In this document: positions 1 through 64,000 of the stretch, one piece after another
Numbering within the stretch: position 1 is the first letter of the stretch
Layout: each line of letters opens with the position of its first letter
DNA from: Marsupella aquatica
Taxonomy: Eukaryota; Plantae; Marchantiophyta
DNA length: 64,000 nucleotides
Assembly: GCA_973895155.1 (NCBI GenBank)
Contig: OZ316893.1
Location: 26,524,798 to 26,588,797 of the forward strand
Direction of reading: 5' to 3'
The notes under the pieces: model-generated
What the model saw: only the letters and a program-made list of their open reading frames with translations
Told to the model about the DNA's origin: nothing
Databases searched by the model: none
Translations under genes and position numbers: made by a program

Positions 1-49
1 TGCAGTACCAGTACTAATTTTATAAACACAGCTGCGGCCAGTACCGTTG

Positions 50-2700
50 GCGATTACACCAACCTCCGGGTTTTATGTAGTCTGCGAACAAATTTAGTAG
101 AAACGACGTGGTGACTGGCGTCTTCATTCTTGTCGAGAAGACCAGATATAATTCTTGAAAGCTGGAATCTGAGGGTCGTGAATATGATGCATTCCGGGAG
201 ATCTGGTGGCACGGTGACGCTCTGCGCAGCTTTAACTAAGTTTTGAAAAGGCTTCTGTACACGCAAACGAAGGATATGTGCAACTGTCGTCTAGAACTAA
301 CGTGACTGCCTGGGCACCAAGTAAAGTCTTTGGTTTGTACATATGGCCTGGATAATTTGGGAGAAGCCTCGTCCTCTTGCCTTGAGTTGAGAACCACAAG
401 TGATAGAATAGTTCAGGTCTACTGTAAGTGATTGCGAGTGTTGCGCTGGTTCGTGTAGTCATCGGCGTTCAGCTAAACCAGCACCCGAGATTAATTGTTA
501 CTAGCTTAGTGTGAATGCCGGAGCTTTGCTCATGAATAGTTCGTGGTACCATTGTGGGGGTTGCAGTTCCGGGTTGTACCCTACGCGCGTTGCACTGTAG
601 TTGAGACGGAAGGAAACCCAACCCGGAAGGAAAGATGACAAGTAAGCATATATAGATCGAGAAGATCCTGCGTTACGTGATGAGGGAGTTTAGCGTATGC
701 AGGCAAGAAGGAAAGAAGGAGCCGCTCCTGTTTGCTATGGCCGCTTTTCTGGCACTATTTGCCTTCATCGTTAGCAAGAAATGAGAGCACTCGACTGGTC
801 ATCGCGATAGAATTGATGCCCTGTCTATATGTGAGTTCTTGCTTGTTGGCGAGGAACCCGATGAATCTACATAAATACTTCCTCAACCGTGCAATTCTGT
901 CGATGTTACGGAGGTTTAATTATTCCCTCTAAAAGATGGCGGTGATAACCTAATTATGGCCGAGTGCAACGGAGCGGAGATGAAGCAATCATAGTTTGTT
1001 CGGAGGACGATTTTGGTTTAGAGTTGGATGTTGGCAACGTAGTGGAGCGAGACAACGACGTGTGCGATGGCGTGGACATTTTCAAGCGCGAAGAAGGGCT
1101 TCGTCGTAGTTGTTGTTTACTTGGTGGAGAAGATCAATGTCTTTTGAACTGGGTACAGAGGATTGCTTACTGGCATTAGTAGAATGAATGTGAGCGGAAT
1201 TCATGACTAGGATCGAGGGTGGCACAATTAATTGAAGGAAGGAAGCTGTTATTGATTGGCCTTGGAAGAAAGGAACACCGCACTGGAGATGACATAACGT
1301 CTGGCGCCTCCTCGTGCTGAGCGTGTTTACAGATTTGTAAGCAAACGCGTTCGACCCGCAACCGTAGCTGTGCCCCCGAGTAAGCCCTTATCCTAGCTTT
1401 GGATCGCGCTTTGTTAGATAGGTTATTACTAAAGACAAATGGACTTACTGTCAGGGGACTTCGAGCTTTCATCTCATGTCTTTAGAATTGAGACAGTTGT
1501 ATCCTGTAATACCTCAAAACGATATAACTCGTTCTGCCCATTCTCGTTCAAGGTAACCCTATTCACATGGTCATAGAATCTTCGTGTCTTTTGAAGTACG
1601 TAGCTTTAATGCCTCTTGATCACAGACGATGACTCTTCACGTGAGGTGTCGTCTTAACTGCAATCTGAACCTTGAAAGTAGGTCAATTGGACCAGTGCTC
1701 CCGCAGGCAACGTCTGAATCCAATAAGATCGAAAACATCGACCGATCAGACCGATCAATCTGAAGGCCATTCAAACCGGGATTCAAATGAGATCTAAGTA
1801 CAATCCCAACTTATGCACAATCCCTACTTATGAGGACCAACATGCTCAGGTAAAAGTAAGCATCAAGTCTTCCTGCTTCCATTTGATAATCACCACAAGA
1901 TTCATGTGACATTCTGTAGAGTCTACACAACCGATCAAAACTAAGATGACCATGAGGATGCATTACCTAAACTAATAGTCATCTCCGCTCTGTAATTTAA
2001 TGAATGGAATTCCATTAAAGCTTTATCGTCGCATTTTCTTCATACTAGCATAGCAACTGCAATCCTTCATCCATTTTTTCCTGAAGTTTTCATGTCCTAA
2101 ATTGCAAAAAATGGAAGTGCGAAACTCGGGGAAGTTTTAACACTTTTAAAAAATCGGGGAAGTACGAAGTGTGATGAATTCAAGGCAGGAATAAAGCATC
2201 TAGAAAGATATTTCCATTGTATCGATCATCACCTCATGTAGCTTGTGATCAAAAAGTAGCATATGCTACTAGGAAGCTTATGTTTTGTCACACTGGTCAA
2301 GCGTACGCGTGACTACTTGTAATATAAACTGTCGCCAGAAACTTACTGTAGGCTCTCACCATTTGCACCGTTGGAGAACCTGCAACATGTGGAGTAGTCA
2401 CCACGAATGAACTATCGTGCTTTAGATGTACCAAGCAGTCTAGGGTAACCATAAAATTGTCCATTGCTTTCATGTATTGTGGCCAGAATTGAATTTCGAA
2501 TGAGCCGTTCTACTGAAGATGCAAACGGAGAAAATAGGGTCCTTTGCAACGGAGACTAATGTTTTTGGCCTTCCAGAAAGTGCACATAAAAGGATCGGCA
2601 GGAAGTACATCCACTTTGATTTTCTGAGTTTCTCGTAGTTATCGTTGTCTGACATAGCAAACAGGCTTACGTTTATGTGCGATTACTAAGGGACATATTT
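50..2700 (-). mobile_element. Highly degenerate LTR-retrotransposon remnant(s)
   Basis: Stop-ridden minus-strand peptides weakly resemble an integrase GPY/F motif (KNISLRCKGPYFL, ~2540-2570), a gag N-terminus (LSPPSFRG, ~925-950) and a retropepsin-like stretch (LLD..ASHHVVSTKFVRRL, ~70-145). No ends were defined. Confidence 0.3.
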
Positions 2701-4044
2701 GTTTGCCTTCTGTTCAAGTTCACCTAATTGTTAGCATGTTCACATCGGGGTTCTCAGGATATGTTGAAGACTGTTCGAGCGGAACTTTTGGCGATAAATG
2801 TGATGTTGAATACCCATACTCAATTAACAATGCTGCTACTATGCAATCAGTTCTAATGCTCGTTTCATCTCGAGCACTTTTGCCCAACATCTGTTTGGGA
2901 ACCAAATGCCAGAACGTGCGCTTGATTGATTTCCTCATGGCTTTTCAACACTAGGTGACAGTAGTCAAGAATTTCCACTACGGTTTAGGCTTTAAGAATC
3001 GAGTAATCTAATGTTGCAAATGAGTTGTGTGGTTCCTTCACTCAGGATGGTCAACTCGTTGCTACAATCCCCACTTCAACCATTAGCCTACCCCAATTCC
3101 ATCAAGCTGCTAACTAAAATTTCTAAGTAAATCTAAATAAGGTGATCATCATGCATGCTTCAAGAAGGGACTTCAAGCCACTTCCATGATAGTGATGACA
3201 TTTGCTTTTTGACTCAAATACCCAGACTGAGGTTCATCCTTTGTGGTGCTTCAAGCCTTCTAGATCCTTGTTCCAGATGATGACTTTAATGTACTTCAGT
3301 GGGTACATTGTTGGCAGCCATCATTCAATAACTTAACTTTACAAGCACCCAAGAATGCATATGCAAGTCATGTATTCACAACAACATAAGGAATATGCAA
3401 AAAGAGTATTGGTAGGATATCAGGTGAGATGCCCATGGCAGGTAATGTAAGGTTGCTACCAGAATAATGGTCCAAAAACCATTATAAGTAGTGTTGTTTG
3501 AATAAGTAGATTTACATTATAAAATGACCTAGGACTGATCCATTTGAAGAGCTCTGACTGACCCACTATTGGGGAAAAAGCAAAGGAGGGAGAGGGCAGG
3601 TAGGACAGGTAGCCCATGCAAAGCCAAAAGGCGTGGGGCTATCCTGGAGGTTTACTGAAATCAGATAGAACCATGATTAAGGTGCCCTCAGGTGGGCAAT
3701 GGGAACTAAGGCCTCTACTTCATAATGTTCTATTGAGGGAAATGCATAGACCTCCAAGCCACAATATTCCTTTAGAGGAAATGGGATCTGAATAACTTGG
3801 GAACTCAATTGTGGTCCCTTCACATTGCAACAATGACTCCAATGAGTCCAAAGTCCTACATCAGGATCTAGAAAACAGTAGCAGTTTGAGAAGTTCCTTA
3901 GGGGTTCTAAGATTTGAATCAAAGTAAGATAGCCAGGATCACACCTCAAGAATGGTTATCAAGGGACCATTTGATGATCCAAAATCTATCTGTAAAGGTA
4001 GACCTAAGGCATTCTAGAACTACTTTGGGTGTGACTGAGGCATC

Positions 4045-5442
4045 ATGCCTAAAACTTTAAGACCTGGAGGGTCTTTTAGGCTCAACAGACCTGGAGAGCC
4101 ATCTCAAAGGAAACAGAAGGCAGTTAGCTTCAAAGGAGTCGAGGCAGAGGATGAGATTATTCCTGAAGATTCGGAACATAATCCTCCACTGACCCCTGCA
4201 ACAACAAATACTAAGCTCAAAAAGGGAAAATTTGATTTGAGTGAACTTGACAAAGGACTAGAGAAGCTCAACCAAAAATTTGCTAACAAAACTCTTCCTA
4301 GCAATGCAAAAGGTAATCATCCTCCACCCAACCCTGCAAAAACGAATGAGAAGCCACAAAAGGGCAAATTAGAGGTGAGTGAACTTGACAAAGGATTGGA
4401 GAAGCTCAATCTAAAAACTGCTAGCAAAGCAGATGCCTCTCCAAGTAGGCTTTACGCCGAACAACCTTGGGAAATTAATCCAAGCTTGTTAAAAATAGAG
4501 AAGCTCCTTGGGAATGGATCATATGGGAGGGTGTATAAAGGAACATACAACGGAGAACAAGTGGCTATCAAGATGCTTGAGTGGGGTGATCCAAGTGATG
4601 ATGAAGAGAAGGAGATCAGCTTCCAGTGGAATTTTTTTCAAGAAGTGCAGGTAATGTACCAGCTTGAAAGCCATCCTAATATTTGTAAATTCATTGGAGC
4701 CAGCATGGGAAGCACTAACCTCCATGTACCTTCTCCTCTCTTCGGAAGACACCAAATTCAGGTGGCCAAACAGATGTGTTGCATAGTCATGGAGTTTGTA
4801 GATGGTGGTAATCTAAGAGATTTCTGGATAAATCATAGGAGGAGTGGAAAGAGACGCATGCCCTTCAGTGTCACAGTGCAATTTGCCATTGATATAGCTC
4901 AAGGACTTGCATATTTACACTCCAAGAAGATTTGCCATCGAGACCTGAAACCTGACAATGTTTTGATGGACCATAATTGCAATCTCAAGATTGCTGACTT
5001 TGGTCTCTCCCGAAATTGGCCTGAGCAAGGTGAAGATCCCATGTCATTGTACAGGGGCACTGCCACCTATTGTGCCCCAGAGGTACTTGATGGCAAGGTG
5101 TACTCTCACAAAGCCGATATTTACAGTTATGGAATGTGCATATGGGAGCTTTACACATGTGATTTGCCCTATACAGACCCATTGCAAATGCATAAAGGCT
5201 CTATCAATCAGAAAATTATAAACAAGAACTACAGACCAAAGATTCCATGTGGCTGTCCAGCAGTGCTTCAACACATCATGACCAGATGTTGGGACCCAAA
5301 TCCTGCCAAGAGACCTGAGATGAGAGAAGTAGTTGAGTGGCTGACAGCAATTAATACTGAGCAACCTAGGTGTCTAACCAATGATAATGCAGTTGAATGC
5401 TATGCTTGTGTGGTAGAGACAACATGCGGATTTCACAGATGA
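4045..5442 (+). CDS. Raf-like (group C, CBC1/CBC2-like) Ser/Thr/Tyr protein kinase, intronless
   Basis: 465-aa ORF with all kinase motifs: GNGSYG, VAIK, HPNICKFIGASMG, HRDLKPDN, KIADFGLSR, GTATYCAPE, CWDPNPAKRPEM. VAIKMLEWG, CCIVMEF and ELYTCDLPY match the CBC/Raf-C clade pattern. Confidence 0.85.
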   Translation: MPKTLRPGGSFRLNRPGEPSQRKQKAVSFKGVEAEDEIIPEDSEHNPPLTPATTNTKLKKGKFDLSELDKGLEKLNQKFANKTLPSNAKGNHPPPNPAKTNEKPQKGKLEVSELDKGLEKLNLKTASKADASPSRLYAEQPWEINPSLLKIEKLLGNGSYGRVYKGTYNGEQVAIKMLEWGDPSDDEEKEISFQWNFFQEVQVMYQLESHPNICKFIGASMGSTNLHVPSPLFGRHQIQVAKQMCCIVMEFVDGGNLRDFWINHRRSGKRRMPFSVTVQFAIDIAQGLAYLHSKKICHRDLKPDNVLMDHNCNLKIADFGLSRNWPEQGEDPMSLYRGTATYCAPEVLDGKVYSHKADIYSYGMCIWELYTCDLPYTDPLQMHKGSINQKIINKNYRPKIPCGCPAVLQHIMTRCWDPNPAKRPEMREVVEWLTAINTEQPRCLTNDNAVECYACVVETTCGFHR

Positions 5443-6361
5443 CACTGAAATTCATTAAATCACAACTGCCCCCTCAACAATTATGGGTTACCCGCATGAT
5501 CCAAATTTCACTATTAACAGTAAATTTTGTACAAAAGCATGGAGCAGACTTGCATCTTACATAAAAGAAGTGAGTTGAATGTGGAAAAAGGGGAGCAGAG
5601 GTCTTGGACACTTTTCCCTTATGATATTGGGCAGTGGTTTAAGGATGAGAGGAAAGATGGAGATGACTTAATGCTATCTGTATTCCCGTTGCTCGGTCTC
5701 ATTGCCCAACCCTAGTATATATTGGAATAAGTACTAGGCATGAGCAGAGTCAGGCGCCCATGGCACCCTGGTTCAGCTATAGCGTTCTACACCTAGAAAA
5801 GAATGAGGTCTTGCGAGCAGCGGACAGAGAGGACTATGGACAGCCATCATCAATGAGCCAAGATGTTGTCTTTCATTCTTATTATTGGTTTATTCATCAG
5901 TCCGACCCCTGGTCAGACCTGATGAAATTGATGCTTGGATAGGCCACAATAGTTGACCTTGGGACTCCAATGAAGCAAACACTTTTGACCCCTAAAGCGC
6001 TATGATTATACAAAGGAAACTTGCCATCTGAGTAACAAGTATTGTTTCAGAGTGGGCCATGAGGGTGATATGGTATATCCGAGCATCTTGTGAAACATGG
6101 TGGTCCATGGGAGCTTCAGTTGATAGTGAAAGACATTTTAATGTTGCTATATAGTGGTTGCAAATATGTCTTCTTGTACAACTGAATCTCAAAATTTTGA
6201 TCATTGAATCTAAAATATACCTATTTGAAAATTTGGGGGGAGGGGAGGGGGGCTGGTCAACTACAAAAAAATTGTAGTTATCACATGTGATCCAAAATAG
6301 TATTTCCATGCTTGAATATAAAGCCTATCAATGAAGTAAAATGTTTACAACACAAAACTGA

Positions 6362-6535
6362 TGTTAGGATTTACTCTTACGTCTAGAGTTACAACTGTAC
6401 CGTAGTTAAGGCTAACCTTAGTCGTAGACTTGGTTAGGTTAGTCATGTTATGCACACACTATGCCCAAGCAATGTTTTGCTTGGAGAGTGGAAACTCAGG
6501 CTCATTGTTACGGAGCCAGTTGAGTTGAGAGATAG
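6362..6535 (+). mobile_element. Partial LTR of the TGTTAG.. solo-LTR family
   Basis: Aligns by eye with 47253-47420 (tgttaggatt-actctta-gtctagagtta..gtaccgtagtta-ggctaaccttagt..ggttaggttagtcatgtt-tgcacacactat-cccaag). The 3' end was not found. Confidence 0.6.
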
Positions 6536-8063
6536 GTCCTATGAATACATCAAGTTAAAACTCCCAAGTTTGTAATGCTCTTCTCTTCATGTTACTTACC
6601 AAATCAAAACATTGACAACTCCAAAAATGTGACAATCTGGGTTGAATCTCAACCTATATTTAAATTTGCTTCAAATGAATACTTTTTATAATTTCTATAA
6701 TTTTTGTACATGATTATCATGAATCATGATTCCGTCTGGTCGTGCTAGACATCTTCAGAATGTGACATCTTTAGAAACATTCTACTCTGTTAATTACTGT
6801 ACCTTTTGAGTGTTTTCATTGCAGTGTCCACACGTTTCTTAGAGACTGCACCAACCTCACATCCATCACACCCAGGTGACTCATAATTTCAGTCTATTTG
6901 ATAATTGAATCCAAACCAAAAAATAGTTTGCAGACTTAATCAAGGAGATCGAACTTTGACAGAACACACACCAGCAAATTTATTTCACCGACTTCAAGCC
7001 ATCTCTCTTCTCTTACATTCTAGTCAATGTCCTCATGTACTCCACGATTTCCAAAGAATGACGAGTTCTGGGAATGTACTCGCGAACTGTTGTACTTTGA
7101 CAAAACACCCACCGGCAGACCTTAATCACAAGTGTTGAAACCTTCTTCCCTCTTCCATTCCAGTCAATGCCCTCCTCTCTGATGCCAGTGTGCTCCACTA
7201 GTTTTTACACTCCAGTCATTGCGCTCATGTACTGCACGATTTCCAGAAAATGATACCTTCGTATGCTCCACGATTTCCAGAAAGTTATGTTAATTATGGT
7301 GAATTCTGATTGCGAGGATCCGCTGGTGACAGTGGTGGTGGTTTGACTGGTACAAGAAGCTCCGTCACCTTTTATACATTTCAAATCAGACCTGTTGTGT
7401 TACTCTGTTTCGTACCCGGGTTTTCAGAGTCCATATCCTACATGGCTCAAATCACTGTGGAGCCCAATCTCCTTCCTCGTCAAAGCAGTCCATTGAGCTA
7501 CTAAACGAGCTCGAAGCTGTATGATACATGGTTTATCTAGTGTACAGAGCGCCAGTATGCAGCACTCCATTTCCCATAACAGTAGTGCACTGAAGACAGT
7601 TTATCCATCACGACTTGATAGTGTATGCTGTCTGATGTCATAGTTTAGCCAACGCATCCCCCTCAGTGATCCATGGGCTGAGGACCTTCTTGGGTAGACA
7701 TTTCTTCCACTATGGGGTTGGTCTCTGTTTACCATACTGATTAGCACCCTCAGGGGGTAAGTGCTGAAAGGCAAGCCTTCCGAGAGTCCATAGTTCTTTC
7801 CAACTTCGTCGTGTGAATATCTCCATACCTTGAGATTTGGATCACTAAAACATTCGAACATGCTAGAATATCCGTTTCCTTCTTGACTATGAGACTTCAT
7901 TAAATCTGACTGTGAATTACAACGCACGAGGGGGCGTCACGGCAAGACAGCGCTTTCACTCTTGGAATGAATAAATTATGTTACAAAGAATGGTATCATC
8001 GGCAGCCTTGAAATCCATAGAAAGAGATTCTTTCCATGGAGAGAACACAGTGAATACATGGTA

Positions 8064-11000
8064 CTACAATGCCCCTGCCCCTGCCCCTGCCAAAAGAATT
8101 AGCGAACGCTGAATTGCTGGGACGGAAACCAGAACAGAGCAGAAGATGCCCGTGAGTGCATAGGCGATGGCGCAGAACGGAAGAGCTTCAGGCTCCTTGG
8201 CAGACAGAGCAGCCGTTCCTAGCCCATGGGCGCTGCCAAACAACAAGATGAATGACAAAGCAATTAAATCATCAGAACTCTGCCACTTACTTGAAGACAC
8301 TCAAATTCTTGGGGTCCTGCTCGTTTGATCAACAACAGAATAAAAGATGACAAGAAGCAGTCCGTCCATTCATGAGTACAAGTAATTCGAGTTCGTTTTT
8401 TCTGTATAGGGCTGGGGACAAGGTCATAAAAGCTCATACCTGCATGCAGTTGCCAAGCCCCTCGAGATTGGGTCACCAAATCCGAGTTTATCCATCACCA
8501 CTTGAGTAAAATTAGCTCCAATCAGGCCAGTCAGGACCACGACTGCCGCAGTAAGAGATGGATTGCCGGCTGCATAGGCACAAAAAACCGTCTCATTCAA
8601 AAACTCCATTTCAAGTACCTCACTCGTGTGCGGTACAACCCCTTTCCGAGATACGCATCAAAGTTCATTTTGATTTCGTAAGTGCTCTGAGTAATTTAAG
8701 TTTAGCATTGATGAAATTTTCGGCATTTCCCCATCATTTAGTATTTCCTAGTTACATAAACAATAAGATGAGACGAGATCAAACCTTCTAGAAGTCCGGC
8801 AATAGGGAGGGCCAGAGCTACTGTAATGCACCGGGGAACGATGGCAAGAGTCAGGCCCGAAGGCAATCCGAGAAATCTACCGGCGAGAGCAGTGGAGTAC
8901 AACGAAAAGACACCTGCCGCCGCCACCGCAGAAAAGATCTCTGGAGCGTGTCTCTTGACGAGCTGAGAAACCGACAAAACCCGAGTTCAGCAACCAGCAG
9001 ATTCCAGTTCTTGATCAAGAGCTTTGAACCACCATCGGAGGCGCGTCCGCTCAACACATTTTCATGCATAATAAAATTCTTAAAACTTAGGTCCGAGATT
9101 CTGCTCTCTTCACGTTGGCACGAACTGCAGATGTTATTGTCTGAATGTATCTTTCCTAAGGAGAGAATTCAACGGAAAACGACGGTGAACTGAACAACAC
9201 TGCCCTAGAGCGGCAAAATTGACTTGTGGATGATTAAGCATCTGTATCAAGCAGAAGTACAATGCAAGGGCATTCGAGATGCTTTTCAGAAACGAATTTA
9301 TACTTTTGACAAATAACAAAGGAAATGCCATTGTTTCCTTTGGTTTCTACATTGTAAAGCGTACATCACTTTCCCTTGGTACCCTTGGTTGCGGCTGGAT
9401 GATTTTACTTAGTGAACAAACCTTCCTTTGATAGAACATAGAGAAGGCGAATGAAAGGATGACGGAGCCCAGAACTCCCATGAAAACATCTCCTGCTCCC
9501 GGATTCCCTGCCTGTTTGGTAAGGTAGAGCTCTGCAATCAAGAGAAAACAAATATGAGCTTTCGGGTCCACACTCTCGATTTAAAGTCAAGAACACCACA
9601 ACTAAGGTTCTTGGGATTGAGAATCGCTATCGACGCTTTCTATCACTTTTCTTGAAGACACATTTCAGTCTTACTTGAATAATGGTTTCCCAGGCAACTT
9701 AGCCTAAGTTGTTCCATTCACCTAGTTCTTAACTCCCATCTTGTCATACTTTTTCTCAGAGCAAATTTGGAGAACATCAATTCAGTTTCTCCTAACCACG
9801 TTTTGAGGTTGAAATGAGACGACAGCAGTTTTCATCAGGATCCACTCAGAATCGAGGAAAAAGGATATTCAACGCCTCAGCTGGCATATGATACCGCAAA
9901 TAATATTTACGTCCCATAGAGAAATTGAGACACACGTGATGAATGAAAGAATGGTTCTCAAAGTTAACTCTCTACTGGAGTTACCTTATTTGGATATATC
10001 ACGTCCGATCCCCTCCGTTCAACTTAGAGCAATTCCTGTCTTTTACATGACTGCTTTTTCTGCTATTTGAACCAAGCTTAAGGATACTAAATCTTATTGT
10101 TTTTGCCTCTGACGGACAAACGAGTGTCAACATCGACAAATTTGATTACGCGAGAGTGAGACTTACTCAAAGCTCCTTCAAAGCCAGTTTTGCTGACGTA
10201 ACCAAACACCAATGCAGCCACGTCCGCAGTGATCGCACATGTTATGATAGGGTGAAAGATCTTCTTAACACCTGCTGGAAGGCTGGAGATTCACCACAAT
10301 CAACAACAGTGGTGAAACTGTGTTGGAAAAAAACCCAAAACATGCTTCGTATCGATGATTGACCCTTTCAAAGATGCGTATTAGACAAACTTAGAGTCGT
10401 CAATTGCACGACTCAAAAGCAGACCGCAGGATGACACCTGCGCCAACTTATGGGTTGACGTAACATTTAAAGCTGAGATGAGTGCCACGAACGCAAAGGA
10501 TAAACGTACCCTTGCTCCTAAAAGTTCGACACATTCAACAAAGTCTTGGTAAAAAACCTCCGACCCAATAACTATCACAGTAGGTTGTAGAGCTTACTTG
10601 GATCCAAAAACATAGCCGAGGGCAGTGGCAGACAGGAAAAACGGCAAGGTGGTCACCGCAGCTGTCCCCAAAGCCGTGGGGGAATAGATGGCCAAAGCGA
10701 AGGAAAGAACCGATGCAGATGCCAATGCCTTGACCTCCCAGTCTGCGAATGGAGATGGTTTTGGGGTGTACTCAGCAGGCTCCATTTCAGTCTTGACGAT
10801 GTTTCTCACAGCCATTGCCGTGGAGCCTGCCACCGCACAAGATGCCGCCCATCCTCCCACTGTTCTTACACACCCACCACGGACCCGAGGTTACAACTAG
10901 TGTACCAGGGAATTCACCTGACAAGTACCAGGACACAGGACTACAACTGCCTTCCAGAAAATAGTACCAAATGATCAAATTCTGATTGGAGTTTTGATTG

Positions 11001-12694
11001 AGACTGATCAGGATTCAATTGTTTATCTTTTGAACATTTTAAACAAAACCCACCCAACGCTAGCCAACGGAACACGCGTATGAGATGCTCTGCCGAGGCC
11101 CTTTTTGTCAAACCTTTGATGCCTCTCTACAAATCTTATCATCAAATTGACGCTCTTCCCGACCATCGCGCTGGACTTAAGATCAGCTACCTTATCCACT
11201 ACTCAATCCAGCCGATGTACGTCGATTGGTATATAATCTACGAGTGACCAATGTCGCTTCTGAGAGCCACCTGTTAAAAAGTCAGGCCAGTGCAAGACGT
11301 TCCCTCGTGCTCGACCTAGACAAATTAGGGACCCACAATTCTAAGCTTCTTCCGTCTTTCCTGGCAAGATTCATTTCTGGAATTCAGAGCTAGGTGAAGC
11401 GAAGGCTGACACCTATCAGATAACAACAAAACTGGTTACCATATGACTTGAATTAACAGCCCGTGGGTTGAAAGGTTCTTCGTGGTTTAGCAGCAAAATT
11501 TGAACAAATCCAACACGACAATTTGCAGATAGGCTAAGGAGCACTAGGGGAATGAAAGTGGGTCGAGGAAGTTATCCCACCGAATATCAATGCGATCTTC
11601 GCAGCTGCTGCAGTAGGGATGCCCTGGATTGCCAGGGGTACGACCACCAGAGATGGAACGTAAAACAAAGGTAGCCATCGCTGGATGAAACTAATGGCAG
11701 GCTGGAAGAAATTGATCACTGACGAAGCCACCTCAGGTTTCACAGCATCCGCTAAAATCAAGAGAACGAAAATGCAGAACATCCCGAACAGGGCACTGGG
11801 AAATCGAATCCCCGCCGCTACAAACCGCTCCTTGAGAAATTTGTCTAGAGCCAGAAATGCACCAAGTGACACTCCCACGTGAAGGGTCTCTGCAGCCTGC
11901 AGAAGAGCGGAGTCTAAAGAACTCAAAAGGGGAAGGAAGGAGGGGAGTGTCAGAACATGTCACAATATGTTCTCCTCGCGCAATAAATCAACAACGATCA
12001 TGCTGAGATACAATGTGCGCTGAGTTTCATGATTGCCCTCATGTTTGGAAATTACAATAATGCCCCTACAATCCTGCTAAAATGTTTTTCCTCGCAAATT
12101 TTATGCATGCTTACTCTGGAAGTGTGACTCTGGGTTTAACATGCAGTTCGAAGTGAGGGGGAGGGCAAGTTGGTAATTCTGAACAATGTGGGGCATTTTG
12201 GTACATTCAAAGGAGTAACGTGGGATATAATTGCTTCGAGTTAGAACAGTGAAGAAAGATAGTAGGTTGGGCTCCACCTTCTGAAGGATGGGATTCTCAT
12301 TTCCAGAGGAGGTCGAGTTCGCTTCGGCCGAAAGAATTTTCCACCTCCGTGCCCCGCTCCCTCCTCCGTTACCTCGCCCTGCACTCACATTGTCCCAGAC
12401 AGTTGCACTGCCAAACCCGAATTTCTTCTCTACAGCTAGGCTGCTTCCTACACCTTGATCTCTTCGCTGCAATGAGCTGTTCTCCCAATTAAGGACTGCC
12501 CTTGAGTGAAGGACGGCTGCTTTCCCTCTGGATGAATCACCATCAGATGATATCTCTGATCCTCCCCTTCTCAACTGCATCCTGCCAGGCCCACCAGGAA
12601 GTAGACGAGCCACTCTATTCGACTGCTTCGCCAGCCCCGTTGCATGCCCCAAACCTCTCATCGTTCCTCGTGAAATCGCTGCTGCTGCCTCCAT
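8064..12694 (-). CDS. PLGG1: Plastidal glycolate/glycerate translocator (LrgA/LrgB-fusion membrane protein), 8 exons
   Basis: Exons 12694-12278, 11896-11581, 10859-10598, 10282-10167, 9531-9422, 8962-8785, 8569-8440 and 8232-8064, all with GT..AG introns and in frame. Transit-peptide-like N-terminus. Motifs FPSALFGMFCIF, FIQRWLPLFYVPSLVV, IFHPIITCA, LGSVILSFAFSMF, PRCITVALALPI and SAHGLGTAALSAKEPEALPFCAIAYALTGIF. Confidence 0.93.
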
Positions 12695-14479
12695 TTCCGT
12701 GCCTGGTCAAGCAGCAAACCGAATCAGTATCGTCGAAAAGAATTGGAAAACCAATTTCTACGATACAGTACGCACGGCCCGAAAGATAACTTCCATGTAG
12801 GAAAAATCCCTCGACTCCAACAGATGACAACGCCATACATTCTAGATCAAGCATTGTTTTCAAAAAAACCACAGAAAAGCTTCTCTTAATTAAATGACCA
12901 TTCTACAACGGTAGATGCGGACACCGAAAACCCACCTGAACTGGAAGAAATGGCCGAATGGCACCGGACAGTCCTCAAATCTCTCAAACAGCACTGGCTA
13001 TGGCCTCCGATCGAGATCCACACCTGGGTTGCAGCACCGATGTTCATAGCTGAAACCGCGACCATCTCCAACAGCAACAACAACAGCTCCAACGAAATGA
13101 TAACAGAGTCGAAACCCCTGACCTGCTCTGCTCTGCTCTGCTCTGCTCTGCTCTTCTTGGCCAGAATGCAAAGCCTCCAATTCTCTTGCTACTTCTGTAC
13201 GCTACACCTCTGCAATTCTTACTGAATTTCCTCTCGTGCAGCTAAGATCTTCTTCGGTGAACCTCAGCCATACTCACTGATTTCGTCTCGTGCCGCTAAG
13301 ATCCTCTTCGAGCAGCGATTGTTCCGAGGCTCCATTGCTGCTGCTGCTCCACGATTACTGTAGCGTGAATGAAGGCGAATGGATAGAATGATCAATTTGT
13401 GCACAAATTAGATGGATGGAATTGAATCGAGACGACTTTTTGGGTCCCACGCAATCATTTCTTCTTCGTCATGTTGGAAAAGGAGCCTACAGTAGTAACG
13501 ACTTTACTCCTTCCTGAGACATATATTCTTTTGTCATAATAACTTCTAATTTTTAGGTACTTTGCTACTAAAGAGTTACAAATGACAATACTCACGATCA
13601 ATTCACAAATATGTCATATTTTCATATGGATGACAGGTTCACCAAGGTAGCCATACACAATAAATCATGACGTATTTGTAAATCTGGGACACATTTATAA
13701 ATACAATACAAACACTGATAGTGTTGCAAATTATTACATCTTTCCTGATGTAGTTTAAAGTCATTTGTCATACAATTCATGACTTAATGTCTCTGGTGAA
13801 ACTGGTGAGTAAAGGCCCACAGAAAAAGCAATTTTGAGCACTCAAAGTGTGATGAGTTAAGCCTGGAAATGAGTTAAGCCCCTAAATAAGTAAGTGTGAA
13901 AACTTTGCTCATAGTTGTTAACTCACAAAAACTCACTCAGGCAGGGTTTACCAGGTAAACCCTTTATATATGCTTTTGGCCAGGAACAAGGGGATGGAAA
14001 TACTGTCTGTGCGATGTGAGGCCCGCCACATTCAGCAGCATCAGCATCTACTCCACCATTGCCAAGCTTACCCCTTCCCCATGAATTGTTGTGATACAGC
14101 TTTCCTAATACAGACAACTAGGAAATAGAAAATCAAGCAAAGCAGTCATCGCCGACAGTATGGACCATCCCGGTTACTAATTCTCTGCATATCACAATCC
14201 CAATCGTTGCCTATTGTCACTAACCTTTCTTCTTTCAGATCCTACTCTCTTTCGAATGTGCATGACACCTCCATTGCATTGCGCAAATTTGGACACAAGA
14301 ACTATGAGTGACCTGGGGTAAAGCCACTCGCCACTCTTGGAATCATTTGTGCGATCTCAACCCTTAATACTCAGAAGTTGATCTTGGGTTTGAATCTTAA
14401 CTTAGTTACCCTGAACCCGAGTCAAAATGACTGACAACTCATCCGCCCCGTCCAGACACTTTATGGGAAACTCTACTAT

Positions 14480-14858
14480 GTGATATTTATCTGTCTTCTG
14501 ATTTCCTAGATTTAAGGACAACTGCTTGATTTGGTTGTTATGATAAACCTCAGTCTCAGCAAGTACATTCTGCAGTTATCCTCTCTTGCAGCTAAGTTAG
14601 GTCTCTTTTCCTTCCGTGAGAAATGCCTTTAATTTGATATAACATTTGTGACCTAGTATATGATATTTATGTGAATGGTCCTATTTTCCTGGATTCTGAA
14701 GGAAAACTGCTAGATTTAGTGACTAGGATAAACCTCAGCCCTCACCTCAGCCTCAGCAAACACATTTCCAGTTACAACTAGTGAAGCTAAGGTCCTCTTT
14801 CCTTCCCACACAAAAACAATTTGTCATGAAATTTGAGACCTAGTAAGCAATATTTACA
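14480..14858. repeat. Degenerate ~180-bp tandem duplication (2 copies)
   Basis: The series tgatatttat..tttcct-gatt..aagga-aactgct-gattt-gt..gataaacctcag..ctcagcaa..gctaag..tttccttcc..tttg-gacctagta occurs twice. Confidence 0.6.
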
Positions 14859-15499
14859 ATTAGATTTGGTTTTTCATTGGAAATATTTGGATATAGTCCA
14901 TCCCTTTAACATGAACCCACCATTGATATCATAAAAACAAGCAATCGTCAAGGCAAGGTCATTTAGAGCATGTGAACTCCACCAAAAATTGAGTCATCTG
15001 ATTTCAATCTACGGTAGGGTGATGGCTCACTCACACTGCTTTATGCACGATTCGACAATCCTTGAAATTGTGCAAGATTTGGACTTAACGTGCAGTCCAA
15101 CAGTGACTCGGGTCCAACAGTCCAACAGTCCAACAAGATGCCATGGGGACTCCACCAGACCCATGTGACTGCCCACCGACATTGGTTATTGTGGGAGCCT
15201 CTTGACACAGTAGGCCATGCACAATACATTCTAGTTGAGCGAGCATTTCACAATAGGTATGCGCAGTAGATTTAAGCCAAGACTTTGGAGAAGGGTGGAG
15301 GAGCAAGAGTTCAACATGGAATGTGAAAGGCCTCTGGGAGGGATCATTGAACACAAGAGGGAGAGTAGACAGCACCAGTTTTTAATAAGATAGTGAAAGG
15401 AGGAAAACACTATCCAAATAGCAGTGCTATGATCAGCGGGGTGTTTGTTGTGTGCCATAAAGAAGGTGTTGCATAATGGATGGCAAGTTGATTGGATTG

Positions 15500-15830
15500 T
15501 GTTAAGGATTGCTCTTAGTCTTGTGACTCATAGGTTACAGCGTTTAGGCTAACCACAGTTAGGTACTTAGCTGAGGTTAGGTTAGTCGTGTATGACCTTG
15601 CATATACCATGGCTAGTGTAAGACGCTGGTACGTGGTGTTTGCTCATTGTAACGAAGCAACTTGAGGAAGAGAGAGAGCTTGTGTGTTTGACTACTCTCA
15701 AGTAAAGTTTGAGTGTTCATGTGGACATAGCCTTGAAGAAGAGATGAACCACGTATGGATTGTGTCGACTACGTGAGCATAGTATGAGTCATGATTGTAT
15801 CGTCATGAAGGAAGACGTCATACTTCAACA
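15500..15830 (+). mobile_element. Solo LTR (~331 bp)
   Basis: TGTTAAGG...TTCAACA ends, near-perfect 5-bp TSD gattg/ggttg, and internal similarity to the 47253-47601 LTR family. Confidence 0.7.
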
Positions 15831-16488
15831 GGTTGCACTTTGTGTCATTAAGTGACTGAAGAGTTGGCGACCTCCAACGTACCAGTAGCTTACGGTATGT
15901 ATCAATCTTTGTTTTAACACAACTTCTTCTCGCGGCCTGCTATGGTGCAATTGTCGGAATTCCGGAATTTAGCAGGACCTGAGAGGCGCCCTTTGTATTT
16001 CTATGGCAACTGGAGTACTTTCAATTGTCATAAATAGTCCTAAACATTGTCGTAGATCTTGGTTTCCTTCCAATGTTCCATGACAGCCCACAATCGGGGC
16101 TTGACATGAGGAGACTAGCGCCCACTCACGCAGACTCTACTACAAAGTTTTCACACAATCAAAATTAATTTCACTCTGAAATCTGGCATGCTAGTGTGTG
16201 CTTCAATACCAATTTGCGTAGTAGGCAGGCTGTCAGCCCTAGACTACAGTAAGTAATGTTCAACTTGACACAAACACCAAATTGGCCTTCTCATTTTGGT
16301 TGCAAGCAAAAGTGGTTTACACATCAATTAATCTGAATGGAATATTTTGCTCAGGAGTTTAAGGACATTCTTTTGGATTGTAGGAAAGAAAGACAGCTTG
16401 CTCTAGACCAAGATCCAGCTAGCTACAGTAGCTCTTGACTTACATTTTAAGGAGACTCATTTTGAAGTCTAGGGTCAACCCTCCAAGA

Positions 16489-16954
16489 TGTTGTGCGCAT
16501 ACACATCGCTACACAACATACATCGCTTGTCACACATATCCAAGCATAGTCACAATCTAACGACACAAACCTCAGAGAATGATCTACAAATGGAACCCAT
16601 GTCCATACATGCCCAAAACCCACAATAATCTTCTTCAATAGTGCAAATCGAACAACGATCGGTGCTAATCCAACAACGATCCCATCCGACGCGATCACAC
16701 ATGTATGTCAAGCCCAACGCACCTTGTGCTTCAAGGAATCCACGTTACATGCACACAACTTGGTCAGCCACACCATAGCCACCAAGCTCATGCTCAAAGG
16801 CTCAACATTGAAAGATGAGGCCTTTGAGCCAACACAAGGGGATAACTATCCCTCACACCAACTCAAACTAAACACAGTGCTCATGTAGCACACATACAAA
16901 CCTCTATACCTAGATAGTACGATATACTTTACTACCACTCTAAATGGTGTGACA
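16489..16954 (-). repeat. 3' LTR of outer element (chimeric: U5 differs from the 5' LTR)
   Basis: 16626-16954 matches 36190-36519 with about 3 differences. 16489-16610 instead duplicates 16957-17078. Confidence 0.85.
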
Positions 16955-17073
16955 GCTGTCGTGCGCATACACATCGCTATACAACATACATCGCTTGTCA
17001 CACATATCCAAGCATAGTCACAATCTAACGACACAAACCTAAGAGAATGATCTACAAATGGAACCCATGTCCA

Positions 17074-17268
17074 TACATAATCGCCAGGATGGATCTTTCA
17101 ATGTAATCTTCTAATCCTCGTGCGATAACCTCCTCCACGAATAGTAGCATACCGCAAAGTATCACGATGTTGGGCAATAGCAAGGTTGTCAAAGGCCATG
17201 GGCATGACTCTCTCAAAAACTCGTGCCCTCTTTGAACAAACCTTGACCCAAACATCTGGATCATCCAA
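17074..17268 (-). pseudogene. C-terminal integrase fragment of outer element
   Basis: Translates LDDPDVWVKVCSKRARVFERVMPMAFDNLAIAQHRDTLRYATIRGGGYRTRIRR[12-nt insertion]FHPGDYV, a Gypsy integrase C-terminal region. It is truncated into the repeat at 17078. Confidence 0.75.
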
Positions 17269-17269
17269 A

Positions 17270-20200
17270 TGTAATCGCAGTATTAAAGTATCATTGGAAT
17301 ATACGAGGAATTTTCCGGTTATGCCATTAACTATTTTCCGGCAGACTTGTGGCCGATATGTTGGTCGTGCGGGTCTCGCCGCTTATTTAGCTAATTATAA
17401 AGCCAATGATGAATAGGGAAAATTCATAAGATCAAATTGTTATCGGCTGTCGACACCTCATTTTCATATTTAGGCTATTGATTACGAATAATTACCTTAT
17501 GAATGTGATACTGGATGGGCAGAGGTACGAGTACAACAGTTGCAGCATCACGACGAATAGCCGCTAGCAAATCTGGTTTCTACCATAGAGCAAGAAATAC
17601 GATGAAAAGGATGCAAGTGATGCTTGTCGACTAAAACGGTAGCCCATAGCTAACCAAGGTAGTTGGAGATCCCAGTCTCCCAAATGACCAACCTGCAAGC
17701 CATACTTACGCAATCCTCTCTTCACAGTTTGTCACTTGCCTATCCAACGATTAATACGTGCAAACCGTACTTTTCCTTGCTTAAACTGTTGGTATCGTAT
17801 TACGGGGTCGTGGAGGGACGCTATTTGGAGGATTTCCACACCTAAGGATGAGTATGTTTGATTCCGCTCCCGGAAGTGTACTTTTTGATCAAGTCTACCG
17901 ACTGGTCTCTCCGTTTTTGATCAAGTCCAAGGGACTGGTCCTACCATCTACAACTCATGCCCGCCGGGTGAGTGCTGTCACCACCCCCCTCCTCTCTTGG
18001 GCAAGCATACCAACATTTACAATAAGATTTGAACACTAGTGACAAGGGCAAATGTTTCCACAACGACACCAACCACACGCACTAGGGGAGGAAAACAAAC
18101 AACACAAGCAATAACAAGTGACGCACAAAATATTGGAACCTCAAGCCAAATCCATATCTCTTGGTGTTTCTCGTAACACATGCAAGGACAACCCGGCCTC
18201 CTGCCGTCTGCCCAACTCCTGCCTCCCGGGGACAAGTGCTACGTTCTCCACCTCACTACTCTGGCTTGAACTTCTCCTAATCGGTGCGCTACTCACAAAA
18301 GCTACTCCAAAGCATCCAAGTACTACGCTGAGTTCCCCCCTAACTACTTCGGGGCTCTCCCCCTAAATACCGAAAAAAACCACACCAAAACACCCCTCAT
18401 GGGGTCACAACGATGGCGGCTACCCTAGAGGCGCTGCTAAAACCCTGCACTAAGAAATCCCTAAACTAAAAAGGCATGCGGCACACACATGCTGCTAAAA
18501 CCCTAAACCCTAAACAAGGGGCCGACGGTGCCTTCGACGGCGCCCCAACTGTACACAATGAACCCTAAAATTGCAAGGCACCCCACAATGGCCGAAACTA
18601 GGTGCCCTATCAATTGTACTTTTGAGCTCACCCTTGGATAGCCCTTCTCCTCCTGATCCCGAATCACTCAGCCGCACTCACAACGGACATCGGACGCCTG
18701 AGTTATGGTCGTTTCCGTATCGCGAAAACACAATTTTGCTAGGCCATAACTTGCTCATCCTGGCTCCGTTTGAGGAGCGCCACCTCTTGTTGGAATCAGC
18801 TCCGCGAGCTCTTTCCAACAAGCCCGTGAGTGACCCCTCACAAAAAAGTTGGAAATCCAGAGGCCGTACAATCACATCCGTACGACTATCTACTCCTCCT
18901 CTTCTTCACTCTCGGTGCCCCGGCTTGTGCCCTGTGAGTGGGCCTCCTCTTCATCACTCACGGGAGTGAGTGCCACCTCACTTTTCTTCTTCTTTACCGG
19001 GGTACCCTTCGTGCTGCCGCTCCCTTGCTTCCTCAAAGTGGCCAAGGCCTGCCACGCCTTGATGTACCCCTCACCAATGGTGTCTTTCCATAGGGTAGCC
19101 TCTTCTCCGGACCGCAACTCCAACGGTAGAACTTGCCCTGTGGCCATGGGAGTCCCGGGGGTGACAGACCTGGGTGGCATCCCTGTACTGACCTGAGCCT
19201 CCCGTAATGATTTCCGTACCTCCCGGAGCTTCTTCTCCAAGCCCTTGCTCTTCTCCTGACTCTTCTTGGCTCCATCCAACAAGGGCCCATACTTCCCACT
19301 AACCTCCTTCACCACCATCTTAATAGCCTGGGAGATCAAATCCGGAGAAAGTGTGGAGCTAGGTGTGCCGGGGCTCTTCCGTTTCCCCAGACTTAAGGCC
19401 TCACTCCTCTTTGCTCGTGTCTCAAAGGCGGCCACCTGACTCCGTAGTGCTCCCACCTGGTTTCTCCACTCCACCACTTCTCCAGAATTCTGCTTCTCTT
19501 TGGCCAATGCTTGTCTCAATGCTCCCACCTCTTCTGCTTCCTTGGCCTTGGTGGACAAGGCTCCCTTCAAGTTGGAGATCTCTACGTGAGCTGCTTGGAG
19601 AAGCTTAACCTTCTCATGAATGGTCCCCTCCTTGGCCTTGATCACCTCCTTCAGAGACAGGGTACTCTGCTCTAACGTCTCTACTCTGGCTGTGGCGTGC
19701 TTGAGAGAATCTCTCAATGCGTGGACTGGCTTGAGTCCCTCATGGACTCCCTCTCTGAATTCCCGTAGCTCTGCCAGGTAAACATCCGGAATGTTGTAGA
19801 CCAGGGGTTTTTTTGGATCTCCCACGAGTGATTCAAGCCACTCCAACGTGTAGTCCTCATCCTGGTTTTCTTCTCCTCTATCGTCATCCCCACCAGCCGA
19901 TGATGATTCCTCCGTGAGCTTCCCTAAAACGGTAGTGGCAATACTCCGGATCTCCGTGGTGAGAGATGATCCCGTGTCTTCCTGTCCCGGGGAACCAATC
20001 AACCTTTCTGCCCTGGCCAATACAAATGACCCCATCAAATGTACAGCCCCACCTGGTTTCTCACTCCCGAGGTCAGCGGCCAACAGCTTCTTCAACCAGT
20101 AGTACCACCATCCGTACACATGGGCTGGGTGGTTCTTGATGTCCATAGCTACCACAAAATGCTCTTCATTCACCACCCCGGATTGCATGTTGCCAAGGAC

Positions 20201-22254
20201 CCGTTGATGAACCTTGGCCAGGAATCCCTTATACTCAACATCCTTGACAGCGGAAAGAGGGATGGCAGTGGTGGAGGTGGGATTAATCACCCAAGTGGCC
20301 ACCATCTTCAACGTGAGTTCTCCCCTAATGTGCCGAGGTGTGAATGAGAATTTCTGATTCTCCAGAAACAGCAGCCTAGCCAACTCCACATGGGGCACTA
20401 CACGTTTGAGACATTCAAAGTAGATTCCCTCCGTTCGTAACTCCATCCCGGCCTCAATGTCCCAGCTCTTCCCCGGGGGGATGGTAATCTCCACCTTCAT
20501 GAATTCTGTAACCCCGGTGGCTTGGAAAATATTCCGACAATCCTCCATCACCTTGGCGGAGGTCTTGGGATAAATTCGACAAAAAATCCTCCTACCCACT
20601 GGCGTGGAACCTGCTGCCAATCCCGTGCTCATCGTAGCTTCTCTCTCTTCTCTCTCCCTTGCAATCAAAGTCTCCACGTAGTCACGGTAAGCAGCCTTGT
20701 ATCTCCGAATGCGTGCCACACTAAACTCCGGTTGATCTAGCATTCATGCATCCCAAAATCAAATCAATCACCAAATCCTGTCACCCGTAGCAATGTCAAT
20801 TCCCTGGCCCGAAATAGCCCCCGTATCCCGATCAATCAATCACCTTCCTTAATTCCCTCAGAAGCCACTCCGTGCTGCTGCCGCTAATGCCCGGAAGAAT
20901 CATGCCAACAAGCCCCAACAATTGACCAAGAGAAAGAGCTTCCAAAATAATTGCAAAATGTGGAGAGAGCTTTCGGCAGAGCAAGAAGCCCCGCAAAGAG
21001 AAGGGAGGAAAAAAAAACGAAATACAAAGAAAAGGGGAGAAAACCCCTTTCTTCACCCTTCCCAACAATTCTTTGTCCCGGCTCCCCTCACGCCATACGC
21101 CCCAGCTCGCGGCCCTATGCAGGGCGCACACAGGCTGACACGCGGCTGCCGCTTCCCCGTTTCTCGCCCGCCGTGCCCAGTACCTGCCTCCCACTAGTCG
21201 GGGAGCATTTATTCCCCCCGTACCTCTCTGCCTTGGGCCTCCGCGCCCCCCCGGTTTCCTCCTACAGCCCCGCGCCCTCCTCCTGCTCGCGGGAGCCCTT
21301 TCCTGCCCCGGCTCGCCTCTTTACACGGCACGCGGCCCTATGCAGGGCGCACTAGTACCTCATTACTCCCGGCCTCAGCCTCCCGTCTATGTCTCCCGGC
21401 TGCCGTTTAGTCCCCCTCATGGGAGGGTACAGGGTGCCTCCCTTATCCCAGAGTGTTGCGCCCCTTTTTGGGGATTTAATTTTTTTTCCCGGCAACCTCT
21501 CTCACAGCCACCCCCGCTCACGGGCTCACGGGAGGGTTTAATACCCCCCCCCTTTACTCCTCGGCTGCGGCCCGGCTGCCCTCGCCCTGGCTCGCGCTTG
21601 CTCAGCCTGGGGATTCCACGTGGCGGCCCTAGGGCTGCCCCTTATGGGCCCCCAAGTGCTCGCCCTCTGCCAGGCCACTTTAAGGGGTATTTAACCCCCC
21701 CTCCGCGACCTTCCTGCACCGGCCTCCCTACTTAGTACTCGCGGTGCCCCTTAAGGGGGAATTTTAATTTCTCCCCCACACCTCGGCGCCTCGCTTCCTT
21801 CAGCTCGCGGGGCTCCTTCAAACGGGGGATTTAATCCCCCCCTTCCTTCTCCTGAACGCGGCCCTATGCAGGGCTCGCGACAGCCTCCTCCTTGTCCAGC
21901 CCGGCTCCGGCTGCCCATAAAAAAAAACTTCCCCCTAATCACACTGCCGGGGTCACCTCTACTCAAAAACTTCCTTGCTCCCTGTCCTGTTTTATTTCTT
22001 CTTCCCACCAACCTTGCTATTGAGTTCTCTAAAAATGGCCATAAAATAATGGGGAGTCCCCCAAAGGCAGGGCCCTCCGCCCAACATAATTGCAGAACAA
22101 TTAGGGGATAAAAATAAATACAGTTCTTCGGTCACAGGTGATAGAATTAACTTACAAAAAATTGAAAAAATGGTTATTTACAATGGTTATTTACACTGCG
22201 CAACACTACGCGACCAAGTTATTCGTGATTTTGAGTGACGGGGACCCCGTCACA
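17270..22254. mobile_element. 5-kb TGT..ACA-bounded insertion inside the outer integrase (LTR-derived fragment, no TSD)
   Basis: Integrase coding stops at AERVVQTV (22255) and resumes at 17268. The intervening DNA starts TGTAAT and ends GTCACA. Flanks ccaaa/cagtt do not match. Confidence 0.7.
18890..20743 (-). CDS. Hypothetical TE-associated protein with C-terminal coiled coil (617 aa)
   Basis: Long uninterrupted ATG-started ORF: globular N-half, acidic linker, heptad-rich K/E/A/L region and a basic KKKK tail. It lies within the 5-kb insert. Confidence 0.65.
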   Translation of the reverse strand: MLDQPEFSVARIRRYKAAYRDYVETLIAREREEREATMSTGLAAGSTPVGRRIFCRIYPKTSAKVMEDCRNIFQATGVTEFMKVEITIPPGKSWDIEAGMELRTEGIYFECLKRVVPHVELARLLFLENQKFSFTPRHIRGELTLKMVATWVINPTSTTAIPLSAVKDVEYKGFLAKVHQRVLGNMQSGVVNEEHFVVAMDIKNHPAHVYGWWYYWLKKLLAADLGSEKPGGAVHLMGSFVLARAERLIGSPGQEDTGSSLTTEIRSIATTVLGKLTEESSSAGGDDDRGEENQDEDYTLEWLESLVGDPKKPLVYNIPDVYLAELREFREGVHEGLKPVHALRDSLKHATARVETLEQSTLSLKEVIKAKEGTIHEKVKLLQAAHVEISNLKGALSTKAKEAEEVGALRQALAKEKQNSGEVVEWRNQVGALRSQVAAFETRAKRSEALSLGKRKSPGTPSSTLSPDLISQAIKMVVKEVSGKYGPLLDGAKKSQEKSKGLEKKLREVRKSLREAQVSTGMPPRSVTPGTPMATGQVLPLELRSGEEATLWKDTIGEGYIKAWQALATLRKQGSGSTKGTPVKKKKSEVALTPVSDEEEAHSQGTSRGTESEEEEE

Positions 22255-24607
22255 CAGTTTGTACAACTCTCTCTGCCAATCCATCTGCCTCAGGATGATC
22301 GCAAGAAGTAGTACGATGATCAATCAGAGCTTGCTCACACAAACCCTCAAAATCTCCACGGAATTCCGTGCCCTAATCAGTCAACACCTCAGCTGGTGCT
22401 CCAAAGTGACTGAGTACTCGATCCAAAAATGTGGTAGCCACTCCTCCACTAGCTTTATCTGGCAATGCCACTAGTTCAATCCACTTGGAGAAGTGCTCCA
22501 CCATAACCAAAACATACCGATTGTGACGTTGGGTAAGAGGCAATGGACCAGCAAAGTCCAAACTCCATCGATATCCCAAACCCATGATCGGCAGCGGATG
22601 CAACTGGGGAGTGGGAGCATTGAACGATGCTCGCACTTGATCACAAACCACACACTTAGCTATCAATTGCTGGACATCAGTGTGCATACCACGCCACCAA
22701 TACTGTGTGTGCAGCAAGCTATAAGTGCGCTTCACACCAAAGTGCCCTAACTCTTCGTGCGCATGTCGCACCAAATGTACTCGTTGTGACGGTTTTGGTA
22801 CAACCAATACCTTCCCATCACGTAGTACCCTCAAAAGATGGTTTCCTTCCCATCTAAATCTCTTGGCTCGTTGTAGAACCCTATCACGCTCCTTAGCATC
22901 AACATTGCCACCAATGGAGCCAACACGCAAATATTCCAACACTCTCACATCGTTGTGAATATCTTGCTGTCCAAAAACTACATCACCAACATCCATATTG
23001 GAAGACTCATCATCTCCTCTATCCAATGAAGTAGAGTCTACATATCCAGTACATACTGGCACCCAACAAAGGAAAGTAGACGCATGCCATCCTGGCACCA
23101 TCTCCTTATCCGTCTCACCATGCCATCGGGCTCCAATCTCATCCTCTTGACTGGTACATGGATTGCGGCTCAACCCATCCGCATCCAAATTCACTTTTCC
23201 AGGTCTATGCACAACCTGAAAATCATACTCCTGCAACAACAATGCCCATCGTGCAAGCTTCCCTCTAAGCTTGTCAGACTCCATTAACCACTTGAGAGGT
23301 TGATCATCAGTGATCAAGGTGAACAAATTACCAAACAAATAGCAACGGAAATGTGCCACAGCCCACACTGTTGCCAAACACTCTCCCTCATAAGAGCTAT
23401 ACTTAGCCTCTGCTGAATTGTTGGATCTACTGGCATACGCCACAACAAACTCACTCCCCTCATCATCCTTCTGAGTCAACACTGCTCCAAGCCCTACTCC
23501 ACTCCAATCAGTGTGAAGCTGAAATGGTCGCCCTGAAATGGGTCTTCTCAAAATAGGTGTTGACGCCAGTCTTTCCTTCAACTCTTGGAAAGCATGCTCC
23601 TGGTCGTCTCCCCAAATCCACTCTTGATCCAACTTAGTGAGTATAGTTAAAGGTTTAGCAAGTTGGCTAAATCCTTTAACATACCTCCTATAGTAGCTCG
23701 CCAATCCCAAGAATGCACGAACTCTGCTCACATCAGTAGGACGAGGAATCTGTGTAATGGCCTCCACCTTAGTTTGATGCACACCCAATCCTCCTGGGTA
23801 GATAGTGTGGCCCAAATACTCAATCTTCTCTTGAAAGAACTTACACTTGCCGGGATGGAGCTTCAATCCATGTTCCCTCAATCTCTCAAACACAATCTGC
23901 AAATGTCTCTGATGTTCTTCCACAGTAGAAGAATAAACCAAAATATCATCAATATAACATCTAACAAAATCCAAACCTGCAAGGATTCGATCCATGACTC
24001 TCTGGAACTCAGCTGGTGCATTCTTCAACCCAAATGGTAAGAACAACCACTGATACAAACGATCTTTGCCATAAGAATCAATCCCCCAGAATGTTGTCTT
24101 GGACCTGTCAGAATGCCTAATTGGCAACTGATGGTACCCCGCTCTGAGGTCCAACGAACTAAAAATCCTTGCATGCCCCACTGCATCAAAGATCTCCTCC
24201 GGTGTGGGCATGGCATATCGATCAGATTTTGTCTGACGATTAATAGGCCGGTAATCACCGCACATTCGCCTATCCGTGTAATTGCCATGTACATCCTTCT
24301 TGGCTGGCATCACTGTGGCAGATGCATACTCCCCATATGAAATCTCCACCAAACCAGCTTCCAACAAATCCTGAGTTCTACTCTGAATCAACGCCCTCTC
24401 CATATCACTATATCGGTATGGTCGTCGAAAGATTGGCGCATCACTAGCCAATTCAATCTGAATACCAGGGCCCTTCAATGTTCCCAAATCCTTCATGCTA
24501 AATGCAAAACAATTCCCGTAACTCTTCAAGAATTGATGCATTCGACGTCTCTCACCCCCTGTCAACTTAGGGCCAATTTGTGGCTCCCAACTCTCCATCA
24601 AAGCCAT
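22255..24607 (-). pseudogene. Gypsy RT-RNaseH-integrase (one premature stop, truncated by insertion)
   Basis: RRMCGDYRPIN, LDLRAGYHQ, PFGLKNAPAEFQ and YIDDIL (RT); HTDWS and YEGECLA (RNaseH); HEELGH..CVVC (zinc finger); SLDFAGP, TD*GTEF and GLAERVVQTV (DDE core). Confidence 0.95.
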
Positions 24608-24646
24608 GTTGTCTTCCTTTGGGGTTGAAGAGATAGTCGGTGGTTG

Positions 24647-26116
24647 CTATTTAGCAACAATTTGAGCAGTCCCAACCTGCTCGACAATCTGTCCTGCCTT
24701 GGCCAATCTTGCCATAGGTCCATGGACTGTCTGCTCGCCCCCAGCTGTGGTCGCTACTGTCTTAGTAGACCGCAAGCTCACCAATGGACGATCAGTAACA
24801 CCAAAAGAGCGCATCCGCAATTGTTCAGCTAATCCCAAGCTGATAATCCAAGTCAAGAAATTTAAATCCATGGCTTGACCAAGGACTTGGCAGCGTGAAC
24901 GCTCTGACACAGAAGCAACTACAGTAGTGCCAGTCAAAAATCCCATAGCACGCTCTCTTTCATCAGCAGTAGGTTCCACTAATTGTTGTAGAGCTGTATC
25001 CCATACAAGTCCAGGCCCACCTGCTCTGAATGCATATGAAGCAGAATGGCTCACAAAAGTGGGTAATGCATAACGTGGGCGACCAACTACATTGACCACT
25101 GCCAATGGAGGTCTGTCAGGCTGGGTCACACCTTGTGCACGACGCCCTGGATCCAAAATATCATCCACCACCAAGGTTGTTGAGCGAGGAATGCTATCAA
25201 ATGCTCGCTTTAACACCTCACAAGGTAACAAATTAGTCCACCACAAGCGTGGATGATGTGCACGAGAACCCACACGTGCAGCATCCAATAACACAGCAGG
25301 TCCAATCCAAGACTTAACCTAATGAACGCTGGCAACAAGTCGATGACGATCATCACCCAATAATGGCACATTCTCCAAAATGTAGGGAGGGGAATGTGTC
25401 TGATGCAACTGAAGATGACGCAACACCCGTAACATCTCCCAAAACAATGCAGATCTTGGATCATGAAGTCCATCTCCAACTCCAGCTCTAGATTGACCCT
25501 GACATGGCCAACCTGCAATCACGAAATCAATGGGGCCAACGCGATCCAGATGATCCGCCCCCAACAATGAAATATCAGTTGGTAATGCATGTTGATAACC
25601 ACGAACGGCATCCACTGGCAACAATTGTGGGTAGCGTTCGACCAACAATGCCACATGATGTAATGAGACTCTACGTGTTGTCTCATCAGTCTCCACATAC
25701 AAATAACGACGCACCGAAATGCCGGCTTGAAGAACGGCAGGCAATCCAGTGCTAATTCCACCGAATAAATCCAACAAACAAATACCCTCATGTGGATATT
25801 GCCATGCAATAGGAGTAGTATCCAGTGGTGAAAGAGTCACTGGTCCATTTGCAGTTGATTGCTCTGCTCCTGATTGCGGTGTGAAAGCATGACGCCATGC
25901 ATCATATATCAATCGGGCCGCACTTTGTGGCAAGGCCTGTCCAGTACCCCATATTGGTGTCACAACACTATCAATGGGCAATCCATGCATCAAGTGTTCC
26001 TCATGTGCCTCCTCCACTGTAGAAACATCTGCTGCATGTGCGTTACCCTCAATCAAATCATCAGTTCCAGTAATCAAACTACTAAATGCTGCCAAAGATA
26101 ATGGTGCAGATTTGGG
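24647..26116 (-). pseudogene. DNMT3-like C5 DNA cytosine methyltransferase domain within the pol polyprotein
   Basis: Motif I LLDLFGGISTGL, motif II YLYVE, motif IV IAGWPCQG, DPRSALF, motif VI ILENV, motif VIII AHHPRLWWTNL, motif IX ERERAMGF and motif X RCQVLGQAM. In frame with the protease upstream and RT downstream; stops at 25319 and 24647. Confidence 0.92.
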
Positions 26117-26121
26117 GCCTC

Positions 26122-27245
26122 TATGGTATAGCCGGAAGAATCCAAAGTGACACTTTTCACTTAAAGACCAAGGTTTCGATCCCTTTAAGAACAAAAAAGG
26201 AATGGATTGAATGATTGTAACTATTTTGAAGACTTAAGAGTATCACTCAAACCAAATCTTCAGACAAAAGAGAAATAAATGGATAAACTAACAAAATGAA
26301 CAAAAAAGATTAATTCCCAAGTCATGGATTATGGAAAAGCTTTTAGAACCAAGGTCCAATGGATTGAATCTCCACTGCCACTCCTTCAAAAAGGATTCTG
26401 GTTTTATCGTGTTAACAAGATTGCAACAAATCTCGCCTCAATTGCTCTTCTCCATCACCATGAAAATATAAACAGAAAGGGTAAATGCTCACCAACACCA
26501 AAGTAGCTTTCTGGTGACCGATACAACGATACTCACTAAAATGCCCTCAACATGGATAGAACTTTGGCAATACACAACTCCGATCTATCACTAGTGGGTA
26601 TGCCAAAGTAAGGGTAACGGTACTAACTATTCTGAAATCAAAATCTTGCTCCTTTTTATCCACATTTATCATTGAATTCCTAGCGATTCTTGACCCACAA
26701 GCAATCCTAATTTGAATTCATATGATCTTGGAAATTTGTAATGAAAAACTCAGGCACCAACAGGAATAAATTCATTACATCACAAAGGAAGTGTTTTACT
26801 TCATTCATAAATCATTCTCGAAAGCAATGATTACAAAGGAAGGAGGGAAACTTGCAAAAGTTTGCAACACTGAATACAAGCTTCACTGGAAAACAAAAAG
26901 GAAAACGATAATCTTATAGGTCTAAGTGGAGCATAAAAAGGGGAAATGAAAAGTCATGCCTTTTCAAAACCTAGAAAAAAGGTAATAAAAATTGAGTACT
27001 AAACTAAGGTAGAAAAAGATCACTAAATAACTAGGGTAAATGGGTAACAAAAATCTGTCTTCGAACTTCCGCCGAGTATCGTCCTTCATAAGTTTGGTCT
27101 CCATGGGACACCTCTCAGAAGCGTCCTTCATAAGTATTGTCAGTCAGGTAAAGTTGGGCATTTGGGTACCAAAATGCAATTAATTCATGAACTTTGCATC
27201 TTATTTCCATCTTCCATTGATTTTGCAAAAAATTCAGGTGTCACA
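26122..27245 (-). repeat. 3' LTR of nested element
   Basis: Direct repeat of 31471-32594; the terminal CA is mutated to TA. Confidence 0.95.
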
Positions 27246-27260
27246 TAGCCCTCTCCTCAA
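27246..27260 (-). other. Polypurine tract of nested element
   Basis: Minus strand reads TTGAGGAGAGGGCTA immediately before the 3' LTR. Confidence 0.7.
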
Positions 27261-27415
27261 ATGGCGCCGTGTCCTCACAAGCCATAATTCAGATGAACTT
27301 CAAATGTCTTCATAAAGTCTTCACAAAATTGACACAAAAAGAAGGAGGCTGATGTGGCATCTCACATAAATAAATCAGAACTGTAAAATGGGCGCTTGTT
27401 GACATCATCGAAGGA

Positions 27416-29164
27416 TCAAAGTCCAACTCCAAAACCGGTATCTAACAAAGGTGGGGTAACCTTGATAGAAGGTAACTGAGCTATCCATTGAATCTGTTGC
27501 CTTCCCTTGGAGGTCTTGCTTTTAATAGCCATAATCTTCTTGAGTTTACCTCGGAATTCCACTAAAGTGTCATCCTTCTGTTTTCTAATGATTACTCCGT
27601 CAGGGCCTACCCATGCAAAGTAAGCAAATGGCCACTTAAAATCTGGATGAGGTGGTGGAAAAGGGGCATAAACTCTGCGACAATGGTAAACCCAGTTCCA
27701 CATCTCAATAGACTCCAGCCGGCAGGATCTGAGCATATCAATGGGCAAAAGCAGATTTGGACAAGTGTAAGTAGCACAGAAGCTCTGTTGACGACCATGA
27801 ATAACTGGTGGGGAAACAGGTGGCAAAATTTGTCTTCTGCTGAAGGCAGCTTGATTCACCAACTCACTGAATCGATAATTCCATTCTGCTGGACTCCATT
27901 GATGCAACGTGAAAATCTGAGGTGGTACTAACTCTAGAGGTGAAGTATGAACAAAAGCAGGAGCTATAGGTACTGGTGCAACTGGAGTAGGCTCGACTTC
28001 TGGTGGTATTTCCTCAGCAGGAACCGATGCAGAAGGACTACAAGCTGCTGGTGGAGATGAATTGACAGGAATCTCTTTTGAGTCAGCATCAACATCAAAT
28101 GTCTCCTTCTCGGATAGATCCTGGTCCTCATCAACCGGTTCTACTTCTGTATGGCGTCCAGCGACGATGTCCAAATCTCGTCTTAATTCAGTCACAGCAT
28201 CAACCACATTCAGTCTAGTGCAATTCAAAATGTCACAAATCTGATCAAGTAGAGTCGAATCCGAGGGTGAAGCTTGAGAAGAACCAGGTTCATTTGATGT
28301 TGGCTTAGGTAGCTTTCGCTTCTTGAGCTTTGGTTTTTCAGTCGAAGGAAATAAGAACTCTAACTTAATCTTCTCTTCATCATTCAGACATTTCTCACTC
28401 CAATAGATATGAGCAATGTAAGAAGGAAGATAAGAAAATTTGATAATCTTCTAAGCCATCCTAGAAATCTGATTCTGCACCTGAGTATGAATGACATCGA
28501 ATAGAATCTGGGACCAATTGATCTGCTCCTTGCCTTCTAGAGAAACAACGATGGTGGTAGCCAAGGCTAGAGAAATCCTGGTTTGCTTCTCAAGTTTCAG
28601 AATAGGGATCAGAAATGCAAAAATAGGAGTCAGGTCAAGGAGGTCCAAACAATGCTCGATCATCCATCCGCTCCTTCTCTGCCACGATTGGGGCTGAAAC
28701 TTGCTCTCCACATAACCACGATGCTCGGTCTCTCCATCCAGCAATCCTTTCCCTTTCCTTGGTGTCCTATAAACTTTGGCAATCACTTTTAATGTCCAAG
28801 CTTCTGGATTGGCTCGAATGCCCTCATTACGCTTCCGCTTCTTGGTTCGAAAAGTGCTCTGCTCAGAACCATCGAGAATTGACCATGGCAACTTAATCAA
28901 GAAGTCGAGGCCCATCTTAGCCAGGTTCTCCGTTAGGCATTTCATACCTTCCTTTGTTTGAGGGTATTCTGGTCGAGGAGCCCGAGTTGTATATTTCTCT
29001 GTCATGACTCCACAAAACAGGTCCACTTCGCTGGCCGTTGTTCGCCAAACGCTTGAGCTTGCTTCCAATTTCTCCCGCAATTTCTGCACTCCACTTCTGT
29101 GTCTGGTCCTTGCGCTCCCTTTCCAACTTGAATCAGTCCAAACGCTCCACTCATCAGCCCGCAA
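27416..29164 (-). pseudogene. TE accessory ORF (~580 codons, one internal TAG), plant-transposon-protein-like
   Basis: ORFs 28451-29164 and 27416-28228 are in the same frame, separated by a single TAG at 28451. The pattern LIKLPW..INWSQILF..YLPSYIAHIY is reminiscent of Athila/Tat extra ORFs (by eye). Confidence 0.55.
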
Positions 29165-29166
29165 TG

Positions 29167-29652
29167 TCAGTTGAGGTGCGCGCCTTCCTCAGCCGCCATC
29201 GCCATATTGAAAGCTCGAGCAGCAGCTCCTTCCTCTTTATATTTAGCCAGGAATGCAGCCTTCAATTTTCCCCAATCCTGCTTGTCAGGGAAATGGTCGT
29301 ACCATTTTTGAGCACCTTTCTTCATCAAGCCTCCAAACAAGTTGGCCTTCTCAACATCCTGGCTTTGTCCATTGGATGCTGCCGCAACTTCAAACTCCTT
29401 GAGATACACTTTTGCATCCTCCTTTGAAGTGCCAAAGAACCTATCATATCTCACATTGTTTCGAGCCATGGTTGGTGTAGGAAAAATAGAAATAACAGGG
29501 AGGGCTGAACGAGTAGCAACAGGAAGTGTGAAAGGCTTAGCAAAAGGATTGGTAGTCCCTTGAGGACTCACACAACTCGAGCTGCTGGAATGACTGCTAT
29601 TTCCTGAGCTACTGCTCTTCTCGCTAGAAGATGAACTCCCTATTTCACTCAA
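29167..29652 (-). CDS. Gag capsid-like fragment
   Basis: RFFGTSKEDAKVYLKEFE..LFGGLMKKGAQKWYD..DWGKLKAAFLAKY fits the Retrotrans_gag pattern. Confidence 0.7.
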   Translation of the reverse strand: MSEIGSSSSSEKSSSSGNSSHSSSSSCVSPQGTTNPFAKPFTLPVATRSALPVISIFPTPTMARNNVRYDRFFGTSKEDAKVYLKEFEVAAASNGQSQDVEKANLFGGLMKKGAQKWYDHFPDKQDWGKLKAAFLAKYKEEGAAARAFNMAMAAEEGAHLN

Positions 29653-30719
29653 TGGATTCGCACCATCGGAATGTGAGAAAATGTCAGATTCTCTCCTTCA
29701 AGTGGTATCCCAATTAAGTTCTTTGGTGAATCAGGAATTCCTTTTGAGATAACAGATTCACCTTCTTCTAATTGATCGGATCGCCTTAAGGCACGGACAG
29801 TCTCTGAGCCCTTCCGTGACTTATGTGATCCAATCAACTTTGGGCCTGACCAAAGGTTGACGAACAGAGGTCTAGATGCTGTGGGCTGCTCCATAGACCC
29901 GCTTGAAACTCCCTCTTGGATGGATTTCACTTGCTTCCACATGCTTCCAGGCACAGGTGCTCCAGGTGTTTGAAACTCAGGAAGCAACGTTCGAGGCTCG
30001 ACTGCCTTCCTCGAAGTTTCAGGTCTCCCGGATGTTTTGCTCACTCTCTTGGCGATTGCTTGTTCGTCCTGCGACATGCCTTACTCCCAAATTTGGTTGC
30101 ACAAATAGAAGGCAAGTAGGCTAAATGATGGTTCCCTTCCATCATATCAGATCTAAACGGACTCTATCGATGGTGCCTGTCCAAGTCTTCCTTTTCAGAT
30201 CCTCCAGCTTGGAAAGGTGGCGGTGCTCAATCTGAACAGTTGCACCTCTCCAATTCTAAACAAAGGGTGGCACCCTTTTATATCCTCAAGCACGCACCTT
30301 TTTATATCCTCAAGCACGCACCTCTCGCTTGCTCCCGATTAACGCACCCTCATTCGCGACTCAACATTTCTTTGGGACGCATTCGCGTGGCGTCCTTCAT
30401 CCTTGGGATGCCTCTTCGTGGCGTCCTTCACAGTCATCTCTATCCTAAATCTAGCTTGACGTTATTGTACAATTTACTTAATTAATCAATAATTTTACTC
30501 CTCGACCTTCTTCTATTTCTTTGTCTAACTTTGTTTTAAACAGTCAATTTCAGATTTGGAATTCTGCCGCCCATTAGGTCATTAGGATCCCTAAGGATTC
30601 AAAACTTCAGAAATCAATATGTAAATTCATGGGTTTTGAGCTTAAGGAGGAGGCGAGGTGTGCCCTGACTGGTGGAATTTTCCAAAACAAAATTGATTGT
30701 TTTGATCTTACTGCAAACC

Positions 30720-31073
30720 CTAATGTATCCAGGTGCTATTTAACAAAATTGAGGGAAGGGAAAAAATCTGGGAATCCACAATTAAGAAATCTAGTTCAAA
30801 TGTCTCATCACCTATTTGGGTTCGAACATTTCTTACAAGCCCCTTGGGTCTAATTATCTCTCCATTGTTGATTCTCAGTCTTTCAGGAGTGGGTAGCAGT
30901 TGCCTAATACCCACTCTATCAGCGATTTCAGTGGTCATCAAATTGTTTTGGGATCCTTTATCCATAACTACATTGGACAATACAATTCCCCCAATTACCA
31001 CTTCAAATTCAAATTCAAATTCCTCTTCCATCTTAAAGAATTGATGATTGCTTATTGGAATTTGGCCGGACAC
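30720..31073 (-). CDS. Retropepsin-like aspartic protease remnant
   Basis: VVIGG..VVMDKGSQNNLMT..LRINNGEIIRPKGLVRNVRTQIG..LDFLIV matches the Gypsy protease fold pattern; the D(S/T)G motif is altered to DKG. Confidence 0.65.
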   Translation of the reverse strand: MSGQIPISNHQFFKMEEEFEFEFEVVIGGIVLSNVVMDKGSQNNLMTTEIADRVGIRQLLPTPERLRINNGEIIRPKGLVRNVRTQIGDETFELDFLIVDSQIFSLPSILLNSTWIH

Positions 31074-31446
31074 TTCCCTGGTTCTTTGAAATCCTCCAAT
31101 CTCTTTTGTGCTGACGCTCCCTGAATCTGCCTCTTTCCGCTGGTGACATCAGGCTCAACCAATTTCCTTAGCATGCCCACCAATAATCTTGGGGCGTTCT
31201 CTAAGGTATATGGATTTTTCTCAAACCTAAAATCCTTCCCACTTTCTGACGTAGACATGTTTGCATATGCTTCTTCTCTCAATTCTCCAAATCAAATAAG
31301 CCTCCTTGAAGCCAATACAATTCCCCTCAACTCCATATTACACTTCTCTCTTCACAAATCAAAACTTCTCCCCAGAATTTCAATTTCTCATCTTTTCAAT
31401 TTTTCAGCATTCATTGCCTGAACATCAACCTCATTCCTTCATCCGT

Positions 31447-31464
31447 TCCCCGGCAGCGGCGCCA
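31447..31464 (-). other. Primer-binding site, tRNA-Asp type
   Basis: Minus strand TGGCGCCGCTGCCGGGGA just inside the 5' LTR; the canonical Athila PBS is TGGCGCCGTTGCCGGGGA. Confidence 0.85.
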
Positions 31465-31470
31465 AAAAGA

Positions 31471-32594
31471 TGTGGTATAGCCGGAAGAATCCAAAGTGAC
31501 ACTTTTCACTTAAAGACCAAGGTTTCGATCCCTTTAAGAACAGAAAAGGAATGGATTGAATGATTGTAACTGTTTTGAAGACTTAAGAGTATCACTCAAA
31601 CCAAATCTTCAGACAAAAGAGAAATAAATGGATAAACTAACAAAATGAACAGAAAAGATTAATTCCCAAGTCATGGATTATGGAAAAGCTTTTAGAACCA
31701 AGGTCCAATGGATTGAATCTACACTGCCACTCCTTCAAAAAGGATTCTGGTTTTATCGTGTTAACAAGATTGCAACAAATCTCGCCTCAATTGCTCTTCT
31801 CCATCACCATGAAAATATAAACAGAAAGGGTAAATGCTCACCAACACCAAAGTAGCTTTCTGGTGACCGATACAATGATACTCACTAAAATGCCGTCAAC
31901 ATGGATAGAACTTTGGCGATACACAACTCCGATCTATCACTAGTGGGTATGCCAAAGTAAGGGTAACGGTACTAACTATTCTGAAATCAAAATCTTGCTC
32001 CTTTTTATCCACATTTATCATTGAATTCCTAGCGATTCTTGACCCACAAGCAATCCTAATTTGAATTCATATGATCTTGGAAATTTGTAATGAAAAACTC
32101 AGGCACCAACAGGAATAAATTCATTACATCACAAAGGAAGTGTTTTACTTCATTCATAAATCATTCTCGAAAGCAATGATTACAAAGGAAGGAGGGAAAC
32201 TTGCAAAAGTTTGCAACACTGAATACAAGCTTCACTGGAAAACAAAAAGGAAAACGATAATCTTATAGGTCTAAGTGGAGCATAAAAAGGGGAAATGAAA
32301 AGTCATGCCTTTTCAAAACCTAGAAAAAAGGTAATAAAAATTGATTACTAAACTAAGGTAGAAAAAGATCACTAAATAACTAGGGTAAATGGGTAACAAA
32401 AATCTGTCTTCGAACTTCCGCCGAGTATCGTCCTTCATAAGTTTGGTCTCCATGGGACACCTCTCAGAAGTGTCCTTCATAAGTATTGTCAGCCAGGTAA
32501 AGTTGGGCATTTGGGTACCAAAATGCAATTAATTCGTGAACTTTGCATCTTATTTCCATCTTCCATTGATTTTGCAAAAACTTCAGGTGTCACA
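31471..32594 (-). repeat. 5' LTR of nested element
   Basis: TG...CA ends; direct repeat of 26122-27245. Confidence 0.95.
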
Positions 32595-35096
32595 GCCTCC
32601 AATAGGTCCACTAAATCGCACGGGCAATTGACTCAATCGAGCATCTCCAGATTGCCAATCAGGTCGGTACGACACTGATTCATTCCAAAAATCAAGAACA
32701 AATCCCATAGGATAGAGAACTGTACATCCCACCAAGACATCATATGACTCAGCCTTAGTCAAAATAGCTCGAGCCTGGATCCGTGAATTATCCTTTGAAT
32801 AATCCTCCTGAATCCTAAGTTCAAGTGCTCGTCAAGTGATATGTTGTGTGGGTGTAGGTCCTCCCAATGAAGTTTGAATGGGAAAGGGACACTCCTCCAA
32901 GTCATCAGGACGCAGTCCCAATCCTCTTATCGCAGACTTACCCAACATCAAGGGCTGAGCACCAGTATCCAGTAACACTCGCTCTGGCTGGTATATTGCT
33001 CCAGAAGGCCCAACTAATCGGAAGATACCACTCTGATTATCCAATGATATGACGCTAGGTTTAAACCTAGTCCTCTCATAAGCAGGGCGTGCTGGTAAAT
33101 CTATCAACCTTGCCGCTGCTGCATGCCATGTTTCATTACTGGCAATAGGTGGATTCAACTCCACTACTTCAGAATTGGGCGTTGCTTCTGCACACGAAGC
33201 AACAGTTGGAGTGTCCTCGCATAATGTGGCCGCCAATCTGAACACCTCTGCTGGACTAACTCCCAATGTCAGCATATCCATAGCGGAAAATAATGGCGTG
33301 CGCACTATAGTAGTGGCCGCCCCCAACAAGGTACTTGTCATCCCTATCACAACATCACTTGAATCCGCCAACTTACCCCCACCTGGGTTAGTCCGAACCG
33401 GATTCATAGAGGTAGTTTGAACTGCCTCTAACAATGTAAACGATTGGGGAAGCTTTGTTTGATGATGAATATCCCCTCTCTGAGGATCCAACTCTACCAC
33501 TGCTCCTCGTGGCTCAAGGGCTTTAACTGCTCCTCGAGTCAAAGCTGCTGATGCATCAACATGCGCAGTGCCACACATAAATCCCATGGTGGCAAGATCT
33601 GCATCAGCTCCATAAGAGGTTGAAGCTCCATAGGATGTAGAAGCCCCATCACTAGCAGTAGGTCTAACTTGAGAACTAGCCATTGCAGCTAGTTGTTGCT
33701 CCAATTGAGCAATCTTTACATCCTTAGGATCTGTGGTAACGGTAGGAGCAACATCACCTCCTTGTCTTCCTGCATGTGGCATGCCTCGACCACGTCCACC
33801 ACCTCTACCTCCTCTTCCCTGATCATACGCACGTGGTCCTCCCCGTCGTAGTTCAGGATGAAGTACAAAACACCTATCTTTGGTGTGTCCAGAAACTCCA
33901 CAATGATCACACTGTCGTTGATCATGCGTAGATGCCCCTCCTTGCCCCCTATTATCCGGGCAATATCTTTGGGCATGATCCCCACCACAAGTCCAACATC
34001 CTGATTGTTGTCCAGCATAAGAAGGCACAAGTCTTTGACTAGTAGATTCCCGTGTTGTAGGCTTCTCTCTCTGGCTCTTACGTACAGTAGGTTGCGGTGT
34101 GGGCATCGATGCAACCTTTGGTGCTTCCTTGGCAAATCCGGAAGTCACCACCTTCTCATTCACCATATTGAGCTCAATGCGCTCAGCAAGTGCAAAAACT
34201 ATAGCCAATGTGGGATCTGAATCCCTCAATAGAGTGGCATCTCTCACTCTACGACGCAACTCCCTATCCAGAATTGCATACCAAAATTGGACCGCTTGGG
34301 CCTCTGTCACTCCTTGTGTGACCGTAATCAATCTTCGCATACGAGTGTATGCCTCACGTAGGCTCTCTCCAGTCTTGCGCTGGAACTCCTGAAGACCCTT
34401 CAACTTATCGGTTCTCACACCCTGGTAGTTCTGCTTCAATACTCCGAAGAACTTCATCACAGGGTTAAATGTTGGTGCAACTCCACTCCCAGCCACAATC
34501 ACACCGGTAGGAGTAGCGGTGGATGCTGATGGAGTGCCACTCTGGCTAGTGCTGCTAGAAGAAGCCACAGTTGTAGCAATGGGTTGGGAAACCGCACTTG
34601 TGCCATAAGTGATGGACACATAGTTTGGTGACCAATGTTGTCTCCATGCCTCAATATCCACTACATGAGCCTTTCGAAACTCATGGTAGTCATCCATGGG
34701 TGGCCCCTCCAAATGCTGAAACAACCCTTTCCAAGCCATGAAAGGTGTGAACAATGTGGCATTACGCATTGTCTGCATATCACACCACGTATCAAACTCT
34801 TGGATGAAATCATCCAAATCAATCGTGCCAACTGCACCAGAGTATCTCCTCGGTCCTTTCGTGGCCCCATACATCTCTTCCATATCCCACAACAATGGCA
34901 CAGTCACTTGATGTCGAGGAGAACTGGCTACTAAGTCCTCGTCAAAATCACTATCTGAAACCCCACTTGTAACCACTAACAATGTCGTCGGCCGAAATTG
35001 CACTCCACTCCGAGTGAAACCAGACCGTCGTCCCTCGGGTAGCCCCGTATCACCAGAGGACTCTGTGATGACTAATTTTCCCTAAATGGTCACCAT
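32595..35096 (-). pseudogene. Gag-protease portion of outer polyprotein
   Basis: ATG at 35096 (MVTI*GK..FTRSGVQF), capsid-like region, two zinc knuckles (CWTCGGDHAQRYC, CDHCGVSGHTKDRC) and protease VLLDTGAQ..YDVLVG. Stops at 35082 and 32832. Joins in frame to 26116 across the GCCTC TSD (..IGG|PKSAPL..). Confidence 0.9.
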
Positions 35097-35127
35097 CAAC
35101 TCACCACTATCAATAATCAACCGATTG

Positions 35128-35528
35128 GCGAAACGGTGTTCCGCGGATACCAATCACTCAATCACGGAACGGTGTTCCGTAATGCATCACCACCAATCTC
35201 CAAGACAATTGACGAAACGATGTTCCGTCAATTGCTTAGTTGCGGGACAATGTTCCGCAACCAACCCTTCTTCACAACGCAGACGAGATGTGTAATGGGG
35301 CAGACCAATCTTCAATATGCACCCACAACGGAATAGTGTTCCGTGGAAAACCAATCTTCCCAAAATTATCACAACAAAATGGTAATTTGTACCCGATCGT
35401 TCTCCAATATGCACTCACGATGGAACAGTGTTCCGTGGAAGACCAATCTTCCCAAAACTACCACGACGGAACGGTGTTCTGCGGTCAACCAATCTCCAAT
35501 ATGCCCTCTCAACGGAACGGTGTTCCGT
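35128..35528. repeat. Array of eight 17-bp hairpin motifs (RCGGAAC-NNN-GTTCCGY) in the retrotransposon leader
   Basis: Copies start at 35128, 35164, 35212, 35242, 35328, 35420, 35466 and 35512. Confidence 0.85.
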
Positions 35529-36032
35529 GGAAGACCTTCACAACCCTATTGCTGCGAAAACCCCGCCGCAATTCCCGGACAAAGTCACTGTTCCCTCACT
35601 TTGTCGTTTTCCTTGTGCCCTAGGTCGCCGCCGCACCTCGCCTCTCCGCGGTGCACTACGTCGCCTCTCCGCGGTGCGCTATGTTGCCGTAGGGGACACA
35701 ATTCGTCAACCTTCAACATCACTTTCTTCGAAGGAATGGACTGTCCGTCAACATCAAACTTGATGAATCTCAAATCCGTAACATACAACTTCAACGATCA
35801 ACCCCCGATTGGAACCATCCCCAACCAGAATCACAAACAATCACAAGTCCGACCAACTTGCCTTCACAAAACCGCAGCGAATACTCTTAGCAATCCGCGC
35901 ATAACAATCGACAGCAACTTCCGATCATCGACCGCACATTCAGTCCTCCAACATGCTACAATGTCGATCGATGCAAATTGCAACTCCAAACGCGCAACTC
36001 AACAACTCAAAGCTCCGCATCCACTCGAGCTT

Positions 36033-36043
36033 TCTCAACACCA
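36033..36043 (-). other. Primer-binding site, probably tRNA-Leu
   Basis: Minus strand TGTTACA-AGT-TGGTGTTGAGA. The 11-mer is complementary to the ..UCUCAACACCA 3' end of plant tRNA-Leu(AAG), recalled from memory. Confidence 0.65.
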
Positions 36044-36046
36044 ACT

Positions 36047-36519
36047 TGTAACAGATCGAGATACCAGCGATCCATTCAACAACAAAACCCGATCCGAGAT
36101 ACCACGAATCGTCAACAACAAAACTTCAACGAAATCGAACTTCTATTTGCACGATCCGTACATCAGAATTTGAAGCTGATCTTTCAATGTAATCTTCTTC
36201 AATAGTGCAAATCGAACAACGATCGGTGCTAATCCAACAACGATCCCATCCGACGTGATCACACATGTATGTCAAGCCCAACGCACCTTGTGCTTCAAGG
36301 AATCCACGTTACATGCACACAACTTGGTCAGCCACACCATAGCCACCAAGCTCATGCTCAAAGGCTCAACATTGAAAGATGAGGCCTTTGAGCCAACACA
36401 AGGGGATAACTATCCCTCACACCAACTCAAACTAAACATAGTGCTCATGTAGCACACATACAAAACCTCTATACCTAGATAGTACGATATACTTTACTAC
36501 CACTCTAAATGGTGTGACA
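36047..36519 (-). repeat. 5' LTR of outer element (473 bp)
   Basis: TGTCAC...GTTACA on the minus strand, followed by a PBS; the first 330 bp are repeated at 16626-16954. Confidence 0.8.
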
Positions 36520-37956
36520 AAGATGACAGCATTCCTCAATTGCAGAGTTCCACAATTTGAATGCAATCAATCCAAAATCCCCGCTCTTCAAGTTCAAACT
36601 TGTGCTTCTCAACAAGGTATTGGCCAACTTGGCAAATTAAGTCTTCTGTTGTGTTTAAAGATATACAAGTTGTGAGTGGATAGTGCTCAGGCTCACCTCA
36701 CCTGCTTCTCTATGTTAGCTAGTTACCAATGACAAGCAAATTTCCTTGGAATTCTTCTGGAAAAGGTTGATTGACCAGCTTTGCCTATGATGAGTAAGAG
36801 TGGAAGATCTTGTCCAAAAGTCATATCAACTTTAAAAAAAATGCTCCAAATTCAGCCTTATCTTGACATGCAGTTTCATTGATGGAGAAGTAGCAACTGT
36901 GAAAGTTCCAAGGAAACAGCAAAGCAAACCAAAGAAAATTCTCACAAACCACACCAAGCAATGACAATTGCATGCAACTGAGATCCAAGTAAAACATAGA
37001 AGTCCAACATTTGCATTGCAATCATCAATGAAAGTATCAAAAATGTAAACAACAGTTGTTCTGAAGTTTTTGAGATGTTTCCCAACAAATTTTGGATTAC
37101 GAAATGCATCTCAATGTAAAGATTCGAATAAAGTGTTTGTCCAACCACAGTTTCATATGTACTTCTTTTGTCTTGACTGGGCCACTAGATAAGTGTTGCA
37201 TCTGAGTGTGAGGTCCCTCTGTATCCTTACAAGAGTAACTTTTCATTAGAAAATCTTTTCCAATAGTATTCGGTCTCAGCATGGGCTGTTGCGATCTGTT
37301 GCATCTAATGTCCAGCACAGGAATTAGAATTGTCATTATGCTGACTGTAAACATGTGCCTTAGTGCCTTAGATTTAGGGCTTATGTACATTTATGGATAG
37401 GATTAGGCTTATCCCCACTCTGGCTTTAGATTACTTAGGCGCCAGACTCTGTATACTTTAGATCATTTAGTAAAGAGCATAAAATATTTTAAATTACAAC
37501 ATATTGGCAGACTTAGAAAGGCAATCAATGGGCCACTGAAACTCTTTGCCTTTGAGAGAGAACACCTAACATTGTATCCACCCACATTCAAGAAAATTAC
37601 CATCTCTAGCTCATCATCATTTGCATAGCTTTGCTAATATCATGCAAAGGAAACTATTATGCCTCAATCATTCACTCAATTCTCATGTACAGCTACAGTT
37701 AGCTTCCTTTTGGGTTCAATTCAAATTGAGCTTCCGTCTCAAATACCACATTGAATTCTAGTTGTTACAACAGGCTGAGCTTTGTCTTAAATAGCACTCG
37801 CTGAATTCCTCTTGTTGTCACTGCCTGCTCCAGAAACCTATCTACATTAAATTTCTCATTCTGCTGACTGCTCATTCACACTCTTAGCTAGCAGCCATAG
37901 AATGTAAGGAGAGTCTTGACATCATTGGTCACCTCAGTGTGGGCTATTCCAAGAAA

Positions 37957-38290
37957 CAGCTTTTTACTAACCTGTTCCCCAAATTACCCAATATTGCTAA
38001 TGTGTCCCCAAAACAAAATTAATTATCAACATCTTCCCCATTTTGTATTTGGGTTAATATTAACTTGTATACGAGTTCCCATTGCCATGTGGCAAGTTGC
38101 TACTGGATAGCCTGAGCCCACTGCGACACCCCTTGGCCCCCCCCTTCCTTGGCCCCACTTGGCTACGGGAACCCATATACGAGTTAATATTAACCCAAAT
38201 ATAAAACAGGGGGCAGGTTGATAATTAATTTTGTTTGGGGGACATGTTAATAATATTGGGTAGTTTAGGGGACAGGTTAGTAAAAAGTTG
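37957..38290. mobile_element. Foldback/MITE-like element with ~130-bp inverted arms
   Basis: ctttttactaacctgttcccc..caaaattaattatcaac..tatttgggttaatattaact is mirrored by agttaatattaacccaaata..gttgataattaattttg..ggggacaggttagtaaaaag. Confidence 0.8.
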
Positions 38291-39499
38291 CTCCAGGGAA
38301 ATCATATCCACTTAGAGACTTACATGTGTCACCATCTGGACTTGCCCATGGCTACATTTAAGCCAAGTCAATTAACCTGGGTTGAACTGCTTAAAACTCT
38401 TTCAAAGATGTAGAAAATTGATGGCAATTTACAGATAGCAGGAGGCTGACAAAGTTTTGGAGGAAAAAGTGTAAGACTGCACTGAACTGTGGATGACGTT
38501 TGTGGATAGGTTTAACATTTAGTAAAGATTCACCCCTAAAATCATACAGGGTGGTGCGAAATGGTTTTTATTGCCATTCCAAATGGCACCCTATTGACGT
38601 TTTCTCAATGGCAAGAGATATTGAGAACATTGTGAAGTGCAACCAAGAGTGAAATAAAACCTACACCAGATCTTGTTAGATGTCCCTGTATTGCAAATTC
38701 TCAAGAATACTTTATGGAGTCTAACTGGAACCCACTTGGAAAACACTACAGCAAGAGTAAACCCAACTGTATAAGTTTTTCAAATTATTCGAATTAGTTA
38801 CTGCAAAGAATGCAGGTACATTTATCTAGTAAAACATGATCTGACGCTAGAATAGGGGTCTATGGTCTAAATTGGAGTACAGCTAAGTTTGGGTGGAACT
38901 AGAAACGTGCATGATGGTACCTGCTAGCAAAGTTCGGACGTTCAAGCTAGTGATGTAGGGTGCATGTGCTGGTAGTGAAAGAAGGAATTGTCAAGAACAA
39001 AAGTTCAAGCCAGAGAGTTTCTTTTTGACCAATGCAGAGTGCATGTGCTTGCTGCACAACACTGAGGAAATGCACAAAGTTCAAGCCAGAACCAGCCTAA
39101 GACCAAACCCAGAAAGGAACACAGGCCCACCAACTAATGGAGTCAACCAATCATGCACACAGGTCACAAGAAAAAGGAGTAGCTCCACACTACTTTTGAC
39201 TTAACATACTCATTTTTTTTACTATTCCTACCTAGTCCACACTAGACTTTGACTGCTGCATCAAAAGGCAGCCTTCAATTGAAAGTTCATGACCTTTTCA
39301 TGCTACCTATTGATGTCGAAGCAAGGCACCTTCATCCCACACCGCACCCTCCCTTTCTCTTGTTGCTCTTGCTCCCTCCCTCACTCCCTCCCTTCCTCAA
39401 CCTTTTCTGCCCTCCAATACAATTTCTAGAAAGGAAAAACAAATGGAGAAAAAACAAAATCAACCCAAAGGAAAAAGAAAATTCTTCTTCTCTATAGCA

Positions 39500-41900
39500 A
39501 AAAGTCAAAATAGCAATGATTTCTCAACTAGGAGCTATATGTCATAAAGGATGGCTCTCATACCAAAGTACTTCTCGTCTAGGGGCTATGTGTCAAGGAA
39601 AAATTGTAGAGCGCTTTATAGAGTACATTGATATTGACAATAGTTATACCACTACCTTGGTACCTACTCACCACAAATGCAAGTAGATCCCTTGAGCATG
39701 CACCTTTTTAGTCAATCCCCTGAAATCAATCTAACCATACTAGCTTGTTCCCTTCTTTTTCAATTTTGTAAGCATACCATGGGGAGATTTTGGCATGATC
39801 CCATGATAGTGCTTGCTTGAAGTCTATTGTTCATGACCTAGTCCAAACAGTGATGCCATCGACGGGCCTTAATTTCTCTGCTAGCTTATTGAAACTTAGA
39901 AATTAGGACTAAGCTTGTGAGTAGGGACTAACATGGGGAGTCTGGGTGAGTGAGGGAGTATAGGGAGTCCTTGCGCAGAAGCACAGGTATTTGGGCAAGT
40001 CTCACATGTTATAGCAGTTTTTATTGATCTGAGTTTGTAATGCTATGAGATTTACATAGTAGTCTATATTGAGGGGTGAGTGAATCCCACACAAATCTAT
40101 CCATTTCTTGCAAGAAAGGGTATAGCATGGTAGACCTTTGCACATTTCACCCATGTATTTTGCAACAATCTTTCTCTAATTTTACAATCAAAAATGCAAA
40201 GCATAGGGAGACAACACTTTATATTAGGGTGGGTTTGGAGGAATTGGTTGTTGCCCGAGGTTGTTGCCACCACTTTGTGTGTGCCTAAGCAGGAGATGGG
40301 TGCCCCCCAGAAAAATGTTCCGACCTATACCAAATGAGGTTCTAGGCGTACAAAGTGTCCAGATTTTGTGCCCAGCCAACCCTCAAATGGGAAATAAATC
40401 ATCAAAGAGAAAAAAGAGTATGGAGATGAGGATTAGGTGGCCATTCAGAATTTCTTTTATTGCCACCAGGTTGGGAGGAGGTGCCTTCAGTAGCGTTTTC
40501 AATACATGAAAATTAAGCTCACTGGCTTTGCATATGGGCAACTCTGCAAAAGTAGTTAAAGTGAGATGGAGACTTGGAACCACCAGGTCTCAAGGTTAAG
40601 TTCTCCTATCTCACTGGGTTCAGGGGAGGGTTGGTGTATGTATGGGTGGCTATGGTCAAATTGTCGTGGAAATTACTTGTGTGGGAAAAACTTTATAGAG
40701 AATATCTATAATATATTTTCCTTACAAACCAGGGGTATTTTAATTAGGTTAGGATCTTCCAATAGTATCCTTGACAATACACTACATTAAGGAGGACTTT
40801 ACAATGAAGACGTTGGGGGCACTTGGGAGTTTTTTTCACCAAAGCAAACTGGAGGGCCATTGCACACACTAAATATAGTGTCCTGGGGCTAAAAGCATGT
40901 TTTGAATCCTTTTATTGCCCCCAACTTCTTGTAAAGCCAAGTGCAGCCAATAGTGCCAGATTAATTGATGAAACGACAGATTGAGGACCCACTCCACCTG
41001 AATGTCACGTAATCTTTGGCTAAAGTCTTTGTAAATGTGAGAAGAGAAAATCTTATGAAGGACTTGTGGATCACTTTTTAATACAAATGACTTAAAATAG
41101 AAATGGACCACGAGGCCAGAAGAAGAGACCACCAAGAGAGGTGGTCTAGAATCTAGGACAAAAGAGTGCTCCACATAAGCAAAAATTGGGCCCCACTGCA
41201 TTCCATGTAGGGTTGGTAACAGGTTAGGTTGAAAGTGCCCCCAACATTTTGTAAAGTGAACAGCAACAGTTTCTCCCAAATGGATGGCTCTGATCAGATC
41301 TTAGAGACCAAAAAAATGTGGAAACTGCCCCCAACTTCTTGTAAAGCCACCCTAAGTCTCCAAGCTTTGCATTCTTTGACTCCATCCCCCGAGAACCCAG
41401 CCACCTCTCTGCCTCCTGTGGATCTTATTTCATTCTGAAAATATCCAAGTTCTGTGGCTTCTGTAACCTACTCTTCAGTGGAGTGCCGGCTGATTGAGTA
41501 ATGGATTTCACATGTGATGCTCATAGCTATTTGGATGTAGTTGGCCCTAACAATTCAGTCCTTAAACTATCTCAAATTCCAGGTAAAAGCCGTGAGTGCA
41601 GGACCCCAGGATCATCTTGCCTTCATTTTTCTAACGGAATAGTTGCAGATCTTGGCATCACTTTTCCACTTAGGAAGCCATGGATCCTGGTAGATGAGGT
41701 GTTTCATGCATGATTTTCTCCTTAAATCAGAACTAGCCATATAAAAGGGGGAAGTGTCCAAGACTTCTCCCTTTTTCACTTTCCTCTGACTTATTTTTCT
41801 CTCCAGATCCATAATGCTCCACAATTCAGTAAATGATATGTGAAAACTGGTGTAAACAGGTTTTTGTCATGGCTAGTGGTGGTTGAAGCAATACATGACC
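39500..41900 (-). mobile_element. Degenerate L1-like LINE (endonuclease/RT remnants)
   Basis: Fragmentary minus-strand motifs resemble GGDFN (WGHFQ), SDH (SDP), KAPGP (KAPPP) and DFxKA (DFKQA), with many stops and frameshifts. Confidence 0.5.
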
Positions 41901-42002
41901 CGAACCTCAAGTTAGGGGAACCTCAACTTAGGGCTGCAAATTGAAGGGGCTGCATGCATCCAAGACTACTCTCAAGCTCTCCTCTCGTACTGGAGGAGTG
42001 GT

Positions 42003-42263
42003 GGGGTGTATCTGTGGGTGGGTGTGCTAGGCCAAAGTGCTTGCAAATCACTGGATGAAACAATCCCAAACAAGGAAAATAAAATGATTACAGGGGTGTA
42101 TCTGTGGGTGGGTGTGCTAGGCCAAAGTGCTTGCAAATCAAACAATCCCAAACAAGGAAAATAAAATGATTACAGGGGTGTATCTGTGGGTGGGTGTGCT
42201 AGGCCAAAGTGCTTGCAAATCACTGGATGAAACAATCCCAAACAAGGAAAATAATATGATTAC
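42003..42263. repeat. Tandem repeat, 3 copies of ~90 bp, upstream of RPS11
   Basis: Unit ggggtgtatctgtgggtgggtgtgctaggccaaagtgcttgcaaatca..aaacaatcccaaacaaggaaaataaaatgattac at 42003, 42093 and 42175; copy 2 has an 8-bp deletion. Confidence 0.95.
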
Positions 42264-42568
42264 CCTGATTGTTTTATAGGGGTAGGGTAGGGGAGCTTAT
42301 GGTAAAAACATTTAGGAACGTAGGCGCGCCTGCCCACTCTTGCCTACCCTAATTCGTCCCCTCGCCTCCCTCTCGATCCCCCGTTGCTCGCCTCCGATTA
42401 CGTCCTTGCCCTGCTGGAGCTCCATCGCTGGGTGGCAAGACTCCGGCTCGGTTCTCTTGCTTGCCCCATCGCCAGGTTGCAATCGGCTCCTCGCTGCCTT
42501 CTGCCTCCTCGCTGCCTTCTGCCTCCTCGATCCAACCAATTTGTGGTCGTTACCGGTGACACTCCGTC

Positions 42569-43615
42569 ATGGCTGAGCAGACAGAGCGCTCCTTCCTGAA
42601 GCAACCGAATGTGTTTTTGAGGTCAGCTTCTCGATCGATCCATCTCGTTTCTAGTGGTCTTTTTGTGCCCAATGTGACCGTGAACCCTGATTCTTAGTCC
42701 GACAGTTCGAGGCCAGGGTTTCACGGGTATCTCTAGCTGAATTGCGTAGCTTCCAGTGCCCTTACTCTGTTTGTTCAATGGCATTAATTTCAGCACCAAG
42801 ACGACAACGAAGGGAAAGGCGCCAGGAAAAGCTGGCACCCGTTTCTGGAAGAATGTTGGGTTGGGCTTCAAGACGCCTCGAGAAGCTATTCAAGGTATTG
42901 TTGATCACACTCTTGCAGAAGGTCTTCATAATTTATTTATTTTTCCTCTGCAGTGTTCGTTTGGGGTTTAGGGTTTAGGGTTTTCTATTGTTACACGTAT
43001 CCTTATGATCTGACTGACCCTAATTGCTCATTCCAGGAACCTACATTGACAAGAAATGCCCTTTCACCGGAAACGTGTCAATCAGGGGAAGAATCCTCAT
43101 GGGCACCGTCTTTTGCACGAAGATGACCCGAACTATTGTCGTTCGGCGAGACTATCTCCATTTCGTGCCGAAGTATCAGAGGTGCGTAGCCCATGAACGT
43201 TGATTGCGTAATTTCGAGGTTCTTGGGAATTTCGCACTGTGGTTGTTGTGGGGCAACACTGATGGTCGGGTGTTACAGGTATGAGAAGCGGCATTCAAAC
43301 TTGTCTGCACATGTGTCACCCGCTTTCCGAGTCAAGGAAGGAGATAGAGTGATCATTGGCCAGTGCAGGTACTGTATTCGTCGACCGGACAGGGTTTCAG
43401 CAATTGTTACACAGGACATTGCTCTAAACGTTTTTGAATTGATTGGACTTTAGAAGGATTGTTTTGCCACTGCTCCTTTCCCCTTAAGGTTCTGACAGCC
43501 CGGTGCTGGTTCTTCGTGCAGGCCCATTTCTAAAACCGTGAGATTCAATGTCTTGAAGGTCATCCCTGCGGGTGCTTCCGATGGAGGAAACAAGAAATCT
43601 TTCGCGGCCTTGTAG
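42569..43615 (+). CDS. RPS11: 40S ribosomal protein S11 (uS17), 5 exons
   Basis: Exons 42569-42621, 42794-42894, 43037-43181, 43279-43368 and 43522-43615 with GT..AG introns. Protein reads [69 protein letters not shown]. Confidence 0.96.
42964..42983 (-). promoter_or_regulatory. Telo-box / two plant telomere repeats in RPS11 intron 2
   Basis: gggtttagggtttagggttt reads AAACCCTAAACCCTAAACCC on the minus strand; telo-boxes are typical of plant ribosomal protein genes. Confidence 0.55.
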
Positions 43616-44985
43616 TATTTCGCAGCCCAGATTTTTGCCTCATTTCTGAATTGCAAGCTGTTGGATGTTGTTGTCTGTGAGTGGAGCCGCCATTTGCACT
43701 CAATTGGCTCTGCCACCAACAATCAAGGAAGCTCTGCCACCCTAAACAATTGACTCAGTAAATAACCCATTGTTTCGAGGTGGCCATGCACGTCTCTGGA
43801 GTCCTCTACGTTGTGAATCAATGCTGTGTCCTCAAAATTAAAATATTCACAAGGAGACATTGGAATTAGTCGAAACTCTTAATCATGTGTCTTCTCTGGG
43901 TGTTACGGTTTCCTGAATGTTACTTGGGCATGCTCTTTGTGACTCTTTCAACGCATGTCATTGCACTCTTTAAGACATGAATTGAGGAATTCAAGCACGT
44001 GACTCTGACCTACAAAGCGACATGTTTCGGCTTCAAAATGAGCCCGAATATGATTAGTTTTTGGCTCCGATTGATGCAAGTATGATCATTTGATTTCTGC
44101 AACTCTCTCATGTGCGCAACAACTGCAGAAACCCAACTGGGAAATGCTACGGAGCGCTGGCGATTAACCGAACAGTTCGAAGGGCATTTTTAAGTGTTTC
44201 AGATGTCTCTCTGTGCATCTTTTTAATAGAAATCGAAGGGTCGCGAAAACTACACATGAGAGAAAATTAAATAACCGAACTGCTATCCGACTTTCATGAT
44301 TGCAACAACTCACTAACTCTTGCTACTCCTCCCCTCTTGTCATGCTCGTTCTTCAAAAGATGAAATCATACTCAGATTTCCACCACATAAGTTTACAATC
44401 TTCTGATGCCCACTTTCAATTACAGTACAGAAGCTTCCAGTAGTTCGTTAAACTAGCCTGTTTCTGATGGTTCTTGAGGAAGTAGTAAGACTTGGCAGTC
44501 ATTAGCCTATATGGTTGATGAGTTTGGTCGAAGGAAACCTTAAAATCATTGTGCGAAAACAGAGAGAAGCACATTGACTATAACCTCGCTACATCAAAAC
44601 TCGGAACTCTACTAAAGATCGTAAACCTGATCTTCTTTAACGTCCATATCTACTCGAACAGCAAACTTGAAGTCACTGCCGAGAGACAGTCTTGCACCTT
44701 GGACATCAAAGAACCATATGTGCATCGAGTACTGGCCATTTTCTTAGGCAAACACAGGCAAGACGATGGGAAGAGAATCCTTTGGAAAAGAACGCTTTGC
44801 ACCATGGACATCAAAGAACCGTGAGTGCACAATACTGGCCAATTTATTCGGAGGCAAACGCGGAGAGTGGAAAATCTTCCTGCCTGTTTACATCCTAATC
44901 CACTCACATCCTTTAGTATCGAACTAAAGATCCAAATCGTGAGAGTCTGCATTTCGTGCAATTAAAGTAGTATGGTATTCAGGAT

Positions 44986-45300
44986 CCATATCGTGCAAGT
45001 CAAGGGTGAAAACTTAATTTCATTCTAATGTAACTACTGTATATGCTTTTTCCCCTCATAAACTCTCCATATCGTGCAGTTGAAGAGTGGAAAAAATTGA
45101 AGAGGAAAAGTTAATTTCATTAGTTTGTAAGTTACTGTTTTTTCTCTCATAAACTCTCCATGTCGTGCAATTGAAGAGCGAAACAAGTCAAGAGTGAAGA
45201 GGAGTTAATTTCATGCTTTTGTAAGTTTAAACCTTGTTTTCCTCATAAACTCTCCATATCGAGCAATTCAAAAGTGGATGGTTAATTTAAATCTTTTGTA
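44986..45300. repeat. Degenerate ~80-95-bp tandem repeat (4 copies)
   Basis: Recurring ctcataaactctccatatcgtgca-ttgaagagtg..gttaatttcat..tgtaa. Confidence 0.75.
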
Positions 45301-45351
45301 CCTTATTGCTATTCTTTCCCCTATTTTTCTAAACAGCTTTTTATAACGATA

Positions 45352-45814
45352 GGAATTTATTAAGGTGTCCCCTAAACAAACTTATTTACTAACCTGAACC
45401 CCATTTCATGTATGGGTCAGTATTGCCTTTGTAGATGTAACTCAACCTTTGTCGTCATTGGTGTAGGGCCTCTGGCTACCACAGGGGGAGGCGCCATTGG
45501 CTGTGGGCTTAACCCTCTTATTTCCCCCTTTTCCGTGTTGCTGGCCAAAAGGTCAGGCTGACAAGTGCAGCCAAACTCTAATTTTACTCGGGAAAACAAC
45601 AACTTGTGAAGTTTTTCACCTTGCAGCAGAGCGCGTGGAGGGGGGAGATCAACAAGTTCATCTGCAGCCAATGGTGTCTTGCCACATGGCAGCAGGAGGC
45701 CCCGTGCCAATGAGGACAGAGTCGAGTTATGTATACTGAGGCAATACTAACCACATACAAAATGGGGGTCAGGTTAGTAAATAAGACTGGTTGGGGGACA
45801 CCTTAGTAAATTCC
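45352..45814. mobile_element. Foldback/MITE-like element with ~130-bp inverted arms
   Basis: ggaatttattaaggtgtcccc..cttatttactaacctgaccc..agtattgcct is mirrored by aggcaatact..gggtcaggttagtaaataag..ggggacaccttagtaaattcc. It shares the tttactaacctg motif with 37957-38290. Confidence 0.8.
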
Positions 45815-45975
45815 ATTAGTTTGGGGGATAGGTTAGTTTTTTTGTTTTTGTTGGAAAAAATGAGGGCATAGGGCCCCATCATATACCACACGGAGGGACA
45901 AAAGCCACCCCGGTAAAGGAAACAACGGCGCCCAATGCCACGGGAGCAACCCGCCCAAAACCAACAAAACAACTA

Positions 45976-47250
45976 ATCAGCCATGCCTTCCTAAACAACC
46001 ACTGCATCATGGAGTCATTCGGTTCCCAATGTTGTCCATGTCTACAAATCATAATGCTACTCTGAAGTCTCTTACTCGAGCCATTGTGCTCTTGTTCAGT
46101 AGCGAAGTGTCTCTTCCTTCCACCCTTGAGTTTTTTATCCGTCAACATCATCATTGTTAAGTGCAATTGGGGTTTCCACAGTCTCCCAAGGTTTGAGAAC
46201 AACCTAGAGTTGTTCAATGGAGGTTCTAAGATGTTTACCTTTCCTAGCAGAGTGGCAGCAATCCAACATTGATTTCAATGAGTTTTAGTTTGGCGCAAAA
46301 CCACCCATCCAGGCAGTCTCCCAAGGAATTGAGAGTAGCTAGCGACATTTCTTTCCCTCCAGATGCTACTACACATCTCCATGACCAGAACCAAGTGACC
46401 AGGCTGTCGCTTGTGTGAGAGAATGGCCGAAGTAATTGCTTGGTGTAGGGAACCTTGTGCAACCTACAGAGTGGTCCAGTGTTGGAGCAAACGGTATATC
46501 TCTCTCCATCTCCCAACAACCGTACGCCAGCTAAAGAATAGATGTTCAGTGTGCTCATAGTGTGTTTTGCACTTGTTGCAAAGCCCATTGCTAATGCCCC
46601 AGTGGCTGGCCCTACCATTTGTGAAAAATCCATGCTTCAAAAGGCACCACAAGAAAAATCTCACCTTCGGAAAAGACAAGTCACCCCAAATTTTCTTCTA
46701 GTGTCGTTGCCAACCTAGTGAGCTGCTGATTTGTCCCCAGCACCGGTTCAACTTGGTGACATCAATAGTTGTAGTTTGGTTGCATTTAACCCACACTCTG
46801 TTGGGGAAATGCCATCCCCAATTTTTCCCTTTCCACGCCCACTGCCATCCTCTGCAGCTCTGCAGCCCATCCGTAGTGAGACCAGAAATCTGCCTCAATT
46901 TATTGTAAAAATGTGTGAACTCGGCAAACCCCACCATTCGTGTGCTCCTCAATTGTTGGTTAAGCGTCTCCTGAGGTATTCAGCCCCCTTCACTAGTTTG
47001 GAGATCCAAGAGTGTCTTGATTCTACGATTAGCCAAAAATCGCCTAAGATCAACACAACTTTGTTCACACATTGGATTACTATGAAGGTACAACAATACA
47101 GTATGCTCAATGGAGAGTGTAGAAGGAGGCTTGCCTTCTCCGAAGTTGAATTGTAAATTGTTTCTCATATAAAACCATCCCTTGAGCAGTCTTGGGGAAT
47201 AGGTTAGTAACAACCTGGTTTTCTAAATACTTAACCCACTGGTTCACTTA
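45976..47250 (-). mobile_element. 3' part of a LINE (zf-RVT domain), degenerate
   Basis: FPKVRFFLWCLLKHGFFTNGRASHWG..LCNKC..EHTEHLFFS is a zf-RVT pattern; the region is frameshifted. Similar sequence may continue at ~48274-48530. Confidence 0.75.
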
Positions 47251-47252
47251 AT

Positions 47253-47601
47253 TGTTAGGATTAACTCTTAGGTCTAGAGTTATGCATGTACCGTAGTTAG
47301 GGCTAACCTTAGTTGCAGACTAGGTTAGGTTAGTCATGTTGTGCACACACTATACCCAAGGGGTGTTTGCTTGGATAGTGGGAACTCAAACTCATTGTTA
47401 TGGAGCCAGTTGAGAGATAGAGAAAGTTTATGATGTGAACGCTTGGTATGGCCAATCGACCTAGAGTGCAATAAAGCTCTTACAAGTGTGTTCCCGCGGA
47501 CACAGCCTCATGTGGAGGTGAACTATGTATCTCTCTGTGTCGATTACTTGATCGTTGGATGGTTATGGACATGCAGTTGTGAATGTCGTCATTGTTCAAC
47601 A
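47253..47601 (+). mobile_element. Solo LTR (349 bp)
   Basis: TGTTAGG...TTCAACA with perfect 5-bp TSD TTAAT (47248-47252 / 47602-47606). Confidence 0.88.
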
Positions 47602-47926
47602 TTAATGTTCATTTTGTACACTTAATGTTAATTTTTGTATATAGTAAAATAATGTATGCAAAGATACATGTCATATTTTGGAAAATTCTAGAGTATCAAT
47701 GTCATCTCAGTAGTTCACTGTAAGGGGAGATGTACTGCTCCAAAGCTACATCTCACCAAGATCTATGTTTCAAGAAAACACACATCTACAACTAGTTCAT
47801 TTTTAAAAATCATCACAAAATGTTTTGAGGGTATGAGGGTCCAATGATGCAAAGTGAGTGTGAGAGCCTACTAGGTAGGTTTACTAGTCACCAAAGCAAA
47901 TGAACATTAGCTGGTTAGATACAGGG

Positions 47927-48273
47927 TGTTGAGGAAAACCAGTGACACACACACATGAGAGATACAGCAAGCACATAGTTAAACACCGACACGGGAGATA
48001 CGTGCTTCACCTTGGCCAAGGCTATATCCACAATAATACAAGAGCTTTCCTAAACTTTGGCCACCATAGCCACACCAAGCCTCCTTGTACAAGCTCTAAC
48101 ATTGCTAACCCAGCTCCTAGTTTGCTCCTCCACAAATGAGCATGAGTCTCACCAAGGAGCACCTCCATGCTCTCCTATATGCTAGGCCCACTAGTCGCAG
48201 TAAATCACCTGTAAGGCTCTAACGCTGAATAGCCTAAGTGAGGTTAACTCAACACTAAGAGTTAACCCTAACA
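47927..48273 (-). mobile_element. Related solo-LTR-like element in reverse orientation
   Basis: Minus strand TGTTAGGGTTAACTCTTAG...CTCAACA, 347 bp, with a similar start to 47253. No TSD. Confidence 0.55.
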
Positions 48274-48970
48274 CTCCAGAGAAAAGTTGCAAGTTTTGTA
48301 AAGCCGCCCTTTGGTCATCCTAGAAAGCCTTAGAAATTTTGGTGAATGGTCATCAATTCCTAGGGTTTTATCCCAACCAATTTCTTTTTGTGTAGGGCAA
48401 GGCTTTCCAAAAAGAGTGTTCTCCTAAACAATGTCCACAAGGTTGCCTGTAGGAGGGCTTTATTTGGGAGATCTAACAAAGAGGAAGGGCCTTAACAGCT
48501 TTGTGCCCAACACAAAAATTTCACAATAGGGTGTGACAAAGCAAGAAGGGCTTAAAGAAAGACAAAGGAGTCTAGTAGACAAGAGGGACATGTGGAGGAG
48601 TCTACTCATCAGGTGTAAGTGTCATACTGTAGTGGCATGGGGTTCATGCAGGACCTGCACAAAAACATTAATTAATTTTGGTTCAGGAATAACTCAATGT
48701 CAGAAAACCATTCTTCTCTTTTTCATTTTTGAGTATTAATGGCAATATTTAGATTACACCAGTATGCTTAGAGTATTCTTAAAATTTTAATGACGAAAAC
48801 TTAGAGGCTGAAAAAGGTCCCCAAAATGTTTTGTTAGTTGGACCCAGAATCTAATTATTTAATAGCCAAGTGAACCTATTGTTCAAAAGCCAAGCGAGAG
48901 AGCCTTTTAGACTGACTCTACTGACATAATTGAAGTTGAGGGTGTAAGCGGAAACAAAGATTAGGGCAAC

Positions 48971-49140
48971 GTGAATCTCTGAAAATGATGTAATGTGTGA
49001 AGAGTCAATGAAAACCAATTGCACGGGAAAGGGTGAATCTCTGAAATGATGTAAAGTGTGAGGAGTCACTGAAACCAATTAAACTTGGCAGAACAAATCT
49101 CTGAAATGATGTAATGCATGAGGAGTCACTAAAACCAATT
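48971..49140. repeat. ~60-bp tandem repeat (3 copies)
   Basis: aatctctgaaatgatgtaa-g-tgaggagtcactgaaaccaatt x3. Confidence 0.85.
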
Positions 49141-50699
49141 AATGTGCAACAAACTTTAAGGAACTTAAATGGGTGAATGACTGGATGTGTCTGGTCCCTG
49201 AGTGGGTGTTGGTCCGTGACCTCTTTTGGGTCTGACCTTTTATTCTTGGGTTTATTGGGTTTTACTTTTCTTATGAGTAAAGTGTTCCTTTCAAAACAAA
49301 TAAAATTAATGGATGAAAGAGCAATGGGCTTCATGTTCTTTACCTCTATTTGTTTTCAAAAGTTAAGCAAACAATTTAGTTCTAATAAATATCTTTATTC
49401 ATTGTGATAGCCTGGCTGAAACTAGGGTAATAATAAGGGCTGACATAAGGTTAAGTGGTGGGCGTTGTGTTGAAAGTGATGGGAATGGAGTCTACAGTAG
49501 TGGGTACTGGAGTTTTCAGCAACATGCTATGGGCATCCGTAAGCAAAATTTGGAGGCAAAATTAGAGCAATTAATTCTCTGAATAACGTGTGTAACTGAA
49601 TGCTGTACTGTACCAATTACCAAAGTGGCATATTATAATAACTGAATAACAGATGAAATTTGGGGAACCAAGCAAGGCGGGAATTCGGGCAGCCGGGCAG
49701 CTTTAAGACTAAAGTACTGGCGCAGCTGTTCTTAACGCGTGTTCACTTAATGTCGCATCTGCTCCTGCTCTCATCAGTGACTGCTCTTATGGCGAAGGCC
49801 AGTTGGGTACAGTGCGGGCCTTTCTCTCTCCCTGCCCCGAAGCCTTGAGCCCGTTACAGCCCCGGGCAGGCTAACCGCCAGTTTCCGTCGCTCGCCACCG
49901 GAAGAACCGGTTACTTTTCGAAACTTCCTCACGTGGGATTCGAGAGTCAGCGGCCAGGTGGCGGTCAAGGCAATCTTTTTTGTGACGGCGGGATGGCGTC
50001 GAACGGCCCGGCAGTCGTCATCCGTGCCTGCCCGTCGAAATTCGGCTTTGACGGGCTGCAGCAATCCTTTTGGGGGACACTCGATGCAGAACGGTGGCCG
50101 TCCGATCTTATTTCGGACGGTCCGGATTTAGGATTTTCGCCAGAGGGCGTGGAGGTCCTCCCGTACCGAAGGGATAAGGACAGGAGGAGGAATAATTCAG
50201 GACGGCAGGTACGGCAGGGATTTGGTACCGGCGGTCCCAAGACCCCTGCCCTCCTGCCCACGCTGCGCACGAAAACTTTATTGTTTGTTAAGCCCCAAAG
50301 TCAGAAGAAAAATATTTTGGTGATATATCTATATAATAAATTATAGAAAGTTACTGTCAATGCTTACAGCCTAGTAGCTTCACATTCTCTAATAGTCTAG
50401 AGTGAAGCTTTTTAGACATTCACTGTATATTCTCGAGGGACATGATTATCTGACACTGGGGTGCAAGCGGAAACAGTCGATTAGGGGGTAATCACAAGAA
50501 AGATAATTATATATGCCTAACACACCCCCAAACAACAGTTTTTGGATTGATTGACCTCCAAACTTCATTTGTTATCCAATCGACCCCTCTTACAGTTCTT
50601 ACAAGTAGTACTTGTGCGAAACACTACTGGGAATGTTTTACCACCAGTGAACTTAAATTTGCTATGATTTGAACTGTTACTCTCTCTGGAATGTGACTG

Positions 50700-51016
50700 A
50701 AGGTGGGGTGTGAGTGGAAAACAGGATTAGGGGCGAAGCATTGGAAAACATTTGACCATGAACTAGTGAACAGGAACAGGAATGGGCATGTATGTTAACA
50801 GACAATTGGAAAATATATCTTACCTTCACTTTACATTGTCTAACATTGACTCTGGGGGTGTAACTGAAACTGGGGTGCTGGAGTTACTATGACTAGGGGC
50901 AAATCACTAGAAAACATTTGAACATGAGTTGGTGAAGTGAATGGGAAAGAATGTCAAGAGAAAATTGGGGAATCTATTTTACCTTGACTCTACATTCTCT
51001 AACATTAACTTTGGGA
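50700..51016. repeat. Degenerate ~170-bp direct repeat (2 copies)
   Basis: ga-taggggc-aa-ca-t-gaaaacatttga-catga..aattgg..ttacctt-act-tacatt-tctaacatt-act-tggg occurs twice. Confidence 0.6.
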
Positions 51017-51022
51017 CATAAC

Positions 51023-51460
51023 TTCTCACACTGTATAACAAAACATTTATATCCTGCGACTCTTTAGAAATGACTTGGAAAGATATTTCCAACTAGTCTA
51101 ATATTGTTATCTTTTGCTAAGCATAGAGAGAGCAACAAATCCCAAAGGTCATTGTATTGTTTTCTATCACATATCACTCCTCTGTGTGATGTGTATCATT
51201 TGAGGTACATCCCAGTCACAAAGGTACATCCAAGTGTTATGGCAAACATACACATCCATCTGGGTTTTCAATTTCAATCGTTGGCCCACAAGCAAGATAA
51301 ATCTAGTAAAGAATAAAATCATGCTATTATTATTTTATTAATACACATATACGATGATTAAAACATAAGTAAATACCGGGCAGGGTACGGTGATTTGGGA
51401 TACTGTTCTAAAAGACCGTTGATTTATCGCATGGGAGGTTTTTGTTATACAGTGTGAGAA
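51023..51460. mobile_element. MITE-like element with perfect 21-bp TIRs
   Basis: ttctcacactgtataacaaaa ... ttttgttatacagtgtgagaa around an AT-rich non-coding interior. Confidence 0.75.
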
Positions 51461-53645
51461 ACTCATGTTATTCGTTAAGAAACATCATTGATATTCGTCA
51501 GAACCGATGTTTTTTTTTTCGATTGAACGAATGTGGACCGTTGGATGTAGGACCTGACTGTGATGCGTCCTGACATTTTTATTTTTATTGGGGGGGTTTT
51601 AGCTTGCATGGTACGTGAAGGTGACAGAACGGGCTTTTTTTCCCCCGGGCCCTGAAATGATTGTTTTACGGTACAGAAAAGAATGAAAAATCCAAAACGA
51701 GATTCTTGCCTGTCAGAGAAAAAGGAAATTTACCGAACGCATGCAAAACTTACTCTGGTCTCACTCTGAGTGCACTTAACGAGGTTTGCACTATTTTTGT
51801 AGGTGCAAACTATTGGAATTTGCACTTGTTTATAGGACTTATAGTGCCACATGCACTTCAATATTTGTCGTTTGGTGGAGGAGTCTACACTAAAAGTACA
51901 TGTTTGCAAAAAACAGGAAGAGAGGGGCACCTTGCACTTATCCAGATTTTTCAGTACATAGCACGCACTTAGATAGAGAGTACTAGCTATAAAAAGGAAG
52001 GTTTGTGAGCATCGAACAGACTCAATACAAACATCTTAGTTTTATGTAGAATTTTAGACCTCGTGAGGTGATCCAAACTTTCCAGACTTTCACTTGTGCA
52101 TTCAATGGATTCACACACTCAAATTTACATTTATTGAACTACAAGTTCAATCTTCTTGTGTTGCACAGAAGATGTTGCATAAAAGATATCATTGCCCAAA
52201 TGTCTTTAAGTCATTGATGTTATTTAGTAAAAGATATTGTTTTGCACAAGATATTGTTAAGTAAAAGTAGTTATTGTACAAAAGATGTCATTAAATAAAA
52301 TATGTCAATTACAGAAAATATGATGTTGTGCAAAAGATGTCAATGTGTAAAACATGACATTGCACAAATGATGTTTAGTGTAAACAATGTCGTTACACAA
52401 AAGATGACATTATGTAGTTTAAGATGTTTTCATATATGGCCGTCCTCTCATATATGGATCCCTTAACCCTGCCACACTGGCCCATAGTAGTTTGGCTCCC
52501 AAGTTGCTATTTTATTTAAAATACATATTTAGTTTTGCCAAGTATTTTACTCTGGTTTGATGGGAGTACCAAGGGGAGGGGCTAGCACACTCTCCTTGCA
52601 TTGCATAGGACATGAAGAGTACATTGGGGTAGGGGCAAATACAAAAGAAGACAGTGGCCAGGGATTGAACCAATGATTGTACTTGCAAGTAAGTACAAAT
52701 GAGGAGATCAAGGGGATCGAGTGACTTTACTCATGTCTCCCAGTTTATCCTGTCTTTTTGGCAGTGTGATATATACTCTACTTGCAAGTATATTGAGGAA
52801 TATCAAGTGGAGGATCAAGAAGGTTCCCCTTTGCATTTTGCGTGACTTGTTTTTCATTTTCTAGTCTAGTTTTGAATTCCTAATTTTCTTCCACACATTA
52901 AACTACTAAAATTTGTAAGACACCACTCTAATATTTTCTCTTCTAGCTTTGGTTACCTGATTTTCTTTGGCACATAAAACACTAAATTTGTAAGACACCA
53001 CTCTACAAAAGTGGCAGGACCTCTTATTATAGTTTTTGATACTTCAAACAAGTTTTCATATCAAGACTATATTTAGAAACAAGGAGTGACTTTGGTGAAA
53101 AAGTCACAAGTGCCTCCAAGTTCTTGTGATAAAGGCACCCTAATACAAACCCCAAATCAAAATGAAGAGTATGAACATGACCAACCAACTTAGAAGCCAC
53201 TAGAGGCCCCACAACACGATCCTTCACTTTGAATGCATTTGGTCCCCCTTGCATGTACTTAAAAAATCAAAAACACAATCTCTGAAGGCATCCAAAGCTT
53301 GGGGGTCTCCATGCGAGTCTCCACATTTGGTGTCCATTGAGGCTTTTCTTTTGGAGATCTGTTAAGCATGACAATGAACAACCAAAAAGGAAAAGATCCA
53401 TCTACCAAGAACAGGCACTAGTTTATGTCAGCAAAGGCTTGCCACCTTAGAAGACATGCATGCCCCACTTGGAAACTTAGTTAAGACGTTAAATGTGGAT
53501 TAATAGATTATCACTATTGTATGATGAATCTTTATTTCTTACTCTTCCTTATTTTAGGTTTTGGGGGTTTGCATTTGCCCTGTTTTTTGGAGTTTAGTGT
53601 TTTGCCACTCTTGACTCCCAGTACTCAGATTCCCTTGCACATCCA

Positions 53646-53755
53646 TACTTACAAGCATAGTCCAAATCTCATAGTTTTCTACTACCAAAAAACTATGACC
53701 TACTTACAAGCATAGTCCAAATCTCAAAGTTTTCTACTACCAGAAAATTATTACC
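53646..53755. repeat. ~55-bp tandem duplication
   Basis: tacttacaagcatagtccaaatctca-agttttctactacca x2. Confidence 0.85.
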
Positions 53756-54278
53756 GAGGATGCCAATCTACAAAATGAGTCCTGAACCATAGACTTTGTA
53801 TGCAAATTATATATATAATACTAGCTTGAATACCCATGTGGTTGGACAGGATTGGCTCCTTGTACTCATTCTTCCCATGCTAGTTTCGCATAATATATAT
53901 TAAAACCACCTGAGAAATAGTGGCCAATGGTTTCATTTCTACTAGTAGGTCATGAATTGTAGATCAGGTGGTGGATTACAGCATACACTAGAAGTTGGGT
54001 TCAGGGTTTCATTGTCCTACCTAGAGCTGAGGCTGTTGATTTTAGGGCCTTTGGATGGATTCAGCTCAGCAACCCTCCTGTGCGGTTTACTCGAGAGCTA
54101 TACAGGCATTTCAGTTTGCTGCCTAGTAGTAGTTTTGCCTTCCCTTTATTGGGTTGTTTTGCCTTTGGGGCCATGTCTCTGGGTTTAGCATTCCTATTCT
54201 GGCCCTTTGATATATATAATTGGATTTCACATATGAAGAGATCATGAAAATAGAGAAAGAATTTTGATCATTAAGTTA

Positions 54279-54451
54279 TAGTATGGCATCTCAAACCTTG
54301 GAGTTGTGGGGAAAAAATGGTGCCCAGAACTATCAGTTTCAGTCACAAGCAGCAGTGTGCGGACACGGATTTTTGTGTCCGCCACTTTTTCCCAGGAATT
54401 TGTCGCTCACGTGACTTGGGGCAGCAACGCAAAGTTTGAGACGCCCTAGTA
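54279..54451. mobile_element. Small degenerate MITE-like element
   Basis: tagtatggcatctcaaacctt vs aaagtttgagacgccctagta (17/21 inverted match), with TA at the ends. Confidence 0.45.
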
Positions 54452-57212
54452 TGTATATATGCCTGGTTTCAATTTACCAGGTAGATCATAAATGGCACAT
54501 CAGAGCATACACTAGAATTTCACTCTATGGACTAAATCAAGAAAATATAGATTTCTTTAGACCCCGAATATAGACAAATGAATCAATAAAAATTCAAAAT
54601 TTTAAATAAAAGGTGGTCATGGAAGGCGGGACAGAGGGAGCCCCCTCTTTTCGTCCCTGTAGATTCCTAACATTTCGGGGGGGTCGGTTTCAAGTTGGGC
54701 ATCACGGGCTAGAACAACCGGAGCAGATCCGGAGCCCCGGAGGACGCTGACCGCGGGCGGGCGGGCGGGCGTGCAGCAGGTTTCAACGGAGCGGGGCAGC
54801 GTTGCCCGTCAACAGTCAGCCGCTGACAGCAAGGGCCCGGGCAGGCGGGCAGGGCAGAATTCGGTCACACGGGCACGGGCAGGGCAGAATTCGGTCGCTC
54901 GAGCACGCGCGGGCAGGGCAGCGAAAAATGGGTGCCAGAGAGAAAGACAGCGACAGTCACTCTAGACCGCTACAGGGGCGATAGGAGTGACCTGGAATCG
55001 AATATGGGGCCAGCCCGAATCGCAAAAGAATCGCGACGAAGAATCAGAATCGCCCCATTGCGTTGGTTCCCCTTGAGCTGCTGCGCCTCCGCTTCCATTC
55101 GGTCTCTGAAGGCAGGAGGAGCCCTTTGCACGCCGACGACTTCGACTTTGGCTCGGTCGCCGGCTCGTGAGCTGCCTTCTTGCTGGATTCTGATTCGCTT
55201 TATGGATTGGAATGAATGAAGCGCAATTTGTCGAAGCGAGAAAAAATGCAAAGCTCGCTCGAGCGAATCGTAGCGTATGTCAGAAATGGTGAGAGCGATA
55301 CTGTAGAGAAAGAGCAGAGAGTGGAATGGGAGGAATGCTGAAAGCGATACCGTAGAGAAGGAGCGAGAGAGAGAGAGAGGGGTAAGAGGAGGAATCGAGT
55401 GGGTGACGAAATCGAGGGGAGCAGAGCATCAACGAGAAAGAGCGGACAGCCAAAGGCAAACCCGCCAACCGGTTTTGTTTGCATCTGTGATTGGAATCAT
55501 TGTGAAGGTAAACACAACAAAACACGCCATTAGCGTGGTGAGGTGCTTCTCCGTGGATTTGTTAATCGATCACACGGGATCTCGGGTGGATTGGAGCGAG
55601 TTTGTGACGGGGGCTGGTGGTGTGATTGATTCTCAGGGACGACACATTTGAAGAGGAGAGGAAAAGAGAGAATAGAGCAGGCGGTGTCAGCTGAGCAAGG
55701 TGAGAGAAATATACCCGGAGAGGTGGGTTTGGTTTCTGTCAGCAAATGGGCTGTTCAATCTGCCTTTCATTTGAGGATTGACTCGATTGATTGGAGGGAT
55801 GGAGACAATGCACCATAGCTGGGCGATGTTTTGAGAGTTCTTAGAATGGGGAGTTGACCGATTAGAAGCTTCAGAAGAGTAATGGAGGAGTGGAGACGGG
55901 AGGTGTCCGATCTAAGTTTGTCCCGAGGTGGGAAAGCCTGTCGGTGAGGTTTGAAAAGCTCGTTTCGACCCACTTGGTTGACTGTGCTGATTGAATTAGG
56001 ACGGCACCTGCTCCATTGAAGGGAAATAGATACACCAAGCAGAGGACAATGCTCATTGAATAGATTCTGGAGAGAGGTGCAGAAGTCGGGAGCTCGAAAG
56101 GCTTTGGGTGTGGTCTACCTGGTCGTGGTGGTGGGGCTGTGTTTCTGTTATCGGTGGTGTCACCTTCAACCATATAGCTATCATAGCTGGAGCGTTCCTG
56201 TTGGTTGGTTAGCTACTCTGTGTGCTGCAGAAGCATGTAGGAGGGCCTATTCACCCACCTACCTACTCTTTAGAGCTAGCCGCCTGAGAATCCTTGGCTT
56301 CGTCTCCCAGCTTGGCGAGTGGAAATTCACCCACAAACCTCGAAAAATCTCTCAGCCGCCTCTCGCCTGCGTTGGTTTCCCTTTCAAGCATCTTAGATTT
56401 GCCGCTACTGTTCAACAGCGCGAACCAGCTCTAGGCTTCCGGTTCGGGAGCCTCTGACACTCTTGGGCATATCCAGTCCGGAGAGTTTGAACTGGAGTGT
56501 GCATGTCGTCAGTGCTGCAGATCTACTGATCGAGCAAGCTCAATGGATGTTCAAGCAATAATCATGATGAGCCTGGAATGGAGAATGTGATGATGATGCG
56601 AGAGGTGAGTGTTGTGGAGAATGCGCTAGCTGCTATTTTGTGTTGAGAGTGAGTTTCTCATTGAAGGTGAGCAGGTTGCGTCGTGGACGAAAAATGGAGG
56701 AAACAAGTGATGACCAGAGACAAAGTGAGTTGTAATGTTCACGACGAGGGCCTGTCATTATGTCGTGGAAATTTTAGTAGCCAAAGGAGTGTGCTCTCTG
56801 GGAACGATGCCTCCCCTCTGCTCCAGCTTTAACCCCTCTGACTAATTAATGCATAGCAAGTAAGCAACAATAATGCAGTGGAACAATTGGTTACAAACTG
56901 AGATGGTCTAAGCACAGCAGTCTCAGCAAGGTTTCAGTGGAGCGGTGATACTTGGATTATCCCCTTAACAGAGGCGCGCTGGAGGTGATTCTCGCAGTCG
57001 TCCAATGCAGATGGTTCACAGTAAGCTTGAGTCCTGAGCTGGAGATTACAGAGCCTAGATCAGACCCAAGTGGATAAAAATTTAGGGATGACTACGGGCG
57101 GTCAGATAATTCACAGGGGGCGTTCAAAGCAATGCAGGATTAGCACGCTGTGCCGACCTTTAAACATTATCGTCATCCGATAATTGTGTCTGTCGTTGTG
57201 GCGCGGGATGAA

Positions 57213-60200
57213 ATGGCAAGACGGGTTGTAAGGAGAGCGAGACCACCCAGGTATATTTGGCAGAATCCTCCCATGGCTGAGCGACGATCAACTCTCTGGC
57301 TCCTGCAACTGGGTTTTCTGATGACCACTGTGTGGATTAGCGAGGCCAGGACATTGACCTTCCCTGGTCCAGCTGCACCGCTTCTACTTCCGTCAGCGAA
57401 TACTGTTCCAGACGAAGCCGTAGCTTTGCTAGACCTCCGAATCTCGTTGAATTTGACAGTTGACGAGGAATGGCCCGAGCTCTCCGATCCCTGCGCGACT
57501 TGGAAAGGAGTGAGGTGTGAGGAGGGTCATGTGGTAGAAGTCATACTCTCTGGATTGAATGCTGCCACCTTGCCACATCAGGCACGGCCCGAATCATCAT
57601 CCATCGATGCTCTGCAGCAGCTCCCCCTCTTGAGGTCACTCAACGTCTCTGGTTTCAGCCTCTTGGGCCCGTTGCCAGTCTGGCTAGGTGGGCTAGTCTC
57701 CCTCGAAGTCATGGATTTTATGTCTGCCTCCTTGACCGGGTCTATTCCCAGTTCTATTGGACAGCTCTGTAATTTAAAGATACTGCGCCTTTCGAACAAT
57801 AGTTTGACTGGAATCATTCCAGCCACCATAGGAGATTTGAAGAGGCTCACGTTACTTGACCTGTCTAGCAATAAGCTTGAAGGGTGGATCCCTGAAACAC
57901 TTGGCGGCTTGGAGGGCTTGAAAGAGCTAAACCTCTCTGTGAATAGGCTGCAGGGAATGGTTCCTGGCCAGCTCGGTGCGCTGGCTGGTCTCCTGCGGCT
58001 CGGTCTCGGCAGGAACGACCTCGGGGGTCCTATCCCTTTCCAGCTGGGCACCCTGATGCATCTGGACCACCTCGATTTATCATCCAATTCGTTGGTGGGG
58101 AGTATTCCGGCGGATTTGGGCAGACTCGTGCATTTGACAGTCTTGGACTTGTCGGATAATGGAATTACGGGTGCGATTCCGTCGGAGATCGCCAACTGTT
58201 CTCACCTCCGAGTCCTTATCTTGAGCCACAACAGGTTGACTGGGACTCTACCCAAACCGCTCGGACAACTGCGGAACTTGACGACCTTAAATCTTTCCTC
58301 GAACTGTCTTGCGGGGGGGTTATTTGTGGAGCTATCCAGCTTGATTCAATTACAGTCCATGAATCTCTCAAACAATTTGTTTTCGGGGGCAGTGCCAAAT
58401 GCTATCTCATGCTTAGAAAAGCTGGGTGTTCTGGACCTTTCTGGAAATCTTTTTTCAGGAGATTTACAGATGTTACTAAAGACCTTTGAATCGCGGAAGA
58501 GGTTGGTACTCATGACCAGGAATTGCTTTTCATCGCCTTATCCAATTGACCAACGGTCGCCTATGGACTGTGGCAATTTGTACACGGGAACAACATCTTC
58601 CTTTCCCACGAAGAGCATTCAGAGGATGCTGCTGCAGATCACCACCCCCGGTCCCACTAACCCATCTTCGGGTGATCGTAGTAACAACCACCTTGCACCA
58701 ATTCTGGCAGGAGTGTTTGCAGTCGTAGCGCTCATCATCCTCGTGGCAATCGCTGTATTCTACGTTTTGCAGTACGAGAGAAAAGTAGAAACTAAGAGAA
58801 AGGAAAAACGGGCAGCAGATGTGCATAGGAGGTCAGCCGGGAGCAAGGCGGCTAAGAAGGCCTTGAATATCCCCAGCGGAAGGTCTATCAATGTCACCCG
58901 CTTGGGAGAGGAGTTTTCTTATGCACAGCTGCAGATGGCCACCGGGGGTTTCGATCTTTCCAACATGATCATGGCAGGTCATACTGGCGATTTATACAAG
59001 GGTGTCTTGAATGGCAATGCCCATGTCGTGGTGAAGAGAATCGACGTGGGACGGTTCAAAAAGGATGTGTACATATCGGAGCTCGAGTTTTTGGGTCGGG
59101 TTTCTCATTCACGGCTGGTTCCACTTCTGGGCTATTGCTTGGAGAGGGAAGACGAAAAGCTTCTTGTGTATCAGTACATGCCAAATGGTGACTTAGCTTA
59201 CGCACTGCACAAGAAAGAGAGTCCCAGCCGACCAGAGGATGTCTTGCAGTCTCTTGATTGGATCACTCGCCTCAAAATCGCCATTGGGGTTGCCGAAGGC
59301 CTCGTGTATCTGCACCATGAATGTTCACCTCCTCTCGTGCACAGGTATTGTTTTTCTGGGACTCCATCCGATCCTATAGATTACGATGGAGTAAGTGTTT
59401 CTGTACTTGCCAATGATGAGGGAAGTTTTAGTAGACTTATCATTGTATTGGTGGTTACAAATCGCATCTGAACACGGCAATCCTAATTTAAAGCACGGAT
59501 ACGCAGGGATGTCAAAGCTAGCAGCATTTTACTTGATGACAAGTTTGAGGTTCGACTTGGAAGTCTCTCTGACGCCCGTGTCCAGCAAGGGGAGCATCAT
59601 TCTAACATCATTGGACGTTTCCTTCGATTGTCAAGGTATGCTTTCATTTCAAATGCTTGGTCTCTCTTCAGACTTAATTGTTGAGGTTTTCTCTCGAATG
59701 ATTTAATCTATGCGATTCCTTCTCGGTTGGTCTTTGAAGGCAACTATTTAATGGGAATTACTGATCTTCGTTGTTTTGCGGTTGTGATGGCAACACAGGT
59801 CCTCAGACCAGCTTGACGCAGGTGAGTTCTAGTCCAGGATTCAATTTTTTTTCCTTAAAGGATAAGTTAGGATCTAGTCCTAACTTGCTGCTTGACAAGA
59901 GACAGCGTTGGGTGCTTTTAAGATTTTATTTTAAATTTGTCTTATAATTCAGCAAGGTAGATATAATAGTATCTCTCAAGTGTGACGGTGATCCAGTACG
60001 AGGATGACATCCTTCCAAGTGAATTACTGAGACTCAGTGTCAAAGTTCACGAATGAGGGTTCCGAGGTCTTAGCAGTTTGCTTTACTGACTTACAAGGAA
60101 ATATTGTCTGATTGACAGGTCTGCCGCCTGCCTCGTGTTCATACGATGTGTTTTGCTTAGGGAAAGTCCTATTGGAGCTTGTATCTGGAAAGCTAGGAAT

Positions 60201-60723
60201 CAGTGGCTCCATTGACCCAGGTGCAGATGCTTGGCTAGACTGGGCCTTACCTCTGATTGACAACCATGATAGAGAGCCTCTCATGAAGCTGATGGATCCA
60301 TCACTCATTGTGGATGAAGATTTGATGGAAGAAGTGTGGGCCACCGCTATTGTAGCAAAGTCATGCCTCGAGCCCAAAGCTTCTAGGCGTCCAAACATGA
60401 AGCACATCCTCAAGGCACTTGAGAACCCTCAAAAGGTTTTCAGGGATGATCATTCTGGGCCAATGAAGTCTCGCACCTCTTCGTATGGCTCATGGAACTC
60501 TGCCCTATTTGGTGGTTGGCGCCACTTCTCGTCAGACAGTGCAAGGTTTGGATTTCAAGGATCTTTGAGAGAGGAACATTCTTTTGAATTGCCTAGAGGA
60601 CAAACCCTTGGACCTGCAGAAGATCCCCGAAACCCTAGAAAACCAGGATCGAGAGAAATTGTCCCTGTTCCACTTTCTGGACCCAAAACTGGGACACAAG
60701 ATTCTGATGAGACTGAGAGCTAG
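57213..60723 (+). CDS. LRR receptor-like kinase, LRR-XIV (At2g16250-like), 4 exons
   Basis: Exons 57213(or 57273)-59344, 59507-59635, 59799-59821 and 60119-60723. Signal peptide, plant LRRs (LxxLxLSxNxLxGxIP), TM helix, and a kinase with GHTGDLY, HRDVKASSILLDDKFEVRLGSLS and YDVFCLGKVLLELVSGKLG. Confidence 0.92.
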
Positions 60724-62156
60724 AATGTAATGGCTATTCAGTCAGATGGACGTCCCCAGAGATCATCAGCACCGTTCTTCAGGCCGAAAGGGAGAACATC
60801 TACATTTGTGTAGGGCATTCGAAGCCTGGGTAGGGTTCACAGTTCCAGCCCAACTGTGTTGCAACTGATCCTCGCGGACTTTCACGGATGCACTCTCGGA
60901 GCTGGACAGAGAAACTTTCTGTGTGTGCAAGGGCCTGGCCTTAGACTGCTCTGGAGTCACAAGCAGTAAATTCAAGGGCTTGGTCCTCACTCACATTCAT
61001 AGGGACAACATTGTGCTGGCCATTTCCTCGAAGCTGGTGGGTCCAGGACTAAGTTTAATTGATCAATGGTCTACCTCAAAGACTAGGTTGCCATGTATTT
61101 CAAGCCGATCTTGGTGAGTTCTAATTTCATTGCGACTTCACAATTTTTGCGCTGGAGAGGGAAGTCACTGTTGTATGGCATCTCCGCGGAATTCTCTTGC
61201 ATTCAATCAGTTGTGGTGTAAATAATTGAAGCTGCTTGGACAAACTAAATCTGACCGCAAGGAGCCAAGGTCTGTGGACTTGGAAGCAGAGGTTGTCACA
61301 AGCATGAGGTTAACGTCTCTTGTGTAGGTAGCTTATTCTTAGGCGTTTGTGCAACCTCAAGCAAGGAGCACAGGTTCTCTCTTTTGAGGTTCAAATGCCT
61401 GTCAGATAGTTCATTCTGAGGTTCTGATGCAACCCCATGGTAGCAAAAATGTTGTATCATATCGAAAAATTAATTCTCAGAATAAATTGATACTCCAGGA
61501 CATCTTTGGTGTGATTTGTGATTGGGAAAACCACATACTTATTCCATACCTGAATGTCCAGAGCTCTAATGGTGGTAAATTGTTACCTTGTGTGTTATCC
61601 TTACGAATTCAAAAGTGCTCAAAGGCTGTTTCTGATGCCCTGAACATTTTAATGAGCAGTTGCAAGGCTGTAAATAACATCTTAGATCTGATTCTCTGCC
61701 CTTAGGTGGAAGACAGGTTACATGAGAATGATGTGGACGCATTCCATCAATGTTGACTGGATTAAAGTGGAATACAAATGTGTCTTGGACAACTTCCATC
61801 TAATCAGTGGCTGTCCAGCATGTATGCTCACTGGTACAACGATTCGTCGTGGTGTTGTGGTCACTTTGATGCTTAGGCAATACACTGTGGCCATCTTCAA
61901 TCCCCATAATCTGCCCAAGGATTTATCTTTTCATCTCCTCAATACTAATCTGAGGAGTCCTTTCTCTTCCCTTCGAAAGGGCTCCGTGAGATATTTTCAG
62001 AGTCGAAACCTGTGACCAAGCAAATCGCTGACATAAACATTGCCGTTCCAATCTGCATAAGGATGTCCAATTAGCATGATTGTAGTATGGAATCGTCGCT
62101 GAATGTCTGGACTCGACTCAGGAGTAACCATCACCATTAGGGTCCTCATAACTGCA

Positions 62157-62705
62157 CATCAAAATATGGCATATGCAATGTATGATATTGCTCCATACCA
62201 TGATAAACGTTTTCTTTAAATCAGTGACATCAAAATATGGCATATACCATCTATGATATTGCTCCATACCATGATACACGTCATTACCATGATACACGTC
62301 ATTATTTTCTTTGAAGTGCGCACCATTTTGATGTGTGATGTCATATCAAAATATGGCATATGCAATGTATAATATTGCTCCATACCATGATAAAAGTCTT
62401 TATTTTCCTTAAATCAGTGACATCAAAATATGACATGTATCAAAATATGGCATATTCAATGTATGAAATTGCTCCATACCATGATACATAACACATCATT
62501 ATTTTCTTTTAAATCAATGAGTGGGTACAGTATATTATCACATTTTGATGTTTGATTACTGGGCACCATTAGTAATATGGCATATACAATGTATGAAATT
62601 GCTCCATACCATGATACATAACACATCATTATTTTCTTCTAAAATCAATGAGTGGGCACAGTATATTATCACATTTTGATGTGAGATGACTGGGCACCAT
62701 TAGTA
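62157..62705. repeat. Complex tandem repeat array
   Basis: Core aaaatatggcata-caatgtatga-attgctccataccatgata occurs five times with variable linkers. Confidence 0.85.
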
Positions 62706-64000
62706 CCCACTTCCCACAGGTCTTACTCAAGGCAAAGTGCATGTGTGTTGTGCTCTCCACCTCGCACAGGTCTCTCATATCAGATATTGAAGGAAGAATC
62801 CTGACCCAATTGGACAGCTTTTATATGCATGCTCGTGCTTGTAAGGTCTACTGAGATTTATTCCATTGCCACTTTTTTGTAATTATTATTTTGTTACCTT
62901 TTTCACTACTTGTGAAGGAAAGTAAATTCAGTTAACTCGAAACTTTCTTTTGTCAAATACATACTTTGTCACTCTTTTTGGTTTAGTTACACCCTTCACC
63001 CTAATTAGATTTATGTAAGAATTAGAGGTAGTGCCAAATTAGTGTTACTAACACTAAATTCAGTAAAAGTGATCTTGACTTCTACGCAACACTAATTTGT
63101 TGTATATTCAAAATAGTTTTTTTTTCACTTTATTTGAAGCACTAGTAAAAAATGGTTGATCTTGAGTCCAAAATTACACTGATTCATGCACGTTGAATTA
63201 GAGTTATAGCAGAATTAGTATGAGTAACACTGATTATGATAAACAGTGTATAATATTTTTCATTTCTTTTCACTGGTTGTCAAGGAAACTAACTTAAGCT
63301 AATTTGAAACAATCCCATGCTTGACATACGGCCTAGTTTTCACCATTACATGGTCATTTATGTACTGTACCATCATCGCACCACTCTATTGCACCACTCT
63401 TTCCAACTCTCAAAATTTTGTTGGGTCTTTCACTTTGCTCCCACCTCAACCCTCTCCACCCCCACCTGGTCGGCAGCCCGACTCCCTTTCCCTCCAAAGG
63501 GTGGGAGAGGGTGTTGAGGTTAAGTTGAGGACAGTCACAACTGTCTACCAATGAAATTGGCAGGATGTTCACTGTTGCATCCTTCAAAACTGAGCAGAGT
63601 ACCTTTGCTTGGCAAGCAATAGGAAATGGTAAGAGGTATTTGCTTGAAGAGACCCCAAAATGAAAAGGGTTACTTGATAGGACCCCTGAAGGTTTGGGTA
63701 CATTGATTCAAGGTCTATCAAGGTTTCTTGTCACGCGAAAGAGGTCTGAACATTGACTGTGCCGGGGTCAGTGGTAGAGCAGAAGTCATTCTTTTAACCC
63801 ACATTCCACCGAGAAGTGGGGTTCAGACATAGCTTTTAACACTTAAAGAAAAGAAAAAATAAGATCATTCCACAGTGGACCGGGAGGGACACGGGCAGCG
63901 AGTGCTCAATGCAATTACCTGTTGTCCTGAATATAAATCTCAGATTAGATATATCAATGTTGTCCCAGTTACTAACCTTATGAGCAATTGGAATGAAATG

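Follow-up and report, generated by a model that had tools for sequence, protein, structure and literature searches.

Cytosine methyltransferases of the DNMT3 type within Gypsy retrotransposons have been described in Klebsormidium nitens (KnitGypsy-Dnmt3), where, according to the published account, the domain evolves with Ka/Ks < 0.2 and the enzyme gave no methylation in yeast, a result that its authors called inconclusive (PMC5890265). Methylation of cDNA was put forward as a hypothesis by de Mendoza et al. 2018 in the same account (PMC5890265), and what a retrotransposon gains from a cytosine methyltransferase of its own has been a question since then, the sole Gypsy-borne enzyme tested having been silent in yeast. 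The enzyme of SymbioDIRS-Dnmt3 is described as methylating CG in yeast (PMC5890265; bioRxiv 10.64898/2026.05.21.726589). Later literature, in its accessible parts, cites only streptophyte or dinoflagellate cases and gives no detail, and in titles and the beginnings of abstracts (closed journals, figures and preprint supplements aside) we found neither a description of such elements in bryophytes or chlorophytes nor one of a stop codon after the methyltransferase. The element reported here is of a kind already published (KnitGypsy-Dnmt3, 2018). It occupies positions 16489..36519 on the minus strand of the window, i.e., the whole stretch of 64,000 nucleotides of Marsupella aquatica DNA that was analysed, including three later insertions, and is flanked by a 4-bp target duplication (36520-36523 and 16485-16488).

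Two of the marks of Ty3/Gypsy elements are present, namely the order Gag-PR-RT-RH-IN with a DDE integrase, as recovered by Pfam scans of the ORFs, and TG...CA ends with a short target site duplication (TSD); the third, two full LTRs around the coding region, is replaced in the window and in nine distinct relatives by an arrangement that we denote A...B-A-B. The coding region opens with Gag and aspartic protease as the 5' part of ORF1 (32600..34883, minus strand), whose N-terminus matches the Marchantia proteins P0002 and P0003 and in which the protease match is weak (Asp_protease_2, E 0.0098). Nested insertion 1 follows (26122..32594, minus strand), an LTR element with 1.12-kb LTRs of 98.9% identity and the 5-bp TSD GCCTC, and downstream of it lie the DNMT3-like C5 cytosine methyltransferase domain of 327 aa (24830..25810, minus strand), a conserved in-frame stop with its hexamer (TAG CAA CCA, 24641..24649, minus strand) at the end of Gag-PR-MTase, which is a predicted readthrough site, and the reverse transcriptase, RNase H, integrase zinc finger and integrase core (22255..24646, minus strand; identified by Pfam and 65% identical to the ORF of the intact relative L027). 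The integrase families rve and H2C2 are both present in the ORFs of the window and of L027. The integrase gene is split by nested insertion 2 (17730..22254, minus strand; 4525 bp, TG...CA, 5-bp TSD), and its remainder (17071..17729, minus strand) carries a frameshift and an insert of ~255 bp and lacks, by deletion, the PHD finger and polypurine tract of the relatives.

Subtracting insertion 1 together with one copy of its TSD (6478 nt) restores one reading frame that joins Gag-PR to MTase-RT-RH-IN over 6349 nt, or ~2116 codons, and ends at the second insertion (22254). The common frame from Gag to integrase claimed in the initial annotation is thereby recovered, but it is interrupted by four stops, at 32834, 25321, 24649 and 22375, of which that at 24649 is inherited and the others are premature, lying in Gag-PR (32834), the methyltransferase (25321) and the RT-RH-IN segment (22375). 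The integrase gene has in addition been damaged by the 4525-bp and ~255-bp insertions, the frameshift and the loss of its 3' end. The A repeats are 99.1%, the B repeats 96.8% and the LTRs of the nested insertion 98.9% identical, which marks the element as recent; the window copy is dead but recent, and the youth ascribed to it earlier stands with that qualification.

Several further features of the window were noted. Insertion 1 (26122-32594, minus strand) has no recognisable reverse transcriptase, its longest frame being 344 aa, and two in-frame ORFs separated by one stop (29188-28451 and 28450-27416) have no Pfam match; its primer site we take, from its look, to be of the Athila type. Insertion 2 (17730-22254, minus strand) has no internal repeat pair, resembles a very long solo LTR and contains an open 617-aa coiled-coil ORF (20743-18890) with weak atlas leads at 0.75-0.76, PF04195 being at 0.75. 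The third insertion, of ~255 bp, lies in the integrase gene at window ~17270-17525, and the 5' leader contains 46/92-bp tandem repeats (35290-35536). Outside the element there are an LRR receptor-like kinase ORF (57144-59471, plus strand), a protein kinase ORF (4039-5442, plus strand) and a MITE-like inverted repeat at 37957-38290 with a second, partial copy at 45732-45837. The LRR kinase and the relatives of the element are the basis on which a land-plant genome, as in the initial annotation, is assigned.

The motifs of a C5 methyltransferase that had been reported in normal order between protease and RT were all found again on the minus strand (DLFGG, YVE, GWPCQG, ENV, AHHPRLWWTN, ERERAMGF, LGQAM), with the D of DLFGG at 25774 and the cysteine of GWPCQG at 25504-25502, in a stretch of 489 codons (26116-24650) that has a single internal stop (25321). 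The Pfam check suggested in the initial annotation was positive for the 5' half (PF00145 DNA_methylase, E 2.3e-10, 40.8 bits with a curated cut-off of 22), while the 3' half by itself had no Pfam match. Likewise, the proposed likeness to DNMT3 was borne out by PDB, profile, Foldseek and structure comparisons, in all of which DNMT3 ranks first. The best PDB match of the single sequence is DNMT3A (4.5e-10), and a 17-row profile matches DNMT3A at 2.5e-23, compared with 1.2e-10 for the best non-DNMT3 chain, 3e-7 for DRM2 and 4e-7 for HhaI. An AlphaFold2 model from a 61-row alignment (pLDDT 95.2), used in place of a single-sequence fold with pLDDT 34, has DNMT3A as its top Foldseek match (E 5.6e-21) and superimposes on DNMT3A/B/C with a VIA Z of 29.3 and rmsd 2.5 over 270 aligned residues, the best non-DNMT3 row reaching Z 25.3. 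Of the 132 domains that span 280 or more profile positions, 130 retain the catalytic Cys and 131 the Glu of ENV; as to the pair of Arg in motif VIII, 127 domains have the first and 129 the second. The window copy has His (25255) in place of the first of these Arg. The roles of these Cys, Glu and Arg residues are presumably those in DNMT3A and M.HhaI. The motif set that characterises C5 cytosine DNA methyltransferases (I-X, Cys, ENV Glu, RxR) is complete at the family level, and by sequence and modelled fold the domain is DNMT3-like, with unpermuted motif order, and not DRM. Viral contigs searched with the domain gave only 30 phage-type matches of 25-47% identity over short stretches.

Word-limited protein searches, in each of which ~8000 candidates were scored, returned at least 78 longer relatives and at least 63 of similar length. 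Among the matches listed the closest protein is P0080 (86% identity), and the named relatives belong to Marchantia polymorpha (up to 72% over the domain), Calypogeia fissa, Riccia sorocarpa, four Sphagnum species and Cymbomonas, the nearest of them being bryophytes; no row named Klebsormidium was among the matches listed by the methyltransferase-protein and RT searches. The independent RT search, for which RT was extracted from 116 of the best 120 of 939 matches, added Closterium, Haematococcus and Tetraselmis, and among these best 120 the methyltransferase is carried by all seven RTs of at least 50% identity and by 33 of the 35 of at least 43%. A quick RT tree with 154 rows, for which sampling was enriched for methyltransferase carriers and included no labelled lineage members, has a branch of SH-aLRT 98 between 56 Gypsy RTs that lack a methyltransferase and the other 98 rows, all but two of which have the domain; among all labelled rows, the methyltransferase match is only weak in P0185 and P0200.

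Where both domains were available (84 elements), FastTree phylogenies of RT and methyltransferase have 18 strong splits in common (of 25 and 27) and no conflicts, and their patristic distances correlate with a Spearman coefficient of 0.65. The methyltransferase lies between RNase H and integrase in 61 of these 84 elements. In each tree a single branch sets these 61 apart from the rest, and by RT they are nested within the PR-RT type, with a support of only 82-92. This subclade (P0036, P0075, P0197 and 58 more), which includes Haematococcus and Cymbomonas, keeps the catalytic motifs. By the Nei-Gojobori method, 13 of 15 attempted pairs gave a measurable methyltransferase dN/dS, several of the divergent ones having a dS near saturation. 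Six of the seven measurable pairs with dS of at least 0.25 have values of 0.10-0.13 (L027/L028, 0.13 at dS 0.26; five divergent pairs, 0.10-0.12) and the seventh, window/L027, has 0.24; in six close, decayed pairs the values are 0.27-0.69, with up to 0.18-0.47 for their RT.

These alignments and trees show that the methyltransferase is under purifying selection throughout the family and is inherited together with the RT. The broken domain of the window copy might be taken as the relic of a host DNMT3 gene that was captured neutrally or only once, but conservation from chlorophytes to bryophytes, dN/dS ~0.1, the congruent trees and the domain's presence in 33 of 35 RTs (at least 43% identity, best 120 of 939) contradict this, and we regard such a capture as virtually inconceivable. 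The comparison of family copies and dN/dS proposed at the outset thus answers in favour of a family-wide domain, and of its DNMT3-like identity and family-wide conservation, taken jointly, we are nearly certain. Two entries labelled as bacterial, P0098 and P0060 (Obscuribacterales, Minisyncoccia), belong to the same family and are probably contaminated bins. Outside the C5-methyltransferase clade, P0234, P0235, P0240, P0245 and P0247 are Gypsy polyproteins that combine PF05869 (adenine methylase) with a PHD finger, and may be DAM-LTRs of a 2026 preprint (bioRxiv 10.64898/2026.05.21.726589).

The methyltransferase had been placed inside a continuous Pol in the initial annotation; in this subfamily it is instead the C-terminal domain of a Gag-PR-MTase ORF that ends in a conserved stop. 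Many protein relatives terminate 103-174 residues past motif IX, and P0080 and the window ORF have an identical C-terminal end residue. The best 80 of 313 confirmed metagenome loci were fetched, and at the 33 of these to which a 93-nt probe aligned (identical insertions not deduplicated) the codon after the methyltransferase is TAG in 23, TAA in nine and TAC in one, with CAA directly 3' of it in 32. Damage as the origin of the stop at 24649 was rejected, since 32 of the 33 alignable loci (best 80 of 313) have the inherited stop. Because the stop at 24647-24649 is inherited, the methyltransferase closes a Gag-PR-MTase ORF and there is no single uninterrupted ORF from Gag to integrase.

The sequence TAG CAA CCA (window 24649-24641) fits CAR YYA exactly, which after UAG is the readthrough signal of TMV and is reported to work with UAA too in plants (PMC2754532). 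Exact fits also occur in more distant loci, namely L027 and L028 (TAG CAG TTA) and L032 (TAG CAA TCA), and the commonest hexamer of family 1, CAA CCC, agrees at five of six positions. In L027 a 7.25-kb frame contains exactly one stop, with PR and methyltransferase before it and RT-RH-IN-PHD after it. From this codon context we consider it probable that RT-RH-IN is made by readthrough of the stop. No conserved RNA structure stands out 3' of the stop (z -0.27 to -1.09 in 4/4). That RT-RH-IN is instead translated by re-initiation, or from an RNA that is separate or spliced, with the stop as a real terminator and the methyltransferase still at Gag level, appears quite unlikely to us: the window, L002, L028 and L032 do have an AUG within the 14 codons that follow the stop, and the gag-pol junction of Candida Tca2 is described as having promoter activity and no readthrough by itself (PMC2194720), yet each of the four subfamilies with DNA has one and the same frame on both sides of the stop and CAR as the +1 codon, three of them have the complete CAR YYA, and the intact L027 has no AUG for 116 codons past the stop, the first one being at residue 117, inside RT. 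With or without readthrough, the methyltransferase is part of the abundant upstream ORF in this subclade. The stop is lacking in the family 2 loci L044, L047, L056 and L072, where the methyltransferase runs directly into RT, and P0035, P0159, P0192 and many other single-ORF proteins likewise have no stop between the two, so a methyltransferase at Gag level is not required by the whole lineage.

The termini of the element are made of split repeats. Repeat A1 at the 5' end (36190..36519, minus strand), which begins with TGTC, is 99.1% identical over 330 bp to repeat A2 (16626..16954, minus strand), and repeat B1 (16957..17078, minus strand), whose 5' part is lost and which ends in CA, is 96.8% identical over 125 bp to repeat B2 (16489..16625, minus strand), the 3' end of the element, also ending in CA, giving the layout A1 (36519-36190) ... 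B1-GC-A2-B2 (17078-16489). The LTR repeat of ~1% divergence proposed initially is therefore confirmed as a repeat (330 bp at 99.1%), but the A repeats were rejected as LTRs, being one half of the split repeat A...B-A-B. Among the best 80 of 313 loci, the full 3' arrangement is also present in L017, L035, L042, L047, L049, L050 (= L051), L056, L077 and L080, and eight loci (L008, L012, L018, L020, L022, L034, L044 and L072) have a single terminal B and neither A2 nor B2. The element ends are TGTC and ACA, and nine of ten elements with both flanks (best 80 of 313; L049 fails) have a 4-bp TSD, for which reason a 5-bp TSD was rejected. As separate observations, L018 (6266-14905) is A...B with a 4-bp TSD and no repeats whatever, and L019 (6343-6455) and L025 (6536-6648) have an inverted repeat B upstream of gag.

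No primer site of the tRNA type (TGG) was found after A1. A putative self-priming primer-binding site (36179..36190, minus strand) is recognised by its complementarity to the interior of A1, where 12 nt (36369..36380, minus strand), the predicted RNA 5' end and self-primer, are the perfect complement of 36190-36179; none of 150 control windows had a match as long. Eight of ten elements (best 80 of 313) have 10-17 nt complementary to a site 140-255 nt into A, compared with 0/150 controls, L056 and L080 failing, and the self-complementary sequences differ among the three families. In family 2 the predicted RNA 5' end lies ~30 nt past a TATA box, and in relatives a polypurine tract directly precedes B1. 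The 12 nt of this primer-binding site also recur, without mismatch and in frame, within the integrase gene (17093-17104, minus strand), where the copy adjoins an 8-nt match to the A end directly before the PHD/PPT deletion; it possibly stems from a mis-directed strand transfer.

The B1-A2 junction (CA-GC-TG, 16947..16963, minus strand) is a predicted internal integrase attachment site, and its spacer is 2 nt long in 12 of 12 junctions among the best 80 of 313 loci (GC 4, AC 4, AT 2, GT 1, TC 1), variants on account of which a perfect palindrome was rejected. In family 2 the A2-B2 join varies by 1-2 nt, and its gains and losses (L049, L077, L080) fit fresh end-joining; in this family the B1 and B2 of one element resemble each other more closely than those of different elements do, with no such difference in family 1. 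The mirror form A-B-A...B was absent, B preceding A1 at none of 24 distinct 5' ends (best 80 of 313 plus the window; 25 loci minus two duplicate pairs, plus the window, with L046, L049 and L065 left out for short flanks and L052 and L020 as rearranged). Such forms would be expected if two-repeat circles were cut at random, and symmetric cleavage was rejected on this count; the proposed integration route is thus not symmetric.

Standard LTR reverse transcription with these signals, primed from the RNA's own 5' end in the manner of Tf1, would yield cDNA with the terminal repeat B-NN-A at both ends, and the integrated form would then require that the ends be joined and that the DDE integrase cut the internal CA-NN-TG junction. 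A two-repeat circle would give A-internal-B-A-B, and a one-repeat circle or later recombination A-internal-B. Taken together, the split repeats, the putative self-priming site, the CA-NN-TG junction and the 4-bp TSD point to integration through the internal junction of end-joined cDNA, a route that we favour with moderate confidence. Copying as in PAT/Ngaro elements, in which the RNA would extend into B2 and template switches would produce a linear A...B cDNA with no cut at an internal junction, has the repeat order of the split-direct-repeat DIRS elements in its favour and would account for the missing A-B-A...B forms. We consider it rather unlikely, given that a tyrosine recombinase, the mark of DIRS/PAT/Ngaro elements, had no family match in Pfam scans of the window ORFs and the intact L027, that the polypurine tract before B1 and the primer site after A1 are placed as for a B-NN-A terminal repeat, that the 2-nt spacer is constant, and that in family 2 B1 and B2 have element-specific states in common in each of their halves.

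Internal-junction integration is one part of our reading as a whole, to which we incline without strong conviction: a dead copy of a Gypsy-type element whose methyltransferase ends the Gag-PR frame, would be packed at near-Gag levels and would methylate cDNA. Since the methyltransferase lies upstream of the presumed leaky stop, it would be produced in bulk alongside the coat protein and packed into the particle at near-Gag copy number, with occasional readthrough supplying RT-RNase H-integrase-PHD. In the weakest step, the released methyltransferase would methylate the cDNA before integration, so that the new copy would arrive pre-marked like host heterochromatin and be either protected or self-silenced. 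We hold this predicted methylation of cDNA in the particle to be somewhat the better supposition. CpG depletion in the element (0.49-0.54) equals that in its flanks (0.50-0.59), which leaves the sequence with no extra footprint of methylation. An active enzyme might instead have as its main substrate RNA or chromosomal DNA, be it that of integrated copies, of competing elements or of host loci; a protein made in Gag amounts is largely in excess of a single 9-kb cDNA, the relatives' integrase has a PHD finger, and DNMT3 is described as the de novo enzyme of mosses (PMC6453930). This alternative carries a low probability in our view, because Gag and methyltransferase form one chain in which the domain sits between long linkers, which would favour co-packaging, and because the domain changes its place in the polyprotein yet remains part of it. 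More speculative, and doubtful, is the wider idea of an ancient green-plant superclade with self-priming, integration by a DDE integrase at the internal, att-like CA-NN-TG junction of end-joined cDNA and, in bryophytes, leaky-stop loading of an active DNMT3-type enzyme in capsid stoichiometry, in which cDNA methylation would be protective and may choose which of the two junctions is cut.

Close relatives (~70% identity) occur in Marchantia polymorpha, where genetics and methylation mutants are available, so that the question of what the enzyme does for the element can be put to the test. Given the conserved stop, a particle is predicted to hold far more of the enzyme than it would of a Pol domain. 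The layout of the termini suggests an unusual integration route and probably conceals such elements from LTR finders. REXdb is described as compiled with LTR-FINDER, a program that requires paired LTRs (Neumann et al. 2019, PMC6317226), so that A...B-A-B elements would likely be missed or mis-bounded in it. Furthermore, ORFs of the element are deposited as hypothetical proteins or as DNA methyltransferase genes and can inflate DNMT counts.

Among known systems, the sites of the TMV type (UAG-CAR-YYA; PMC2754532) and the Tca2 gag-pol junction likewise have an in-frame stop between structural and replicase ORFs, and the 3' stop context of the TMV sites recurs in our element, for which readthrough is predicted; unlike in TMV and Tca2, the upstream product, which is the abundant one, has a DNA methyltransferase at its end. 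Tf1/sushi elements and plant Tcn1 are described as having no tRNA site and a primer site that complements the predicted RNA 5' end; the present element likewise lacks a tRNA site and has a putative primer site of this kind, but they have an ordinary LTR pair and a chromodomain in place of split repeats, a methyltransferase and the PHD finger of the relatives (PMC6317226). Foamy virus integrase is reported to cleave palindromic two-LTR circle junctions (PMC1180852), and a DDE integrase and a CA..TG junction in continuous DNA are common to both systems, the cut being predicted for ours; in foamy virus this junction forms at the cDNA ends, whereas in the present element it is encoded internally and would be the obligatory route (PMC1180852). 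SymbioDIRS-Dnmt3, SymbioLINE-Dnmt, EpiLTRs and DAM-LTRs are, as here, retroelements with DNA methyltransferases (PMC5890265; bioRxiv 10.64898/2026.05.21.726589), but by their published descriptions they belong to other retroelement orders or DNMT clades, the EpiLTR DNMT being sister to DNMT4. The closest system is KnitGypsy-Dnmt3, and the likeness to Klebsormidium elements noted in the initial annotation agrees with its published description: both have a DNMT3-related domain, intronless and under purifying selection, as part of a Gypsy polyprotein, and both combine DIRS-like repeats with Gypsy domains (PMC5890265). The accessible KnitGypsy text makes no mention of self-priming, a 4-bp TSD or a CA-NN-TG junction (PMC5890265). 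Compared with KnitGypsy-Dnmt3 as published, the present element is bryophyte-related, has relatives in chlorophytes and carries a conserved stop that parts Gag-PR-MTase from RT.
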